From the IMG/VR virus record IMGVR_UViG_3300029887_000004: a stretch of DNA of 57,747 nt; one strand, given 5' to 3'. How positions within the stretch are numbered: the first letter of the stretch is position 1; the number at the start of each line of letters is the position of its first letter. Shown here one piece after another: positions 1-57,747 of this stretch. The notes beneath the pieces were generated by a model, which made no database searches, had not been told where the DNA came from, and saw nothing but the letters and a program-made list of their open reading frames with translations. This DNA comes from a virus (taxonomy: Duplodnaviria > Heunggongvirae > Uroviricota > Caudoviricetes). The position numbers and the translations under genes are program-made.

Positions 1-36
1 GCCCGAAAACATTAGAAAGCCGCAAAAAGCCAGCGG

Positions 37-64
37 AAAATAAACAGACCGCAAAAGCGGTCTG
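37..64 (-). terminator. Intrinsic terminator-like hairpin
   Basis: CAGACCGC-AAAA-GCGGTCTG perfect 8-bp stem (45-64), followed on the minus strand by TTTATTTT. Confidence 0.55.
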
Positions 65-87
65 CTATTTGTCAAGGTACTCGTATT

Positions 88-570
88 CTACCGTTTACAT
101 TTTAGAGGTGTCGCAATAACGCCACTTCGAATAAGTGGAGTGATAAAATTATCAGACTGAAATGATAACGGATATCCAATCATTAACGCATATTCAATTG
201 AAGATATTGGAAAATCTTCCGTTATAATATCTTCTTTTGTAATCCAAGATATTTTTAGCTTTCCTACATATTCTGGTGAATCGATTAGATCATTTATTCC
301 AATTACTGCAACGTCATATTGTGGATGTAAATATGGTTGGATACGTATTTCATTGTTTAGAAGATTCACTTGATCGTTTTGCTCAATAGGGACAGAAAAC
401 AAAGCGTTTTTCATATTCTCAAATATATGCCTATTCGAGACTAATGCATAATTTTCTCGATTATTTGCATGGTATTTATAGAAAAATCCTGTACCAATTT
501 TACATTCATCATTTTCTTTTAATACAGTAATTTTTGTTACAGTATGAATCAAATTCTCTTTTGTAAGCAT
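88..570 (-). pseudogene. Trypsin-like serine peptidase, C-terminally truncated
   Basis: GTGFF, SNRH (His), DVAVI (Asp) and IGYP motifs present; ORF stops at PLKCKR before the catalytic GxSGxP motif. Confidence 0.6.
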
Positions 571-598
571 ATTTTACTTCTCCTTAATTAGAAAGCAG

Positions 599-940
599 GT
601 GATTATTATCAATCAAACAGCAAACAAAACAGATCATCAGGAATCTATACAAACAATACACACAATAGAATTAACCACTAATGAGTATAATACAATCAAA
701 TATTTTTTTGAAAATATGGAGTCTTTATATAACTATGGACTGATTGATAAGGAAATTGTCCCATATAAAATTTTCTCCAATGCAAAAAATCATTTTATGA
801 AAAAGCCAAAAATTACAATTACTAATTTAAAAATGACAAAAGCTTCAGATACTATTACTCATCTAGTTTGTGGTGATCAAAGTGTTAAATCTGTTTATCA
901 AATAGCTACTTCTCCGTCACAAGAGGATATTGTTCTCTAA
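599..940 (+). CDS. Hypothetical protein
   Basis: 113-aa ORF with GTG start after a purine-rich tract; 3' end overlaps the convergent protease gene. Confidence 0.5.
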   Translation: MIIINQTANKTDHQESIQTIHTIELTTNEYNTIKYFFENMESLYNYGLIDKEIVPYKIFSNAKNHFMKKPKITITNLKMTKASDTITHLVCGDQSVKSVYQIATSPSQEDIVL

Positions 941-1640
941 TAAAATCAAGTATATAAAACGCATATACTTCCTGAGAAAGACCAAGACTTTCTTCATACT
1001 TCTTTTCAAATTCGTCTGTAGTAATTTTAAGAGAACGTATTTTAGCAGAATGATGTATGCCAAGTAGTTTGTATTTTTCATTAACTTTGATATAAACTGG
1101 GCATCCACTTAAACCTTCTTTGGTATTGGCATAAGTGAAGAATCCGTTTTGAAAGTTGAACTGAATAGATGATGCAGTATTTCCTTTAATAATAAAAGGA
1201 TACGCTAAGATTGTGTACCCTAATGCTGCTTGATAGCCAACGAGATAGACATCTTCCAAATCATTAAAACTTGATCTGTCATCATTTAAAATAATGTCTG
1301 ATTCTTCTATAAAATGAAAAATTATATTGTATTTATTCAAGGCCTTGATTATTGTATTTGTTATATCGACATAGGCGATATCAAGAGAAGGATGTTTTAT
1401 AGGAGAGACAGTTATATTAAAAGTTATACCTGACATTTCTTCGTTTTCGTCTATAGCGGATATAACAAAAGATATATTCATAATATTTTTGTCAAAACAA
1501 TGACCGCAAGAACAAAGGAAATATGATTCTCCTTGAGATGTTGCTAATTTTATGATAAAACCAGTAAAAGAGTGTCTTGGTTCTTCAGTATTATCAGCAA
1601 TAAATACTGTTGTATATTTCAAGTCATTTACACTAATCAT
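906..1640 (-). CDS. Trypsin-like serine peptidase domain protein
   Basis: TGF, SCGHCF (His), DIA (Asp), VGY and GLSGCPV (Ser) motifs; GAGAGG SD. Confidence 0.7.
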   Translation of the reverse strand: MISVNDLKYTTVFIADNTEEPRHSFTGFIIKLATSQGESYFLCSCGHCFDKNIMNISFVISAIDENEEMSGITFNITVSPIKHPSLDIAYVDITNTIIKALNKYNIIFHFIEESDIILNDDRSSFNDLEDVYLVGYQAALGYTILAYPFIIKGNTASSIQFNFQNGFFTYANTKEGLSGCPVYIKVNEKYKLLGIHHSAKIRSLKITTDEFEKKYEESLGLSQEVYAFYILDFIREQYPLVTEK

Positions 1641-1673
1641 ATCAATTTTCCTCTCTTATGTTTTATGGTTATC

Positions 1674-1830
1674 TTAAAAATCATATCCACAATTCTTACA
1701 GTGAAATTGTTTGCCAATTTTGCTCGATGCAATGTCTACCATAGCAGTTGATACAGCTCTATTTAACGTGCTGATATTCTCTATATCTGTGCTGCCACAT
1801 GCAGGGCAATGTGGAATAGCAAGTTTGCTG
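1674..1830 (-). pseudogene. Remnant of a Zn-ribbon protein C-terminal domain
   Basis: Manual translation gives IPHCPACGSTDIENISTLNRAVSTAMVDIASSKIGKQFHCKNCGYDF*, paralogous to the C-termini of 2114-2701 and 5152-5715; no in-frame start codon. Confidence 0.7.
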
Positions 1831-1884
1831 TTTTTGTTTTTATTACTATAAAATTTTCTTTTATGTTTTCCGAGGTAACAAAAA

Positions 1885-2079
1885 ATGAATAATAAACCAT
1901 ATGTGTCAAATATTGATCCAAATAAAAAAGAATCATGTGGCGATTATGATATTATTCTATGTGAAACAATTTATGATAAAAACGGCAAACCACTACCTCC
2001 ACTTTTTGCTGGATCAGACAAAGTTAATATCGAATTAATATTCAAAATGTTTGAACAATTCCCAATGCATCAGGTCTAA
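1885..2079 (+). CDS. Small hypothetical protein
   Basis: GAGGT SD then ATG; 64 aa. Confidence 0.55.
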   Translation: MNNKPYVSNIDPNKKESCGDYDIILCETIYDKNGKPLPPLFAGSDKVNIELIFKMFEQFPMHQV

Positions 2080-2113
2080 GTGTTCCTTAGCTTTTTTCAT
2101 ACGTAGAATAATT

Positions 2114-2701
2114 TTACCACTTATAACCACAATTTTTACATTCAAACTGACTCTTAGCAGTTTTACTGAACAAGCCAAACAGCCCAGCACCTACAGCTTT
2201 CTTAGCTGCTGAGATTTTGATGATGTCGGTAGAACCGCAAGTCGGACAGTGAGGTTGATTAGTAGATGAAGGAGTAGATTGCTGCTGCGAAACTGGTTGG
2301 CTCGGTTTTTTACGCTCCTCTTCTGCCCATTCGTGTAATTTGCGGCGGAAATTTTGATGAGCTTCTTCACTATATTCATCTGTTTTTCCACAACGTTCGA
2401 GCAGAGAGTAAATATATGCGTCTTGTTCTTCTGCTGTCTTAGGATATGCTGTTGCTTTCCCAGTTGTTCGCTCATTTTCTATAGTCTGATACATTGGAGC
2501 GTGACAATATTCACACATAATTGTTGCCACAATACTGTTTGTATCACTCCAATTTCCACATTTAGGGCATACAAAAGTTTTTGAAAAATCTGTAAGATTA
2601 GCATCCTTAATATACTTTGCTATGGGGAAACTACAATCTGGACAACTTTCCGCATATTGACTTAAGATCTTTTTACATTCGGGACAAAAGACTTTGCTCA
2701 T
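2114..2701 (-). CDS. Multi-zinc-ribbon protein
   Basis: Six CxxC pairs; C-terminal CPTCGS...GLFGLFS...CKNCGYKW module; GGAGG SD. Confidence 0.75.
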   Translation of the reverse strand: MSKVFCPECKKILSQYAESCPDCSFPIAKYIKDANLTDFSKTFVCPKCGNWSDTNSIVATIMCEYCHAPMYQTIENERTTGKATAYPKTAEEQDAYIYSLLERCGKTDEYSEEAHQNFRRKLHEWAEEERKKPSQPVSQQQSTPSSTNQPHCPTCGSTDIIKISAAKKAVGAGLFGLFSKTAKSQFECKNCGYKW

Positions 2702-2753
2702 ATAGCCATTACCTCCGTAAATATTTCCTAGTTGAGTTGAAGTCTATACGACA

Positions 2754-3089
2754 TCACTTTAGCTTTTTGCAAATGGTATATAGAAAATTAACAATTTCGC
2801 CCATACCTGTAATCAGCAAACCACCGATAACAGATACAAAAAGATAAAAGAAAAAGCTAGAATAAGAAAGATAACCATAATCATCTTTTCCTATTAAGAA
2901 AGATCCAATAAAACCACCTACTAGAACAATTATTCCCACAATCTTCAATGATTGTCCAACAAGCGTTGTATAAATTTCTTCCGATGTATTGGATGTTGCC
3001 GGAGTTTCAATCTTTTTCCCGCAAGATGAACAAGTTCCTTGGCTCTGCTCTTCTGCTGTTAATTCCTTGCCACATTCTGTACATTTCAT
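2754..3089 (-). CDS. Zinc-ribbon membrane protein
   Basis: CTEC/CSSC followed by two hydrophobic helices; start moved to the ATG after an AAGGAG SD. Confidence 0.7.
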   Translation of the reverse strand: MKCTECGKELTAEEQSQGTCSSCGKKIETPATSNTSEEIYTTLVGQSLKIVGIIVLVGGFIGSFLIGKDDYGYLSYSSFFFYLFVSVIGGLLITGMGEIVNFLYTICKKLK

Positions 3090-3106
3090 AACGTTAAATC
3101 TCCTTA

Positions 3107-3724
3107 TCATTCATTTGTTGAAAAACTTATCATCATCGTTTTAATACAGGGACGATAAAACAATTCAATTTTCATATTGGATAGTTCATCCCAATCATAT
3201 ACTTTTAAATCATTTTCAATATCGTAATGATAAGTGTTTTTACCATATAATTTATCCATTTTTTCAATTATATGATCTAATTGAGTATTATCTAATTCAA
3301 CATTTTCCGCACTCCATATTAAAAGTCCTAGTTCATCATCATCTTGGTCGTTAGCTACCAATAATAACTTTCCATCTATATTCCATATTTTAACAGAATT
3401 GTTTACCAACATTCCTTTATGGTCAGATGTTGAACTTATTATGTATTTTTTAGATTTATTAACAGTCGAAATATCCTTTCCAAAGTTCGAATAATATTTT
3501 TTAAAAGGATCAGCGTCATGAGTAGTGAACGATTCTTTCTTAAGGAAAAGGACTGCAAAGACTAATATTACTATACCTATACCTAATACAATTCTTTTAT
3601 TTTCATTGTCTTTTTCATGCGACTTGTCATAGTATTCCTTAATATTGTATCCGCATGACGGACACCTTTCAGCAGAATTAGAAACATTTTCACGACCACA
3701 TTTTGGACATTTGATTAATGCCAT
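3107..3724 (-). CDS. Zinc-ribbon, single-TM protein with extracytoplasmic domain
   Basis: MALIKCPKCG...CPSCG followed by one TM helix; GGGAGG SD. Confidence 0.7.
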   Translation of the reverse strand: MALIKCPKCGRENVSNSAERCPSCGYNIKEYYDKSHEKDNENKRIVLGIGIVILVFAVLFLKKESFTTHDADPFKKYYSNFGKDISTVNKSKKYIISSTSDHKGMLVNNSVKIWNIDGKLLLVANDQDDDELGLLIWSAENVELDNTQLDHIIEKMDKLYGKNTYHYDIENDLKVYDWDELSNMKIELFYRPCIKTMMISFSTNE

Positions 3725-3767
3725 GTAGTTTTCCCTCCCCACATTATACTAAATATTGTGAACCAAT

Positions 3768-4868
3768 TTATTTTTCAGAAATGTTTAATGTACAATCATA
3801 TTGTGGTTTATAATTATTATCCAAACCAAATTCGACTTCTACGGGACTTTTATCATCTGGTAAAACCCAAACCAACTGTGTTTTTAATGTTCCACCATTT
3901 TTTACACCAGTAAACGCGTTAGAATAATCGAATATTCCTTGTTCCGATGTATTTCCAGGACTATCTAATTCAACACCATTTTGATAAATCTTTACAAGGC
4001 ATGGTGTGTTATTGATAAAATTTCTAGCTTTATCCAGATTATTTGTGTATTCAAAATCCATTACTAATACGATTCCATATGACGGGGATTTCAAAACAGA
4101 TGTATTTTTTAATATTGCATACGAATTATCATTTCCAATTTTTTCTGGTACATTGTCATTCAGCCACGATATATTATAATCGGATTCTTTTGTTTCTTGC
4201 GATTCATCTTGTTTATCTTCAATGTCTTTGCCGCCAGTTAAAGTTAATGTCTTTGAATATGCAGGATTGTAATTTGAATCTATTCCAAAATCAATTTCAA
4301 CTGGGTTCATCGTATCTTTAAGAACCCATACAAGTTGCGTATTTATTATTCCTCCATCTTTTACATTTGTAAATGCATCACTATAATCATAAACACCCGC
4401 TTCGGATGTTATCCCTGGTCTATCTAATTCTATACCATTTTGATATGGTTTTACATCACAATTGCTATCATTAATAAAATCTGATGCTTGCGCAGTATTG
4501 TTGGTATATGTAAAATCCATAATCAGTAATGTGCCATATGAAGAATTAACAATTCTTGTATCTTTAATTAGTGCTTTTGAATTATCATTTCCAACTTCTA
4601 TTGGTACTTCACTATCTTCCCATGAGCATGTTACATTTGACACTTTATCTGTTGTTAAATTGCTTGATTGATCTGAAACGTCTATAGCTGTGTCAGTCGT
4701 TTCATTATCTTCTGAAATAATCTGTTTGATGCTATCAGTATTAACTGCCTCTTTGATTACACTAGAAGCTGATGTTGCAGATGATTGTCCACAACTTGTA
4801 ATAAAAAAAGAAAAGCATAAAAGACCTGTTATCCGTATTGTGTGTTTTCTTTTCATGTATTTTCCCAT
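3768..4868 (-). CDS. Lipoprotein with two tandem DUF5067-like beta-sandwich domains
   Basis: Lipobox-like FITSC, Ser/Thr linker, two repeats of DFxYTN...YQNGxELD...VKxGG...TQLVWVL...PVExxFG. Confidence 0.65.
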   Translation of the reverse strand: MGKYMKRKHTIRITGLLCFSFFITSCGQSSATSASSVIKEAVNTDSIKQIISEDNETTDTAIDVSDQSSNLTTDKVSNVTCSWEDSEVPIEVGNDNSKALIKDTRIVNSSYGTLLIMDFTYTNNTAQASDFINDSNCDVKPYQNGIELDRPGITSEAGVYDYSDAFTNVKDGGIINTQLVWVLKDTMNPVEIDFGIDSNYNPAYSKTLTLTGGKDIEDKQDESQETKESDYNISWLNDNVPEKIGNDNSYAILKNTSVLKSPSYGIVLVMDFEYTNNLDKARNFINNTPCLVKIYQNGVELDSPGNTSEQGIFDYSNAFTGVKNGGTLKTQLVWVLPDDKSPVEVEFGLDNNYKPQYDCTLNISEK

Positions 4869-4897
4869 CCGCTTATTTATATATTTGATAATTTTAA

Positions 4898-4930
4898 ATT
4901 ATACCACAATTGTTATATAAATCCAACATT
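4898..4930 (-). promoter_or_regulatory. Sigma70-type promoter, copy 1
   Basis: Minus strand TTGGAT-17nt-TATAAT with extended TG; 30/33 identical to 5749-5781. Confidence 0.7.
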
Positions 4931-4948
4931 TCTAGAGGTGAATATAAA

Positions 4949-5149
4949 ATGTACGATAGTATTTTAATTGATTATGGGCTTGAAAAATTCCACAAATATG
5001 TTATGGCAAATTCAATCATAGATTATCCATTTCCGCAGACTGACTATCCTTCCATATATACTGATCCATCTACTCTTACTGAAGAGCAGCGTATATTGCA
5101 GGAGAAAATGAAATGTCTTGTGGAACAATTGAAGATAGACAAGGAGTAA
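4949..5149 (+). CDS. Small hypothetical protein
   Basis: GAGGTG SD then ATG at 4949; converges on the gene ending at 5152. Confidence 0.55.
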   Translation: MYDSILIDYGLEKFHKYVMANSIIDYPFPQTDYPSIYTDPSTLTEEQRILQEKMKCLVEQLKIDKE

Positions 5150-5151
5150 TC

Positions 5152-5715
5152 CTAAAAATTATTCCCACAATTTTTACAATGCCACTGCTTCCCTACCTTA
5201 TCAGATGCAATTCCAAACATGCTGGTAGAAAGCATACGCTTAAACATGCCAATCTTCTCGATATTTGTGGATTGGCATACTGGACAGTGAGGTTGATTAG
5301 TGGATGGTGGATTTTGATAGTTGTTCTTTTCTCTATATTGTTTTAACCGCTCTTCTTCTTCATGACGTCTTTTGTTATATGCATTCTCATTAAATTGATC
5401 TTCCACATTAAGATCTTTTAGGTCATTAAGAATGCTTTCTTTGTCACACCCGTGATGATTTAACAAATCTACCATTTCATATTTAGTTTGTATAAATGGA
5501 ACGCGACAATATTTACAGTTCACTCTTCTACAATGACCAGCATAATTAATTTCATGAACCCCACATCTCGGACAGATAAAACCTCTAGTAAAATCATTAA
5601 TATTATTTTCTTCTAGATATTTTTTGATTGGTCGTCCACAATGAGGACAAGTTTCAGCATAGATACTAACTTCTCTATCACAATCTGGGCAATATATCAA
5701 ATTTTGAAATCCCAT
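5152..5715 (-). CDS. Multi-zinc-ribbon protein, paralog of 2114-2701
   Basis: Same CxxC layout and shared STNQPHCP motif; GGAGG SD before ATG at 5715. Confidence 0.75.
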   Translation of the reverse strand: MGFQNLIYCPDCDREVSIYAETCPHCGRPIKKYLEENNINDFTRGFICPRCGVHEINYAGHCRRVNCKYCRVPFIQTKYEMVDLLNHHGCDKESILNDLKDLNVEDQFNENAYNKRRHEEEERLKQYREKNNYQNPPSTNQPHCPVCQSTNIEKIGMFKRMLSTSMFGIASDKVGKQWHCKNCGNNF

Positions 5716-5748
5716 ATTACATCCTCCAATACACATTAAATTGATTAC

Positions 5749-5781
5749 ATTATATCATAATTATTATATAAATCCAACATT
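5749..5781 (-). promoter_or_regulatory. Sigma70-type promoter, copy 2
   Basis: Minus strand TTGGAT-17nt-TATAAT with extended TG. Confidence 0.7.
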
Positions 5782-5796
5782 ATACAATAATTTTAT

Positions 5797-8700
5797 TTGC
5801 AGTTAAAAAATTTAGGTGATTTATTTGGTAGTTTTGGAGAATTAAACTTACTGAGAAATAAATATGGAAAAAACTCAACATTTGACACATTAAGCAGTAC
5901 ACTACAACAGTCTTTTAATGAGTCTTTTAAAGTTGGGACAAATGGAATTAGTGAATTTTCCACAGAGCAAATTAAAACTAAAGCATCTGTCATGGGCTTA
6001 AACGATGCGTTGACAAAACAAGCATTATCTCTTGCGAATGACGCTGGTTTATATCAAAAAGCTGCGGCAGGCAATCTTACATTTAGTAAGGCTATAGAAT
6101 TAAATATAAATAATGCAAGCGATTTAGTTGACGCCTTGATGAGTAGTAATTCTGAAGTCTTAAAAAAATATAAAGATATTGCTGATATGATAGCTAATTC
6201 AGGTGAAAAAGGCAGCGCGGCATATAATGAGTTTGTTAAAGATCTCATTGATAATAATCAAGATTTAGGTGACTCAATTGTTGAATTAGCACCCAAAGTA
6301 GAAACCACAAAATCCGCATTTTCTGGTTTATCAAACTATTTTAAAGGTCTTCTTGCTACATTTACAAATCCGATTTTCCTTTTAACCACAGCAGTTACCG
6401 TAGGCGTTGCAGCATGGCAAGGCTACAATCAATCTGTCCAGGAATCCATCCAGCACACGAAAGACTCCATAGCAGAGATAGAGGAACGTAATAAGTCTAT
6501 TGATGACAATATTAGTAAAGCACAGGAACTAAGGGATTCTCTTGATTCTGGTACTCTTACGGAGCAAGAAGCATACAACACGAAGAGTCAATTGCTAGAT
6601 ATCCAAAGTCAATTATCAGACTCTTATGGAGAACAGGCGGATGGAATTGATCTTGTAAATGGCAAACTCGATGAGCAGATCGAGAAGATGCAGCAGCTCA
6701 AAGTTGAAAATGCGAAAAGTTGGCTGAATGATTCGGATAATGAGAAGAATTACGAAAAAGCTAAAAAGAAAATGACCAAAGATGATTATGAGTCATTCTT
6801 TGGTAATACACCTACTTTAGCTATGCTCGGCTCGGAACCACAGAAATCTGAATATACAAATTCAGACGTATATAAAGATGCGCTGAAGCGTTACCAAAAT
6901 AGCAAAACTCAGATCGAAGAAATCCAGAAAGCGGCAAAAAAAGCTGGACTAAAACAGTACACAAGTACAAGCACAGGTCAGTTCCAACTCGGTTTTGAAA
7001 ATGAAACAGTTACAGGAGCAGATGAAAAATTAAATTCCTTCCTCGCTACTGTTAAAGAGCTGAAACGGCAGTTTGAGGACGAGGGCAAAAATACTGATTA
7101 CTTTGACAACATTATCAGTTCCGCGGAAGATGCAGAATCTTCCTATAAAGATATTCTGGATAAGCATCAAGAAATATATCAAGAGTATCTGAAAAATTCC
7201 ATGCTTGCAGAAGGTTACGGTAACAATAAACCAGCAACTGTATATCAGCAATATGCGGATGCAGTGGACAAATATAACGAAGCTTTGCAAAGTGGAGATA
7301 CTTCTAAAGTTAAAGAAGCAAAGACTGCATTAGATGGCGTAAAAGATTCCGTAGATAATATTGTCAGTACGGATTCCGGTAAGAAATACAAGGAGTTGTT
7401 CGATGAAATTGCAGATGGTATTGATACAGCATCCGAAAAAACTTATGAGTTCAAGGAACGGCTGTCCGGTAGAGGTGCAGATAAATTAAACAATACTGTA
7501 CTTTCTAAACTCAAAGAGCTGAAGAACTACACTGATATTGACCTCAAGAGTATCAATCTTGATACAAGTGATGTTGTTGCTGGTAAAGATGCTCTACGCA
7601 TGGCAGTAAACGAAGCAATGGATCTCGGAATTGTTTCCGATGATTCTGCTGAAAGTGTGGCAAAAGTTGTTGATCTCTTAACGGATATGGGAATGACCGC
7701 GACCGTATCCATGGATCAAGTGGATGATTCCTTCTCAGAAGTCAATACTACAATTCAGCAAGCGCAAGCAAATTTGGAAACACTCAAGACGATTATGTCC
7801 GAATCTGTTTCGGGAGCAGGAATTTCTGCGGATAACGTGAAAGCATTTAGAGAGATGTTCGGAGATGATGCAGAGCGGGCGCTGGAGAAAACGGCAGACG
7901 GATATCATATCAACCGTGAAGAACTTGCAAAATTACAGGCACAACAATCACAGATGAACCGAGCTGATTATCTTTCCGGTTTGGCAGATCAGCAGGAAGC
8001 TCTGAGACAAATCGAGGAGCAGATCGCCGATGCAATGGTAAAAGGTCAAGATGTCAGCGGCTTACAGGCACAGCGCGAAGGTATTTTGGATAATATTTCC
8101 TCTCTGGAGGATTTAGCATATCAGTATCAAACTGCTACTTCTGCTTATCAACAATGGCAGGATGCTATGTCCGGTGGTGAAGAAGGTAATATGTATGATT
8201 CCATCCAGGGTAACATGGAATCCATTAAAGATCTCTACGACAAAGGACTTGTAGGAGAAAACAAATTCCGAGAGTTTGTTGATCTTATGTCCAATAAGGA
8301 TCTGACCAATGCCAGTGTAGATGAAATCGTTGCAGCTTACGAAGAATCCTATCCAAAGATGGAGCGTTACTTTACAGAAGGCCAGGAAGGATGTCAAGCA
8401 TTCTTACAAGATATCTCTAACCTTAATTCTGAATGGGCGCACATGAATGAAGATGGTTCCTGGGATATTAATTTTGGTGTTGGCAACGATCAAGAAATTG
8501 CGGATGCACTGGGAATTGATGTGGAAGCTGTGCAATCAGTACTCAGAAAACTGCATGATTTTGGCTTTGACATCGACCTCGATCAGCCGGTTAAATCTCT
8601 GGAACAACTAAAAACTGAAGCTCAGTCTGCAAAAGAAGCTCTTGATGGAATGGGTGAAACTTCTCTTGATAGCATCAATTTGGACACAGATTCATTCAGT

Positions 8701-11663
8701 GAAATCACAGATGATATTGACAAGGTTAAGGAATATATTCAGCAGATCAATGATGCTGATTTGGAGCCAGAAGTTCGGACAGAGAGACTGGAGCAAGCCA
8801 ATAATATTCTTGACTATCTGGTACAGAAACAGCAAGAAGCTGGACAAAATAACATTGTAATTGATGCGGATGCAAGTTCTGTCGATCAAAAGATTTCTGA
8901 TCTGAAGAGCCAATTGGAGCAGTTTAGAAACGAAGACGGTACGATTCCTGTTAATGCCGATACACAAGATGCTGTCAACAGTTTACAATCCCTGTACGCT
9001 ACGAAACAGAATCTTGAAAATACTCCTGCCATTCTACAGGTTGATACTTCACAGGTTGACGGAGAACTGGGCAATGCGATCGGAAAATTACAGGAATATC
9101 AGAATGCTGTAGAGATTCTGAACGCACAGAACACGATGAAAACACAGGGCATCGACATTGATACCACAGATGCACAGCAGAAAGTACAACAGTTGGCAGG
9201 ACAGCTACAGAATCTTGATGCTGATACGACAGCGAAGTTAGGTCTTGATGATACTGATTTTCAGTCGAAACTTTCTAATATTGCTACTCATCCGATTGAT
9301 GTAGGAATAGGGGTAAATCTTGATCCGAATGCTCTTGCCGACGTCTCTGCAAAGATTTCTGGAATTACGCCAGAATTACTTGTAAAAGCTGGTGTAAACG
9401 AAGAAGCGATTGTAAATTATACGCCGAAAGATAAGGACGCTACGGTCAAATACAAAGTTGACCATAGTGTGATTGACAGTTATGATCCGGAAGACAAAAA
9501 TGCTACGGTTACTTACGGTGTGGTTGTTTCCGGACTTGAAAATCTACCAGGAAATAAAACAAGAAGTCTGACTTACAATATTAAGACAAATGGTACTGTT
9601 CCAAGAGTAAATGGTACGGCACACGCTATAGGAACTGCTCATGCGGCAGGTACTGCAAGCCGTAATTGGGGGCTTGCTCACAATGAACCACATGCGCTTG
9701 TAAATGAATTGAAACCAGAAGCAATCGTTCGGGATGGTAAGGCGTTTATCTTGAATGGTGGCGATCCTACTTTTGCAAATCTGAAGAAAGATGATGTTGT
9801 ATTTAACGGTGATCAGACGGAGCAGTTGCTTGAACATGGTTATGTTACCGGCTCCCATGCACAACTTGCAGGTGGTGGTTATTCTTTAGGTAGTGCGTTT
9901 TCTGGCGGATCGGGAAGATTTAATGTTGGAAGTTCTGGAACAAAAGCAGATTCTTCCACATGGGAAGACAAAAAGAAACAGAATAATACCAGCCATAACT
10001 CATCTTCTGGTAGCAGTAGTAGTAGAAACAGTGGATCATCTTCTGGTGGTTCAACTCGATCCTCATCCGGTGGCTCTTCCGGAGGAAGTTCCGGCAGCTC
10101 TTCCACCAAAGAAGCAACCGAGGAAACCTTCGACTGGATAGAAGTATTTCTTAAGGAAATGTCTCGTGCTACTGAGATTGCAGTTGATAACATTGATCGT
10201 GCTATCGGTCTGGCACAGAAGCAGACAAAAGCATATGACGCTATCAGTAAAGTTCAGCAGGAATTAACTGCAAATCAGCAGTCAGCCAACAAGTATTTAC
10301 AGCTTGCGGCGAACGTGGGGCTTGATCCTTCTTATATCTCTAAAATCCAGAATGGCACACTTGATGTGGAAAAAGTAACCAACGAGGATCTGAAGAAAAA
10401 GATTGACGAGTATAAGGACTACTACAGTAAATATGAATCCGCTGCTGATAACGTAGCCAAACTCGAAGATAAAATTACCGAACTCGCTGAGAAACGTCTG
10501 GAAATTATTGAAAAAGAATATGATGCGATTGTAGACATCAATGATAAAATCAAAGACGTAGCCGATTCCAAAATATCCTTGAATGATGCACTTGGCGTAG
10601 CCATCGACAATCCAGACAACTATGCAAGCATAAATAAATCCATCAAGGCACAGGAAGATACTTACAATCAGCTGACGAAAAAGCTTTCCGATTATCAGAA
10701 AGAAGTAGATTCACAGCTTTCCAGTGGTTATCTTAAGAAAGGTTCCGAAGCTTATCAATCTGCTATGAAAAATATTCAAGATTTCACAGCTAAGATTTAC
10801 GATGCTTCTACCAGCCTTCTTGAACTACGGGATAAATTGGATCAGATTAAAATTGATACCATCCAAAATGTAATTGACGGAATCAAACGTAATTCGGATA
10901 TTACGGAGAAATATATTTCTTACCTGCAATCCCAGAATCGTGATGTGCCAGAGAATCTATACACTGACCGTATAGATAATAATAACGCTCAAGTACAGCA
11001 GAATCTAAAGCAGATGGAAATATACCGGAAGAAACAGGCGGTTCTTGATGTCAATTCTAAATCGTATCAAGATTATGCAGAAAAGATTCAAACGCTAAAA
11101 GAAAATACTCTGGAACTGATTACGGACAATGAATCTCTTCAAGATAGTATCTATGAGCTACGTTTTAAGCCACTTGACGATGCTATCCAGAAGTACAGTG
11201 ATCTTGAAGATGAGCTAAAAAGTTTCCGCGACCTTCTGAACGATGATGCATTCCTTGATAAGCAAGGACGTATCACTGAAGAGGGATTGGCACAAGTTGC
11301 TCTCTTACAGCAGAGTATTGGTACGGCAAAACAAAAAATTGCAGATTATACCACGGGTCTGCAAAAACTAAAAGAGTCTTATGACAATGGTGTTATTTCC
11401 TTAACGGAATATAATGACAAGTCAAAAGATTACCGTGAAGGTATTCAAGGTTCGATTGCAGATGTGAAATCATATCAGGACAGTCTGGTTGATCTGTATA
11501 AGAACGCTATGAGTACAGAGGTTGATTATCTTGATAAAATAATCAGCAAGAGAAAAGAAGCCCTGACACAGCAGAAGGATATGTACGACTATTCTAAGAA
11601 GATTAATTCTCAGAATAATAACATAAATAGCCTTAAAGCCCAAATCATGGCTTTAGAAGGGGT
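5797..11663 (+). CDS. Phage tape measure protein, exon upstream of the group I intron (start uncertain)
   Basis: ~1950-aa helical Ala/Gln/Glu/Lys-rich ORF upstream of Dit/Tal-like genes; hydrophobic segment near the N-terminus; no SD at the TTG. Confidence 0.8.
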
Positions 11664-12140
11664 GAAATATTTGCTCCTGTAAAATCTATTTAATTGCGGG
11701 AAGTCCCCATAAGGTTTAATTGGCTACAACGTAACCGGAAACGGTAGGCGTGAATGCGGTAGAGTTATAAACTCACAGTCCATTATTGGATAGAAACCAT
11801 AAAAATAATTAAACTAGGGATAACCGGGTGTGCAAGTCACTCAGACGCAGCGAACTTCCTAAGTCAGAAATGATATGGAAGACGTTCAGAGACTAACCCA
11901 TATTGGGTGGCGCAATGCCTTAATGTAAGACCGCAAGCGATTGGCGGTTTGAAAAATATAGACTATTTGAATATTAAGTGATATTATAAATTTGAGGCGT
12001 TCTGTTTTATGTCTACTGATGAACAGGCAGAACACAGTGCGCATACAGATAAAGAATAGAATGGCATCTAACAACAAAAATTTGAACACATTTATTAAAA
12101 TTTACAGACAATAAAGTGGTATTTTTGTTGATACTGCGAA

Positions 12141-12169
12141 TAGATTTTTCCTTTAGAATTGCATATAAT
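12141..12169 (+). promoter_or_regulatory. Putative intron-internal sigma70 promoter
   Basis: TAGATT-17nt-TATAAT. Confidence 0.5.
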
Positions 12170-12175
12170 AAATAT

Positions 12176-12385
12176 AAGAAAGGGGAACCTTTCTCAATAA
12201 ATCTGGTGTGATGCAGCGAAATGCGACTGCTAGAAATACAACCGTAGAAGCACATACCGGGCTAGGAACTGGTGTGTGTGGAGGTTTACAAAGGTAAGGG
12301 GTTTACCATAGCCTAGCTAGGTGAAAACCGAAAGAAAATCCCACAATGAAGTAAGAGAGTTAGCACCAGTGACTCTCTTATTTTT
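12176..12385 (+). ncRNA. Candidate structured RNA with pseudoknot, ending in an intrinsic terminator
   Basis: Stem 12250-12279 whose loop GCUAGG is complementary to CCUAGC (12312-17); GGU-GAAA-ACC hairpin; terminator UAAGAGAGUUA/UGACUCUCUUA plus U-tract (12352-12385). Confidence 0.6.
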
Positions 12386-12402
12386 ATGCACAAGGAGATA
12401 AA

Positions 12403-13002
12403 ATGGATGCAATATCAACAGCGTTGACATCTTTTAAAGATTTATCTTTATATGAATATAAATTTAGAATTGCGTATAAAAAACAATTATATGATCTTGA
12501 ACTGAATTTTGACAATGAAGATTTTTATCATTGCGCCGGATTGCAGTATTTAAAAGACATAGATATTCCCAAAAACGCTTCAAAGTTGTTTCGTGAAATT
12601 GTAAACGGCAAAATTACAGACGACTATTTGGAGAAAAGTAAGAAGTACCCATTTCCAAAACCAGGAATAGATGTCCAAAAAAGAATTTTGCACCTAGGTG
12701 TTTTAAGAAAATATATAGAAGCAGATAACGCAATTTGGAAATACGTGAAAGAGCAGAATGTCGGAAGTCAGATAAATGCTGATTATATGATAGTTTCTAC
12801 AGTTGATAATGTGGAAGCATACATATTTCTAAGAAAAAGATCGTCTGACCCAAACGATTTAAAATACTGTATCTGCTCATTTTTTGTTAATCCGATCAGA
12901 ACATATAATGGAGCAAAAGCATATTGGTTTTATAAATCAAAAGTCAATTTAGAAACAAATGAAGAACAAATATATTATCAGAAACAACCACAGGAGCAGT
13001 AA
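12403..13002 (+). CDS. PBECR4-like (BECR-fold) putative RNase, intron-encoded
   Basis: LxF...FYHCAGLQY motif and C-terminal SFF strand recalled as typical of PBECR4; AAGGAG SD; no GIY-YIG, HNH or LAGLIDADG motif. Confidence 0.65.
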   Translation: MDAISTALTSFKDLSLYEYKFRIAYKKQLYDLELNFDNEDFYHCAGLQYLKDIDIPKNASKLFREIVNGKITDDYLEKSKKYPFPKPGIDVQKRILHLGVLRKYIEADNAIWKYVKEQNVGSQINADYMIVSTVDNVEAYIFLRKRSSDPNDLKYCICSFFVNPIRTYNGAKAYWFYKSKVNLETNEEQIYYQKQPQEQ

Positions 13003-13020
13003 ACCTACTGCTCTTTTCTT
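12992..13020 (+). terminator. Terminator after the intron ORF
   Basis: GAGCAGT-AAACCT-ACTGCTC followed by TTTTCTT. Confidence 0.6.
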
Positions 13021-13146
13021 ATACCTCAAATCTTAATTACAATCCCTCAAATAAAATTCAAATAGAAGATATAGTCCCATGCCATACGAAAGTATGGAGA
13101 GCAGTTATGCTCTTGTCCACGTAGCGAGTGGATGAAAAGAAAAATG

Positions 13147-14638
13147 AAATAATCTCGATGCTCAATCTCAAGTTAAGAAATTGAAGCAGCAGCTCAAAGA
13201 AGCGCAAGAAGATCTCGATGATACGAAACGTGACCATTCAAACGATATGCAGTCTCAAGGTTACGATAAGCTCAGTGAAGATCTGAAAACTTCTCTTGAC
13301 AACACCGAGTATGAAATCAGTCATAATGCCGACAAACAGCTTGAGATCATCAATTCTATGCTTGACAAAGCCGTGTCCTCTTACCAAGAAGCATACGGTA
13401 AAATCAATTCTATCATCAAAAATACTGGCTGGGTAGGTAGTACGGATTTTAATACTGCTCAGTCTGATCTAAACACAGAGACAGGTGTTAAGAATCAAAA
13501 TTCCAACGCATCACAGTCTCAATCCAGTGCAAATAAAAATCCATCCAGTACCGCATCTGGTACAAAAACTGATCCAATCAACAGTAATTCAAAAGCAAAC
13601 AGTGATCTTGCGGATCAATTAGTCAAACCGGAAGATACAACGAATCGTAAGGTTGCGGAACTAAAGGTGTCTCCTACTTCTACGACACTGGAAGAGGGTA
13701 AATCCACAAGTATTACTGCTACAATCAGACCGAACGATGCAGCTAATAAGACTCTTGCTTGGAAATCAAGTAATGAATCAATTGCTACTGTATCCAATGG
13801 TACGGTAAAAGCAAAGAAACCTGGCTCTTGTACGATTACTGCTACCACTACCGATGGAAGTGGACTGTCTGCAAAGGTATCAATTAAGGTCAATGCAAAA
13901 CCAAAACCACCAAAGCCACAGCCGAAACCACAACCAGCAAAAACTGGTGGAGATGGAATTCCTCGTGTTGGCGATGTCGTAACGTTTACAGGATCTTACT
14001 ACAATGACTCTTGGGGTATGTCTCCAAAAGGTAGTAGATTTTCCGGTCAGCCTGGTGCTGTTGTTATTGATTCTTATACAGCTAGGGAATATGGTGGAAA
14101 TGGACGTACTACTGGTGATTTTAAGATCCATATCAAAAGTGCGCATGATCCTAATTATAGTGATCTTGGATGGGTACGTCTCAGTCAGATTAGTGGTTAT
14201 GAAAAGGGTACGGATCGTATTCATGGCGATCAACTTGTATGGACAAACGAAAATAAAGACACCAAACATCATGGCGTTTCAGAATTAATCTATCGCAAGA
14301 AAGATGGTGCTGTCCTTACACCTGTTCAAGATGGAGATTCTATTCTACCAGCCGATTTCGTTAGTAATTTAGCTGCATTAAGTGCAATTGATCCACGGGA
14401 ATTCGGTATGAATGTAAGTATTACGCCAAATCTGGTGCAGACGAATATTCCTCAGAACATCAGCAATGTCGGAAATGTAACGGTAACAAATCATTATGAT
14501 TCATTACTCACAGTTGAAGGTAATGTTGACAGGGATGCTCTGCCTGGATTGCAGAAAATACTGGAAAAATCATATACGTATACAACGAAAAAATTGGCTG
14601 ACGAATACGGAAGACTTGGACACAAGATAATTATGTAA
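13147..14638 (+). CDS. Tape measure protein, 3' exon (contains a Big_2 Ig-like domain)
   Basis: In frame with the upstream exon after splicing; PNDAANKTLAWKSSNESIATVSNGTVKAKKPG Ig-like motif; ends in a TMP-type C-terminus. Confidence 0.85.
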
Positions 14639-14645
14639 TTTTTAT

Positions 14646-14680
14646 GGGAGAGTACTGTCAAAGGTACTCTCCTATTTCTA
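14646..14680 (+). terminator. Terminator-like hairpin after the TMP gene
   Basis: GGAGAGTAC-N8-GTACTCTCC followed by TATTT. Confidence 0.55.
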
Positions 14681-14713
14681 TAACTATAACAAATTTTTTG
14701 GAGGTGATGCAAA

Positions 14714-15802
14714 ATGGCAAAAGAATTTAAAAATTTTACGTTCATGGGACAACGATTAAGTGATTTAAGTGTGAAATATGTATCCGTGGATTTTGAAGGT
14801 GGATCAGATGTAAATATGGCAATGGAGAGGGATATGGAGACAGGTGATTCTAATCGTTATAAGGTAGAACCAAATTATTTTTATGACAAATGGAATGACA
14901 CTTTAGAATTTGAGTTAGATATTATCAAAGACCCATGCACATATTTAAACCAAAGTGATTCTATTATCACAAAGTCTGAGCGTCGAGAAATTACCAAATG
15001 GCTCACTTCTTCTCATTTTCCAGAATGGCTGACATTTTCTGGAACTGATGATTCTGCGGATGATACAATTCGTTATTTTGGATGGTTTAATAATATTGAA
15101 TCGTATTCTGTAAATTCTCAAACCTTTGGATTAAAATTATATTTTAAATGCACAACCCCGTTTGGTTATACTGACGATATTACAACAAACGTATCATGTT
15201 CAACATATAAAAATATTCTAATCGCAAATAATAGTGATGAATTAAATAGTTATGTATATCCAACGATTGATATTTTTCCAAAAGCAAATGGGGATATTGT
15301 AATTTGTAATATGTCTGATTGTACGATTCGCGAAACAGGAACACTATCTTCCTCTAATACAAATTATATGGGACAATTAATTTCTTATGTTGAATTATAT
15401 GCAAAATCAAATGCATGTACTGCACAATTTGACATTTCAGAAGAAACCAAAGATATTAATTGGAGATGCGATAATACATTGACTCAATTTAAATTAATTG
15501 ATGCATATGGAAATGAAACAGCATGTACGGTTTTTTATAGAACAGATTCAAAAGTATATTATATCATCGAAAATGGCATTATGGTTTTGTCTGTTTCAAA
15601 AGATTTAAATATATCTATGGATTGCCAGAAGTTAACAATTAATGATGAGCTTGGACGGATGGTAAGATATGATAAATTAGGCATCAATGATGTCGCTCAT
15701 ATGTATTGGATACAATTAGTTCATGGGAATAATTCCTTTTTATTCTATGGTAATTGTGATTTTCGCATAAAACATATTGAGGCACGAAAGGTTGGTGAAT
15801 AA
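14714..15802 (+). CDS. Distal tail (Dit)-like protein
   Basis: Directly after TMP; N-terminal FTFMG, KWLT, FKCTTPFGY and YPTI motifs; GGAGG SD. Confidence 0.7.
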   Translation: MAKEFKNFTFMGQRLSDLSVKYVSVDFEGGSDVNMAMERDMETGDSNRYKVEPNYFYDKWNDTLEFELDIIKDPCTYLNQSDSIITKSERREITKWLTSSHFPEWLTFSGTDDSADDTIRYFGWFNNIESYSVNSQTFGLKLYFKCTTPFGYTDDITTNVSCSTYKNILIANNSDELNSYVYPTIDIFPKANGDIVICNMSDCTIRETGTLSSSNTNYMGQLISYVELYAKSNACTAQFDISEETKDINWRCDNTLTQFKLIDAYGNETACTVFYRTDSKVYYIIENGIMVLSVSKDLNISMDCQKLTINDELGRMVRYDKLGINDVAHMYWIQLVHGNNSFLFYGNCDFRIKHIEARKVGE

Positions 15803-15804
15803 TT

Positions 15805-18800
15805 TTGAACATTGTTTATGATCGTTATAACCAACCAATACAAAGCCATGTGTATTTAGGTACACCAAACAATAAGATTCTATGTGCTATCAACGGAATC
15901 GAAGAAAGTACATTTCAGCTTACTCCCAAATTCATTAATACATATGAACTAACATTTGATATTAATGAAAATATTTTAATCGAAGATGAACATGGTTTAT
16001 CGAAATTAGTACATTCCAACGTATATGATTTAGTTGCTTGGCTTATGCGAGTATACGTCGATAATGTTGGATGGTTTATCATGGATGCACCTAAAATATC
16101 ACATGATGGAATTAAAGAGACTAAAACTATTACCTGCCACTCAGCAGAGATAGAAATGGAGCAACATGATTTAAAAAATTTTAAAATTAATCAAGGGACA
16201 ACAGATTCGTATGAAATGCTTGCGGATAACAATGTCGAGAAAATAGGTGACGTAGAATTCGCGAAAGAGCAAATCAAGTTTTATAATCCGAATAATCCAC
16301 AATTAAGTCTGTTAGATCTTGTTCTTAAAGCTGGTGGTGTCTATGGTTGGTCAATAGGGGAAATAGATACTATTCCAAAAATATATCGTACATATAAAGA
16401 TGGTAAATATGTTGAGACTTCTACTCTATTATCTGATGAAATAGGCTCATTTGATATTGAGAGTCAGGACGTTTATTCTTTTTTCACACAGGATATGGCA
16501 CAGTATTTTCAATGTGTTTTTGTTTTTGATTTTTTACACATGAAAATTAATGCTTATCATCCTGAAAATTATGGGAAAAATACAAATGTAAATATTAACT
16601 TTAAAAACTTGCAGCAATCCCAAGATATATCTGTTGACGATGGCAAGATGTTTACACGTTATTATGTACAAGGATCAGATGATCTTGGTATTACTTATGT
16701 AAATTTTGGCTCGAATTATATTGAAAATATTGATTATTATTTAAACGAAAAGTACTTCTCTTCTGCTTTTATTCAAAAATATAATCTTTGGAAACAGGAT
16801 ATGGAAAACTGTAGGATTGATTATATTGAAGCGACCAGAAAGTATAATCAACAGATGAAAGTTATCACAGAATTGTATGATCGTGTTCCTTTGGATGATT
16901 GCTCTACAGATTGGAGTACATTTACAGATGATGAATTAAAAGAAGCACAAGCAAATTACCAGGCCCAACTCAAGGGTTATGAGCAATTCTATGTAGATAG
17001 TGATGGTAACTTTGATGAGGATGCTTTGAAAAAGTCTTCGGATGCTAATGATTATTACCAAATTCGAGATGTAATTCTTCCATCTATTCAAATCGAAATG
17101 GATAATCGTCAATTACCTACGGACGATGACAATGCAGATTACGTAGACTCTTATAAAACCGATTGGAAGTTATACGGATTAGACGAATTAAAAGTAAAGC
17201 TGCAAGAGTATAAAAACACAATTGAAACCTGTAAAAAGGGCGGTTACGATAAACCATATTCTGAAGATTCTTCTCACACTAAAGACATTCATGATAAGAT
17301 GTATGCAAAATATCTGGACGCTCAAAATCAATTAGATTCTAATTATGTAGATGGATGTCAGGAAGCATATGACAAGAGACAATCTGAAATTGATGCAGCC
17401 AATGATGTTTTAAATGGATATAATAAAACAAGAGTTCAATTAACTCAACAAGTAAAAAAAGAAACTTGGGTTCATAAAAAAAATGTTTCTATTACTGATG
17501 AAAATGCAAATTATATCACTGATGAATCCAATCGGAATATCTCATCGCTATCTGATACAATTTCATTTTCGGCAAAAGATTTATTAGAACTATCTAAGGT
17601 TTATTATGATGGAACATATTCGAATGATAATATGTTTCTCACAGATTCTGATGATCAAGTTTCTGCAATTGATGAGCAATTAAAATTACTGGACGCTGCA
17701 TCTGAGGATTTATACATATCTTCTCACCCACAATATCAATATACAACATCATTAGATAACTTTTTAGCGAAAAGTGAATATAAAGATTATACAAAAAACA
17801 TCAACCGTGGGGATTATTTGTATTTAACGATTGGAAATAATAATGTTGTAAAACTGCGTTTAATTGAAATGACATACAATCCATTAACAATGGACAACAA
17901 TATCGAATTAACATTTTCCAATATGACTCGAACAAAAAATGGATTTTCTGATATTTCTTATCTTCTGGATAATTCGTCTGGTGGTAGTAAATCTTCCGCA
18001 TCTGGTTCGTCTAATAATTTCTTAAACAATGAAGGCATCACTCTTACATCTGGGCTAATCCAAAAGCTTTTATCCTCTGGCGCATTTAGTAATAAAGTTT
18101 CATCCATTATTAATAATGAATTTGCTGGTATGCTTGGTAGCGGTTCTATATCATTACAAGAATTAAATGCTAAGTTGATTAAAGTTACTGATCTATATGG
18201 CGAGAATGGGTATTTCGAATATCTACAGTCAAAATTAATTTCTGCTGATAAAATTGTTGCAGGTAGTGGTAATTTTAAGGATTTATCTGCAATTGTTGCT
18301 GCAATTGATAGTTTATTGGCTGGCAATATATCCGCAGAACTTGGACACCTTATTCATCTTACGGCTAGTAATGTTGTTGTTGACGATGCAGTTATTCGTG
18401 ATTTGATTGCGGCAAATATTACTGTAGCAATGCTAAAGGCAAGTACTATTTCTGCCGATAAATTTAATATTGCTTCCGACGATGGTGGACTTACTATCGT
18501 TGGTAACACAATGCAATTTAAAGACAAAAATAATAATGTACGTATTCAAATTGGTCGCGATGCAAAGGATAACTTTACGTTTACTTTATATGACGAGACT
18601 GGAAAAGGTATATTGATTGATTCAAAAGGAATTAAAGAATCTGCTATTGCTAATGGATTAATCAAAAATGATATGGTTGCAGATGGTACTCTTTCTAAGG
18701 ATAAATTAAATTTTAATATTGTTGAAGCAGATAAAAATGGAAATGTTGATGCGGCAAAGGTCATTGTTAATGGACATGGTATCGATGCTGAGTTCACTTC

Positions 18801-19422
18801 TATTAAACAACAATTTACGGATCAGATTCAAAAAGTCGAGGATAAAATTGGAACCATTGATTTATATGGCGAACAGATTTTCAGAAAAATTGATGGCGTA
18901 ATATCGCCGAATAGTATTACTATAACTGCAAAATGTACCAGTGATATTCAAATTGGCAAATGGTATATAGATAATGTAGAAAATACGATATATGTAGCAT
19001 CTGATAAAATTTCAATTACAATTCCATCTTCTTATATCGAAACACTTTCATCAAACAAAAAATCAATCGTTGTCAAAGTTGAGGATTCTACAAAAAAATT
19101 ATACGATATGTTAACTATACATATTTTGGATAGTTTAAATGGAGCTGATGGTCAATCGTCTATTTCTGTCATTGTAACAAGTGATAAAGGGGTTGTTTTT
19201 GATGATACTACCGCAATTACAAGTACGAAATGCACATGTCAGGTATATAAAGGAATTACGCCGATTGAGCCAAAATCATATCAATGGCAAATAATCAATA
19301 ACGATTCAAACGATTGGCAAAATATAGGAACGAATAAAACATTAACGATTGACATTAATAAAGCCATCATCAGAAAGAGGATTCGTTGTCTAGTTGATAT
19401 CGAAGACACTACTAACGGATGA
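15805..19422 (+). CDS. Tail hub / Tal-like minor tail protein
   Basis: Follows Dit; 1205 aa; C-terminal beta-rich spike region (VRIQIGRD). Confidence 0.65.
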   Translation: MNIVYDRYNQPIQSHVYLGTPNNKILCAINGIEESTFQLTPKFINTYELTFDINENILIEDEHGLSKLVHSNVYDLVAWLMRVYVDNVGWFIMDAPKISHDGIKETKTITCHSAEIEMEQHDLKNFKINQGTTDSYEMLADNNVEKIGDVEFAKEQIKFYNPNNPQLSLLDLVLKAGGVYGWSIGEIDTIPKIYRTYKDGKYVETSTLLSDEIGSFDIESQDVYSFFTQDMAQYFQCVFVFDFLHMKINAYHPENYGKNTNVNINFKNLQQSQDISVDDGKMFTRYYVQGSDDLGITYVNFGSNYIENIDYYLNEKYFSSAFIQKYNLWKQDMENCRIDYIEATRKYNQQMKVITELYDRVPLDDCSTDWSTFTDDELKEAQANYQAQLKGYEQFYVDSDGNFDEDALKKSSDANDYYQIRDVILPSIQIEMDNRQLPTDDDNADYVDSYKTDWKLYGLDELKVKLQEYKNTIETCKKGGYDKPYSEDSSHTKDIHDKMYAKYLDAQNQLDSNYVDGCQEAYDKRQSEIDAANDVLNGYNKTRVQLTQQVKKETWVHKKNVSITDENANYITDESNRNISSLSDTISFSAKDLLELSKVYYDGTYSNDNMFLTDSDDQVSAIDEQLKLLDAASEDLYISSHPQYQYTTSLDNFLAKSEYKDYTKNINRGDYLYLTIGNNNVVKLRLIEMTYNPLTMDNNIELTFSNMTRTKNGFSDISYLLDNSSGGSKSSASGSSNNFLNNEGITLTSGLIQKLLSSGAFSNKVSSIINNEFAGMLGSGSISLQELNAKLIKVTDLYGENGYFEYLQSKLISADKIVAGSGNFKDLSAIVAAIDSLLAGNISAELGHLIHLTASNVVVDDAVIRDLIAANITVAMLKASTISADKFNIASDDGGLTIVGNTMQFKDKNNNVRIQIGRDAKDNFTFTLYDETGKGILIDSKGIKESAIANGLIKNDMVADGTLSKDKLNFNIVEADKNGNVDAAKVIVNGHGIDAEFTSIKQQFTDQIQKVEDKIGTIDLYGEQIFRKIDGVISPNSITITAKCTSDIQIGKWYIDNVENTIYVASDKISITIPSSYIETLSSNKKSIVVKVEDSTKKLYDMLTIHILDSLNGADGQSSISVIVTSDKGVVFDDTTAITSTKCTCQVYKGITPIEPKSYQWQIINNDSNDWQNIGTNKTLTIDINKAIIRKRIRCLVDIEDTTNG

Positions 19423-19455
19423 AAATAACAAAAATAAGTAAAAAGGGGGCGTATT

Positions 19456-22400
19456 ATGCTGCTTTCAAGTAATGAATTAGACATGTTGATTTTACAGCAT
19501 GGAAAAGATGGAACGTCTGCTAATTCTAAATATATGTGGGTAAAGTATGCTCAAGATAAAACAGGAACTGGATTAACAGACGATCCTACTAATGCTATTT
19601 ATATAGGTATTGCATACAACAAAACAGAAGAACACGAGTCGGAAAATCCAAATGATTATACTTGGACAAAAATAAAAGGTAATGACGGAGAAGCTGCGTA
19701 TACTGTCATTCTTCAAAATGAGAATATCACATTTTCTGTCTCTCACGAAAACAATATTGCTTTAACAGACCAATCCTTTAACACATCTGTTCTTGTGTTT
19801 AAAGGAGTAGAACCAGTCACTAATTTTACAATAGGAACGGTAGATAGTAAGAATGGTATTTCTGTAGTTAAGAAAAATAATACGATTACTTTTTCTGTAA
19901 CAGCAGGAAATAAGATAACATCAAACTATGGAAGCTTCTCTATTCCAATTCTGGTTGATGGATTAACATTTATCAAAGAGATTACTTGGTCACTTGCAAA
20001 GGCAGGTGCAACAGGTGAACAAGGAAATCCTGGCGAATCTGCTATAAATGTATCCATAGGGAATGAATCTCAAAATATTCCATGCACTTATGATGGATAT
20101 GTTCTTGATGATATGCTAATCGAGATATCTTTTATAGGTTATTATGGATTATCAAAAACAGATTGTAATGTAACTGTTGGTACGCTCCCATCTGGCATGA
20201 CATTAGGTTCTATTCAAAATTGTACAACCGTTGATAATGGAAAAATTATTCTTAATATTGCAAAGAATGCAACATTGGGAACAGCATCTACTTTAACAGG
20301 CAATGTCGTTCTAACCTTTACTATTAACGGGAAAACGTTAACCAAAAACTTTACCTGGACAAAATCAAAAGATGGTGGATTGTCTTATATTTATACAATA
20401 GAACCATCAACCTATGTCATAAATAAAACATATGATGATGCCTTATCTCCTGCTTCTATTACTTTTAGTGCATTTTATCAAAAAAATGGTGATAACAGAA
20501 AATCGTACAATGGTCTTTTTACTATAGAAGAGTCATTGATGGGTAGTGATTTCAAATCAACTTATCTCTCTTCTAAAAACGAATCGTCTATCATATATAC
20601 ACCAACATCCAATAAAATCAAAAGCATTAGGTGTACTTTATGTCAAGCAGATAAAATATCTACTGTGTTAGATAGACAAACAATTGTTGTATTATCTGAT
20701 GAAAAAATAAAAGATGCTTTAACATCTGTAACCACGAAGATAGATGGTGTGTCCAGTAAAGTCGATGGGATAGATAAAAAGATCACTGATAAAGTATGGC
20801 AAACTGATATTACCACTGCAGTAAATAATTATGATGGCACAACTATAAAATCAATCCGTGATCAAGTAAGTTCACAGGAAACTAAAATTGGTGAGATTAC
20901 ATCTGAGGTATCTGATGTCCAGACAACAATTCAAAACAATCAGGTAAGTGTACAAAAAGACATTGCTTCTATTAAGCAAGATATGACTGGTTTTAAACAA
21001 ACTGTTGAATCAACTTACGAAACGAAAGATAATGCTTCTAGTAAATATTCTAGTTTCGATCAAAGAGCAGGAAAAATCGAAACCAGCGTTAAAGATCTAC
21101 AAAGTAATATCACAACGTTAACACAAACAGATACGGAAATTAAAGCAGATTTAAAAAATGCACAAGGAGACATTACTACTTTACAGTCTACCGCATCTGG
21201 TCTTTCTACAAAAATAACAGATACACAAGGTGATGTGAATAATTTAAAAGCTGATGCATCGAGTATGAAATCAGACATTTCGGATGCAAAAGGGAATATT
21301 TCTGAATTACAAAGGACGTCAACAAACCTTCAGTCGCAAATAACAAATAATCAAACTAATATTAATATTCTTAGCGGCGATCCAATGAATTACTCACAAT
21401 TAAAAGAAGACACCGCCGATTATTTTGGTTTTACATATGACAATACGGCAGATGGTAAATGGTATACAGTAAAAATTTTATCAAGGGATAAATTTATTTC
21501 TGAATATTATGAATGTATGGGTGGAGAATCATTTAATATAGAGTTTGAAATCTCTACTTCTGTAAAAGGCAACTCAACGGATGGAGGAACAGATAGTACT
21601 TATAAAGGTACTGCGATCGGCCTATATGGATTTAATGCTCAAAAACAAAGCGTTGGTATTTATTATAGTACAAGAACAACTGCTACTGCCGCAGCAACAG
21701 CTACAAAAATTAGTTCTGTAGTTAGCGTTCCACCAAATTCAAGATATTTTCGAGTATTCCTTCAAACTGAAAGTTGGGGAAATTTTTCAGGAACACTAAA
21801 AATTCGCAATGTGATTGTATCTCGTATTAAGGCGATGGAAACAAGAATATCTTCTGCTGAAACAGCAATTCAGCAAAATACGAATGATATTTCTTTACGT
21901 GCTACCAATGTCCAATTAGAGCAAGCAAAAAAAGACATCAATGGTAAATTTGCTGACTATTCTACAACATCAGAAATGAATAGTGCTATTAAGGTAAAGG
22001 CAGATAGTATCACGCAAGAAGTATCTAAAACATACACAAAACAAACTGATTTTAATTCTTTATATATTGGTGGAAGGAATCTTGCATTAACCACTTCTAA
22101 TGCATATTCATCTGGATATTCTAATTTTAGTGGTATACAAAATACATGTGTTTTCACAGCAAATGTTTTGACAGATGGATTAAATGTTGGTGACACAATA
22201 ACAGTTCGTATATTATATAAGTATACTAATATTGTTCCAACAGCTGGGCAAACCGCGTTGGTATGGCTGCAAGGACAAGGTAATGTTACTGGATGGTATT
22301 CTGGAGCATTTCCTGGAAGTTCGTCAATTGCAATTTCTGGATCTGGAGAATACGAATTCTTATATACTGCCACGATCAACAGTGACCACCTAAAGAACTC

Positions 22401-23808
22401 ATATTGGGATACTATGTTCCGACATGACTATGTACAAAGCGGAACAGTCCAATGGAAAATGTACAAAGTAGAAAAAGGAAACCGTCATTCTGAATGGTCT
22501 CCTGCACCAGAAGATACAAGTACCGCTATCACAAAAGTAGAGCAAACAGCAACAAGCATTCGAGCAGACCTAAAAAATACCCAAGGAGACGTAAGCTCAT
22601 TACAAGCGACAGCTTCTGGGCTACAAAAGAGTATTTCTAATGCACAAGGCGATATTAATACTATGAAATCAGATGCTACAACAATGAAAACACGGATTTC
22701 TAATGCTGAAGGAGATATATCGACTCTACAACAAACAGCGAATGGTTTTCAAGTACAACTTAGTAAGAAAGCAGATCAAGTTGATAGTTTTAATGCAGCC
22801 AAAACAGCAACCAACTTTATGGAGTTTACTTCTGGAAATGGTTTGCAAATCGGAAACAAAACTGATGGTTCTTGGTCTGGCTATCGGACTAAGATTTCAG
22901 CATCAGCATTTGAGATTCTTAACCGGGAAGGAACGACACTCGCATATTATGGTGATAAGTTGATCCAGCTTGGAAAGAACGCAAAAGATGCGGTTATTGA
23001 GTTATGTGGCGGTGTCGGTAAGATTTTGGTTGAAACAAAATCCGGCAATGCGGCTCTGTCAATCCAGAGCGAATATGTAGATATTAAAGGTGTCCACGAA
23101 TCTGTATTGGAGACATCAAGTTCTTCTGGAAGCTGTATAGCCGGAGCTGTTGACGATTCTTTTGTTGTAAATACTTACTCGGATGCCAACAACAAAGCAA
23201 ACTTCGATATTGGTAACGGTAGCATTATTCTTGAATCAAAGAAGAAAGGTTATCAGGCAGAGGTCGAATTTTATGGCTGTGGCTGGTCTGGAGGAGTGTA
23301 TACTGGAGCGTTCGCACCGACCAAGGCGTACTCCGAAAAGATTATGTTAGGAGATAGTGGAAGAGTATGGGAGCGTTTGATTGTTAAAAACTCCCCACAG
23401 GTCACATCCGATCGCCGCGCCAAAACAAACATATTTCCACTCGGTGAGAGCAAGATCAATAAGACGGATATTCATTCAGAGCTGTTCGATCGCTTAAAAC
23501 CAGTTCAGTATCGGATGATTGACGGTGATGGGCGCATTTGTTATGGATTCGTCGCACAGGATGTCGTAGAAGCCATGCGAGAACTAGGAATCCGAGAAGA
23601 CGAGCTGGATCTGGTACACCACGACAGAAAGAACACTGAGGATGGCTATATTGATACCTATAGTATGGTATATACCAATTTGATTGCGGTAATAACGCAT
23701 GAGCTACAGCTCGAAAAAGAAAGAAGATCGAATCTTGAGTTAGAGGTCGCAGATCTAAGAAGTGAACTTGAAACCATGAGGGATAATCTCTCGGGGAATA
23801 CAAATTAA
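19456..23808 (+). CDS. Tail fibre/spike with C-terminal Peptidase S74-type intramolecular chaperone
   Basis: YMWVKYA...YIGIAYN...NPNDYTWTKIKG fibre motif, coiled-coil repeats, KVEKGN...WSPAPED module, SDRRAKTNI...LKPVQY...GFVAQDV chaperone motif. Confidence 0.8.
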   Translation: MLLSSNELDMLILQHGKDGTSANSKYMWVKYAQDKTGTGLTDDPTNAIYIGIAYNKTEEHESENPNDYTWTKIKGNDGEAAYTVILQNENITFSVSHENNIALTDQSFNTSVLVFKGVEPVTNFTIGTVDSKNGISVVKKNNTITFSVTAGNKITSNYGSFSIPILVDGLTFIKEITWSLAKAGATGEQGNPGESAINVSIGNESQNIPCTYDGYVLDDMLIEISFIGYYGLSKTDCNVTVGTLPSGMTLGSIQNCTTVDNGKIILNIAKNATLGTASTLTGNVVLTFTINGKTLTKNFTWTKSKDGGLSYIYTIEPSTYVINKTYDDALSPASITFSAFYQKNGDNRKSYNGLFTIEESLMGSDFKSTYLSSKNESSIIYTPTSNKIKSIRCTLCQADKISTVLDRQTIVVLSDEKIKDALTSVTTKIDGVSSKVDGIDKKITDKVWQTDITTAVNNYDGTTIKSIRDQVSSQETKIGEITSEVSDVQTTIQNNQVSVQKDIASIKQDMTGFKQTVESTYETKDNASSKYSSFDQRAGKIETSVKDLQSNITTLTQTDTEIKADLKNAQGDITTLQSTASGLSTKITDTQGDVNNLKADASSMKSDISDAKGNISELQRTSTNLQSQITNNQTNINILSGDPMNYSQLKEDTADYFGFTYDNTADGKWYTVKILSRDKFISEYYECMGGESFNIEFEISTSVKGNSTDGGTDSTYKGTAIGLYGFNAQKQSVGIYYSTRTTATAAATATKISSVVSVPPNSRYFRVFLQTESWGNFSGTLKIRNVIVSRIKAMETRISSAETAIQQNTNDISLRATNVQLEQAKKDINGKFADYSTTSEMNSAIKVKADSITQEVSKTYTKQTDFNSLYIGGRNLALTTSNAYSSGYSNFSGIQNTCVFTANVLTDGLNVGDTITVRILYKYTNIVPTAGQTALVWLQGQGNVTGWYSGAFPGSSSIAISGSGEYEFLYTATINSDHLKNSYWDTMFRHDYVQSGTVQWKMYKVEKGNRHSEWSPAPEDTSTAITKVEQTATSIRADLKNTQGDVSSLQATASGLQKSISNAQGDINTMKSDATTMKTRISNAEGDISTLQQTANGFQVQLSKKADQVDSFNAAKTATNFMEFTSGNGLQIGNKTDGSWSGYRTKISASAFEILNREGTTLAYYGDKLIQLGKNAKDAVIELCGGVGKILVETKSGNAALSIQSEYVDIKGVHESVLETSSSSGSCIAGAVDDSFVVNTYSDANNKANFDIGNGSIILESKKKGYQAEVEFYGCGWSGGVYTGAFAPTKAYSEKIMLGDSGRVWERLIVKNSPQVTSDRRAKTNIFPLGESKINKTDIHSELFDRLKPVQYRMIDGDGRICYGFVAQDVVEAMRELGIREDELDLVHHDRKNTEDGYIDTYSMVYTNLIAVITHELQLEKERRSNLELEVADLRSELETMRDNLSGNTN

Positions 23809-23826
23809 TTTTAGGAGGACAGAACT

Positions 23827-24102
23827 ATGGCAGAAGTAAAAGCAACTTACACAAAGGACATTCATTATTCGGGTATTATTACTGTAGATGGTGAAACAGT
23901 AATATCTATGGACGCAAACATGGACGCAAAACATCCAGATGTACCGATCATTAACCGATACATCAATAATGGCAGAAAATATAGAGCAAATAAGTCTGCT
24001 ATTGATGATATTGTTGATAAATTTGAAAATGATATCTGGACTGAATATGATGAATATATTGCAAAGCTAGAAGCAGAAAACACAAACACTGTATCGAAAT
24101 AA
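23827..24102 (+). CDS. Small tail-associated hypothetical protein
   Basis: AGGAGG SD; 91 aa, directly after the fibre gene. Confidence 0.7.
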   Translation: MAEVKATYTKDIHYSGIITVDGETVISMDANMDAKHPDVPIINRYINNGRKYRANKSAIDDIVDKFENDIWTEYDEYIAKLEAENTNTVSK

Positions 24103-24103
24103 T

Positions 24104-24349
24104 TTAATACATATTCTTTACATACCATTTCCGCTCGCCCCATTCATATATTAAATATATTTGGTGCATTTGATAATCTATCTCGCATTCACAAGTAAAT
24201 TGAATATATGTTATATACTTTACTTGTGTCTTCATTGTTACAGGAATAGAGCCATGTTCTTTATATCTAAAATACAAAGGCATGACTCTTCCTTCTGTAT
24301 CGAAAGACGCAATTACTGGCACTGGTATTAGATTTTGTTTATTATACAT
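24104..24349 (-). CDS. Hypothetical protein with its own promoter (moron-like)
   Basis: GGGAG SD; TTGACA upstream on the minus strand near 24398; PVPVIASFDTEG motif. Confidence 0.6.
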   Translation of the reverse strand: MYNKQNLIPVPVIASFDTEGRVMPLYFRYKEHGSIPVTMKTQVKYITYIQFTCECEIDYQMHQIYLIYEWGERKWYVKNMY

Positions 24350-24428
24350 ACAATCATCTCCCTTACTATTAATTTACCATATTATCAATTATTGTCAAGG
24401 GATGATATAAAATAGAAAGGAGGGAGTA

Positions 24429-24688
24429 ATGAGCAAAAAGTTAAATGAACAAGGTTTATCTCATTTATTGTTAAAATTGAAGTCAATATTTGCTACAAAA
24501 CAACATTCTCATACAAAATCAGAAGTCGGTCTTTCAAAAGTAGATAACACATCCGACGCGGAGAAATCTGTAAAATATGCTGCTATTGCTACATTGCCGG
24601 AAGTATATACACTGGAGCCGTAGAATCAGGTTATAATGGAAATCCGAGCGAATTTGGAGCTAAATTATACGAATTAATCAACAAATAA
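24429..24688 (+). pseudogene. Short tail-fibre-like protein, apparently frameshifted near 24610
   Basis: HSHTKSEVGLSKVDNTSD fibre motif; an alternative frame continues TGAVESGYNGNPSEFGAKLYELINK*. Confidence 0.5.
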
Positions 24689-24738
24689 GAAAAATATTGT
24701 TGTATTTTCCAAACTCAGAAACGAGGTGAACTAATTAA

Positions 24739-27255
24739 ATGGATGAAAACTTTATCTTAAACGAAAATTACACAGTGTCTCCAATGAGCGACCAACATTC
24801 AACAGCTACAATTTCAGAGAAGGTTGTAGATGTGTCAAACATTGGTACATTCGTTATGGGAGAACACAATTCTTCTATGATCACTTTCCAGATTGATCGA
24901 TATTATGATGGTGTCGATCTGTCTGATAAGAAAATTAAAATTGTATATAAAAATAGCAATGGTATTTATAAATCAGATGACGCAGAAATTTGCAATGTGA
25001 AATATTCTCAAAAGTCTCTACGTTTTTCATGGGTCGTTTCAAATAATGTAACACAAACAACTAAATTCATTGCTTATATTTGTTTTATTTCGGAAGATTA
25101 TTTACTGAAAACAGAGAATTTTACTGTCCAAGTCAAATCATCTTTTGATCCCAGTACAAGTGAACCTTCTGCTAATTGGTTTGTAACAATTGAAGGCAAG
25201 CTTGAGAAAATCGAAAAAGATATTGCAAATAATCATGTATATGATTGGGCGAAACAACCTGAGAAACCAACTTATACTCCTGAAGAGATTGGTGCAGAAA
25301 AAGCTGGTACATCCGATGGAATTTTCAGAAGTGCTATGAAGTATACGGACGGAGAAATCTCAAGACTGGAAGATACGGTTATTCCTGACAATGTAGCAAC
25401 ATTAGAACAAAAAATTACAGACCTTAATCAGTCCGTAGTTAATTTACAAGATGCTAAAGCAAAAAAAGTGCATACTCATCTTGTCGCAGATATTACAGAC
25501 TTTCCAACAAGCCTTCCAGCAAGTGATGTGCATGATTGGGCAAAAGCAGAAACAAAACCGACCTATACACACGATGAAGTTGGCGCACTTTCCTCTTCTA
25601 CTCATATTCCGTCTACATTAGAAGAAATGACGGATGATCAAAATCATCGAACCGTGTCTGATACTGAGAAAGAAACATGGAATAACAAAAGTGAATTCTC
25701 AGGTGAATATTCCGATCTAAAAAATATCCCAGAAATTAAACAATTAACAGATGAATTAAAAGCAAAATATGATGCGGCATCTGATATTGCTGCCAAGAAT
25801 AAATCTGATATTACTACAAAATTAAATAAATCTGGATACACTGCTCATCAATGGTTGCAAACAGATGAAAATGGAAATATCGTCGCAGGTGAGAAACCTA
25901 CATATACACCTTCGGAGGTATCTGCTCTTCCAGACACAACACATATTCCATCAACACTAGCAGAAATGATAGAGGATGACAAACATAAAATAATCACATC
26001 TGCTGAACGTGAAAAATGGAATGCAAAAAGTGATTTCTCTGGTAGCTATAACGATTTAACAGATGTTCCAGAAATCAAACAACTCACTGATGATCTAAAA
26101 GAAAAATTAGATGATTTTGAAGGCGTTATTTTACCTTTAAAATACATCAATATATTTAATAAAGAAAATATTGTAAAAGGCAAAATATATAACCCATATG
26201 TAAACGCAAAAGATACAGAGTTTCAAATCGTAGAAAATGGTTTTTACTCTACTGACAAATATTTCTGTAAACAAGGTGATGTAATATATTATTCAGCTGC
26301 ATATATCTATCTGTTAATATACGACAAAAACGGAAATTGTGTCGAAGTATTTAATCCGACAACAACGGGTTCTGTAATAGTATCTAATAGTAATGCCGAA
26401 TATTTCAGATACACATGTTCAGCGTCCGATAAAACTTATGTGGATAGATTTGCGTTATCAATAAACAAGGCCCTACCCGATATATATATACCTTATGGGG
26501 TAACATGGGAGCAATATAACAACAACAAAAACTTTTATATGCCAAAAGTCATTGTTAGTGTTGATTATAGTTTTTCTGAAATTACAAATCCTCATATCAC
26601 ATATGGACTTGAGAATGGAATAAGATTTGTTTTTAATGGTCAATCAGAAAATGCAAGAACGCTGTTAAAAAAAGGATGTGATTTAGGAACATACTCTAAT
26701 GACAGCGATTATTTACCGGATTTTTCGACGATAAACAATGAAAATGATAAGGACTTAAAGGCATGGGATGATTATGTTAAACACGCGCTATCATTGCAAG
26801 AAAACAAGGGATTTGTTCGACCAGTATTGTGGGAATGTTTCCAATTACGATATGGCACGGCTTTAGAAAAAGCCTTAAAAAACAATGGGTATATTTATGC
26901 CAGAGGTAAACAATCCGGTAATGGTTTCTACCCGGTAAAAAATGTTAATTATCAACAATTTGATTGTATTGCCCCAACAGATACGACGCTAGACAATGTA
27001 AAAACTGTAATAAATAATTGCTGCAAAGAATCAAAGACACTTTGTATTCTTTTTCATAGAGTGTTAGATAATGTTCCTAGCGAAGATACATGGGATATTT
27101 CAACCGAATATTATAAACAAATAATAGATTACATTTTAGAGTTTATAAATGCTGGAAAAATCATAAATGTGACTCCGAACGAGTTGTACAATTTGTCGAA
27201 TCCAATCAATGCACATATTCGAGACAATGTAAAGTTAATAAATTTAATTAACTAA
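24739..27255 (+). CDS. BppU-like baseplate/fibre protein with internal repeats and a C-terminal polysaccharide-deacetylase-like domain
   Basis: ITFQIDRYYDGVDLS N-terminus; KPTYT repeats; C-terminal GYIYARG, CILFHRV, VTPNE. Confidence 0.6.
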   Translation: MDENFILNENYTVSPMSDQHSTATISEKVVDVSNIGTFVMGEHNSSMITFQIDRYYDGVDLSDKKIKIVYKNSNGIYKSDDAEICNVKYSQKSLRFSWVVSNNVTQTTKFIAYICFISEDYLLKTENFTVQVKSSFDPSTSEPSANWFVTIEGKLEKIEKDIANNHVYDWAKQPEKPTYTPEEIGAEKAGTSDGIFRSAMKYTDGEISRLEDTVIPDNVATLEQKITDLNQSVVNLQDAKAKKVHTHLVADITDFPTSLPASDVHDWAKAETKPTYTHDEVGALSSSTHIPSTLEEMTDDQNHRTVSDTEKETWNNKSEFSGEYSDLKNIPEIKQLTDELKAKYDAASDIAAKNKSDITTKLNKSGYTAHQWLQTDENGNIVAGEKPTYTPSEVSALPDTTHIPSTLAEMIEDDKHKIITSAEREKWNAKSDFSGSYNDLTDVPEIKQLTDDLKEKLDDFEGVILPLKYINIFNKENIVKGKIYNPYVNAKDTEFQIVENGFYSTDKYFCKQGDVIYYSAAYIYLLIYDKNGNCVEVFNPTTTGSVIVSNSNAEYFRYTCSASDKTYVDRFALSINKALPDIYIPYGVTWEQYNNNKNFYMPKVIVSVDYSFSEITNPHITYGLENGIRFVFNGQSENARTLLKKGCDLGTYSNDSDYLPDFSTINNENDKDLKAWDDYVKHALSLQENKGFVRPVLWECFQLRYGTALEKALKNNGYIYARGKQSGNGFYPVKNVNYQQFDCIAPTDTTLDNVKTVINNCCKESKTLCILFHRVLDNVPSEDTWDISTEYYKQIIDYILEFINAGKIINVTPNELYNLSNPINAHIRDNVKLINLIN

Positions 27256-27383
27256 AGCAGACTTTAGTTGATTTAAAAGTATTTATAAGAAAAACAATGT
27301 AGCAATTAAGCACCGTAGGATTAGTAATTCTATTGATGTTTAATTGCTGCATTTATTATTTTTGTGGTATACGAGGAAAATTT

Positions 27384-27857
27384 ATGAACAAATTAAAACT
27401 TTTATACACTTCTCTTCTTTGTCATATCTTCATTTTTTTATTTTCTGGATCAGTTTATTACGGTATAGAAGTCCTCTTTAAAAAATCTCATACATCACAT
27501 TGGTCTATGTTCTTACTCGCAGGTTTTGCTGGTTTATTTTTTATTGATGGTTTAAATGACATGTTTTCATATGATATGGATTATTTACTACAGATTCTAA
27601 TTTGTAGTATTGCCATTACTGTAGGTGAATATATTGTTGGCATTACGCTAAATCGAGACTATACCATATGGGATTATCGCAATATGCCATTCAATATCAA
27701 AGGGCAAATTTGCTTGCCGTTTTGTTTCATTTGGATATTTCTATCTGCTATTTTTATTCCATTTTTAGATTGGGTTGAATGGGCAATATTTAATCAAAAG
27801 AAATCAGAAAAACCATATTATAAGATTTTTGGAAAAACCATTTTTAGATTTAAATAA
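27384..27857 (+). CDS. Membrane protein of the 'putative ABC-transporter type IV' (CmpB-like) family
   Basis: SHWSMF, ITVGEYIVG and WDYRNMPFNIKGQIC motifs; about four TM helices. Confidence 0.7.
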   Translation: MNKLKLLYTSLLCHIFIFLFSGSVYYGIEVLFKKSHTSHWSMFLLAGFAGLFFIDGLNDMFSYDMDYLLQILICSIAITVGEYIVGITLNRDYTIWDYRNMPFNIKGQICLPFCFIWIFLSAIFIPFLDWVEWAIFNQKKSEKPYYKIFGKTIFRFK

Positions 27858-27861
27858 TTTG

Positions 27862-27896
27862 ATGAGAGGTATCTATATGATATCTCTCATTTTTTG
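27862..27896 (+). terminator. Intrinsic terminator
   Basis: ATGAGAGGTATC...GATATCTCTCAT followed by a T-tract. Confidence 0.6.
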
Positions 27897-27913
27897 TGAA
27901 AGAAGGCGATTAG

Positions 27914-29671
27914 ATGACAGAAAAAGAATTCGTTGAAAAAATAGGTAAGCTTGCCGCCGAAGATATGAAGACAAGTGGAATTTTAGCATCAGTTACTACT
28001 GCCCAGGCTTGCTTGGAATCTGGATACGGAACAACCGAATTGGCAAAAAATGCGAATAATTTATTCGGCATGAAAACAACACTATCAAATAATACATGGG
28101 CATCCGTATGGGATGGAAAAGGCAAATATACCAAAAAGACAAACGAACAGACCAAAGACGGAAAAGTATATGTGATTACGGCTGATTTTAGGAAATATGC
28201 AAATATTTTAATGAGTATTAAAGATCATTCCTGCTATCTCAACGGAGCAATGAATGGAAAGTTGAAAAGATATGCAGGACTATCTGGTTGCACGGATTAT
28301 AAAACTGCAGCGCAGATCATCAAAAATGGCGGATATGCAACAGATGTTAAATATGTAGATAAAATTTGTAGTTTGATCGAACGATGGGATTTAACTCGTT
28401 TTGATAATTTTGGAAAGGAGAATGATAATATGAATATTATAGATGTTACAAGCGCAAGTAAATCATACGTTCCACAGTGGGGAAACAAGAAACAGTATAT
28501 TGTCGTTCACTATCTTGGCGTAGCAGGACAGAATAATAAAATTAATTCAGATGGATGTGGTGCGCATTACTATATTTATTGGGATGGTACGATTTATAAA
28601 GCAGCAGACCATAATGCTATCCTTTGGCAAGTAGGCACTGCAGGATACTATACTCAAAAACATCCATATGCAAGAAATAGTAACTGTATCGGAATCGAGA
28701 TGTGTCCTAAGTGTGATGGATCTGGAAAATATGCAGAAGATCCAACATGGTATTTTACAGAAGCAACGCAAAATGCTTGTGTGCAATTAGTAAAATATTT
28801 GATGGGACAACTTGGCGTAGGTGCAGATCATGTACTGAGACATTATGATGTTGTAAACAAATATTGTCCTGCGCCATATGTTACTAATAATAAGTATAAA
28901 ACTTCTTGGACTTGGAATGAGTTTAAAGCAAAACTTGGAGCAACTTATACTCCTCCAGTTGTACAGTCTCAGCCAACATCAACAAAGACTTACAAGACCG
29001 GTATGTATAAGGTAAATTGTGATCTTCATATCAGATCGGATGCTACTGTTAATTCAAAAGTTGTCAACACTATTCGAGATCGTGGCACATACACAGTAAC
29101 TGAAATTAAGAATAACTGCTGGGGAAAACTAAAATCCGGAGCCGGTTGGATCAATGTTTCGGATGAATATTGTACGTATGTTGGTGTAGTAGCCACTGCA
29201 AGTAAACCAGTGTCTAAACCAACCGCAAAGCCAGCTACGCCCGTATACAAAGCAGGAAAATATAAAGTTAATTGCGATGATTTAACAATTAGAAGCGATG
29301 CATCCAGCAAGGCAAGTGCAACTGGAAGTATTCGTGACAAAGGAACTTATAATATCACTGAAATCAAAAATACATATTGGGGAAAACTAAAATCCGGAGC
29401 TGGCTGGATTTGCATTGACAAAGATTTTTGTACTTATGTCGGTGTTTTGGATAAGCACATCACTGTTGTAAATAAAGAATTTCAAATTGCAGTTAGAGAA
29501 AATGGTATCAGAGTTCGTGCTTCTGCTGGTCTAAGCGCTAGAATTGCCATTGGTTCTTGCCCTATTGGAACATATACTATCACAGAAACAAAAACTGCTG
29601 ATGGATATACATGGGGTAAATTGAAATCTGGTGCAGGATGGATAGCAATTGAATGCTGTGTTAGATTATAA
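27914..29671 (+). CDS. Endolysin: GH73 glucosaminidase + Amidase_2 + three SH3-like repeats
   Basis: AQACLESGYG, NNLFGMK, GYATD; YIVVHY, AHYYI, IGIEMC, RHYDV...CP; WGKLKSGAGWI three times. Confidence 0.9.
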   Translation: MTEKEFVEKIGKLAAEDMKTSGILASVTTAQACLESGYGTTELAKNANNLFGMKTTLSNNTWASVWDGKGKYTKKTNEQTKDGKVYVITADFRKYANILMSIKDHSCYLNGAMNGKLKRYAGLSGCTDYKTAAQIIKNGGYATDVKYVDKICSLIERWDLTRFDNFGKENDNMNIIDVTSASKSYVPQWGNKKQYIVVHYLGVAGQNNKINSDGCGAHYYIYWDGTIYKAADHNAILWQVGTAGYYTQKHPYARNSNCIGIEMCPKCDGSGKYAEDPTWYFTEATQNACVQLVKYLMGQLGVGADHVLRHYDVVNKYCPAPYVTNNKYKTSWTWNEFKAKLGATYTPPVVQSQPTSTKTYKTGMYKVNCDLHIRSDATVNSKVVNTIRDRGTYTVTEIKNNCWGKLKSGAGWINVSDEYCTYVGVVATASKPVSKPTAKPATPVYKAGKYKVNCDDLTIRSDASSKASATGSIRDKGTYNITEIKNTYWGKLKSGAGWICIDKDFCTYVGVLDKHITVVNKEFQIAVRENGIRVRASAGLSARIAIGSCPIGTYTITETKTADGYTWGKLKSGAGWIAIECCVRL

Positions 29672-29813
29672 TAAATACACGCGCGAAATAAGAAAAGCCA
29701 CCTTCATCAGGCAGCCAGAAAAGAAATTTTTCTTTTTTCACCATCATATGAAACAACCGTTTCATCAGTGCAAAAATAGTATATCATATAAGATAAAATG
29801 ATGCAATAATTTT

Positions 29814-29852
29814 ATGGGGAATATCAATTAATTTTGGTATTCCCCATTTTTT
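29814..29852. terminator. Bidirectional-type terminator between endolysin and tniQ
   Basis: ATGGGGAATA...TATTCCCCAT followed by a T-tract. Confidence 0.65.
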
Positions 29853-31336
29853 TACGCTTTTTTATTATTTTTTTGTATTTTTAGGTACGTTTCAGGATAT
29901 CTGTATTGTAGTATATCCATAGCTTTTATCATATTTTTTTCTATTATGTGTACCATACCCTTTAATTCGCTATATGAAATATAATCGCTGTCAATTTGAT
30001 CGACAATATATTTTATTTTATCGACCCAATAATCCTCTATTGGTTTTTCTTTTGTTTTAATATACTTATAGCATTGTGGCATATAATAAAAATCATTTCT
30101 TCTGATGTCTTGACAAATTTGTTGCATGAAAGCATTAAATCCTCCTACAGTTAATCTTCTAACTTTGCCAGAATTCTTAAAATATAAGTCAATATAATAT
30201 TCAATTTTAGGATAATACTTTTTATCCAATTCAGAATACCTCTTTCCTTTAGGCGATATATTCCTACTGCTACTATGTGCATAATTTTGGCTTATTAATT
30301 TTTGTTTTTCAACTTCATATTGACCGTTAATTATTTTACTTACATTACAAGGTAAAATATGATATTGTTTCGCAAGCTTGTTTATGCCGTTATCTTTTGT
30401 ATACTCTGATCGAATTCTTTCGATTAATTCCGAATCAATTTGTTTCGCCGTTTTACATACAAAAATATCAGATATTTGTATATCTAAAAATAATAATATA
30501 TGAATTGTTCTAAGTGGATTCGCTTTATTTAAGAATATACTACTCATTGCTTTTATTTGACAAGTTTCCTTTATGTTATTGTCAGATAAATATTGTTTAA
30601 AATTATCTAAAAATACCGACTTGTGTTGGAGCCATGAAAGCTGATTGATATATTTCTTTTGAACTAACTTCCTGTAAAATACGTCAAACATCGTAATACC
30701 GTTCTTAAGACTCTGTTTTCTTACTACTAATTGATATAGGTATTTTGCAGCCTTGATTTCACCGATGGTTCCCATATCATATGAATAATCATCATTAATG
30801 CAATTTTCAGCCGTTAGAAAATTTATTATTCTTGAATTGTTAACATGAACCGATGAATCTTTGAGTTTACATCCATGAATTACACAAACATTAATTTCTG
30901 GAATTTGATGAAAAGCATTCCAATATGTTTCGTGATATTGCTCTCGATTTTCTTTTGTACATAATGGACAATATTTTAGAAATATTTTTTGATGTTTATG
31001 TTTTGGTCTTGGGGAAAGGTATTCTAAAAAACTTTTGTCATTTGATATGAGCTTTCTCAACGCATTTTCTTTATCCGATTCGTTTAGAAATACAGACCAG
31101 TAAAAAAGCATAGTATGGTTATAGTATAAGTCATTAATAATATAATTTTTCGATATAAAAGAACGTAGTACATCACTTGGTTCGTTTATATAAAATATTT
31201 CGATGTATTCATTCGGTCGTTTAAACACGATTTCTTTAAAAGATTGATTACTCTGTACATTTATATCTTGTTTCAATCTTGAATATATGCTATAAAACAA
31301 TTCATAGTCATATATTTTAGGAAAATAATTTAACAT
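29852..31336 (-). CDS. tniQ: Tn7-like target selector TniQ/TnsD
   Basis: FPKIYDYELFYSIYSR N-terminus; YCPLC...HQIPEINVCVIHGC Zn motif; 494 aa (TnsD-sized). Confidence 0.85.
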   Translation of the reverse strand: MLNYFPKIYDYELFYSIYSRLKQDINVQSNQSFKEIVFKRPNEYIEIFYINEPSDVLRSFISKNYIINDLYYNHTMLFYWSVFLNESDKENALRKLISNDKSFLEYLSPRPKHKHQKIFLKYCPLCTKENREQYHETYWNAFHQIPEINVCVIHGCKLKDSSVHVNNSRIINFLTAENCINDDYSYDMGTIGEIKAAKYLYQLVVRKQSLKNGITMFDVFYRKLVQKKYINQLSWLQHKSVFLDNFKQYLSDNNIKETCQIKAMSSIFLNKANPLRTIHILLFLDIQISDIFVCKTAKQIDSELIERIRSEYTKDNGINKLAKQYHILPCNVSKIINGQYEVEKQKLISQNYAHSSSRNISPKGKRYSELDKKYYPKIEYYIDLYFKNSGKVRRLTVGGFNAFMQQICQDIRRNDFYYMPQCYKYIKTKEKPIEDYWVDKIKYIVDQIDSDYISYSELKGMVHIIEKNMIKAMDILQYRYPETYLKIQKNNKKA

Positions 31337-32538
31337 ATTTCCACCTCTTCAACAGTAAAAGTATTTTTAATAAGAGTTAAGAGATCATAGTTATTAGATT
31401 GTGAATAATTGTATAAGTCAGCAATATTAACACTATCCGAATGATGAATTGTTATTTCTTTATGTGGTTTATTGACTGTTTGACTATTTTTCTTTTGCAC
31501 TTTTTCTACTTGCATAGACATCATCCCATTGTATGACGCATTAAAAATATCAATACTTAATTTCTCTGTGTTGCTCATAATGGCTAATTCCTGTGCTCTA
31601 TAAAATAACGATACAACAGTTGACGTCACTCCGTTTGAATGAGTATACAACCAATTTATGATTTTTTCTGATGGTTCTGTGTATTGTTGCACATATTGAA
31701 ATTTTAATAGATTTTTGCAAAAATGTATAAAATCATCATCATAATCATTTTGTAAATATCGCAAGCCTATTGTCCTTCGTTCCAGATGTGGTGCGCTTTC
31801 AAACCAATGTAGACATTCTGGTGTTCCAACCATACATACACTAATTCCACTACTATTTATAATCTGTGTTAACGCCCCAATAAGTTTATCACCGTTTTTA
31901 TTATTAACTACGTTTTGAATCTCATCAACAATAAGTACCCCAACATGATTTAAACATATTTGGCTAACAAAACCGATTAGTCTATCCGTAGTATACCGTT
32001 GTGCTATCTGTAAATAATCTCCATCCAATGTAGCATCAAGAATACGAACGATTTCTAACAATAGACTTTTTACAGAAGAGTCAAATGGGCATTGCACAAG
32101 TATAAAAGGAGCAATTCGTTGATATGGGTCTGTTGTTTCGATAAAATGATTTCCGAAAATCAATGAGATCGCTCTGGTAATAGCACTACTCTTCCCTATG
32201 CCAGAAACTCCAATGATTGTAAACGAATCAGCACCACCTATAATACCATTATACGTTTGTATGGTGTTTGTTGTATTTTCGATTCTTTGCTGTTTTACCA
32301 TCATATCATTTTCTTTTTTCTTAATCGACCTGAGTAATGCCATATACAATTTATTATATACATCAACAGATAATTGTGATGGAATATAAATATCATATAA
32401 TTCTGATAACGCCAGAAGACGAGTTGGCATTGTTTCATTGGCAATGTTTATATTATAGTTTGGTAATATCTTCAGTCGTTCTACTAATTCGTTTTCACAT
32501 AAAAAATCAGGCAATTGTGAAAGTAATTTACCGTTCAT
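31330..32538 (-). CDS. tnsC: Tn7-like AAA+ ATPase TnsC
   Basis: Walker A GVSGIGKS, CPFDSS, Walker B LIVDEIQ, VGTPE. Confidence 0.88.
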   Translation of the reverse strand: MNGKLLSQLPDFLCENELVERLKILPNYNINIANETMPTRLLALSELYDIYIPSQLSVDVYNKLYMALLRSIKKKENDMMVKQQRIENTTNTIQTYNGIIGGADSFTIIGVSGIGKSSAITRAISLIFGNHFIETTDPYQRIAPFILVQCPFDSSVKSLLLEIVRILDATLDGDYLQIAQRYTTDRLIGFVSQICLNHVGVLIVDEIQNVVNNKNGDKLIGALTQIINSSGISVCMVGTPECLHWFESAPHLERRTIGLRYLQNDYDDDFIHFCKNLLKFQYVQQYTEPSEKIINWLYTHSNGVTSTVVSLFYRAQELAIMSNTEKLSIDIFNASYNGMMSMQVEKVQKKNSQTVNKPHKEITIHHSDSVNIADLYNYSQSNNYDLLTLIKNTFTVEEVEIC

Positions 32539-34268
32539 CTTTTAACTCCTCCCCTAGCAATCAACTCGATCTCATTCATCAAATCAATTTTCGCCTGTCT
32601 TGCATTATTTTGTTCGGAACGTAGTGTTGTTTTGCTCTGTTCTTTGATCTGTTCCACTTCATCCAATTTTCTATTCTTATATCTGCTTTCAACCAATACG
32701 AACGGCATGAAATCGCCCTTCTCTACTGTCCATACTACAGATACATCATCTGGATCGTAAGCAACCTTAACATCTCCACCTTGCAGGAATCTTTCGGCGC
32801 AATCATCCCGTTTATACCGCATCCCATTTACCACTAGACCACGCCTAGTAAATGTCCCAATGGTACGTGGGAGCAGATATAGGATTATTTTCGCGGTGTC
32901 ATGCGGGAATGAAATTAAATTTGCGCCTGGTTGCCGTCTTCCCCATTCCCATATACTGGCTGCATATGGCTTTACTCCATCATGAATCATAGATTGTGTG
33001 TAAGGGAATCGTTCTATGAGCCGTTGACTGTTATAGTAAATGATACAGCGTAAGATGATCTTCTCAAAATCAAACATCGTCAAGCAAGCATCTAGTCTGT
33101 AATCTCTTGCACCTCGTTCCTGGAAGTCCGGATCAATCACACCTTTGCCCTTGAGAAGTGGTTTATACATGGATTGGATGATGTCAAAGAATTTCTCTAC
33201 AGCACCTTTCAGCTCTGGTCTGTATGGTGGAAGATTTACCATGGTCACGCCTGTTTCTGTAATCTGTGCAAAGGATTCTGATGTGTATTCCCGTCCCATA
33301 TCAGTTACAAAGATGCCAGGTAACTCTTGCACGTTCCACTGGGATTTGTCTAGTGGGATACCAAACTTTCTACACCATTCTGTTTTGTCGGTAAGTATAT
33401 TTTGGAGCAGATGGCATAAACTCTTTGTATCGTTATTCCATGAGAGAACATAGCCATAACACATACTACTGTAAGCATCAATGCAAGTGGTTAGGATCGG
33501 ACGACCTTTTAAGGTACCAGTTTCGTCAATAAGGTAGATATCACATACGGTGGAATCAAACATACCAGTGCCGATATTGGTTGCAAACTCACGGATACCA
33601 TCTCCTAGCAAGGGACGATTGTTACGCTGGTAATTTGACAGTCCATCTCTGGAAATAAAATAAGTTTGGAGCTTCTTAGTCTTCCGGTAAAAGTATCGGA
33701 ACTGATAAAAGGATGGATGGTCGGATAGTAACTGTCCCATGCTGTCACAATACTTTTCTTTTAACATCATCTCATATGCTGTAACAAGACTGTTTTGTCT
33801 GCGTGTATAGAAGAACTTATTCAATGCCCATCTCATGTTCTTCTCATCTTTGGTCAGTACCTTTTCTTTCGTATGAACTTTTGGTGCAAGTACAGTGATG
33901 GTCTGAAAGATTAGATATTGATACAGATAGCGGCGGATAGTCTGCTTACTAATGTTATGCTCTTCTGAGATGGAAGAGATGATGTTTGCAGTTGCTGTGC
34001 TTTCTCCTAAGTGGTATAGGATCGGTGCAATCAGTGTGTACCGCTCATGTGCAATGCGCATCTGATCGGATGTAAGCTCCTGTTCGGCTGGTGGGGCGAT
34101 GTTGAGTGCATCATATAATTGCTTTTCTGGCAATGGGGTATATTGCGTTCTGAGCGTCCAGAATGGCATTTTCGGATGGAGACAGTCAATTACAAGGGTC
34201 TGGTTATCTGATGTCTTTAAAATTCTGTAGAACGTGTTATTGATATAGGCTATATCAGCTTTCTGCAT
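32535..34268 (-). CDS. tnsB: Tn7-like DDE transposase TnsB
   Basis: FDST (D), GRP...IDAYS, VTDMGREY (D), PPYRPELKGAVE (E); Mu-like C-terminal YDPDD. Confidence 0.9.
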   Translation of the reverse strand: MQKADIAYINNTFYRILKTSDNQTLVIDCLHPKMPFWTLRTQYTPLPEKQLYDALNIAPPAEQELTSDQMRIAHERYTLIAPILYHLGESTATANIISSISEEHNISKQTIRRYLYQYLIFQTITVLAPKVHTKEKVLTKDEKNMRWALNKFFYTRRQNSLVTAYEMMLKEKYCDSMGQLLSDHPSFYQFRYFYRKTKKLQTYFISRDGLSNYQRNNRPLLGDGIREFATNIGTGMFDSTVCDIYLIDETGTLKGRPILTTCIDAYSSMCYGYVLSWNNDTKSLCHLLQNILTDKTEWCRKFGIPLDKSQWNVQELPGIFVTDMGREYTSESFAQITETGVTMVNLPPYRPELKGAVEKFFDIIQSMYKPLLKGKGVIDPDFQERGARDYRLDACLTMFDFEKIILRCIIYYNSQRLIERFPYTQSMIHDGVKPYAASIWEWGRRQPGANLISFPHDTAKIILYLLPRTIGTFTRRGLVVNGMRYKRDDCAERFLQGGDVKVAYDPDDVSVVWTVEKGDFMPFVLVESRYKNRKLDEVEQIKEQSKTTLRSEQNNARQAKIDLMNEIELIARGGVKR

Positions 34269-34599
34269 CTGTTACAATCCCCCAATCTTGAACGCTATGG
34301 GCAAGCCAGTAGGAACGCGATGTGTCCAGAAGTTTGATTGTAAGTGGCTTGGGCTTGGTCAGATGACTTCGTTCTACACACTCTCGGACATATTGTGTGC
34401 CATCCTGTCGGGTGATAAGGAAGTCTGTTGTGTAGTCTTCATCTTCGAGTGGCGCATTGCATTGGAAGGATTGGACAGATGGATCGGTTTGGAGCTTATC
34501 TGCATAAACAGATTGGATGGTGCTGTAGCATCGGCAGATCGTGTCACATTTGGAGAGAGACTTTTTCTCACAGCGTCCTTTGTAGTTTTTCTTGTACAT
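34255..34599 (-). CDS. tnsA: Short TnsA-like protein
   Basis: First gene of the operon; YTTDFL...VRECV, SRSYW...DWGIVT; 114 aa only; GGAGG SD. Confidence 0.7.
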   Translation of the reverse strand: MYKKNYKGRCEKKSLSKCDTICRCYSTIQSVYADKLQTDPSVQSFQCNAPLEDEDYTTDFLITRQDGTQYVRECVERSHLTKPKPLTIKLLDTSRSYWLAHSVQDWGIVTDAES

Positions 34600-34619
34600 A
34601 GTGTACCTCCTTTGATTTT

Positions 34620-34810
34620 ATGTGTCGAAAAAGTTACCCAAAAATGAATTATGTGTTTTTTAAAAAGTACCCAAAAATGCTTGTTTTTGGGCGTGTGTAA
34701 GAATAAGTACCCAAATCCTGTTGTTTTTGGGAAAATCTGGGAAAGCAAGAATCCAGTGTTTATGCGGGTTCCCAGACTTTTTGATATTTATCATTACACA
34801 TCCCCAAAAA
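34620..34810. repeat. Cluster of direct and inverted ACCCAAAAA-type repeats upstream of tnsA
   Basis: Three TGTGT..AAGT(T)ACCCAAA copies (34620, 34651, 34693); inverted pair 34684-34706/34788-34810; TCTGGGAA/TTCCCAGA. Confidence 0.7.
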
Positions 34811-34829
34811 TAGAGTAAAAAATATACTA

Positions 34830-35321
34830 TGTTTCAAGGCAACCTCCTTGAGCCTAAAAAGGGCAAAACTGTTGGTTCTGCCGCTGATATGACTATAGAA
34901 TATTTAATAGATATTTTGACATATATTTTCGTGTAAACTTTTCCGACTGGAAGGTTTGGTCTATGTTTGAAGAGGGCAGGTGAGAAATGGATATGAACGT
35001 ATGAAATCTGAATTTCATCTGCTTTTCATCGTAAAATTTCAATTGTCCTAATCACAAAAACCCAGTATTTAAGCCTTTTTATCTGTGCATGATTTACTAT
35101 TAACATAAAAAAGACCTCATAACCACATTTTCTATGGTTACAAGGTCTTCGTTTTGTGTTTTATGAACAATTCGGCTTGCGTCTGGACTGATGATCGGGA
35201 AAAGGGGCGGTTGGAAGCTGGTCGGTGATCTGTTAGCGAACGGCTAGAGGATCAGTGACTTTGCCCTTTTGAGGATCAACTGGATTGCCCTTTTGAGGAT
35301 CAACTGGATTGCCCTTTGACA
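34830..35321. mobile_element. 492-bp non-autonomous mini-element with TGT...ACA ends and tandem transposase-binding-like sites
   Basis: Left end TGTTTCAA-GGCAACCTCCTTGAGCCTA-AAAAG-GGCAAAAC; right end (reverse complement) TGTCAAAG-GGCAATCCAGTTGATCCTC-AAAAG with three sites at 24-bp period; no 5-bp target-site duplication. Confidence 0.75.
35107..35149 (-). terminator. Terminator-like hairpin inside the mini-element
   Basis: AAGACCT-TG-TAACCA...TGGTTA-TG-AGGTCTT followed by TTTT on the minus strand. Confidence 0.5.
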
Positions 35322-35343
35322 TAGAGAAAACCTTGTTGGGGAT

Positions 35344-35372
35344 ATTATAACTTCAGATTTTCTCCATGTCAA
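35344..35372 (-). promoter_or_regulatory. Perfect consensus sigma70 promoter firing into the mini-element
   Basis: TTGACA-17nt-TATAAT on the minus strand. Confidence 0.8.
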
Positions 35373-35990
35373 CTATCCTACTACTCTAACTTCTGCATAA
35401 TACATGCCAGAGTTAAGAGCTTCTGAATGGCTGTCAACATAAATATCAACGCATCCACTTGGTACTCCTCTGTCTTCTACTGTATAAATCTGCCCATTGA
35501 TTTCTACTTTAGTTCCAAAAGGTAAATCTGCCATGGCAACAGTTCTTCCTGATACTGGATACGCGCCAGATGCCGTTGGACTGCCAGTCCAAGAACCATT
35601 GCAGCTTGCGCATCCACAATAGTGAGTAATTCGATATGTACCGAGACTATATCCAGAATACGATGTTGCTACTGGTGATGACTCAATTGGTTGGGATTGC
35701 AGAATGGGTTCAGAAACTAGAGGTACATCAGAAAGATATTCGTTAGACATATAGAACATCTGATCATTAATTTTTACTTTTGCCCAGTTGTTATCTGTGA
35801 TTTCTAAAACCTCTACAGAAGATCCATATGGTAAAGCTCCGATTTTCTTTGTGTTGGTGGAATTTCCAACACGATAATTAAGACCGATGGTAGGTTCAAC
35901 ATATTTAGTCTCTGCATTAGCCAATGTTGGAGTGAGTAATACGGTTAGTAGAGTTACAGTAGTTGCTAGTTTTTTCTTAAAATTATTCAA
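35373..35990 (-). CDS. Secreted SH3b + 3D-domain cell-wall protein
   Basis: Signal peptide; LNYRVG SH3-like motif; ITHYC, TASG, VEDRG, VDIY 3D motifs; TTG start after AGGAGG. Confidence 0.85.
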   Translation of the reverse strand: MNNFKKKLATTVTLLTVLLTPTLANAETKYVEPTIGLNYRVGNSTNTKKIGALPYGSSVEVLEITDNNWAKVKINDQMFYMSNEYLSDVPLVSEPILQSQPIESSPVATSYSGYSLGTYRITHYCGCASCNGSWTGSPTASGAYPVSGRTVAMADLPFGTKVEINGQIYTVEDRGVPSGCVDIYVDSHSEALNSGMYYAEVRVVG

Positions 35991-35994
35991 TGGT

Positions 35995-36234
35995 TTAGAC
36001 CTCCTGACTTTCATATACTTGTACTTCTTTAGCAAGCTCTGCTGCCATTTCACCCTCATAAGAGAATGCTACTGGCTTATTCAAGGCAAGGCTAAAGATA
36101 CCCATAATGGATTTGGCGTCAACAACATATCTTCCAGATACAAGTGTTGCATCTCCAGGATATTTGCTGACAGTTACGACAAACGCTTTTACTTTATCAA
36201 CGTTGTCAAGAATGATTTGTTTTTGTAGTTTCAT
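35995..36234 (-). CDS. HPr-like protein lacking His15
   Basis: VDAKSIMGIFSL (Ser46 region); AAGGAG SD before MKLQK. Confidence 0.8.
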   Translation of the reverse strand: MKLQKQIILDNVDKVKAFVVTVSKYPGDATLVSGRYVVDAKSIMGIFSLALNKPVAFSYEGEMAAELAKEVQVYESQEV

Positions 36235-36257
36235 TGTTTTGTTCTCCTTTGCATAAT

Positions 36258-36447
36258 TTATATTTTGCAACAATAGCCACATGTGCCATTGGTACATTCG
36301 AAATATTCTTCCCATGTAATCATATTTTTGGAACTGAGGAAGCATGATTGATCCGCAGCGTGGACAAGTTAACATTCTCTCGTCCACTGCTGCACATTGA
36401 GCATCCCATGCCCAGATTTCTTCTCTGTATCGTAGATCATCATCCAT
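36258..36447 (-). pseudogene. Small Zn-finger gene, apparently frameshifted and fused to the HPr-like ORF
   Basis: CPRC in one frame; WEEYFECTNGTCGYCCKI* in the +1 frame. Confidence 0.45.
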
Positions 36448-37202
36448 TAGTTTCTACCTGTACTGCCAAATCCGCCACGACTCTTGCCTTCTAGTTCTTT
36501 GACAGTTTCGAAGTGAATTTCAGGCTGTTTCTTCATGATACGGAATTGGCAGATACGATCATTTTTATGAATAACTGTATCTTCCATAGCAATTGCTGGA
36601 TATTTCCAAATATCGTTTGCTCCGCAATAGGAGTTGTCTACAATTCCAATTGAATTACATTGCATAATTTTAAAGTTCTTATATGTACTACTTCTAGGTG
36701 CAATATGAGCTTCATACCCGTCAGGAAGCTTCATTCCTACACCAAGAGAAATAAGTCTAAATTCACCTTTTTTGAGATGTACGTCTTCTGCAGCTCTTAG
36801 ATCGATCCAATCACCATTCTGAATAGGTGCAATTGGTTCAATATCTGCAAAGTATTTAATTTTAATTGTTTCTGTATCCATAGAATTATTCTCCTCTTCT
36901 TTTGTTTTCTTTAAGACTTTTTGGTTCACCATGGTTTTCATGATACGATTGATTTTTCTATCAATCTCTTTGACAATCTTGTTATTACCATATTCTCTAT
37001 TGTAATAAGGAATATAGAGCTGATTATGATCTGAGTCGAACACTTGATAGAATACGTCCTGTTCCTCAAGATCAATATATAGACGAAACTCAATCGTATC
37101 TTTATATACGCTCCTTCGATAACAACCAAAGGAGAATCCATTCTTTCTGAGCTTATTATTGGAGAGATCTGTTACTAATTCATAATTGTTTAAGTCAAGC
37201 AT
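36447..37202 (-). CDS. dut: Trimeric dUTPase with an N-terminal extension
   Basis: DWIDL, APRSS, GIVDNSY, RICQ and RGGFGSTG motifs. Confidence 0.9.
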
Positions 37203-37873
37203 ATAGATACCTCCTTACTTAGATATTTGAGAAAATCATCCCATTGTTCCTCAGAATGGATAAATTCTTTACCCTTAAGCATCTTTTTACGCATCAGTTT
37301 TTTAATTGGATCAGGCTTATATTGTTTCATTTTCTGCATACGCTCAAAGATATAATTGGATGTAGCACGAGATATGATAAGAAATTTATCTTTTGGGACA
37401 TCTTTTACAACCTGTTTATACTGTTCAAGATCCGATTCTGGGATTTCATATTTTTGTTTTGGGAGATTTCTGGTTGAGAATGGTGAAATATCTGCTCCAT
37501 ATGTGGATGCCTTAAGAAGTGTTGCAATATAAGAAAGGTCTTTTGGATGAAAATGAAATTCAATTTCTTCATCATTTTCCATGATATGTTTTACTGTTCC
37601 TTCGGATAATAGTTGAGAAAAAAGTTCTTCGTATGGTATTTTATCTTCAATTTGAATTTTATCTAACGCAATTGTTCTGAGAATGTTATGACCTCTTCCA
37701 ATTGACGGAATGTATGCAACAAGGTCATTTCTGCCATAGTAATATATTTGATTACCATATTGACACTTGATATAGATATCATCTGTATCAAGATTTCCTT
37801 TATCGTCTCGTGGAAAATCATTTGTATCATGATCCAGATTAGCCATTAGACGATATGTACCTTTGTATTTCAT
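37190..37873 (-). CDS. Hypothetical phage protein
   Basis: 227-aa ORF within the operon. Confidence 0.7.
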
Positions 37874-37899
37874 TAGTGGACTTGGCGTAATATCACCTC

Positions 37900-38178
37900 C
37901 TAATATTCTTCGTACAGTGTTTCGCTGCTAACTGGGATTTTATTCTTTTCAGCTTGTTTAACTGCTTTAAGAGCTTCTTTTCGATCAAAGAAAATCGTCT
38001 CGCCAATATTATCATAGCTGAAAAGATATGCTATTTTAGTACGTTTTTCCATGCCACAGAACCATCTATTTTCTTCATCAATAGTACGAATTTTAAGCTC
38101 GTATACATCGTATAAGCCTAATGTTGGCATAATTCTGGCGTAGTATAAAATGTCGTTTTTATGTAGTTGTTGTGTCAT
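37900..38178 (-). CDS. Hypothetical phage protein
   Basis: 92-aa ORF within the operon. Confidence 0.7.
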   Translation of the reverse strand: MTQQLHKNDILYYARIMPTLGLYDVYELKIRTIDEENRWFCGMEKRTKIAYLFSYDNIGETIFFDRKEALKAVKQAEKNKIPVSSETLYEEY

Positions 38179-38181
38179 TTG

Positions 38182-38676
38182 TTATAGGAATTCCTCCGTT
38201 CTATCTTGCCATGTTCCATCATTTTGTTTTTCCCAGATTTTTTGATTTTTGCTTCCGCGAAACGCGATAGAAAGATCTTTTTGATCTTTAAGAAATTTTC
38301 CATCGATTATGTAATCGAGATATTTTAAGATTGGATAATTAGAAACGTCCTTAAACGAATATCCTGTCCATAGCCAAATTTGCTTATCAGGATATGCTTC
38401 TTTACATTTTTTTGCAAGTGTCATAATATCATTCACATTTTGTTGACAAAGTGGTTCACCGCCAAGAATACTGATACGTTTAATATATTCTCTTCCTGCC
38501 AATGAAAGAAAATGTTCGATTTGTTTTTCACCAAACTCTTTTCCGCCAGAAAAATCCCAAGCTATAGAATTAAAGCATCCTTCGCAATGGGGTGATGGAC
38601 ACCCCTGTGCGAAAAATGAAATTCCAACTTGTTTACCATTTACAACATCACAATCTAAAACTTCTGCATAATTCAT
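38182..38676 (-). CDS. nrdG: Anaerobic ribonucleotide reductase activase
   Basis: GCPSPHCEGCFN, LGGEP, WTGY, RGSKNQ; adjacent to nrdD. Confidence 0.93.
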   Translation of the reverse strand: MNYAEVLDCDVVNGKQVGISFFAQGCPSPHCEGCFNSIAWDFSGGKEFGEKQIEHFLSLAGREYIKRISILGGEPLCQQNVNDIMTLAKKCKEAYPDKQIWLWTGYSFKDVSNYPILKYLDYIIDGKFLKDQKDLSIAFRGSKNQKIWEKQNDGTWQDRTEEFL

Positions 38677-38679
38677 AAG

Positions 38680-40977
38680 TTAAAGCTCCTTTTTTGTACC
38701 TGAATGTTTAGTTCTTAACTCTACTTCTTGCTGTTTCCCGATATTGAATGCAGTCTTGTAGTCTCCTGTGAGATAGCCTGTTACTCTTCTTAATCTTCGA
38801 ATATTTGTACAACCGCATACAGGGCATTCATTTCCAATTTCTCCTGTATGCCCGCAGTTTGTACACATATCATTTGGAACATTAACTGCAAAATACGGAA
38901 TATCATGATCCATTGCGTAATTTACGATATCTTCCAATGCTTCAAGATTATGGTCTACTGTAGATTCGAGTTCGACATATGTAATACAACCTGCAGAGCT
39001 GTATCCTGTTAATTGAGATTCAATATCAATTTTCTCAAATGGATTTACTTTTTCCCATACTGGAACATGCATTGAATTTGTAAAGAACTCTTTATCAGAA
39101 ACATTTTTAATAACACCATATTTGTCCTTGAATTTCTTCAGTGCGGTGTGACATAAATTTTCTGATGGGGAGAAATATACGCCAAAATTAAGCTTATATT
39201 GCTGTTTAAATTCATTGCATCTCGTTTTAAATAGCGATTCAATTCTTTTCGCAAGTTCCATGCCTCTACTTGTAGTCTGATTGCGACCGATTAAAATTTG
39301 AAGTGCTTCAGCAAGTCCTAATTGTCCGACTGCTAAAGTTCCATGTTTTAATGCTGATCGAATACCTTCTTCTGGAATATAACCTTCCATTACGCCATTT
39401 TCGTACATAAATTTAGCAGAATCTGGTGATTGTGAACAAATCCATTCAAATCTTTCAAGTAGCATATCTTTTGCTTCATGAATTTTTCTATCAAGAATAC
39501 TCATAAATTCTTCTACTACAATTTCATTTTTACACCAATCATATTTTGATACAGTAATAAAATTTTTAGATTCTTCTGGAATCTTATCCCATACTAAATC
39601 AATTGCTTCCATTGCTAGTGTTGGCAAAATAATTGTTACAGGACAAATATTTCCTCTTCCATCTTTAGTTTGCCCCATTCCATTAATGTCCCATCCATTA
39701 GCAGTACGACATCCCATTGTTGAAAAATATGTTTTTGGATCATTTACATCATATCCAGCGTTACCAGACCAATCAACATTAGCATAGTTTGGATATAAAC
39801 GCTTTGCTGTCGATTTAAGTGCAAGTTGGAATAAATCATAATTAGGATCGCCTGGTTTACGGTTTACACCTTTCATACATTGAAAAATCCCACATGGGAA
39901 AATAGACGTCTTATGTAACTTACCAATTCCTTTGATAGACACATCGAGAATAGCTTTTGTCACCATACGTCCTTCAGGCTCAGTACATGTTCCGTAATTA
40001 ATTGACGTAAATGGTAACTGATTTCCTGATCTACTTTGTAATGTATTTAAATTATGATACATACCTTCTGCTGCCTGATAAACTTCTTTCTTGGTCATGT
40101 CAAGAGCGTATGTATATGCTTTATTATTTTCTTTCCACCAGCTTGAATCAATAGATTGTTCTTCTGTAAAGCATTCAGGGTCATTAATAATATCATAGAC
40201 ATATTGTTGAATATACTGCTCATCTTTTGCTTCAACGTATCTAAGGCCATCTACATAATGTTTATAAAAACTTTTCCTTACGTATGGAACCATTGTCCAA
40301 TCTAAATGAGTAGATGATACTCCTCCAAACTCTTGTAGACTTTGTAGCTGAAAAATAACAGCCAAAAGTTGAAATGCCGTATTAATTGATTGCGCTGGTC
40401 TTACATCTGTTTGGCGAGTATTAAATCCATTTTTTAATAATTTATCAAACGGAATACTTAAACAGTTGTGCATTCCAGTTGCATAAGAATTTAAATCGTG
40501 GATATAAACCTCATTATTTAAATGATTTTCTCGTGCCATCTTGGACATACAATTGTCTAGTGCATATTTCTTTAACACAACATCGCTGGCTTCCCCAACT
40601 CTTCCACCAAAAGATTTTTCGTCGATATTGGCATTTTGGTTTTGGACGTTTGTTGCCATAAGTTTTTCCGTGATATCTTTCATTAATTGTGTTTTATTCT
40701 CACGGATTCTTGTACGGTCATTTCGATATAAAATGAAAGCTTTTGCTACATCTTTTCGACGACTCTGCATAAGTTTTTCTTCAACCATATCCTGAATTTC
40801 TTCTACAGAAAGTTCTTCTTTTTCTTGATTGGCAATATACGAAGCGATATCAGAAGATTTGTTTTTGGATTCTTGTGTAATTTCACCATCAACTTCTTCA
40901 AATGCTTTTAATACTGCATTTTTGATCTTATCTCTATCAAAAACAACACTTCGCCCATCACGTTTTACTACCTTCAT
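38680..40977 (-). CDS. nrdD: Class III anaerobic ribonucleoside-triphosphate reductase
   Basis: ATP cone (VVKRDG), MGCRT, CxxC...CxxC, RRVTGYL glycyl-radical motif. Confidence 0.96.
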   Translation of the reverse strand: MKVVKRDGRSVVFDRDKIKNAVLKAFEEVDGEITQESKNKSSDIASYIANQEKEELSVEEIQDMVEEKLMQSRRKDVAKAFILYRNDRTRIRENKTQLMKDITEKLMATNVQNQNANIDEKSFGGRVGEASDVVLKKYALDNCMSKMARENHLNNEVYIHDLNSYATGMHNCLSIPFDKLLKNGFNTRQTDVRPAQSINTAFQLLAVIFQLQSLQEFGGVSSTHLDWTMVPYVRKSFYKHYVDGLRYVEAKDEQYIQQYVYDIINDPECFTEEQSIDSSWWKENNKAYTYALDMTKKEVYQAAEGMYHNLNTLQSRSGNQLPFTSINYGTCTEPEGRMVTKAILDVSIKGIGKLHKTSIFPCGIFQCMKGVNRKPGDPNYDLFQLALKSTAKRLYPNYANVDWSGNAGYDVNDPKTYFSTMGCRTANGWDINGMGQTKDGRGNICPVTIILPTLAMEAIDLVWDKIPEESKNFITVSKYDWCKNEIVVEEFMSILDRKIHEAKDMLLERFEWICSQSPDSAKFMYENGVMEGYIPEEGIRSALKHGTLAVGQLGLAEALQILIGRNQTTSRGMELAKRIESLFKTRCNEFKQQYKLNFGVYFSPSENLCHTALKKFKDKYGVIKNVSDKEFFTNSMHVPVWEKVNPFEKIDIESQLTGYSSAGCITYVELESTVDHNLEALEDIVNYAMDHDIPYFAVNVPNDMCTNCGHTGEIGNECPVCGCTNIRRLRRVTGYLTGDYKTAFNIGKQQEVELRTKHSGTKKEL

Positions 40978-41138
40978 TCCTTAGACTCCTCCTCTTCTTT
41001 CGCGTATCTACAATGAATACCATCACAGTCTTGTGCTGATTGTTCATCCGCCATTTTTGATACTATGCATAATGATGTGACAAAAATTCCAACACCACTG
41101 CCTATCACCATTCCGATAAGAAAACTTAATACATTCAT
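40974..41138 (-). CDS. Small membrane protein (DUF3789-like)
   Basis: FLIGMVIGSGVGIFVTSLC; AAGGAG SD. Confidence 0.55.
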   Translation of the reverse strand: MNVLSFLIGMVIGSGVGIFVTSLCIVSKMADEQSAQDCDGIHCRYAKEEEESKE

Positions 41139-41152
41139 AACAAATTTCTCCT

Positions 41153-41350
41153 TTAGCGCTTGATATATCCTTGACCACCATCTCTGCATTTAATACAGAT
41201 ATGGCTACAAGGCGATTCACTGTAATTTGATTGTCTTGTTACAGCTTCAATGATATATTCTCTGTCTTGTCCTTCGATTTCTACAGTAATAAAATCATCT
41301 CCCATTTGTTTTAGTGTACGGCATAGCTCGCCGCTTGTTCCAATATACAA
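41153..41350 (-). CDS. Hypothetical protein
   Basis: GAAAGGA SD; in operon. Confidence 0.6.
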   Translation of the reverse strand: MYIGTSGELCRTLKQMGDDFITVEIEGQDREYIIEAVTRQSNYSESPCSHICIKCRDGGQGYIKR

Positions 41351-41368
41351 TGTCTAATTTTCTTCCTT

Positions 41369-41932
41369 TCATAATAATAAATGTGCAATATCCGTCCAAT
41401 TCATTAACCTCTTTCCAGTCCAATCTTTGTTCCAACTATAAATATCTCCGAAACAATATTTTTCTTGAGCATTGCTTGTTTCTAACATGTGTATTGAATC
41501 ATCAATAAGAATGCCATCGCTCATATCTATATGTGATTTATCTTTGTATTTTTTCATATTTACACCAATAAATTCTGGATAGAAAAGATACTGATTAATC
41601 CACTTTTCTTTTTGTTTTAAGTTTGGAGAGTAACCCATGCTAACAATTTTTACCTGATATACTTTTCCAAGTTCATCAATAATTTCATGTGCATCTGGCA
41701 TAAATTCCAGCTCATGAAAGAATCGTGGTGTGTTAAAGTATGTATTAATGTATTCTTTAGATGTACAGGCTAATTCCTTAAAATCATATGAATCAATCTC
41801 CCACCAATTAACATGATGGAATTTCTTATAATATTCAAAGTCTTCGTTGTATATGGACACAATCGTTTTGATCGTGTCCACTAGCGTATTATCGAAGTCA
41901 ATATAGATCGTTTTAATATCTGGTCTATACAT
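41369..41932 (-). CDS. HAD-family 5'(3')-deoxyribonucleotidase
   Basis: IYIDFDNTL, KEKWI, LIDDS motifs. Confidence 0.8.
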   Translation of the reverse strand: MYRPDIKTIYIDFDNTLVDTIKTIVSIYNEDFEYYKKFHHVNWWEIDSYDFKELACTSKEYINTYFNTPRFFHELEFMPDAHEIIDELGKVYQVKIVSMGYSPNLKQKEKWINQYLFYPEFIGVNMKKYKDKSHIDMSDGILIDDSIHMLETSNAQEKYCFGDIYSWNKDWTGKRLMNWTDIAHLLL

Positions 41933-42482
41933 TGTTTTTATTCCAATCCTTTCGAATAATGTTTATCATTTTTTCTACAGAAGTTTCCAATGACCTGTCA
42001 TTGAGAACACGATAATCAATTAGATTAGATTTTTCAAAATTGCTAAACGAATCATTTTCCGCAGCATAGTTCTGTTTCCATGAATCATAGTCGCCACGTT
42101 TCTTTGCACGTTCTTCTGCAGTTGTATATGGGGTTGTAATATAGATAGATACTAGACGGACATCTATATCTCTTGTTTTGAGTTTAAGTGTATATAATCC
42201 GACTGGATCAATGATATAGAAATTAGAATTTAAGATTTGCTCTTTTGTTGCAAAACTGCAATATCCAACTCGATCTGTATATGCCACCATGTTTGGTTTA
42301 TATTTTTCAACGTCATCAGATGAAATAAAAATATGATCTGAATTATCAACTGTTTCGCCTGGTCGCATCGATCTGGTTGTATAAGACTTAAGAACCGTCA
42401 TATTTAATTTCTTAGCAGCTTCTTTGGTAATAGAGGATTTGCCAGAAGAAGTTCTACCAAGGATACAATATAGTGTGTGCAA
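41925..42482 (-). CDS. gmk: Guanylate kinase-like NMP kinase
   Basis: GRTSSGKS, SYTTRSMRPGE, IIDPVG motifs. Confidence 0.8.
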   Translation of the reverse strand: MHTLYCILGRTSSGKSSITKEAAKKLNMTVLKSYTTRSMRPGETVDNSDHIFISSDDVEKYKPNMVAYTDRVGYCSFATKEQILNSNFYIIDPVGLYTLKLKTRDIDVRLVSIYITTPYTTAEERAKKRGDYDSWKQNYAAENDSFSNFEKSNLIDYRVLNDRSLETSVEKMINIIRKDWNKNNV

Positions 42483-42488
42483 AAGGAA

Positions 42489-43166
42489 TCACTCCTCTCG
42501 TTTTGGTTTTCTTCCACATGATTTTGTTTCATCGCAATATCCCATCACTTCACATTTTGGCTTAAATAGTTCATCCACAATCCATACCCATTGTTCAGAA
42601 TAATCTTTTAATGCATTCTCAATAGCAGGAAATAGTTCTTGTCTAAATTCCCAATATGCACGACTACATTTTCTTACATGGCTCATATCCATCAGATTTC
42701 TGAGATTACGTTTTTCTACACATTTTGTCGTCATACCAAGTGGAAGAAGATTTGCTGCATCCTCATTTGGTACCCCCATATTTTGAAGCTTGACGAGTGA
42801 ATCTCTAAGCTGACGAGTAGTTGCGTTAAATTCAACCAAAGCATCTGTATCTTTTTTGACTGATTTTGGTACAATAATATCAAAGTCTTTATAATTGATA
42901 TATCTAGTAGATGCCTGTAAATATGGTGTCATACCGCCGACATGACGATAATATTCGCGCATAACCCTCGCAGAAAATCCATCAATAATCATATGAACAT
43001 CTACAAATTCAAGTGTTCTTCCATGTCCTGATTTAATACAGTCAATGCCTCGTTTGATATTTTTTTCTTCATTGATAATATCAGCGTTCCAGCAGATTCC
43101 AGCCCTTCTGCCAATTAGTGCAAGTGGATCTTTTGGTGTTTCTGGTAAAATTGTAATTGTTCCCAT
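42489..43166 (-). CDS. thyX: FAD-dependent thymidylate synthase
   Basis: GHGRTLE, RH...QASTRY, EDAANLLP, NLRNL, RAYWE motifs. Confidence 0.88.
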   Translation of the reverse strand: MGTITILPETPKDPLALIGRRAGICWNADIINEEKNIKRGIDCIKSGHGRTLEFVDVHMIIDGFSARVMREYYRHVGGMTPYLQASTRYINYKDFDIIVPKSVKKDTDALVEFNATTRQLRDSLVKLQNMGVPNEDAANLLPLGMTTKCVEKRNLRNLMDMSHVRKCSRAYWEFRQELFPAIENALKDYSEQWVWIVDELFKPKCEVMGYCDETKSCGRKPKREE

Positions 43167-43168
43167 TT

Positions 43169-43423
43169 TTATACCTCCCATAATGTCATATCATTTTTAA
43201 AATTATCAAGAACTTTTTCATCATCTGTTAAAATCTCTACATACGCAGGTGCGTCAATCGCAACGCTTAGTACACCCATCAGAGATTTGGCATCAAGAAC
43301 AAGTCTTCCGTGAATATAATTGATGTCCCAATCTTTATATTCTCCACATTTAGCTACGAATAAACTTGCATTGTTTACTGTTTTAAGACAGATTTTAATT
43401 TTGTGATCATTCATATTTTTCAC
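43169..43423 (-). CDS. Second HPr-like protein lacking His15
   Basis: LDAKSLMGVLS motif. Confidence 0.75.
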   Translation of the reverse strand: MKNMNDHKIKICLKTVNNASLFVAKCGEYKDWDINYIHGRLVLDAKSLMGVLSVAIDAPAYVEILTDDEKVLDNFKNDMTLWEV

Positions 43424-43431
43424 CTTCTTTC

Positions 43432-45396
43432 TTAGCTGATGTATTCTAGGAATTCATCTTCACTCATAATTTTTACACCAATGCTCTTTGCTTTTGTATT
43501 TTTACTTGACGTAGAATTAACATCATTATTGATCAATGCAGTAACCTTCTTCGATATTGAACCAGATACCTTCCCACCCAATGATTCAATTTTCTCTTTA
43601 AATGCATCTCGATTTTCGAAATGTTTCAAACTGCCGGTAATTACAAACGTTTGCCCCGTCAAATCTTTTCCACTGTTTATACTGAGAAATACTTTCTTTG
43701 GTGTTTCAAAGGTGAATTCCTTGCCAAGCTCCCATACATTACTACATTCTCTATTAAAATACTCATCGAGTGAGTTAATAATAGAATCGCCAATGCCAGG
43801 AATATGAGAGAAGAATTTTGCTCCTGGATGCGTCATATCACGCATAAAAGATTCGAATTGATAATCTTCCGCCTCGGCAATAGCTTTGCTTGCTGTTTTG
43901 CCAACAAGTGGAATTGAGAGCGCATAAAGGAACCGATCTAACGTTGTATTTCTACTTTTTTCAATTGATTGGAATAATTTAGAAACTGATTTCGAACCAA
44001 ACCCATCAAGAGTTTTCATTTGTTTTTCATGTGTATTTAGATAATAGATATCTTGGATAGAATTTAACCATCCTAAAGAAATGAATTTTTGAATTGTTGC
44101 TTCAGATAAACCATCAATATTTAGAGCGTTTCTACTTACCGCATGAGTTAGTTTGCCAAGTAATTTACCTTTACATTCAGGGCTTGTACACCATAGAACT
44201 TCTGAATCGTTTTCTTTAATGATTTTAGTTGGTTCGCCGCATACTGGACATTTATCAGGAATATCAAAATTACCACTCTTGTCAATACTGTCGTGTACTT
44301 TTGGAATAACCATATTAGAACGATATACTCTAATACGATCTCCGATTCCAAGCATCATATCTTTAATATATGTAATATTATGAAGTGTTGCTCTGGTTGT
44401 AACTGCTCCATTCATATCTACAGGATCAAAAATTGCTACAGGATTAATCAGGCCTGTTTTGGAAGTATTCCATTCAATGTCTCTTAACACTGTTTCAAAT
44501 AGCTCGTCTTCATACTTATAAGCCATAGAATGTCGAAAGAATTTGTCTGTTCTTCCCATTGCCTCTGCAGCGTTATAATCATCGACTGCCATAACTGCTC
44601 CATCATATGGAATATTGTGTTCATCTGCCATTGTACGAAGTTGTTCGAGCTGCTTTGATAGATTATTTTCGGTATTATTTGAATATGTAATCATCGGAAC
44701 TACTTCAAAACCATTTCGTTCAGCTTCTTTTAAGTCCAAAGATACCGATTTATGATAAAATCCTTTAATAACACGCCATGCAATAAATCTCATATTACGT
44801 TTAGACGCTTCATAACTATCTAGCAGCTGCAATGATCCAGAAACTAAATTCCTTGGATGTTTATATTTTTTATCTGCAGGAAGTTCTTCATTAATTTGTC
44901 GAAATGTTTCCCATCCAATGATAGTTTCACCATCAATAATCAATTCATCTTTGTATGGGATCGTCTGTGGAATGTTTCGAATTGTTAGTGCATTCTCTAA
45001 TACAGATATACCATTTTCGCCGTCACCTCTGGTTTCTGCTACAATTAATTTACCGTTTTTATAGTATAATGATAGAGTTAAGCCATCACATTTGACAGAC
45101 AGAAAACAATTTTTATTTCCTGCAAATTGTTTTAGCTCATTTACATTTTTTGTTTTATCAAGAGAAAGCATAGAATGATTATGACGTACTTCTTTTAATT
45201 CTTTGGATACTTTATATCCAACATGCAGAGTAGGACTATCATTCAAAACAATATCTAATTCTTTTTCTAACTGAGATAGTTCTTCATATTTCCGATCCCA
45301 ATCATAATCTGACATAATAGGTTCTCCAGTATAATATGCTTTTGACGCCTTATTCAAATCATGAATTAGCTCTTTCATTCGTTTGATCTTATCCAT
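43432..45396 (-). CDS. ligA: NAD-dependent DNA ligase
   Basis: MLSLDK, KCDG adenylation motif, TRGDG, CPVC Zn finger, HhH and BRCT (FVITG) domains. Confidence 0.95.
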   Translation of the reverse strand: MDKIKRMKELIHDLNKASKAYYTGEPIMSDYDWDRKYEELSQLEKELDIVLNDSPTLHVGYKVSKELKEVRHNHSMLSLDKTKNVNELKQFAGNKNCFLSVKCDGLTLSLYYKNGKLIVAETRGDGENGISVLENALTIRNIPQTIPYKDELIIDGETIIGWETFRQINEELPADKKYKHPRNLVSGSLQLLDSYEASKRNMRFIAWRVIKGFYHKSVSLDLKEAERNGFEVVPMITYSNNTENNLSKQLEQLRTMADEHNIPYDGAVMAVDDYNAAEAMGRTDKFFRHSMAYKYEDELFETVLRDIEWNTSKTGLINPVAIFDPVDMNGAVTTRATLHNITYIKDMMLGIGDRIRVYRSNMVIPKVHDSIDKSGNFDIPDKCPVCGEPTKIIKENDSEVLWCTSPECKGKLLGKLTHAVSRNALNIDGLSEATIQKFISLGWLNSIQDIYYLNTHEKQMKTLDGFGSKSVSKLFQSIEKSRNTTLDRFLYALSIPLVGKTASKAIAEAEDYQFESFMRDMTHPGAKFFSHIPGIGDSIINSLDEYFNRECSNVWELGKEFTFETPKKVFLSINSGKDLTGQTFVITGSLKHFENRDAFKEKIESLGGKVSGSISKKVTALINNDVNSTSSKNTKAKSIGVKIMSEDEFLEYIS

Positions 45397-46527
45397 TTCT
45401 CACTCTCCTCTTTACAAAATTCTTCCATATATTCTAAAATTTGATCATCTTCTACATAGAATAAATCTGGTTCCTTAAGGCTGCACCACATTTTGAAATT
45501 CCACCAAAATTCACCTACTCGCATATGTGGGAGATATTCCATATGTAATCTAATTGCTTCATCATAAACATGACTTAAATTATACTCATCGTTTTTCATA
45601 GATTTCACCCTTTTTCAAAACTGCTTTTTAACATATCTTTTTTAATTAATTCATAAACAATATCAAGATAATCTCTTTTATCGCTATATCTGCAATTGGC
45701 ATTTTTGTGGATTCTTGGATCGTCCTTTATCCAATCATTTGCTCCAAAATATATATTACTAACAAATAGCATCTTAGACCCTCGTGCTACACAAAGATAA
45801 TAACACTCTGTATCTTTTGGCATTCCTTTACATTTTTTAAATCCGAATTTTTCAAATTCTTTTGCTGGTACTGTCGGAATTAGCATCATCTATTACCTTT
45901 CTTGTAAATTTATATTCTTCACCAAATTGATCAGTTGATTTACAATTCCATCGTCCTAAATTGAATAACTGCTCTTTATACCCATAACGTTTAAGCCATT
46001 TTTTATTAATTCTCTTCTTATGATGTTTTCTTGCTTGGATTTTCTTGACATACAAAATATTAACTTGATCTGGCGTCTTAGAAAAATCAGCACCAAGAAT
46101 TGTTGGATTAATCTTTGATGTATTTGCTGAAAACGAAAGAATTCTTTCATCTTTTGTAATGATTGGTTTATATCTTATATAATCATGACATTGTTCGATC
46201 GTATTTCGTGTCATATTGATCTCTTGTATGTCATCAAAGAAACCTATTTTTTTCTTTGATTTTGGGTCTATCATGGTAATCCCACCACATACACGCTCAT
46301 TCATGCAACAATTAATATTCATTATTCTCTCCGTCATCTTCTGGTGGAGCAAGCTCCAAACCTAAGATTTGTCCTACTTCATATGCAGCATACGATGTGC
46401 CACAAGATTCTCCATCAAAGAAACAATCATAATAATTTCCTTCTGAACGCTGTGGTGTAAATCCACATGCATATGGATCATAGTTTTTATTGACCCATTC
46501 TTTTAATTTTTCAATAATTTCTTCCAT
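45375..46527 (-). CDS. Four hypothetical proteins (45375-45608, 45605-45889, 45852-46352, 46312-46527)
   Basis: Tightly overlapping minus-strand ORFs; no recognised motifs. Confidence 0.6.
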
Positions 46528-46610
46528 AGTCGATTCCTCAGTGTATTACCTTATTTTGATTATAATAGTAAAGATAAATGAAACCAAAATTTCATATATT
46601 TATTTATCAT

Positions 46611-47729
46611 CTACTTCCATTTCATGTCCATATACTTTTGGAACTCAGGAAATTCTTTTTCAAATTCTGTAATATATCTATTTCTTGCTTTTTGTTCTTT
46701 TAAACTTTCAATACCAAATTCTCTCAAACTTTTCTTTTTGAAGAAACTTGGTTGATTGCACCAAGCTGCAACAGTTTTATATACTCCTTGGTATGGGGAT
46801 TTTACATATCTATTGAATCGCATTATATAAGGAAGACAATGATACTGCATTAATAATTCAATACGTTTAAACATATCGAAAATATCCTGTTTCCAAAACT
46901 CATCATCCCATTTGTTATTTCTGTCAAAACCACAGAATACATAAAATTTGGGATATTTATCTGTATACTTCCTTAATAGTTGTAGTTTTTTATGTATAAT
47001 GTCATAATCTTCTACATTATCAAATGCGAATATATAATCTCCATCATATTTGCTGTTAAATAACACTTCGCATTTTTCATCTGTAAGCAATCTCTCGTCC
47101 ATACCTTGTTTGTATTGAAACGGTTTTTTAGTCGCTTGAAGTTCTGTAAATATTTCTTTCCAACACGGACTCCCAAGAATATTGTCATCCAATAGACAAA
47201 TCTTCTTTCTTGTTGGATCAACAAATTCTGATAATGGACTATGACATTCTACTTTTTTATAATTTTTATTTACACAAAATTCACATTGTCTAAAGCATCC
47301 TCTTGTTGTAAAACCAATACTATAATCTGTATAATATTTTAGGTTTGTCTTAGATACACCATTCTCCAACTGTTCATTTACCCAACCATCATATAAATGA
47401 TAATCAGGCATATGATGTTCTATTTCTTCTGAAAGTCTTGGGGCTTTGTCATAATAAAAACCAGTTCCACCATACTCAACGTTTTCTAACTTTAAAATAC
47501 TTTCATCTATTGGTGTGTCTGTAAAAACTTTTGATATGTAAACTTTGTCATAATACTCAAGATTTTCATAATCCATCTTTAATTCAACATTAGCATCTTT
47601 ATCCTTCCAATAACCGGAGATCTTCATACATGCTAAGTTAGGAAATCTGTGATTTTTCTTACCAATTAAATCAGCATCTATTATTGCAATCTTATATGGT
47701 TCTTCATGCAATAAATGCATATCACACAT
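46611..47729 (-). CDS. Radical SAM protein
   Basis: IAIIDAD, FPNLACMKIS, TRGCFRQCEFC (CxxxCxxC), LLDDN. Confidence 0.85.
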   Translation of the reverse strand: MCDMHLLHEEPYKIAIIDADLIGKKNHRFPNLACMKISGYWKDKDANVELKMDYENLEYYDKVYISKVFTDTPIDESILKLENVEYGGTGFYYDKAPRLSEEIEHHMPDYHLYDGWVNEQLENGVSKTNLKYYTDYSIGFTTRGCFRQCEFCVNKNYKKVECHSPLSEFVDPTRKKICLLDDNILGSPCWKEIFTELQATKKPFQYKQGMDERLLTDEKCEVLFNSKYDGDYIFAFDNVEDYDIIHKKLQLLRKYTDKYPKFYVFCGFDRNNKWDDEFWKQDIFDMFKRIELLMQYHCLPYIMRFNRYVKSPYQGVYKTVAAWCNQPSFFKKKSLREFGIESLKEQKARNRYITEFEKEFPEFQKYMDMKWK

Positions 47730-47856
47730 GTTATGTACCACAAGTGCTGCGCAGCTTACTCATGAGACTATGTTTTATCCTTTCCTATTTAATTTAATTT
47801 TTCATTGATTTTCAAGTGAATTTTGAAAACAAAATAAAAAATTAATTTCATAATTA

Positions 47857-48050
47857 GAAGCACGTTCATTTCCGTACTTCATGAGAGCATCCTTATCCCT
47901 GACTTCATGAGGGTTGCGGTTTGTTCCAGAGTATTATATTCTGAATGCACAGGTTCAACTCATACGCTCATCGGTTGACTGAAATATTGCTAACAGCCTT
48001 CACCTTTACCTTTTCATCATCTCAGATTTTCAGTTCTTTTCACCGCATTA
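47857..48050 (-). ncRNA. Candidate structured non-coding RNA
   Basis: GC-richer intergenic tract with nested stems (GCGGU/ACCGC, ACUGAAA/UUUCAGU, UCAAC/GUUGA) and CUCAUGAAGU twice. Confidence 0.4.
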
Positions 48051-48158
48051 GTGATTCATTAGTTTGATCAAGATTAATGAATCTAATTACTTATTCTCTT
48101 ATCTCTTTAATTTTATGTTGCACTTGATAAACTCTTTTTTGACCAATCTTATATTCTA

Positions 48159-48790
48159 TCATCTTGTTATCTCCTTATTTAAATCCAAGTTTTTTAATGC
48201 TATAAAATCAATCTCTTTATGTGGACAAGCTTTAATTAGTTTTTCATTAACATGTTTGCAGCCATCACATTTCCATTTCCAGACAAGATCTTTCTCAGGA
48301 TGTCCAAAACTGACATAAATATCTTTATATTCTTTACCACAGCGATCACACTTTAAATATGTAATAATCTGACTCACACGCTTATTCCCCTTTTGCTTTA
48401 GTCATATTATGAATCATTTCTAATGCACTTCTAGAATCTTCACCAATATCATTTTGATAAGCAGCATTCTCAATTAATGTTTCAACACATTGTTTTGTAA
48501 CATAGACAAGATTATAATTATTAATCCTACGCACTGTATCTACGTCTTTATCTCCGCATGGCATCGTATAACCAATCAGACGAGATAATACTTCGCAAAT
48601 AACTTCTTTATCCATTTATTTCTCCTACAAACATATTTTTATCTCCCAAATGAAGATCTTTACAATCAACAAAATTTTTAGAAGGATCGATCAATCCTGC
48701 CAGTGTATACTGCTCCCAAGCCTTTTCCATAGTTTTGTATACGATATCGAAAAATACCGGATTGCAAATAATACGTTTTTTCCTCTGCAT
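48159..48790 (-). CDS. Three small hypothetical proteins (48159-48377 with CxxC pairs, 48382-48615, 48608-48790)
   Basis: Coupled minus-strand ORFs. Confidence 0.55.
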
Positions 48791-49051
48791 TTTTCTTTTC
48801 TTGCCACATCGCTTAAGAGGAAACCCAAGTCTTTTTAATGTATTATTATTGAAAATATATAAGAGCTGATCATCCGAAAATTCTTCGCTGTCATATAGTT
48901 CTTTTGTTAATTTATTTTGATAAAAATGCCGTTTGATATAATCATGCTTGGAGAGATTATCGCGTGGAAGAATCTTTAGTTGTTGAAATTCTGTAAATTT
49001 ATTTATAGCTATTTACCTCCAGTTGAAAAACATATTTCATTTCATTTCATG

Positions 49052-49324
49052 CTATTTGCTCATATACAAACTACCATCAGCCTTTAATCTTGGAGTTATT
49101 GCAGTACCAATCCCTTTCTGATAAAGTTCACCAGACACGACAATATAATTTACTCCTGTCTCTTCGTCTACAAGCTGATAAGTTTCCATCTTTCCATTTT
49201 GATTCTCAAACCATATTTTTAATGGTTTATCTTGTTTTGCTTCGACAGAAGTTCCACATGCTCCAATAACAAATCCGCACAATACAAAACCTGTTGCAAA
49301 TATTAAACCTTTAATTTTCTTCAT
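49052..49324 (-). CDS. DUF6440-like lipoprotein
   Basis: Lipobox-like IGAC; LVDEETGVNY...ITPRLKADG. Confidence 0.65.
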   Translation of the reverse strand: MKKIKGLIFATGFVLCGFVIGACGTSVEAKQDKPLKIWFENQNGKMETYQLVDEETGVNYIVVSGELYQKGIGTAITPRLKADGSLYMSK

Positions 49325-49327
49325 CTT

Positions 49328-50247
49328 TTACACCGCATTTCTTTTACAGTACTTAATAATATTATCTTTACATTTGCCACAAATTCTTACTTTATAATTT
49401 CTTTCTGCTCTTATAGGCACTCCTGCAGGATAGTCCCATCCATTCCAATCGGAACAATCTAGTGTAATTCCATTACTTTTAGATATTTCTTTTCTGCAAA
49501 TATCACACACTTCAATTACTGCCATTTACTACAATTCCTCCACCTCTTCATCAGAAATCTCTTTATATTCTACTTCATATCCTAGATATTTCAGGAGATC
49601 AATCCAATCATAATAATCAATTCTATGCCCCTCTCTAATGAAATCTTCATAACGAAGAACTGCATAACCATCTGCTGTTATAAGTTTAATTTTATTTTTT
49701 TTGAATGACATACATTCTGTCAAATAACAATATTTTAAAAAATATTCTTGTCCAAAAGAATCTTCAACAAAAATTGTTGCTGGCGTAGAATTACAATCTA
49801 CTTTAAAGTTATAAACCATTTCACCTAATGTTCTATCTTTGTTTCTTTTGTAAATTTTTATACTGTCTAAATCGATATCATGATTTATTGGAACTGTATA
49901 CTTATCAATAAAACCTGTTATATACGGTGTTTTATAATGCATAATTCTCACCTCATTTCTACATCTCCAAATTGCATTGTATCATCACAAAAGGTTTTCA
50001 TTCCACAATATGTTCCGCGCAAACCATTTAACAGAACGCCTGTTAATTCGTCACAAGAAAGTCCAATTATGTTTACTAATTCGTCAATTGTATCTTCATT
50101 CATAAACAAATATGGTTTATATCCGTTCTCAAGTTCATAAGTGTGGATCTTTTTATTCAGTTTCATAAAATCTAATTCTTTTGTTGTAATTGTAAATTTA
50201 TCATGTTTCATAGTTTTACTCACCTCGTTTCTTTCTTTCGATTGCAC
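49328..50247 (-). CDS. Three hypothetical proteins (49328-49525 Zn-finger, 49529-49951, 49948-50247)
   Basis: Coupled minus-strand ORFs. Confidence 0.55.
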
Positions 50248-50379
50248 GTTGCTCCTTTAATAATTTACAGTTACCACAATTGTTTCTGTTTTTACAAAAC
50301 CAACAGTTATCATTGTCTAATGTCCACCACCAAGGAGGCTGAGGACGCATTTTTCTTTTTGCTTTACCCATTTATTCTC

Positions 50380-50670
50380 CTATAAAAAATAAACGAATGA
50401 TACCAAATAATGCAAAACTTGATCGGTTACATATGATATTTTTTGGTATCTTGCTTTTAGCGGATCAATAATACAGTGCGTCAAAAATACAACTCCAAGC
50501 TGCCATGTTAATCCAAAAACAAGGTAAAATGGTAAACAATACAACGCACAATGTACGAACAAATGATACCAATTACTTCCTTTAGTTTTTGCAATAAAGT
50601 CGCTTTGTAAAACATAATCACCAACCAAATGACAAAACACTAATAAAATTACCTTATTCATATATCCCAT
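50380..50670 (-). CDS. DUF3307-like membrane protein
   Basis: HLVGDYVLQ, HCIID, DQVLH motifs. Confidence 0.75.
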   Translation of the reverse strand: MGYMNKVILLVFCHLVGDYVLQSDFIAKTKGSNWYHLFVHCALYCLPFYLVFGLTWQLGVVFLTHCIIDPLKARYQKISYVTDQVLHYLVSFVYFL

Positions 50671-53497
50671 CCTTTACTTTAACAGGACAGTTATATGCAT
50701 CATAATAATTAACAATCTTATTCTCTTTCATGTCAATTTTTACATAAGCACTTGCATGTGGAAATCCACCATCAAATCCTTTTACATACATATAATCATC
50801 TACAATTTTAGTTCCAACAATCTGAAGATAGTTTTCTTTAAACCATTTTCCCGAAATATTTTCTGCATATTCTTTGAAAATATCGTGATAATTATAATCT
50901 TCGTGCATACTAATCATATTATTATCTCCTTAAATTTTCCAAATGAAAGAGTGATTTCAACGCTTTCTAATATCTGCCGACGGAGTTCTCTTAGTAATAT
51001 TTTTTGCAACACGTTCCTCAAGAACATAATCTGTAATTGGTTTCAACAGGTCACACATGTCTACATTGCACTCAGATCTATATTTACTACAAAACCAATC
51101 GCTACCACATTCCGTTCTTGACAAAGGACATTCACTTACACATCTAGACATTTCATCTATAATAAGTTTCATGATTCATCACCTCTAATCTTTCTCTCCA
51201 AAATATATCCATACTCATTAATCACTTCTTTTAATAGTCTTTCACTCTCTTTTCGTGCTTTAATACTATTAATAACTGATAATTTATTCTCCAACCCATA
51301 CAGGTTCTTCATTTCTATTTCTGTGTCATTAAAATCAAGTTGGAGATTTAAGATTTTATTTGCGATAGATTTCAGATTGTCATTATATTTGTTGATAGCA
51401 ATTGTTAGTTCTTTTGAATATTCCATTATTAATACCTCACAAAATCTGGGTCGTACTCAAATGCAAAGCAACATCCATCACTTATATTTACAAGTTCACC
51501 AATATCTAAAGAACATATTGCTTTTCCTGTAGTTTCTTCATTACATTCGCAATACCAACACCATTTACAAGTATATCTGTCCTCTGGCATATTCTCCATT
51601 ACTTCCAAATCCTTTCATATTCATCAATCCAATTCTGTGAAGAAAAAGTATTATGTCTGCGAATTTCACTTTGTATTTCTTTCCACAGAATACAATAATC
51701 TTTCATAATTTTATTTCTTACAAAAGCAGCATATCTATTACTTTCTGAACGTATATCGTTACAATACAAAAATGCTTCTGTTGGATCATATCTGCTTCTC
51801 ACATCAGTTAATGATCTATCATATTTTTCCGTCATTCCCATATATAGACAAGCTAATCTGTATTGTAAATTAAAACTAGGCATTACTTAACTTTCTTCCA
51901 CATATAGGACAATAATTTATTTTTAATGATTTACTTCTCCATTTTTTTGGGATAAAGCCGTCAGGTCTTTCAATATCAAGTCTGTATTCAAATTCCCCAT
52001 TTGAAGAACTACCCTCGTACATATTTATTTCTTTTAGCTTTGGTTCTGCCATAAAGTCACTACAGAATTCACATGTACCAATATCAAATTGGTACGTACT
52101 ATCTACAGAACTTCCATACATAAACTCATCACATTGTTCACCTGGTCTTGGACAGTTTGTATTTTCCGCATTCATTTTCTTCCCTTCTTTAAAATTATTT
52201 TCAAAAATTATATTTATATAATCTGTAATAAAATCAATTATTCGCATTAATAGATAAACTTCCCAACATATACAGTCGTTCATGATAACATCTGCTGGCG
52301 TTGAAAATCTTACCCTGTCACCATGTTTACTTGCCCACTCCAGAGTCCCATTCTTATAATGAAATTCAATCGTTGCTATTGTACCAATTACATGTATTAC
52401 AAAAAATATAATTAATAGTTTGTCCAATTTATTCTCCTTATGAAACTCACAATTCTTCTATTAGTTCTTCTAAGATACTCCTTAACTCCGGATTATTTAC
52501 TACAACAACATCAAAATTGAATGGAAAAATTCTTTGTATTCCAATTTCTCCACTGTCTTTACAGTAGATAACACCTGCCACTCCCACCATACCTTGTTCC
52601 ATATATTTCTGTGATAATTCTTTATCAGAGATTTTGTCGGTTTTAAACCAATAATCTTTAAATTTGTTTGGACTATTTAATCTAATAAATTTAAAATTTG
52701 TTTTATCCATACTATACTCTCTTTCTATTGTGCCATTAATTCATAAATGATCGTATTTATCAAATATTACAACTCTTACTTTTTCGCCATCGTCCGTATC
52801 GATTATTTGCAACATTGAATCAAATGCACCAAGATATTCAGTTAATATCTCCTCTATTTCATATTCGTTTAATATCTCTCTAACTTTTACTGCCATATAT
52901 TCACCTCACGAAACGGACGTTTCATTAACTTTTTACTCTACAAATACGCTCATATTTGGCGTAAATTTTTCCGTTTTGTTCGTTAGAATACTTTTTTACA
53001 AACTCTTTCATTTTCTCGTTAATATCTTCCTTATTTACGTCAATTTCATAAGCATATATACATGTTTCGTCATCGCACACTTCTTTCATAATCTTAATAA
53101 GATCTACAATTTCAGTCTCTATTTCTTTCTTCTTGTAGTCTTTGAGAACTTCAATTACTTTGTCAGGATGTTCTCTCATGAATTTTCTGCAAGCAAATCC
53201 TGTTTCATTGTTTTCTTCGTCCAATTTACACTTCTCGCAAACCAGAGATCCGCACATCTTACTATACAAAATGATTGCTTCTTCTGCTGTCAATTCATCC
53301 TCTGCCAATCCTTCAAACATTTCATCTGTCCAGCAGAAAGCATCTTCTTTAATTTCATAGTAATCATCATGAACGAATGTAATTGTTGCAATATTTTTCT
53401 TTATCATTTCATCAAGTACGCTGTAGCCGTCATACAGTTCCGATAATGTTAAGTCACTTCTGATTTTCACTCTATCTCCAATTTTATATTTCATCAT
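50654..53497 (-). CDS. Array of small hypothetical proteins (50654-50917, 50957-51172, 51169-51426, 51599-51883, 51876-52427, 52447-52710, 52925-53497 and shorter ORFs)
   Basis: Co-oriented ORFs, most with SD sequences; several Cys-rich; no recognised families. Confidence 0.55.
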
Positions 53498-53520
53498 TCT
53501 TTTTCTCCTCCTTTGTTATC

Positions 53521-54012
53521 TCACGTTTTTTCATTTTCATCTTCCAACAGTTCAGGATTGTCATAAATATTGCCAATGACTTCCCAATCCTCACTTACCC
53601 AGCATTCCATCAACTCTGTGTTCCCATCAGATATTCCTACAACATAAGACAATGGATTTTTATGCGTGTAAGTCATAAAAGAACAATTCGCAAAAATAAT
53701 CTCTGCATAATAGTTATATTCCCCATCATAGCAGAATGGATATTGAAATCCTCTTAATATATCTCCCTCGAAGATTTTCTTACCATTCTTATCTGTTAAT
53801 CCTGTGTACTGGCAAACTGTATTCGGGTCAACATCATAAAACCCAATGCCTTCAATATCCCATTCGTCACAAGCCATTCCATTATACTCGGCAATCACCA
53901 AATCACCGACAAAAACGTGCCTAGGTTTTTGATAACCATCGTCAAACAAATATCCATCTACCCATTCACCATTATCGACACGTTTCCCTCTAAAAAGTAT
54001 TTCTCTATTCAT
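53521..54012 (-). CDS. YopX family protein
   Basis: REILFRGK, QYTGLTDKNGKKIFEGDI, EVIGNIYDNPELL motifs. Confidence 0.9.
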   Translation of the reverse strand: MNREILFRGKRVDNGEWVDGYLFDDGYQKPRHVFVGDLVIAEYNGMACDEWDIEGIGFYDVDPNTVCQYTGLTDKNGKKIFEGDILRGFQYPFCYDGEYNYYAEIIFANCSFMTYTHKNPLSYVVGISDGNTELMECWVSEDWEVIGNIYDNPELLEDENEKT

Positions 54013-54114
54013 AATCTTCTACTGTCTCCATTTTTTCAGATCCTCAATAAATCAAGATTCCTTAATTATCTTTCATGAATTTCTCTAGATGTGAACACAC
54101 TTAATTAAGATACT

Positions 54115-54576
54115 TTATACTTCCCTATAATTAAATTTGACGATATCCATAGAATCATCCATCCCTTTTTGACTAAGTAGATCGAGAAGATTAGTTCCAA
54201 AATGATCATCTTGAATGAAAATCTGTTTTACACCATATCTGGAACACATTTCTATAATAATCTCTGCTGCAGCGTCTGTTTTAGAACACCATTTTGAATA
54301 TACGATTTCAGCTTGTGGTGCAGAAACTGCAATTTGAATATCATTTTTATTCATATTAACATAAAGTGTATTATCCATATTTGTGCCAAGCTTTTTACGA
54401 TTTTCAATGCGTTTCAATCTTTCGCGCTCTTTTGGCGAAAATACATCATCAATAATTGTATCTTCTAAATCTTCCAGACACTGTTTAAACCATCTTGGAT
54501 CGTCACCTGCTACAGGATTATATGTTCGCAATTTCTGAATAATCTCTAATGCTTTATTTTCTAATTTTTTATTCAT
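54115..54576 (-). CDS. Hypothetical protein
   Basis: GAAAGGA SD; 153 aa. Confidence 0.6.
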   Translation of the reverse strand: MNKKLENKALEIIQKLRTYNPVAGDDPRWFKQCLEDLEDTIIDDVFSPKERERLKRIENRKKLGTNMDNTLYVNMNKNDIQIAVSAPQAEIVYSKWCSKTDAAAEIIIEMCSRYGVKQIFIQDDHFGTNLLDLLSQKGMDDSMDIVKFNYREV

Positions 54577-54607
54577 CTTTTAGTTTCTTCCTTTCAATTT
54601 TTCTATA

Positions 54608-54765
54608 ATATGTGGGTATGGATTTTCACCATACATAGCTACTCACTCCCTTCTGCCTAATCAGACCCAGTATCATCAGCTATTTCACTGTTTCAGATAC
54701 CGACGGAATTGAACCGTTAGAGCAACCTATCTGTCATTAGCGTCTACGTATTCCGCCACCACACA
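54608..54765 (-). ncRNA. tRNA-like RNA with an expanded central region
   Basis: Acceptor stem UGUGUGG/CCACAUA; Leu-type D arm UGGCGGAAUACGUAGACGC; T-like arm GUAUGG-UGAAAAU-CCAUAC; ~100-nt structured insert in place of an anticodon arm. Confidence 0.65.
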
Positions 54766-54769
54766 TTAT

Positions 54770-54961
54770 TTATTTTAATTCATAACATGAACAAAATATT
54801 CTTGGTAAATACTCGACAAACCAATCTTCTATAATTTTATCTTTCGCTTTACATACATAGTAGTCTGGTGTATACATATCCTTTGGTATTACAAGCACAC
54901 TATATTTACAGTATTTACATCGTCTATGTTTTTTTCTATAGTCAATAATTTTCTTTTCCAT
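54770..54961 (-). CDS. Cys-rich hypothetical protein
   Basis: RCKYCKY...C...CSCY. Confidence 0.55.
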   Translation of the reverse strand: MEKKIIDYRKKHRRCKYCKYSVLVIPKDMYTPDYYVCKAKDKIIEDWFVEYLPRIFCSCYELK

Positions 54962-55108
54962 AACGATATCTCATTCTTTCGTCAGTTTTCTTCCACACCA
55001 TGGGCAATAATTGATATCCAAATAGTATTCATTAGTCAGTGGATCGATAAAAATTCGATTATCATCAGATTCATAGTTACAATATCTGCACATTAAATAA
55101 TCGCTCCC

Positions 55109-55882
55109 TTATAATAGTCTAACAATTTGTTCGTATAAGCAAATATCTTTGTCATTAATAGCTTTATTCATATGCATATGTCCAAATAAATGCCTTTTAT
55201 ATTTTGTCGTAACTTTTATATCTTCTAGATAATTTGTAAGGACATCTGGTTCATATAAATTATTACCACGCATAAGATATAATTCTGACGTCGAAGGACT
55301 GTGGGTGATAATAAAATCGACCATATTGTTATTCTCTTTTAATACATTAATTCCATGCTGCATTTCCTCATCAGTTGGCAATTCCTCTTCCCACCAAGAT
55401 AAATCCTTAACACGATACATATATTTACCTTGTTTATCAAGTTTCTTTGCTTCTTCCTGCCAATTAGAATCATTGCAATCAAGAATGCCATCTTGAATAT
55501 CATGGCTGCTTGCCCCACCAAAAGCGAAGAACTTTGTTTCATCAATTGTAAATACTTCTCCTCGTATAAGATGTAATACATGGGTTCTTATCTCATGTAC
55601 TTTGCCACCATGCCATTCTTTTATAGGATAAGTTGAAAGTCTTTTGTGATTTTCATGATTCCCATCTACAAATATTGTTGTAAACGGTTTTTTGTTAAGC
55701 CAATCTAACCAGTACTTTTCTTGTTTACTTTCCTTATCTCTATTCCAAACAAGACCGAAATCTCCAAGAATAATAACTACATTTTCATCTTTGTTATTAG
55801 AAAAATTCTTTTGTTCGTAGAAACTATTTTTACTTAACCTGGTAGGATCTCCATGTATATCACCAGTCACATATACTGCCAT
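55109..55882 (-). CDS. Calcineurin-like metallophosphoesterase
   Basis: GDIHG, GDFG, GNHE, ITHS and GHMH motifs. Confidence 0.9.
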   Translation of the reverse strand: MAVYVTGDIHGDPTRLSKNSFYEQKNFSNNKDENVVIILGDFGLVWNRDKESKQEKYWLDWLNKKPFTTIFVDGNHENHKRLSTYPIKEWHGGKVHEIRTHVLHLIRGEVFTIDETKFFAFGGASSHDIQDGILDCNDSNWQEEAKKLDKQGKYMYRVKDLSWWEEELPTDEEMQHGINVLKENNNMVDFIITHSPSTSELYLMRGNNLYEPDVLTNYLEDIKVTTKYKRHLFGHMHMNKAINDKDICLYEQIVRLL

Positions 55883-55919
55883 AGCTCATCAGCCTTCCAT
55901 CTTTTATTATCATGACAAA

Positions 55920-56627
55920 TTATTCTTCATCTTCTCGTGTTCTCCATGCTTCCAAAACTGTCAATAATCTTTGTCCTTTTTTAGTTAACCAGCATCCACC
56001 AATACCACTCCCGTGTGTTGTAAAATCTTTGTCATCAAGAATATACATCATGAATTGTAACAGACCATATTGAATGTCTTTATTATAATCAATCAAAAGA
56101 TCATTTTTGTATCTACCAATAACCTCATGATAATCAATTTTTGATATTGTAAATTCGTTTCGTATACTTAGATATCTTCTTATCGTCTCATATGTAAATT
56201 CTGGATTTCCACATCCGCATAGACCTAATTCTTCGTGCATGTAAAAATCTAGCAGTGGATCGATAAGACTTTCTTCGTACCACTCTTCTCTGCATCCCTT
56301 TATGACATCGTTGTTATATGCGATATTAGATTCTGGACAATTGTCTGCAATGTATTCAGCCATTTCACTTAACTTCATATTTTTATTCTCCTACCACGCA
56401 ATCTTATATTCTGTTTCATTATACTGTGTTGAAGATGTAATTTTATATCCCAGTTCTTTCAGGTAAGCAATTGTGGCTGATGAAATGTTAGTTTCATCAA
56501 TCCAACAACTGTATTCACCCTTGCGCATTGCTGCCTCGATTTCAGGCATAATAGACGCTAATTCGGCATCTATTTGCTCTTTGTATGCTTTGTTCGAGAT
56601 ATTTCTTGCTTCTTGTGCTGTAAACAT
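55920..56627 (-). CDS. Two hypothetical proteins (55920-56378, 56391-56627)
   Basis: AGGAG SDs; LCGCG and HGSGIGGCWLT motifs in the first. Confidence 0.65.
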
Positions 56628-56638
56628 ATATTCTCCTC

Positions 56639-57136
56639 CTATTTAAATAAATTCTTTAAGTAATATTCAAAGTATCCTCTGATAAATAATCCAGAATATT
56701 TATTGTCTGGCATAAAGAAGATTGGAATATTGTACTTAAACCATATAGAATGCAGCGAAGCCCAAAATGATTTCTTATTATATTGAGTATCATAATTCCC
56801 AGATGCAATATCGGCATAAGAACCATTTTCAATCAACAGTACTTTATTCTCTGGTGCCAAACATAGTTCCTTCTCAAATCTATCTCTGCCATTTGTCAAA
56901 TTACCACTAATTTCCTCCAGACTGCCCTTGCGCTCCACAACAATCTTTTTATCAAAATATAATGGTCTTGGAATAGAAAGCTTTTCATTCTGTTCAAGCA
57001 TAAAACTATAATCACCATATGCCAGTGCTTTCTTTTTATATTTGATATCTTTTCTATCGAAATAATCAGTGATGTGAGAGAACGATTTTTCCCTCGTATC
57101 GATCAGAATAACGATGGAGGAGATTAGTTCCTCCAT
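56639..57136 (-). CDS. ERCC4-domain nuclease (may start at ATA 57169)
   Basis: IDTREK, GDYS, VERKGSLEE, LLIE motifs. Confidence 0.85.
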   Translation of the reverse strand: MEELISSIVILIDTREKSFSHITDYFDRKDIKYKKKALAYGDYSFMLEQNEKLSIPRPLYFDKKIVVERKGSLEEISGNLTNGRDRFEKELCLAPENKVLLIENGSYADIASGNYDTQYNKKSFWASLHSIWFKYNIPIFFMPDNKYSGLFIRGYFEYYLKNLFK

Positions 57137-57161
57137 CTCTTTATCTGTATATTTGTAATTG

Positions 57162-57747
57162 CTAAATATCTTGAACCACCTCCTCTACATTATTTTTTAC
57201 TGTGAATTTTCCAAGCCAAAATTCGAATTTATCCGGAACTTCCCTATATATTTTCTTTCCTGTTTTGGGATCGACCTCGCCCGTTGGTTCTTTTTTATTT
57301 TTCTTTTCCAGGGAAATTATGTATAGAATTGAACCAAGTTCGAATGGATTACGATTATATTGACTTGTCCACATTTTGACTGTTCGTGTTTTACCGCTAT
57401 AGATTTCGTAAAGAGATGCCGTTGTAAGATATTTCGTAGAATTGATAACGGATACATAATATAAACGTTTGTTGGCATCTGGTTGAACATATGAAACATA
57501 TCCATATAATTCTTGCTGATAATTCAAAATGTCTATAATAGATGTTTTTTGATATTCCACATTAGAAATTATATCTTTAAGCAATTCAACGGAATCAAAA
57601 TCTTTCCAGATTTTTTCAGTCTGTTTTTTACAATGTTTTTGTACGATGTTTTTTGGGATATTTAGTTCATCTAGTTTATCAATTTTGAATTGTTTTTTGC
57701 CGTAAATCTTATCAAAATATTCAACTTGCGCAAGGAGAGTATTGATC
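57162..57747 (-). CDS. Probable C-terminus of a phage DNA polymerase III alpha (partial; runs off the window)
   Basis: Frame is open to the window edge; YQQELYGYV plus an OB-like C-terminus; position beside an ERCC4 gene. Catalytic motifs lie outside the window. Confidence 0.5.
   Translation of the reverse strand, partial: INTLLAQVEYFDKIYGKKQFKIDKLDELNIPKNIVQKHCKKQTEKIWKDFDSVELLKDIISNVEYQKTSIIDILNYQQELYGYVSYVQPDANKRLYYVSVINSTKYLTTASLYEIYSGKTRTVKMWTSQYNRNPFELGSILYIISLEKKNKKEPTGEVDPKTGKKIYREVPDKFEFWLGKFTVKNNVEEVVQDI

Follow-up and report, generated by a model that had tools for sequence, protein, structure and literature searches.

Structure of the Locus

The window (the whole 57,747-nt stretch of phage DNA analysed here) contains a long gene interrupted by a predicted self-splicing group I intron. 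One loop of this intron, L8, holds a compact cassette in which a likely promoter, a structured RNA, a predicted terminator, and a gene for a predicted RNase of the PBECR4 family follow one another (Table 1). An earlier, sequence-only reading had proposed that a new pseudoknotted RNA and a PBECR4-like RNase form a type III-like toxin–antitoxin module here; it missed the family to which the RNA belongs (drum), the group I intron setting, and a second pseudoknot.

Table 1. Features of the split gene, the intron, and its cargo (positions are those of the window).
Feature	Position	Strand	Basis or remark
Exon 1, likely tail tape-measure gene	5797..11663	+	ORF 5797-11682 extends 19 nt into intron
Group I intron, 1483 nt, predicted self-splicing	11664..13146	+	Pairings, Rfam halves, intron-less alleles
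Loop L8, exchangeable cargo slot	11973..13055	+	Between P8 arms 11963-11972 and 13056-13065
Likely sigma-70-type promoter	12141..12169	+	-10 TATAAT 12164-12169; weak -35
Short 5' hairpin	12176..12194	+	Fold; common to ToxIN, TenpIN-like, CptIN-like, and other drum cassettes
CUGGUG, complement of terminator loop	12203..12208	+	Subclade feature
Hairpin 5' of the Rfam model	12213..12230	+	Part of the RNA in this subgroup; GCAG/CUGC here, GCGG/CCGC in L038
Drum RNA core, two pseudoknots	12240..12346	+	RF02958 match; pair counts, 31 sequences
Predicted intrinsic terminator between RNA and ORF	12352..12385	+	Stem pair probabilities 0.88-1.0
Ribosome-binding site AAGGAG	12392..12397	+	Sequence
PBECR4, predicted RNase toxin, 199 aa	12403..13002	+	PF18813 E 2.4e-20
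Terminator-like hairpin closing the cassette	12992..13023	+	Scan; also behind other cargo
Exon 2, tape-measure-like gene, Ig-like domain	13147..14638	+	Frame open from 13148; Big_2 E 8.4e-16

The intron splits a single gene into the 1961-aa open reading frame (ORF) that ends at 11682 and the ORF at 13181. The Rfam model Intron_gpI (RF00028) matches in two halves (E 0.0034 and 0.00037; 26.2 and 23 bits vs. a gathering score of 50), which are sub-threshold because the model is split by a 1.1-kb insert. The expected pairings are complete, namely P1 with its U.G pair (6/6), P10 (5/5), P3 (5/5), P7 (5/5), and P8 (10/10), and the terminal G is at 13146. Removal of the intron joins the exons in frame (...ALEGV followed by NNLD...), and the junction is confirmed by four intron-less alleles among 29 related loci (L031, L033, L034, and L037), whose coding sequence runs through this codon without a break. 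The interrupted gene probably encodes a tail tape measure, a name that we base on its size (2452 codons) and on the tail gene DUF6558 that follows; Pfam gave no hit to a tape-measure domain in it. One sequencing run was checked and gave a single 211-nt contig on the 5' part of the intron and none on the RNA or the junctions, which is uninformative either way. A search for the exon/intron junctions in 401 genomes returned short partial matches alone, and an annotated phage collection gave no match. The related complete records are phages of 176–217 kb with integrases in four of four, so the related phages are likely temperate, and the nearest relatives of the protein are found in the Lachnospiraceae. 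Elsewhere in the window, a three-gene transposon-like unit (rve/Mu-type transposase, TniB, and TniQ) follows the endolysin gene at 29852–34268, and a minus-strand run of accessory genes at 88–5736, three of them with N-terminal zinc ribbons and one with DUF5067, lies just before the tape-measure-like gene.

Among the small elements of the cassette, the promoter that the sequence-only reading had called stands in its -10 half, a perfect TATAAT conserved in sister cassettes, and falls short in its -35 half, which matches at 3/6 positions. The same promoter stretch precedes ToxIN and TenpIN-like cargo in sister phages. The terminator called before the ORF is borne out by a stem (12352–12362/12370–12380) with 11/11 pairs and a T-run up to 12385, which leaves 17 nt to the start codon (ATG, 12403). 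Neither promoter nor terminator was reported by a consensus scan, so both calls rest on folding and conservation. The hairpin motif that closes the cassette is also present in L192, L196, L232, and L238. A terminator finder was positive at 29 of 30 PBECR4 loci, a count of little weight because the finder is permissive and was run without a control. No other plus-strand ORF of at least 50 aa exists in L8, and an antisense 80-aa ORF (12013–12255) was rejected as a gene, as it overlaps both promoter and RNA.

The Drum RNA

The core of the RNA corresponds to the Rfam family drum (RF02958), with 71 bits against a gathering score of 43 over model positions 1–112, and is the sole above-threshold Rfam match in the window. 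The RNA had been put forward as new, a claim that cannot stand, because drum was described in 2017 together with a protein association. In the portion of that work available to us (Weinberg et al. 2017; PMC5737381), drum RNAs have terminators at their 3' ends and lie rarely in 5' UTRs, their partner protein gene is found on either side and strand and is possibly DUF3800-related, and no hypothesis is called obvious for the DUF3800-linked motifs. The window shares with this published drum the full-length match, the 3' terminator, and the nearby protein gene, whereas its partner is PBECR4 instead of a loosely linked DUF3800 gene, and the RNA lies inside an intron.

The region 12195–12390 is richer in G+C than the window (0.43 vs. 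0.34), and the fold of 12170–12390 reaches -71 kcal/mol (z = -5.06), a stability attained by none of 200 shuffles. The RNA extends about 65 nt further in the 5' direction than the Rfam model. An 11-bp stem (12250–12260/12269–12279; 11/11 pairs) displays the loop GCUAGG (12261–12266), which forms pseudoknot 1 with CCUAGC (12312–12317); the loop match taken alone would arise by chance in 1.4% of shuffles. The sequence-only reading had suggested looking for covariation upstream of homologous ORFs, and a conserved structure was found there. Across 31 drum cores, pseudoknot 1 is 95.7% paired with double changes at 6/6 pairs, compared with 71% pairing in shuffles and 12–49% when the strands are slid, and pseudoknot 2 (12298–12302/12338–12342) is 80.6% paired, likewise with double changes at 6/6 pairs. 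These controls overstate the significance, because the structure was drawn from the same, related sequences; the covarying changes in both pseudoknots are numerous and varied despite this kinship. With its conserved GAAAGAAAA run and two covarying pseudoknots, drum is a pseudoknotted RNA with an A-rich strand, as type III antitoxins are.

The GC-richer RNA, the 11-bp stem, the GAAA hairpin, the CUGGUG/CACCAG match, and the 17-nt spacing of the terminator had all been located correctly by the sequence-only reading. The GAAA hairpin (12320–12329; 3-bp stem) was rejected as a conserved GNRA element, as the alignment of drum cores shows no conservation of it. CUGGUG at 12203–12208 is complementary to CACCAG (12364–12369) in the terminator loop, a match expected by chance in 3.6% of cases; the two motifs occur together in eight of 37 drum loci, singly in none, and are absent from the other 29, and no compensatory change was found among the 37. 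Their pairing was rejected as a family feature on these grounds, and it is a plausible candidate for a third contact in one subclade only. It had also been said that the RNA is not a tandem repeat, and indeed Tandem Repeats Finder (TRF) reported in the drum RNA region just a 9-nt unit at the promoter and no tandem repeats of antitoxin type.

The PBECR4 Protein

The assignment of the ORF to PBECR4 is upheld by the profile PF18813 (74.1 bits vs. a cut-off of 27). According to the available part of the polyvalent-protein study of Iyer et al. (2017; PMC5512222), a His and a Ser/Thr define the active PBECR nucleases. His43, Arg94, and Ser/Thr159 are present in 26 of 26 drum-linked homologues, and the structure model (pLDDT 92) places His43 in a helix (38–44) and Ser159 in a strand (154–162). 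The fold matches to known RNases are weak: RegB and BrnT at Z 3.6 (rmsd 4.0 and 3.9; 99 and 75 aligned residues), and colicin D and RelE at Z 2.9. Foldseek gave no match for the model at E 0.001, and no solved structure was found by sequence at E 1.

The protein had been judged unlike ToxN, and the profiles agree: the ORF matches none of the PF13958, NCBIfam, and PADLOC models, though these models hit sister cargo, and BLASTP against the ToxN of L012 gave a best E of 0.43. No ToxN-family chain appears among the 41 VIA rows of fold matches, a result that leaves room for a likeness to ToxN.

Drum and PBECR4 in Bacteria and Plasmids

When bacterial loci were collected via the protein, nine of 15 had a drum above the cut-off just upstream; of the other six, three had drums below the cut-off (E <=6e-4) and three had fewer than 190 bases of upstream sequence. 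In the reverse direction, an RNA-first search of 151 genomes of one family placed 7/7 above-cut-off drums directly upstream of a same-strand PBECR4 gene (6/6 without the seed genome), and an eighth hit, below the cut-off, had no adjoining PBECR4 gene. A phylum sample added one further drum hit, also upstream of PBECR4, and on Enterococcus plasmids the same order was found in both of the two loci examined (of 19), with 27% protein identity. Among 26 bacterial loci, no neighbouring ORF of at least 80 aa was common to any pair, so that no protein antitoxin is in sight. On one Enterococcus plasmid (L142:1–3085), the drum–PBECR4 pair directly follows a cluster of TIR-domain, DUF6414, and AAA-ATPase genes, a defence-island-like setting.

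PBECR4 genes are common, with 59 of 301 sampled genomes above the cut-off. There were 80 PBECR4 matches in the 301 genomes, and among the best 30 of these 80, which were examined, 13 have a drum and 17 have no Rfam match. Of the 17 non-drum loci, 15 carry a repeated hairpin RNA (TRF positive in 10/17, period 47–54 nt) and two a third type of RNA. In a protein tree of 43 rows the drum group is split from the rest with 100/100 support. In other words, the PBECR4 family as a whole has the order promoter, structured RNA, terminator, and gene, and one branch has tandem repeats.

Some further RNAs near PBECR genes should be mentioned in their own right. The third RNA type, upstream of PBECR4 in L114 and L116, has internal repeats and a terminator and no Rfam match. 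In L090, L093–L101, L107, L110, L111, L117, and L119, a non-Rfam RNA about 100–250 bases upstream of PBECR4 consists of three hairpins with a GNUG-loop-CAAC/CACC pattern, with an A-run and a short tail behind every hairpin. Hairpin loops 1 and 3 are complementary to each other's tails (loop 1 to tail 3, loop 3 to tail 1), loop 2 is complementary to its own tail, and the letters co-change between clades (GCUGA/UCAGC, GGUUGA/UCAACC, and GGCUAA/UUAGCC). This triple-hairpin RNA is likely an interlocked triple pseudoknot, to judge from these co-changes. Finally, in eight of 20 loci (L120–L139), the skipping-rope RNA lies 21–60 bases downstream of a PBECR2/PBECR3 gene, either a stand-alone one or one fused with a minor capsid protein; in one of L120–L139 it lies behind a ParE-like gene. 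Skipping-rope may be the RNA partner of the PBECR2/PBECR3 nucleases.

Exchange of Cargo in Loop L8

A scan for the P3/P8 junction of the intron gave 48 hits, of which eight were dropped as unrelated after three representatives had been viewed and 40 were kept; the pattern misses introns that carry just a long zinc-finger ORF. Drum and PBECR4 occupy L8 in 21 of the 40 copies, but many intron contigs are near-copies, and these 21 represent three alleles: that of the window, that of L192 (48% identity), and that of L032. ToxN is present in three (PF13958 E 1e-43 to 5e-39, with 31–34-nt repeats), a TenpN-like gene in four (E 1.6e-19; 70.5 bits, below the curated cut-off of 90), and a CptN-like gene in one (E 5e-17, with 41-nt repeats; 62.1 bits, also below the curated cut-off of 90). 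Eight of the 40 intron copies thus carry a ToxIN, TenpIN-like, or CptIN-like cassette of a related phage in the very same slot, preceded by similar versions of the promoter, the 5' hairpin, and the ribosome-binding site. The remaining cargo comprises NYN (two), PemK (three), DUF3990 (one), an RNA array (three), and unclear contents (two). Because the slot also takes NYN, PemK, and DUF3990, which have no known RNA antitoxin, L8 is a general nuclease/defence slot.

Five sister-intron loci have in L8 long zinc-finger ORFs, for which Pfam gave DUF4379 alone and which we take to be probable homing endonucleases. L196 and L232 carry introns with L8 cargo at another exon position. In L028 (182–2920) and L038 (1–2920), a long zinc-finger ORF is followed by a repeated piece of the 3' core and then by a second L8 cargo; such double-cargo introns are a possible route by which homing-competent introns gain cassettes.

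Three other side observations concern single introns. In L238 (2636–2754), the Rfam family Fusobacteriales-1 (listed as cis-regulatory) matches with 77.5 bits over the 41-nt repeats, which precede a terminator and the CptN-like gene and may represent a CptI-type antitoxin. In L222, at 40–200 bases into L8, a short pseudoknot-like repeat (GUGACGGUUCUGAC...) occurs two to three times and is not followed by a long ORF; it is possibly another orphan antitoxin RNA. In L232, the reading frame just before the intron core ends in a zinc-ribbon motif, which to our eye resembles the end of TnpB and is possibly part of a nested IS200/IS605 element.

Arrays of RNAs without Toxin Genes

In L038 (1590–2860), one promoter precedes, in this order, two drums, a TenpI-like RNA, a small ORF accompanied by a PemK-like gene, and skipping-rope. 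The first drum is 81% identical to that of the window and has a weakened terminator, the second is 82% identical to that of L032, and the third RNA is identical in 115/127 columns to the RNA before the TenpN-like gene of L023. No PBECR4 or TenpN-like gene exists within the array. The array was seen in four contigs (L038, L058, L073/L203, and L207), the latter two of which end at contig ends. Because the array keeps the RNAs without their ORFs, for drum as for the TenpI-like RNA, it can be argued that drum acts in trans.

The array is a candidate multi-antitoxin counter-defence cassette. A phage-borne antitoxin RNA without its toxin has a parallel in the pseudo-ToxI of phage phiTE (PMC3594212, in the part available). 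The array differs in that it joins RNAs of three systems, and its effect is predicted.

A Probable Type III-like Pair as Intron Cargo

From these observations we consider it probable that drum and PBECR4 form a type III-like toxin–antitoxin pair with a BECR-family RNase, carried as cargo in L8 of a group I intron. An antitoxin role of drum is likely, judging from its anatomy, conservation, covariation, exchange, and orphan copies, and from the missing protein partner. The comparison supports the type III-like reading, first proposed from the window alone, in five ways: (i) ToxIN, TenpIN-like, and CptIN-like cassettes replace the pair in this slot and start from the same promoter; (ii) the order promoter, RNA, terminator, and PBECR4 is fixed in bacteria, plasmids, and phages; (iii) toxin-less drums are strung with a TenpI-like RNA, and there is no conserved protein partner; (iv) the other main PBECR4 clade, with its tandem-repeat RNAs, has the classic type III layout, tandem repeats being what defines classical type III systems in the available parts of PMC12283969 and PMC12373285; and (v) drum RNA and PBECR4 protein identities are correlated (rho 0.64; 0/2000 permutations), and L054 and L066 have kept an intact drum beside a largely deleted ORF. 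On the other hand, the RNA of the window is no repeat array and its protein lacks likeness to ToxN, the slot also accepts nucleases that have no known RNA antitoxin, the fold matches of the modelled protein to BECR RNases are weak, and the correlation of identities also follows from joint inheritance.

If the pair works in this manner, most transcripts would stop at the terminator, and the RNA would, by type III precedent, be in excess over the toxin; the folded drum would bind PBECR4 and hold the RNase inactive. When transcription stops, because another phage infects or because the prophage or plasmid is lost, the RNA would decay first, and the freed RNase would arrest the cell, with abortive infection or addiction as the outcome. 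Housed in the intron, at the site that a probable homing endonuclease takes up in sister introns, the cassette would burden the essential tail gene little. When the tail gene is transcribed late, the polymerase must then read past two intron-internal terminators and would also transcribe the toxin gene.

Another way to read the pair is that drum serves PBECR4 as a cofactor, guide, or activator, so that RNA and protein together form an enzyme directed against particular RNAs, such as those of host defence, and the protein by itself does no harm. Drum is larger and more intricate than ToxI and has invariant unpaired bases, and host, phage, or CRISPR RNAs have been suggested as substrates of PBECR domains (PMC5512222, available part). 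We regard this as unlikely, though it survives best among the alternatives: the drum alignment contains no variable guide-like segment, a terminator that leaves the RNA in excess suits inhibition, and an antitoxin role is indicated both by the exchange with ToxIN-type cassettes and by the arrays, where drum stands in line with a TenpI-like RNA.

Second comes the idea that drum leaves the protein uninhibited and acts in cis alone, as a leader that governs how often transcription passes the terminator, for example through binding of PBECR4 or a ligand. No alternative fold that would open the terminator emerged from the pair-probability analysis, the complement of the terminator loop is missing from most drum loci, intact drums without an ORF exist in arrays, and partner genes of published drums lie on either side and strand (PMC5737381, available part). 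These points make a leader improbable, even though the RNA is upstream, with the terminator between, in every intact pair found, as one would also expect of a cis attenuator, and pairing of the 5' CUGGUG with the terminator loop is feasible. It should be mentioned that RCd22, the antitoxin of AbiF, is also cis-acting according to the available part of PMC12373285.

That the pair is a passenger with no present function in this phage seems very improbable. Broken homologues do occur, with internal stops in five of 30 PBECR4 loci and, in L054 and L066, deletion of most of the N-terminal half of PBECR4 behind an intact drum and terminator, and the near-identity of nine phage copies of the pair may just reflect recent spread; in the window, however, the ORF, the predicted catalytic residues, both pseudoknots, and the terminator are intact, and three distinct alleles entered this intron slot. 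Least credible of all is a homing nuclease or maturase of the intron with the RNA as a peripheral intron domain, since the pair, for all that it sits in L8 where sister introns have zinc-finger ORFs that we presume to be of the homing-endonuclease kind, recurs on bacterial chromosomes and plasmids with unrelated genes at its sides, and the same intron is found with other cargo.

Relation to Known Systems

At the sequence level, ToxIN/AbiQ, CptIN, and TenpIN share with the window the order promoter, pseudoknotted RNA, intrinsic terminator, and nuclease gene. The window differs by a single 210-nt RNA with two pseudoknots and no repeats, and by a predicted toxin of the BECR class; for want of repeats and of ToxN homology it is not a member of these systems. 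The adjacent protein antitoxin gene that marks type II systems was found neither among plus-strand ORFs of at least 50 aa in L8 nor among ORFs of at least 80 aa at the 26 bacterial loci. A closer parallel may be AbiF/RCd22 (PMC12373285, available part), also a prophage-borne RNA, terminator, and toxin, in which the toxin is not ToxN and the RNA neutralises by binding; AbiF thus shows that RNA antitoxins are not confined to toxins related to ToxN. AbiF differs in being an Abi_2/AbiD/F protein with an RNA of two short stem-loop motifs, whereas the pair of the window is known from its sequence. With the PBECR domains of Iyer et al. (2017) the window shares the domain and the predicted His and Ser/Thr active site, but its gene stands alone with an RNA of its own, and in the part of that paper available (PMC5512222) no RNA partner is named.

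Phage group I introns with a homing endonuclease carry this insert in L8 and reside in an essential host gene. The intron of the window shares with them the core pairings, the position of the insert in L8, and the essential host gene; in contrast, its L8 holds a toxin–antitoxin-like cassette equipped with a promoter of its own and with two terminators.

The literature consulted, which covers few subscription papers, contains no link of drum or PBECR4 to an antitoxin and no such cassettes in group I introns, and the available part of a recent record (10.64898/2026.08.28.747851) mentions no RNA antitoxin. Nothing earlier was found on the drum–PBECR4 pairing or the array; the 2017 supplement on the partner proteins of drum may anticipate part of this (the domain or a toxin–antitoxin idea). 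Drum and PBECR4 were each catalogued before; that they are paired, that drum would be an antitoxin, that an intron serves as their slot, and that arrays exist was met nowhere in the literature consulted.

As for the significance of these observations, drum, an orphan RNA singled out in 2017 as widespread, intricate, and without a hypothesis, now has a named partner. We offer, more tentatively and with some doubt, a wider picture in which the PBECR proteins may be a superfamily of RNA-inhibited toxins with drum, skipping-rope, and triple-hairpin antitoxins, phage group I introns may offer such cassettes swappable docking slots in an essential tail gene, free of cost, and strings of antitoxin RNAs from several systems may act as a keychain against the defences of hosts and rival prophages. 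If the toxin–antitoxin reading is true, BECR RNases would be an added class of toxin for RNA-antitoxin systems, whose toxins have so far been ToxN-like or AbiF. An intron that exchanges toxin–antitoxin cassettes where its endonuclease would be expected would be surprising to specialists in phage defence and introns, as would a phage array of toxin-less antitoxin RNAs.

Follow-up and report, generated by a model that had tools for sequence, protein, structure and literature searches.

Phage Mu carries a DDE transposase and an AAA+ ATPase; its transposon ends are the ends of its genome, its targets are near-random and it replicates by transposition. Tn7 with a mutated TnsA transposes replicatively (May and Craig 1996, as cited in PMC11406308), and loss of TnsA cutting leads to cointegrates (PMC11406308; bioRxiv 10.1101/2024.11.13.623437). 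In the Tn5053 family and in type V-K CAST, which lack TnsA and carry their genes inside the ends, the cointegrate is an intermediate that is resolved by a recombinase or by the host (PMC11406308).

The locus described here lies in a stretch of 57,747 nt (IMG/VR record IMGVR_UViG_3300029887_000004), referred to as the window. Its relatives are records of 200-222 kb, and the phage, a temperate gut phage of ~210 kb, likely integrates by means of the module. The best model, which is held with high confidence, is deliberate replicative cointegration of the whole phage via a small mini-element outside the tns operon. The features are as follows:

27914..29671, plus strand: endolysin, on the late-arm side of the integrase slot
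29814..29847, no strand: hairpin terminator between the convergent endolysin and tniQ
29852..31336, minus strand: tniQ, TnsD-like target selector, 494 aa, Pfam TniQ, goes with the rlmH site
31330..32538, minus strand: tnsC, AAA+ ATPase, 402 aa, Walker A at residue 110 and Walker B at 202
32535..34268, minus strand: tnsB, DDE transposase, 577 aa, D238/D323/E358 intact
34255..34599, minus strand: short TnsA-like protein, 114 aa, predicted nuclease-impaired
34600..34829, minus strand: spacer that holds the ribosome-binding site of tnsA and repeats of TTTTTGGG-type motifs
34830..35321, no strand: mini-element, the proposed attP equivalent; joined as a unit to host DNA, and probably duplicated upon integration
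34830..34880, plus strand: tnsA-proximal end, 8-bp terminus and two 19-bp sites
35110..35150, minus strand: intrinsic terminator within the mini-element, found in 12 of 12 elements examined
35247..35321, minus strand: distal end, 8-bp terminus and three 19-bp sites
35322..35337, minus strand: transcript leader outside the distal end, a predicted antiterminator with 11 bp complementary to the terminator 5' arm
35344..35372, minus strand: perfect-consensus sigma-A-type promoter (12/12), which in the unintegrated form reads into the mini-element and the tns operon
35373..36059, minus strand: SH3-domain gene, the last of the early arm, bordering the right prophage junction

The four overlapping minus-strand ORFs encode the TnsA-like protein, TnsB, TnsC and TniQ (overlaps of 14, 4 and 7 bp), as in a sequence-only reading of this DNA, which had placed a coupled tnsA-B-C-tniQ operon between the lysis gene and the early arm. 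That reading had called the operon complete; all four genes are present, but tnsA encodes an N-terminal-domain protein only. Pfam identified rve and Mu-transpos_C in TnsB, AAA_22/TniB in TnsC and TniQ (5.6e-11) in TniQ. The closest solved structure to TnsB is prototypic Tn7 TnsB (E 1e-37), with the acidic triad aligned, and TniQ matched Tn7 TnsD (1.7e-8). TnsB and TnsC are thus accompanied by TniQ/TnsD in the operon, in line with the definition of Tn7-like elements as TnsB and TnsC plus TnsA and/or TniQ (PMC11406308). From the junction positions described below, it is inferred that TnsB binds the 19-bp sites and catalyses joining. No TnsE was found in the operon and no resolvase linked to it. 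The claim that cas genes are absent agrees with the neighbours of tns, the endolysin and the SH3 protein, and with a scan of 30 of the 141 window ORFs, which revealed no cas genes beside tns. An IS21 identity of the ends, raised beforehand as a contrary possibility, was rejected (NF033546, 19.3 bits against a cut-off of 160; no long ORF within the mini-element). No close TnsB was found among the cultured phages in INPHARED (4 matches, 21-22%), and plasmid TnsB matches were, among those listed, at about 25-31%.

The mini-element is bordered by TGT at 34830 and ACA at 35321 in an inward-facing pair, with 19-bp sites at 34838 and 34862 on the plus strand and at 35247, 35271 and 35295 on the minus strand, at a period of 24 bp. 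A matched TGT/ACA pair across 492 bp that excludes the tns genes had been recognized before, and its sites and termini were recovered at the same positions. The end pair is the longest inverted repeat within 29400-35800 (53 nt, 72%). Because the number of matches to the loose site pattern alone is insufficient (9 versus 4.7 expected), the significance of the ends comes from their clustering, their termini and their conservation in relatives. Pattern matches at 3002-3043 were rejected as ends, being chance matches in coding sequence. No end-like TGT-N5-GGCA motif could be identified in 29400-29900, where the hairpin terminator lies, so that the earlier statement that no end follows tniQ holds. 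Rfam gave nothing significant in 34500-35500. The 492 bp include one extra 24-bp tandem site copy; two distal sites are present in 11 of the 12 close relatives scored, whose mini-elements mostly measure 458-481 bp, and the TTTTTGGG-type repeats of the spacer are kept in other lineages. Across elements the ends enclose just 250-490 bp with the tns genes and cargo outside, unlike canonical cut-and-paste Tn7, in which these lie between the ends. In complete phage records of 200-217 kb the end pair is internal, with one match each, and the transposon ends are not the genome ends as in Mu-like phages. No duplication surrounds the mini-element in the window (TACTA / TAGAG), and therefore the window is taken to represent the unintegrated state.

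The TnsA-like protein has no C-terminal domain and matched Tn7_TnsA-like_N in Pfam below the cut-off (E 8.8e-5); the Pfam TnsA domain was found in 11 of 47 family proteins. The catalytic positions of Tn7 TnsA are taken here to be E63, D114, K132 and E149. In a weak PDB alignment to Tn7 TnsA (E 0.62 with 5 sequences, a match not recovered with a profile of 47 sequences, which gave no PDB match), Q29, V75 and S94 stand at E63, K132 and E149, and D59 is kept. At the four positions, 99 family sequences have Q in 96, D in 98, V/I/L in 96 (K in 0) and S in 97. Three of the four nuclease residues thus appear to be missing family-wide, and, within the limits of the weak alignment and the assumed catalytic positions, the intact nuclease of canonical cut-and-paste Tn7 is not seen. 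It is possible that the active site is altered rather than dead, since D59, R72 and E73 are near-invariant in the family. The Atlas returned only unnamed clusters or clusters with 13% TnsA for this protein. Among 8000 candidates scored for longer TnsA forms there were 34 matches, none of them evidently a canonical two-domain TnsA by the listed domains.

TnsB at 94-98% was found in 15 loci, in which the operon sits between an nrdD/dUTPase early arm and the endolysin, except in L013, which has the same tnsAB with a different TnsC (45%) and TniQ (22%) and non-structural cargo. The slot was compared by anchoring on the neighbouring gene, with the best 80 of 150 matches kept. Where at least 6 kb downstream was available, the slot held Tns, with the inward-facing end pair, in 11 of 11 close phages, which have the predicted synteny between early arm and lysis genes, and a tyrosine integrase in 28 of 28 sister phages; over all 60 sister loci, a tyrosine integrase was found in 45 and TnsB in none. 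Relatives with a conventional integrase had been named as evidence against the proposal. Such sisters do exist, but their integrase sits in place of the tns module, which supports a functional replacement. The operon occupies the same slot in five further phage lineages (L016, L019, L105, L117 and L118; TnsB 49-55%), four of which show the promoter followed by the TGT...ACA pair; in L105 the right flank of the end pair is non-standard, and L117 appears degenerate. A quick TnsB tree with open deep nodes fits one or several phage captures.

The absence of an integrase had also been asserted for the window. No integrase family was identified among the 30 of 141 ORFs scanned, but outside the window all five complete relatives searched carry 2-3 tyrosine recombinases each, and two of these five phages a serine recombinase. 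The tns module might therefore be a passenger or remnant in a phage that integrates by a tyrosine recombinase. This is very unlikely: in the slot, Tns and an integrase exclude each other, and of the two shared tyrosine recombinases the one tested has a homologue in an integrase-bearing sister and is therefore not the slot integrase. The reading is largely refuted by phage-host junctions that lie exactly at TGT and ACA, as cointegration via the mini-element predicts.

These junctions were collected with a pattern for both ends, which gave 105 metagenome stretches and, together with L156, a set of 106 loci. The strict pattern found both ends in 26 loci, of which 13 are unintegrated, 6 read promoter, mini-element, host and 3 host, mini-element, tnsA; the mini-element has host DNA on both sides in the others, 3 with a matching 5-mer and 1 mismatched. 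In integrated forms the proximal end adjoins the downstream host flank and the distal end the 3' end of the target gene. The phage early arm (92%) is followed by the mini-element and then host DNA in L204, L214 and L234, and L206 contains rlmH, the mini-element, tnsA-B and a phage-type TnsC. The left flank of L206 continues into the right flank seen elsewhere, so both flanks belong to one site, which lies 33-36 nt behind the stop of rlmH; the recorded source of the RlmH sequence is Fusicatenibacter saccharivorans. In L246 and L220, the mini-element between rlmH and host DNA has CGTGA or GCGTG, respectively, on both sides; CGTGA was also found left in L247 and right in L204, which share an assembly prefix. 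The duplication CCCGC was found in L219, L222, L192+L272 and L268+L203. Elements of the L013 type insert 31-32 nt behind pflB, and this variant occurs as mini-element, cargo, mini-element on one contig (L192+L272 ~27 kb apart, L268+L203 ~41 kb). The target site tracks the TnsC type, phage-type at the rlmH junction of L206 and L013-type at the pflB junction of L192. A right junction to host DNA was identified in a second phage lineage (L315). The fixed chromosomal site predicted from the window is thus borne out, and as the mini-element is the phage-host joint at one such site in close relatives, the phage likely integrates by copying it.

In several viral records the break falls ~55 nt into the mini-element and both inner junctions are there (L150+L166, L301+L331, and L113+L303 on one 123-kb record); an assembler meeting two copies would be expected to break in this way. 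In L200 the DNA between the proximal end and a point within tnsA is deleted, a product expected of replicative transposition within one molecule. The assemblies that show the phage junctions were built from short metagenome reads across a repeat, and among the contigs examined none covered a whole prophage together with its two host junctions. The least probable of the readings considered is that the phage-host junctions are artefacts, chimeras assembled across a mobile mini-element present in repeated copies. Many contigs break off inside the repeat, after 54-55 nt, and L254 joins an asd flank with the rlmH-downstream flank, as chimeras would, but the insertion site follows the type of TnsC, a wobble of 1-3 bp comes with matching duplications, the early arm is joined to the rlmH flank in three loci with no other host flank seen, and chromosomal contigs hold two copies (G013).

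The anatomy is not phage-specific: it is common in chromosomes of Clostridia and also flanks non-phage islands. Among 75 loci from GTDB, the inward end pair before a short tnsA recurs, with a conserved tnsA-side flank (pyrimidine-pyrimidine-A before TGT) and a varying distal flank. In 27 of 34 loci picked for a clear distal end, this end lies directly behind ppdK (15) or guaA (12), named by Pfam for one each and for the others by a shared C-terminal motif. The G013 island extends over 45.6 kb as guaA, mini-element, tns, restriction and chaperone cargo, promoter, mini-element and host, and contains one XerD-like gene. In 401 genomes of one family a junction pattern matched five times; 2 of these matches were real, and TnsB was found with neither. 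The suggestion that the phage domesticated the system as its integrase is thus supported by comparative genomics, but the same anatomy reaches across the Clostridia and beyond phages. Direct repeats of the mini-element, predicted to bound integrated copies, are present around islands of the same family; the 5-bp duplication expected with them was not found in G012, G013, G014 and L254.

Copies within one element are identical in G013 (0/305 mismatches) and L192/L272 (100%) and nearly so in G010 B/C (99.6%), and most copies of different elements are 87-96% identical, two unrelated pairs reaching 98-99%. Other pairs from one element or genome differ (L268/L203 96.7%, G014 96.4%, G012 91.6%); later deletions or recombination between copies could lie behind the unlike pairs and the absent duplications. 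The main rival to cointegration is a two-step route, in which the mini-element alone inserts at rlmH and the phage then enters by homologous recombination. It would end in the same structure, 5-bp duplication included, and both the loci with host DNA on either side (L219, L220, L222, L246) and the copy pairs of just 92-97% identity would suit it. L246, however, shares its assembly prefix with the mini-element-tns contig L210, so it may be a collapsed repeat. The route is unlikely given the identical copies in three elements as against mostly 87-96% between elements, and TnsA cutting is predicted to be lost family-wide. Excision of the mini-element would moreover break the phage's own genome, and the conserved donor flanks and the leader-terminator covariation span the junction.

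The promoter outside the distal end and the terminator inside the mini-element recur in distant elements, and the leader before TGT covaries with the terminator 5' arm, G-U pairs included. For 12 hand-picked and related elements, leader-terminator pairing had a mean of -10.9 kcal/mol with the own terminator versus -7.9 kcal/mol with those of others, which was matched by 0 of 100000 permutations. Eleven of the 12 leaders outdo all but at most 6 of 500 shuffles; for L031, the arm window of which was wrongly placed, 214 of 500 were as good. In the predictions, the leader pairs with the terminator arm before the terminator itself has been completed, and at equilibrium the full transcript folds into the terminator. 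Antitermination is therefore predicted on kinetic grounds. In the circle, the junction promoter and leader antiterminator would switch tns on, and after integration the terminator in the left mini-element copy would stop host read-through.

In the cointegration model, TniQ and TnsC would choose the rlmH site, presumably by recognition in the rlmH 3' end. TnsB would then join the mini-element ends to the target without second-strand cleavage, TnsA cutting having probably been lost, and replication would duplicate the mini-element, so that a copy lies on either side of the whole phage. That integration of this kind yields a cointegrate had been proposed from the window; the junctions at TGT/ACA, the fixed site, the 5-bp duplication and the direct mini-element copies speak for it. 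Excision, the least supported step, would most likely occur by recombination between the copies, homologous or by a phage tyrosine recombinase, leaving a single mini-element as a scar. The loci with host DNA on both sides may be such scars; at least L246 may instead be a collapsed repeat.

The open-access literature searched yielded no account of a Tn7-like module serving as a phage integrase, nor of the inside-out anatomy, and a term search of the main text of Faure 2023 (PMC10293859) gave no rlmH, guaA or Firmicutes. The parts, Tn7-like proteins, are known; the arrangement and its use as an integration system appear to be new. The locus probably belongs to a new class of site-specific integration system. 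In this 'inside-out' Tn7 family of the Clostridia, the role of attP would fall to a mini-transposon without coding sequence, a mini-TnsA with an altered nuclease would turn cointegration into the intended outcome, and exchangeable TnsC/TniQ pairs would select rlmH, pflB, ppdK or guaA. Any circle, from 10-kb islands to 220-kb phages, would be inserted whole, a circle-junction antiterminator would turn the machinery off once integrated, and several large gut-phage lineages would use the system instead of an integrase. If so, lysogeny has a new route besides tyrosine/serine integrases and transposition of the Mu type, one in which the cointegrate, normally a side product not wanted in Tn7 and CAST systems, becomes the product. 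A transpososome pairing ends 0.3-0.5 kb apart would explain the site-specific placement of ~200 kb of cargo; this bears directly on the integration of large payloads in gut Clostridia. Prophage finders based on integrases would then miss the att sites of these phages.

The sister Lachnospiraceae phages, with an SP-beta-like layout, have the same slot between a nucleotide-metabolism early arm and the lysis genes, with integrase and attP where this phage has tnsABCQ and the mini-element. Unlike Mu, this phage has replication genes of its own, and its end pair lies within the genome. IS26 and IS1216 units likewise alternate between a one-copy circle and an integrated form between two direct copies, but these are non-phage systems with a single IS6-family transposase inside the IS and no TnsC/TniQ site selection (PMC11102541, PMC13055272). 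With the Tn5053 family and type V-K CAST the locus shares TnsB/C/TniQ and, as proposed here, replicative transposition through a cointegrate (PMC11406308). The telomeric Tn7-like elements of Streptomyces also retain a TnsA with a changed active site and transpose replicatively, but are one-ended and self-resolve at telomeres, whereas here two ends are linked and the cointegrate would be kept (bioRxiv 10.1101/2024.11.13.623437). With prototypic Tn7 (TnsABC+D), the TnsB and TnsD of which are the best matches of TnsB and TniQ, the system shares the 8-bp TGT terminus, repeated sites, a fixed site and orientation behind a conserved gene and the 5-bp duplication. It differs from Tn7 in the genes and cargo outside the ends, the 114-aa TnsA without C-terminal domain, the lack of TnsE in the operon and a product that consists of the element body between two mini-element copies.

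On a single scaffold of the Clostridia genome G010 (C19, 68000-109100), four copies of the mini-element could be identified together with two tns starts linked to ppdK. Two of these copies are 99.6% alike, have ATTTC in common and enclose 25.8 kb of host-like DNA, an arrangement that is possibly the result of a rearrangement driven by the mini-element copies.

Truncated remnants of the mini-element, consisting of the distal end and ∼190-380 bp, were frequently observed in gut metagenomes behind asd (27 loci) and proA (22 loci; all within L176-L280). That such remnants are common behind both genes suggests the existence of additional TniQ variants and of old scars.

The proximal end, on the tnsA side, contains a strong ribosome-binding site and a TTG (window 34832-34850, minus strand). 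At the rlmH loci L220 and L246, this TTG shares the reading frame of the host gene interrupted downstream when the insertion is in the GCGTG register; in the CGTGA register it is out of frame. In loci L200 and L245, mid-tnsA sequence is joined to the proximal end, which in L200 amounts to an adjacent deletion of ∼440 bp. Repeated motifs were also identified in and beside the mini-element:

34600-34829, 35055-35085: recurring TTTTTGGG motifs, along with a motif that resembles CCTTGA...TACTGG

Both were found inside the mini-element and ahead of tnsA in several lineages, and are possible candidates for protein-binding or resolution sites.

The pflB-type elements, which carry another TnsC/TniQ and are inserted behind pflB, contain phage-derived genes (L305/L156; L013:7022-7609). 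Their tape-measure and tail genes are 94-96% identical to window 5797-15802, and one gene shares 96% identity with window 2114-2701. Such islands could represent prophages that have decayed or are hybrids. Other genes of the window are:

88-5736, minus strand: consecutive run of zinc-ribbon moron-like genes, ahead of the tape-measure gene
35995-36240: small ORF, putatively HPr-like

In sister phages (L375-L429), the tyrosine integrase between the early arm and the lysis genes, where close phages carry the Tns operon, occurs in either orientation in otherwise syntenic genomes. In some relatives, a third tyrosine recombinase is located in the variable tail-fibre region, at a position matching window 24739-27255:

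G003:C1 117348-118409 (L281), and also in G006 (L282): third tyrosine recombinase
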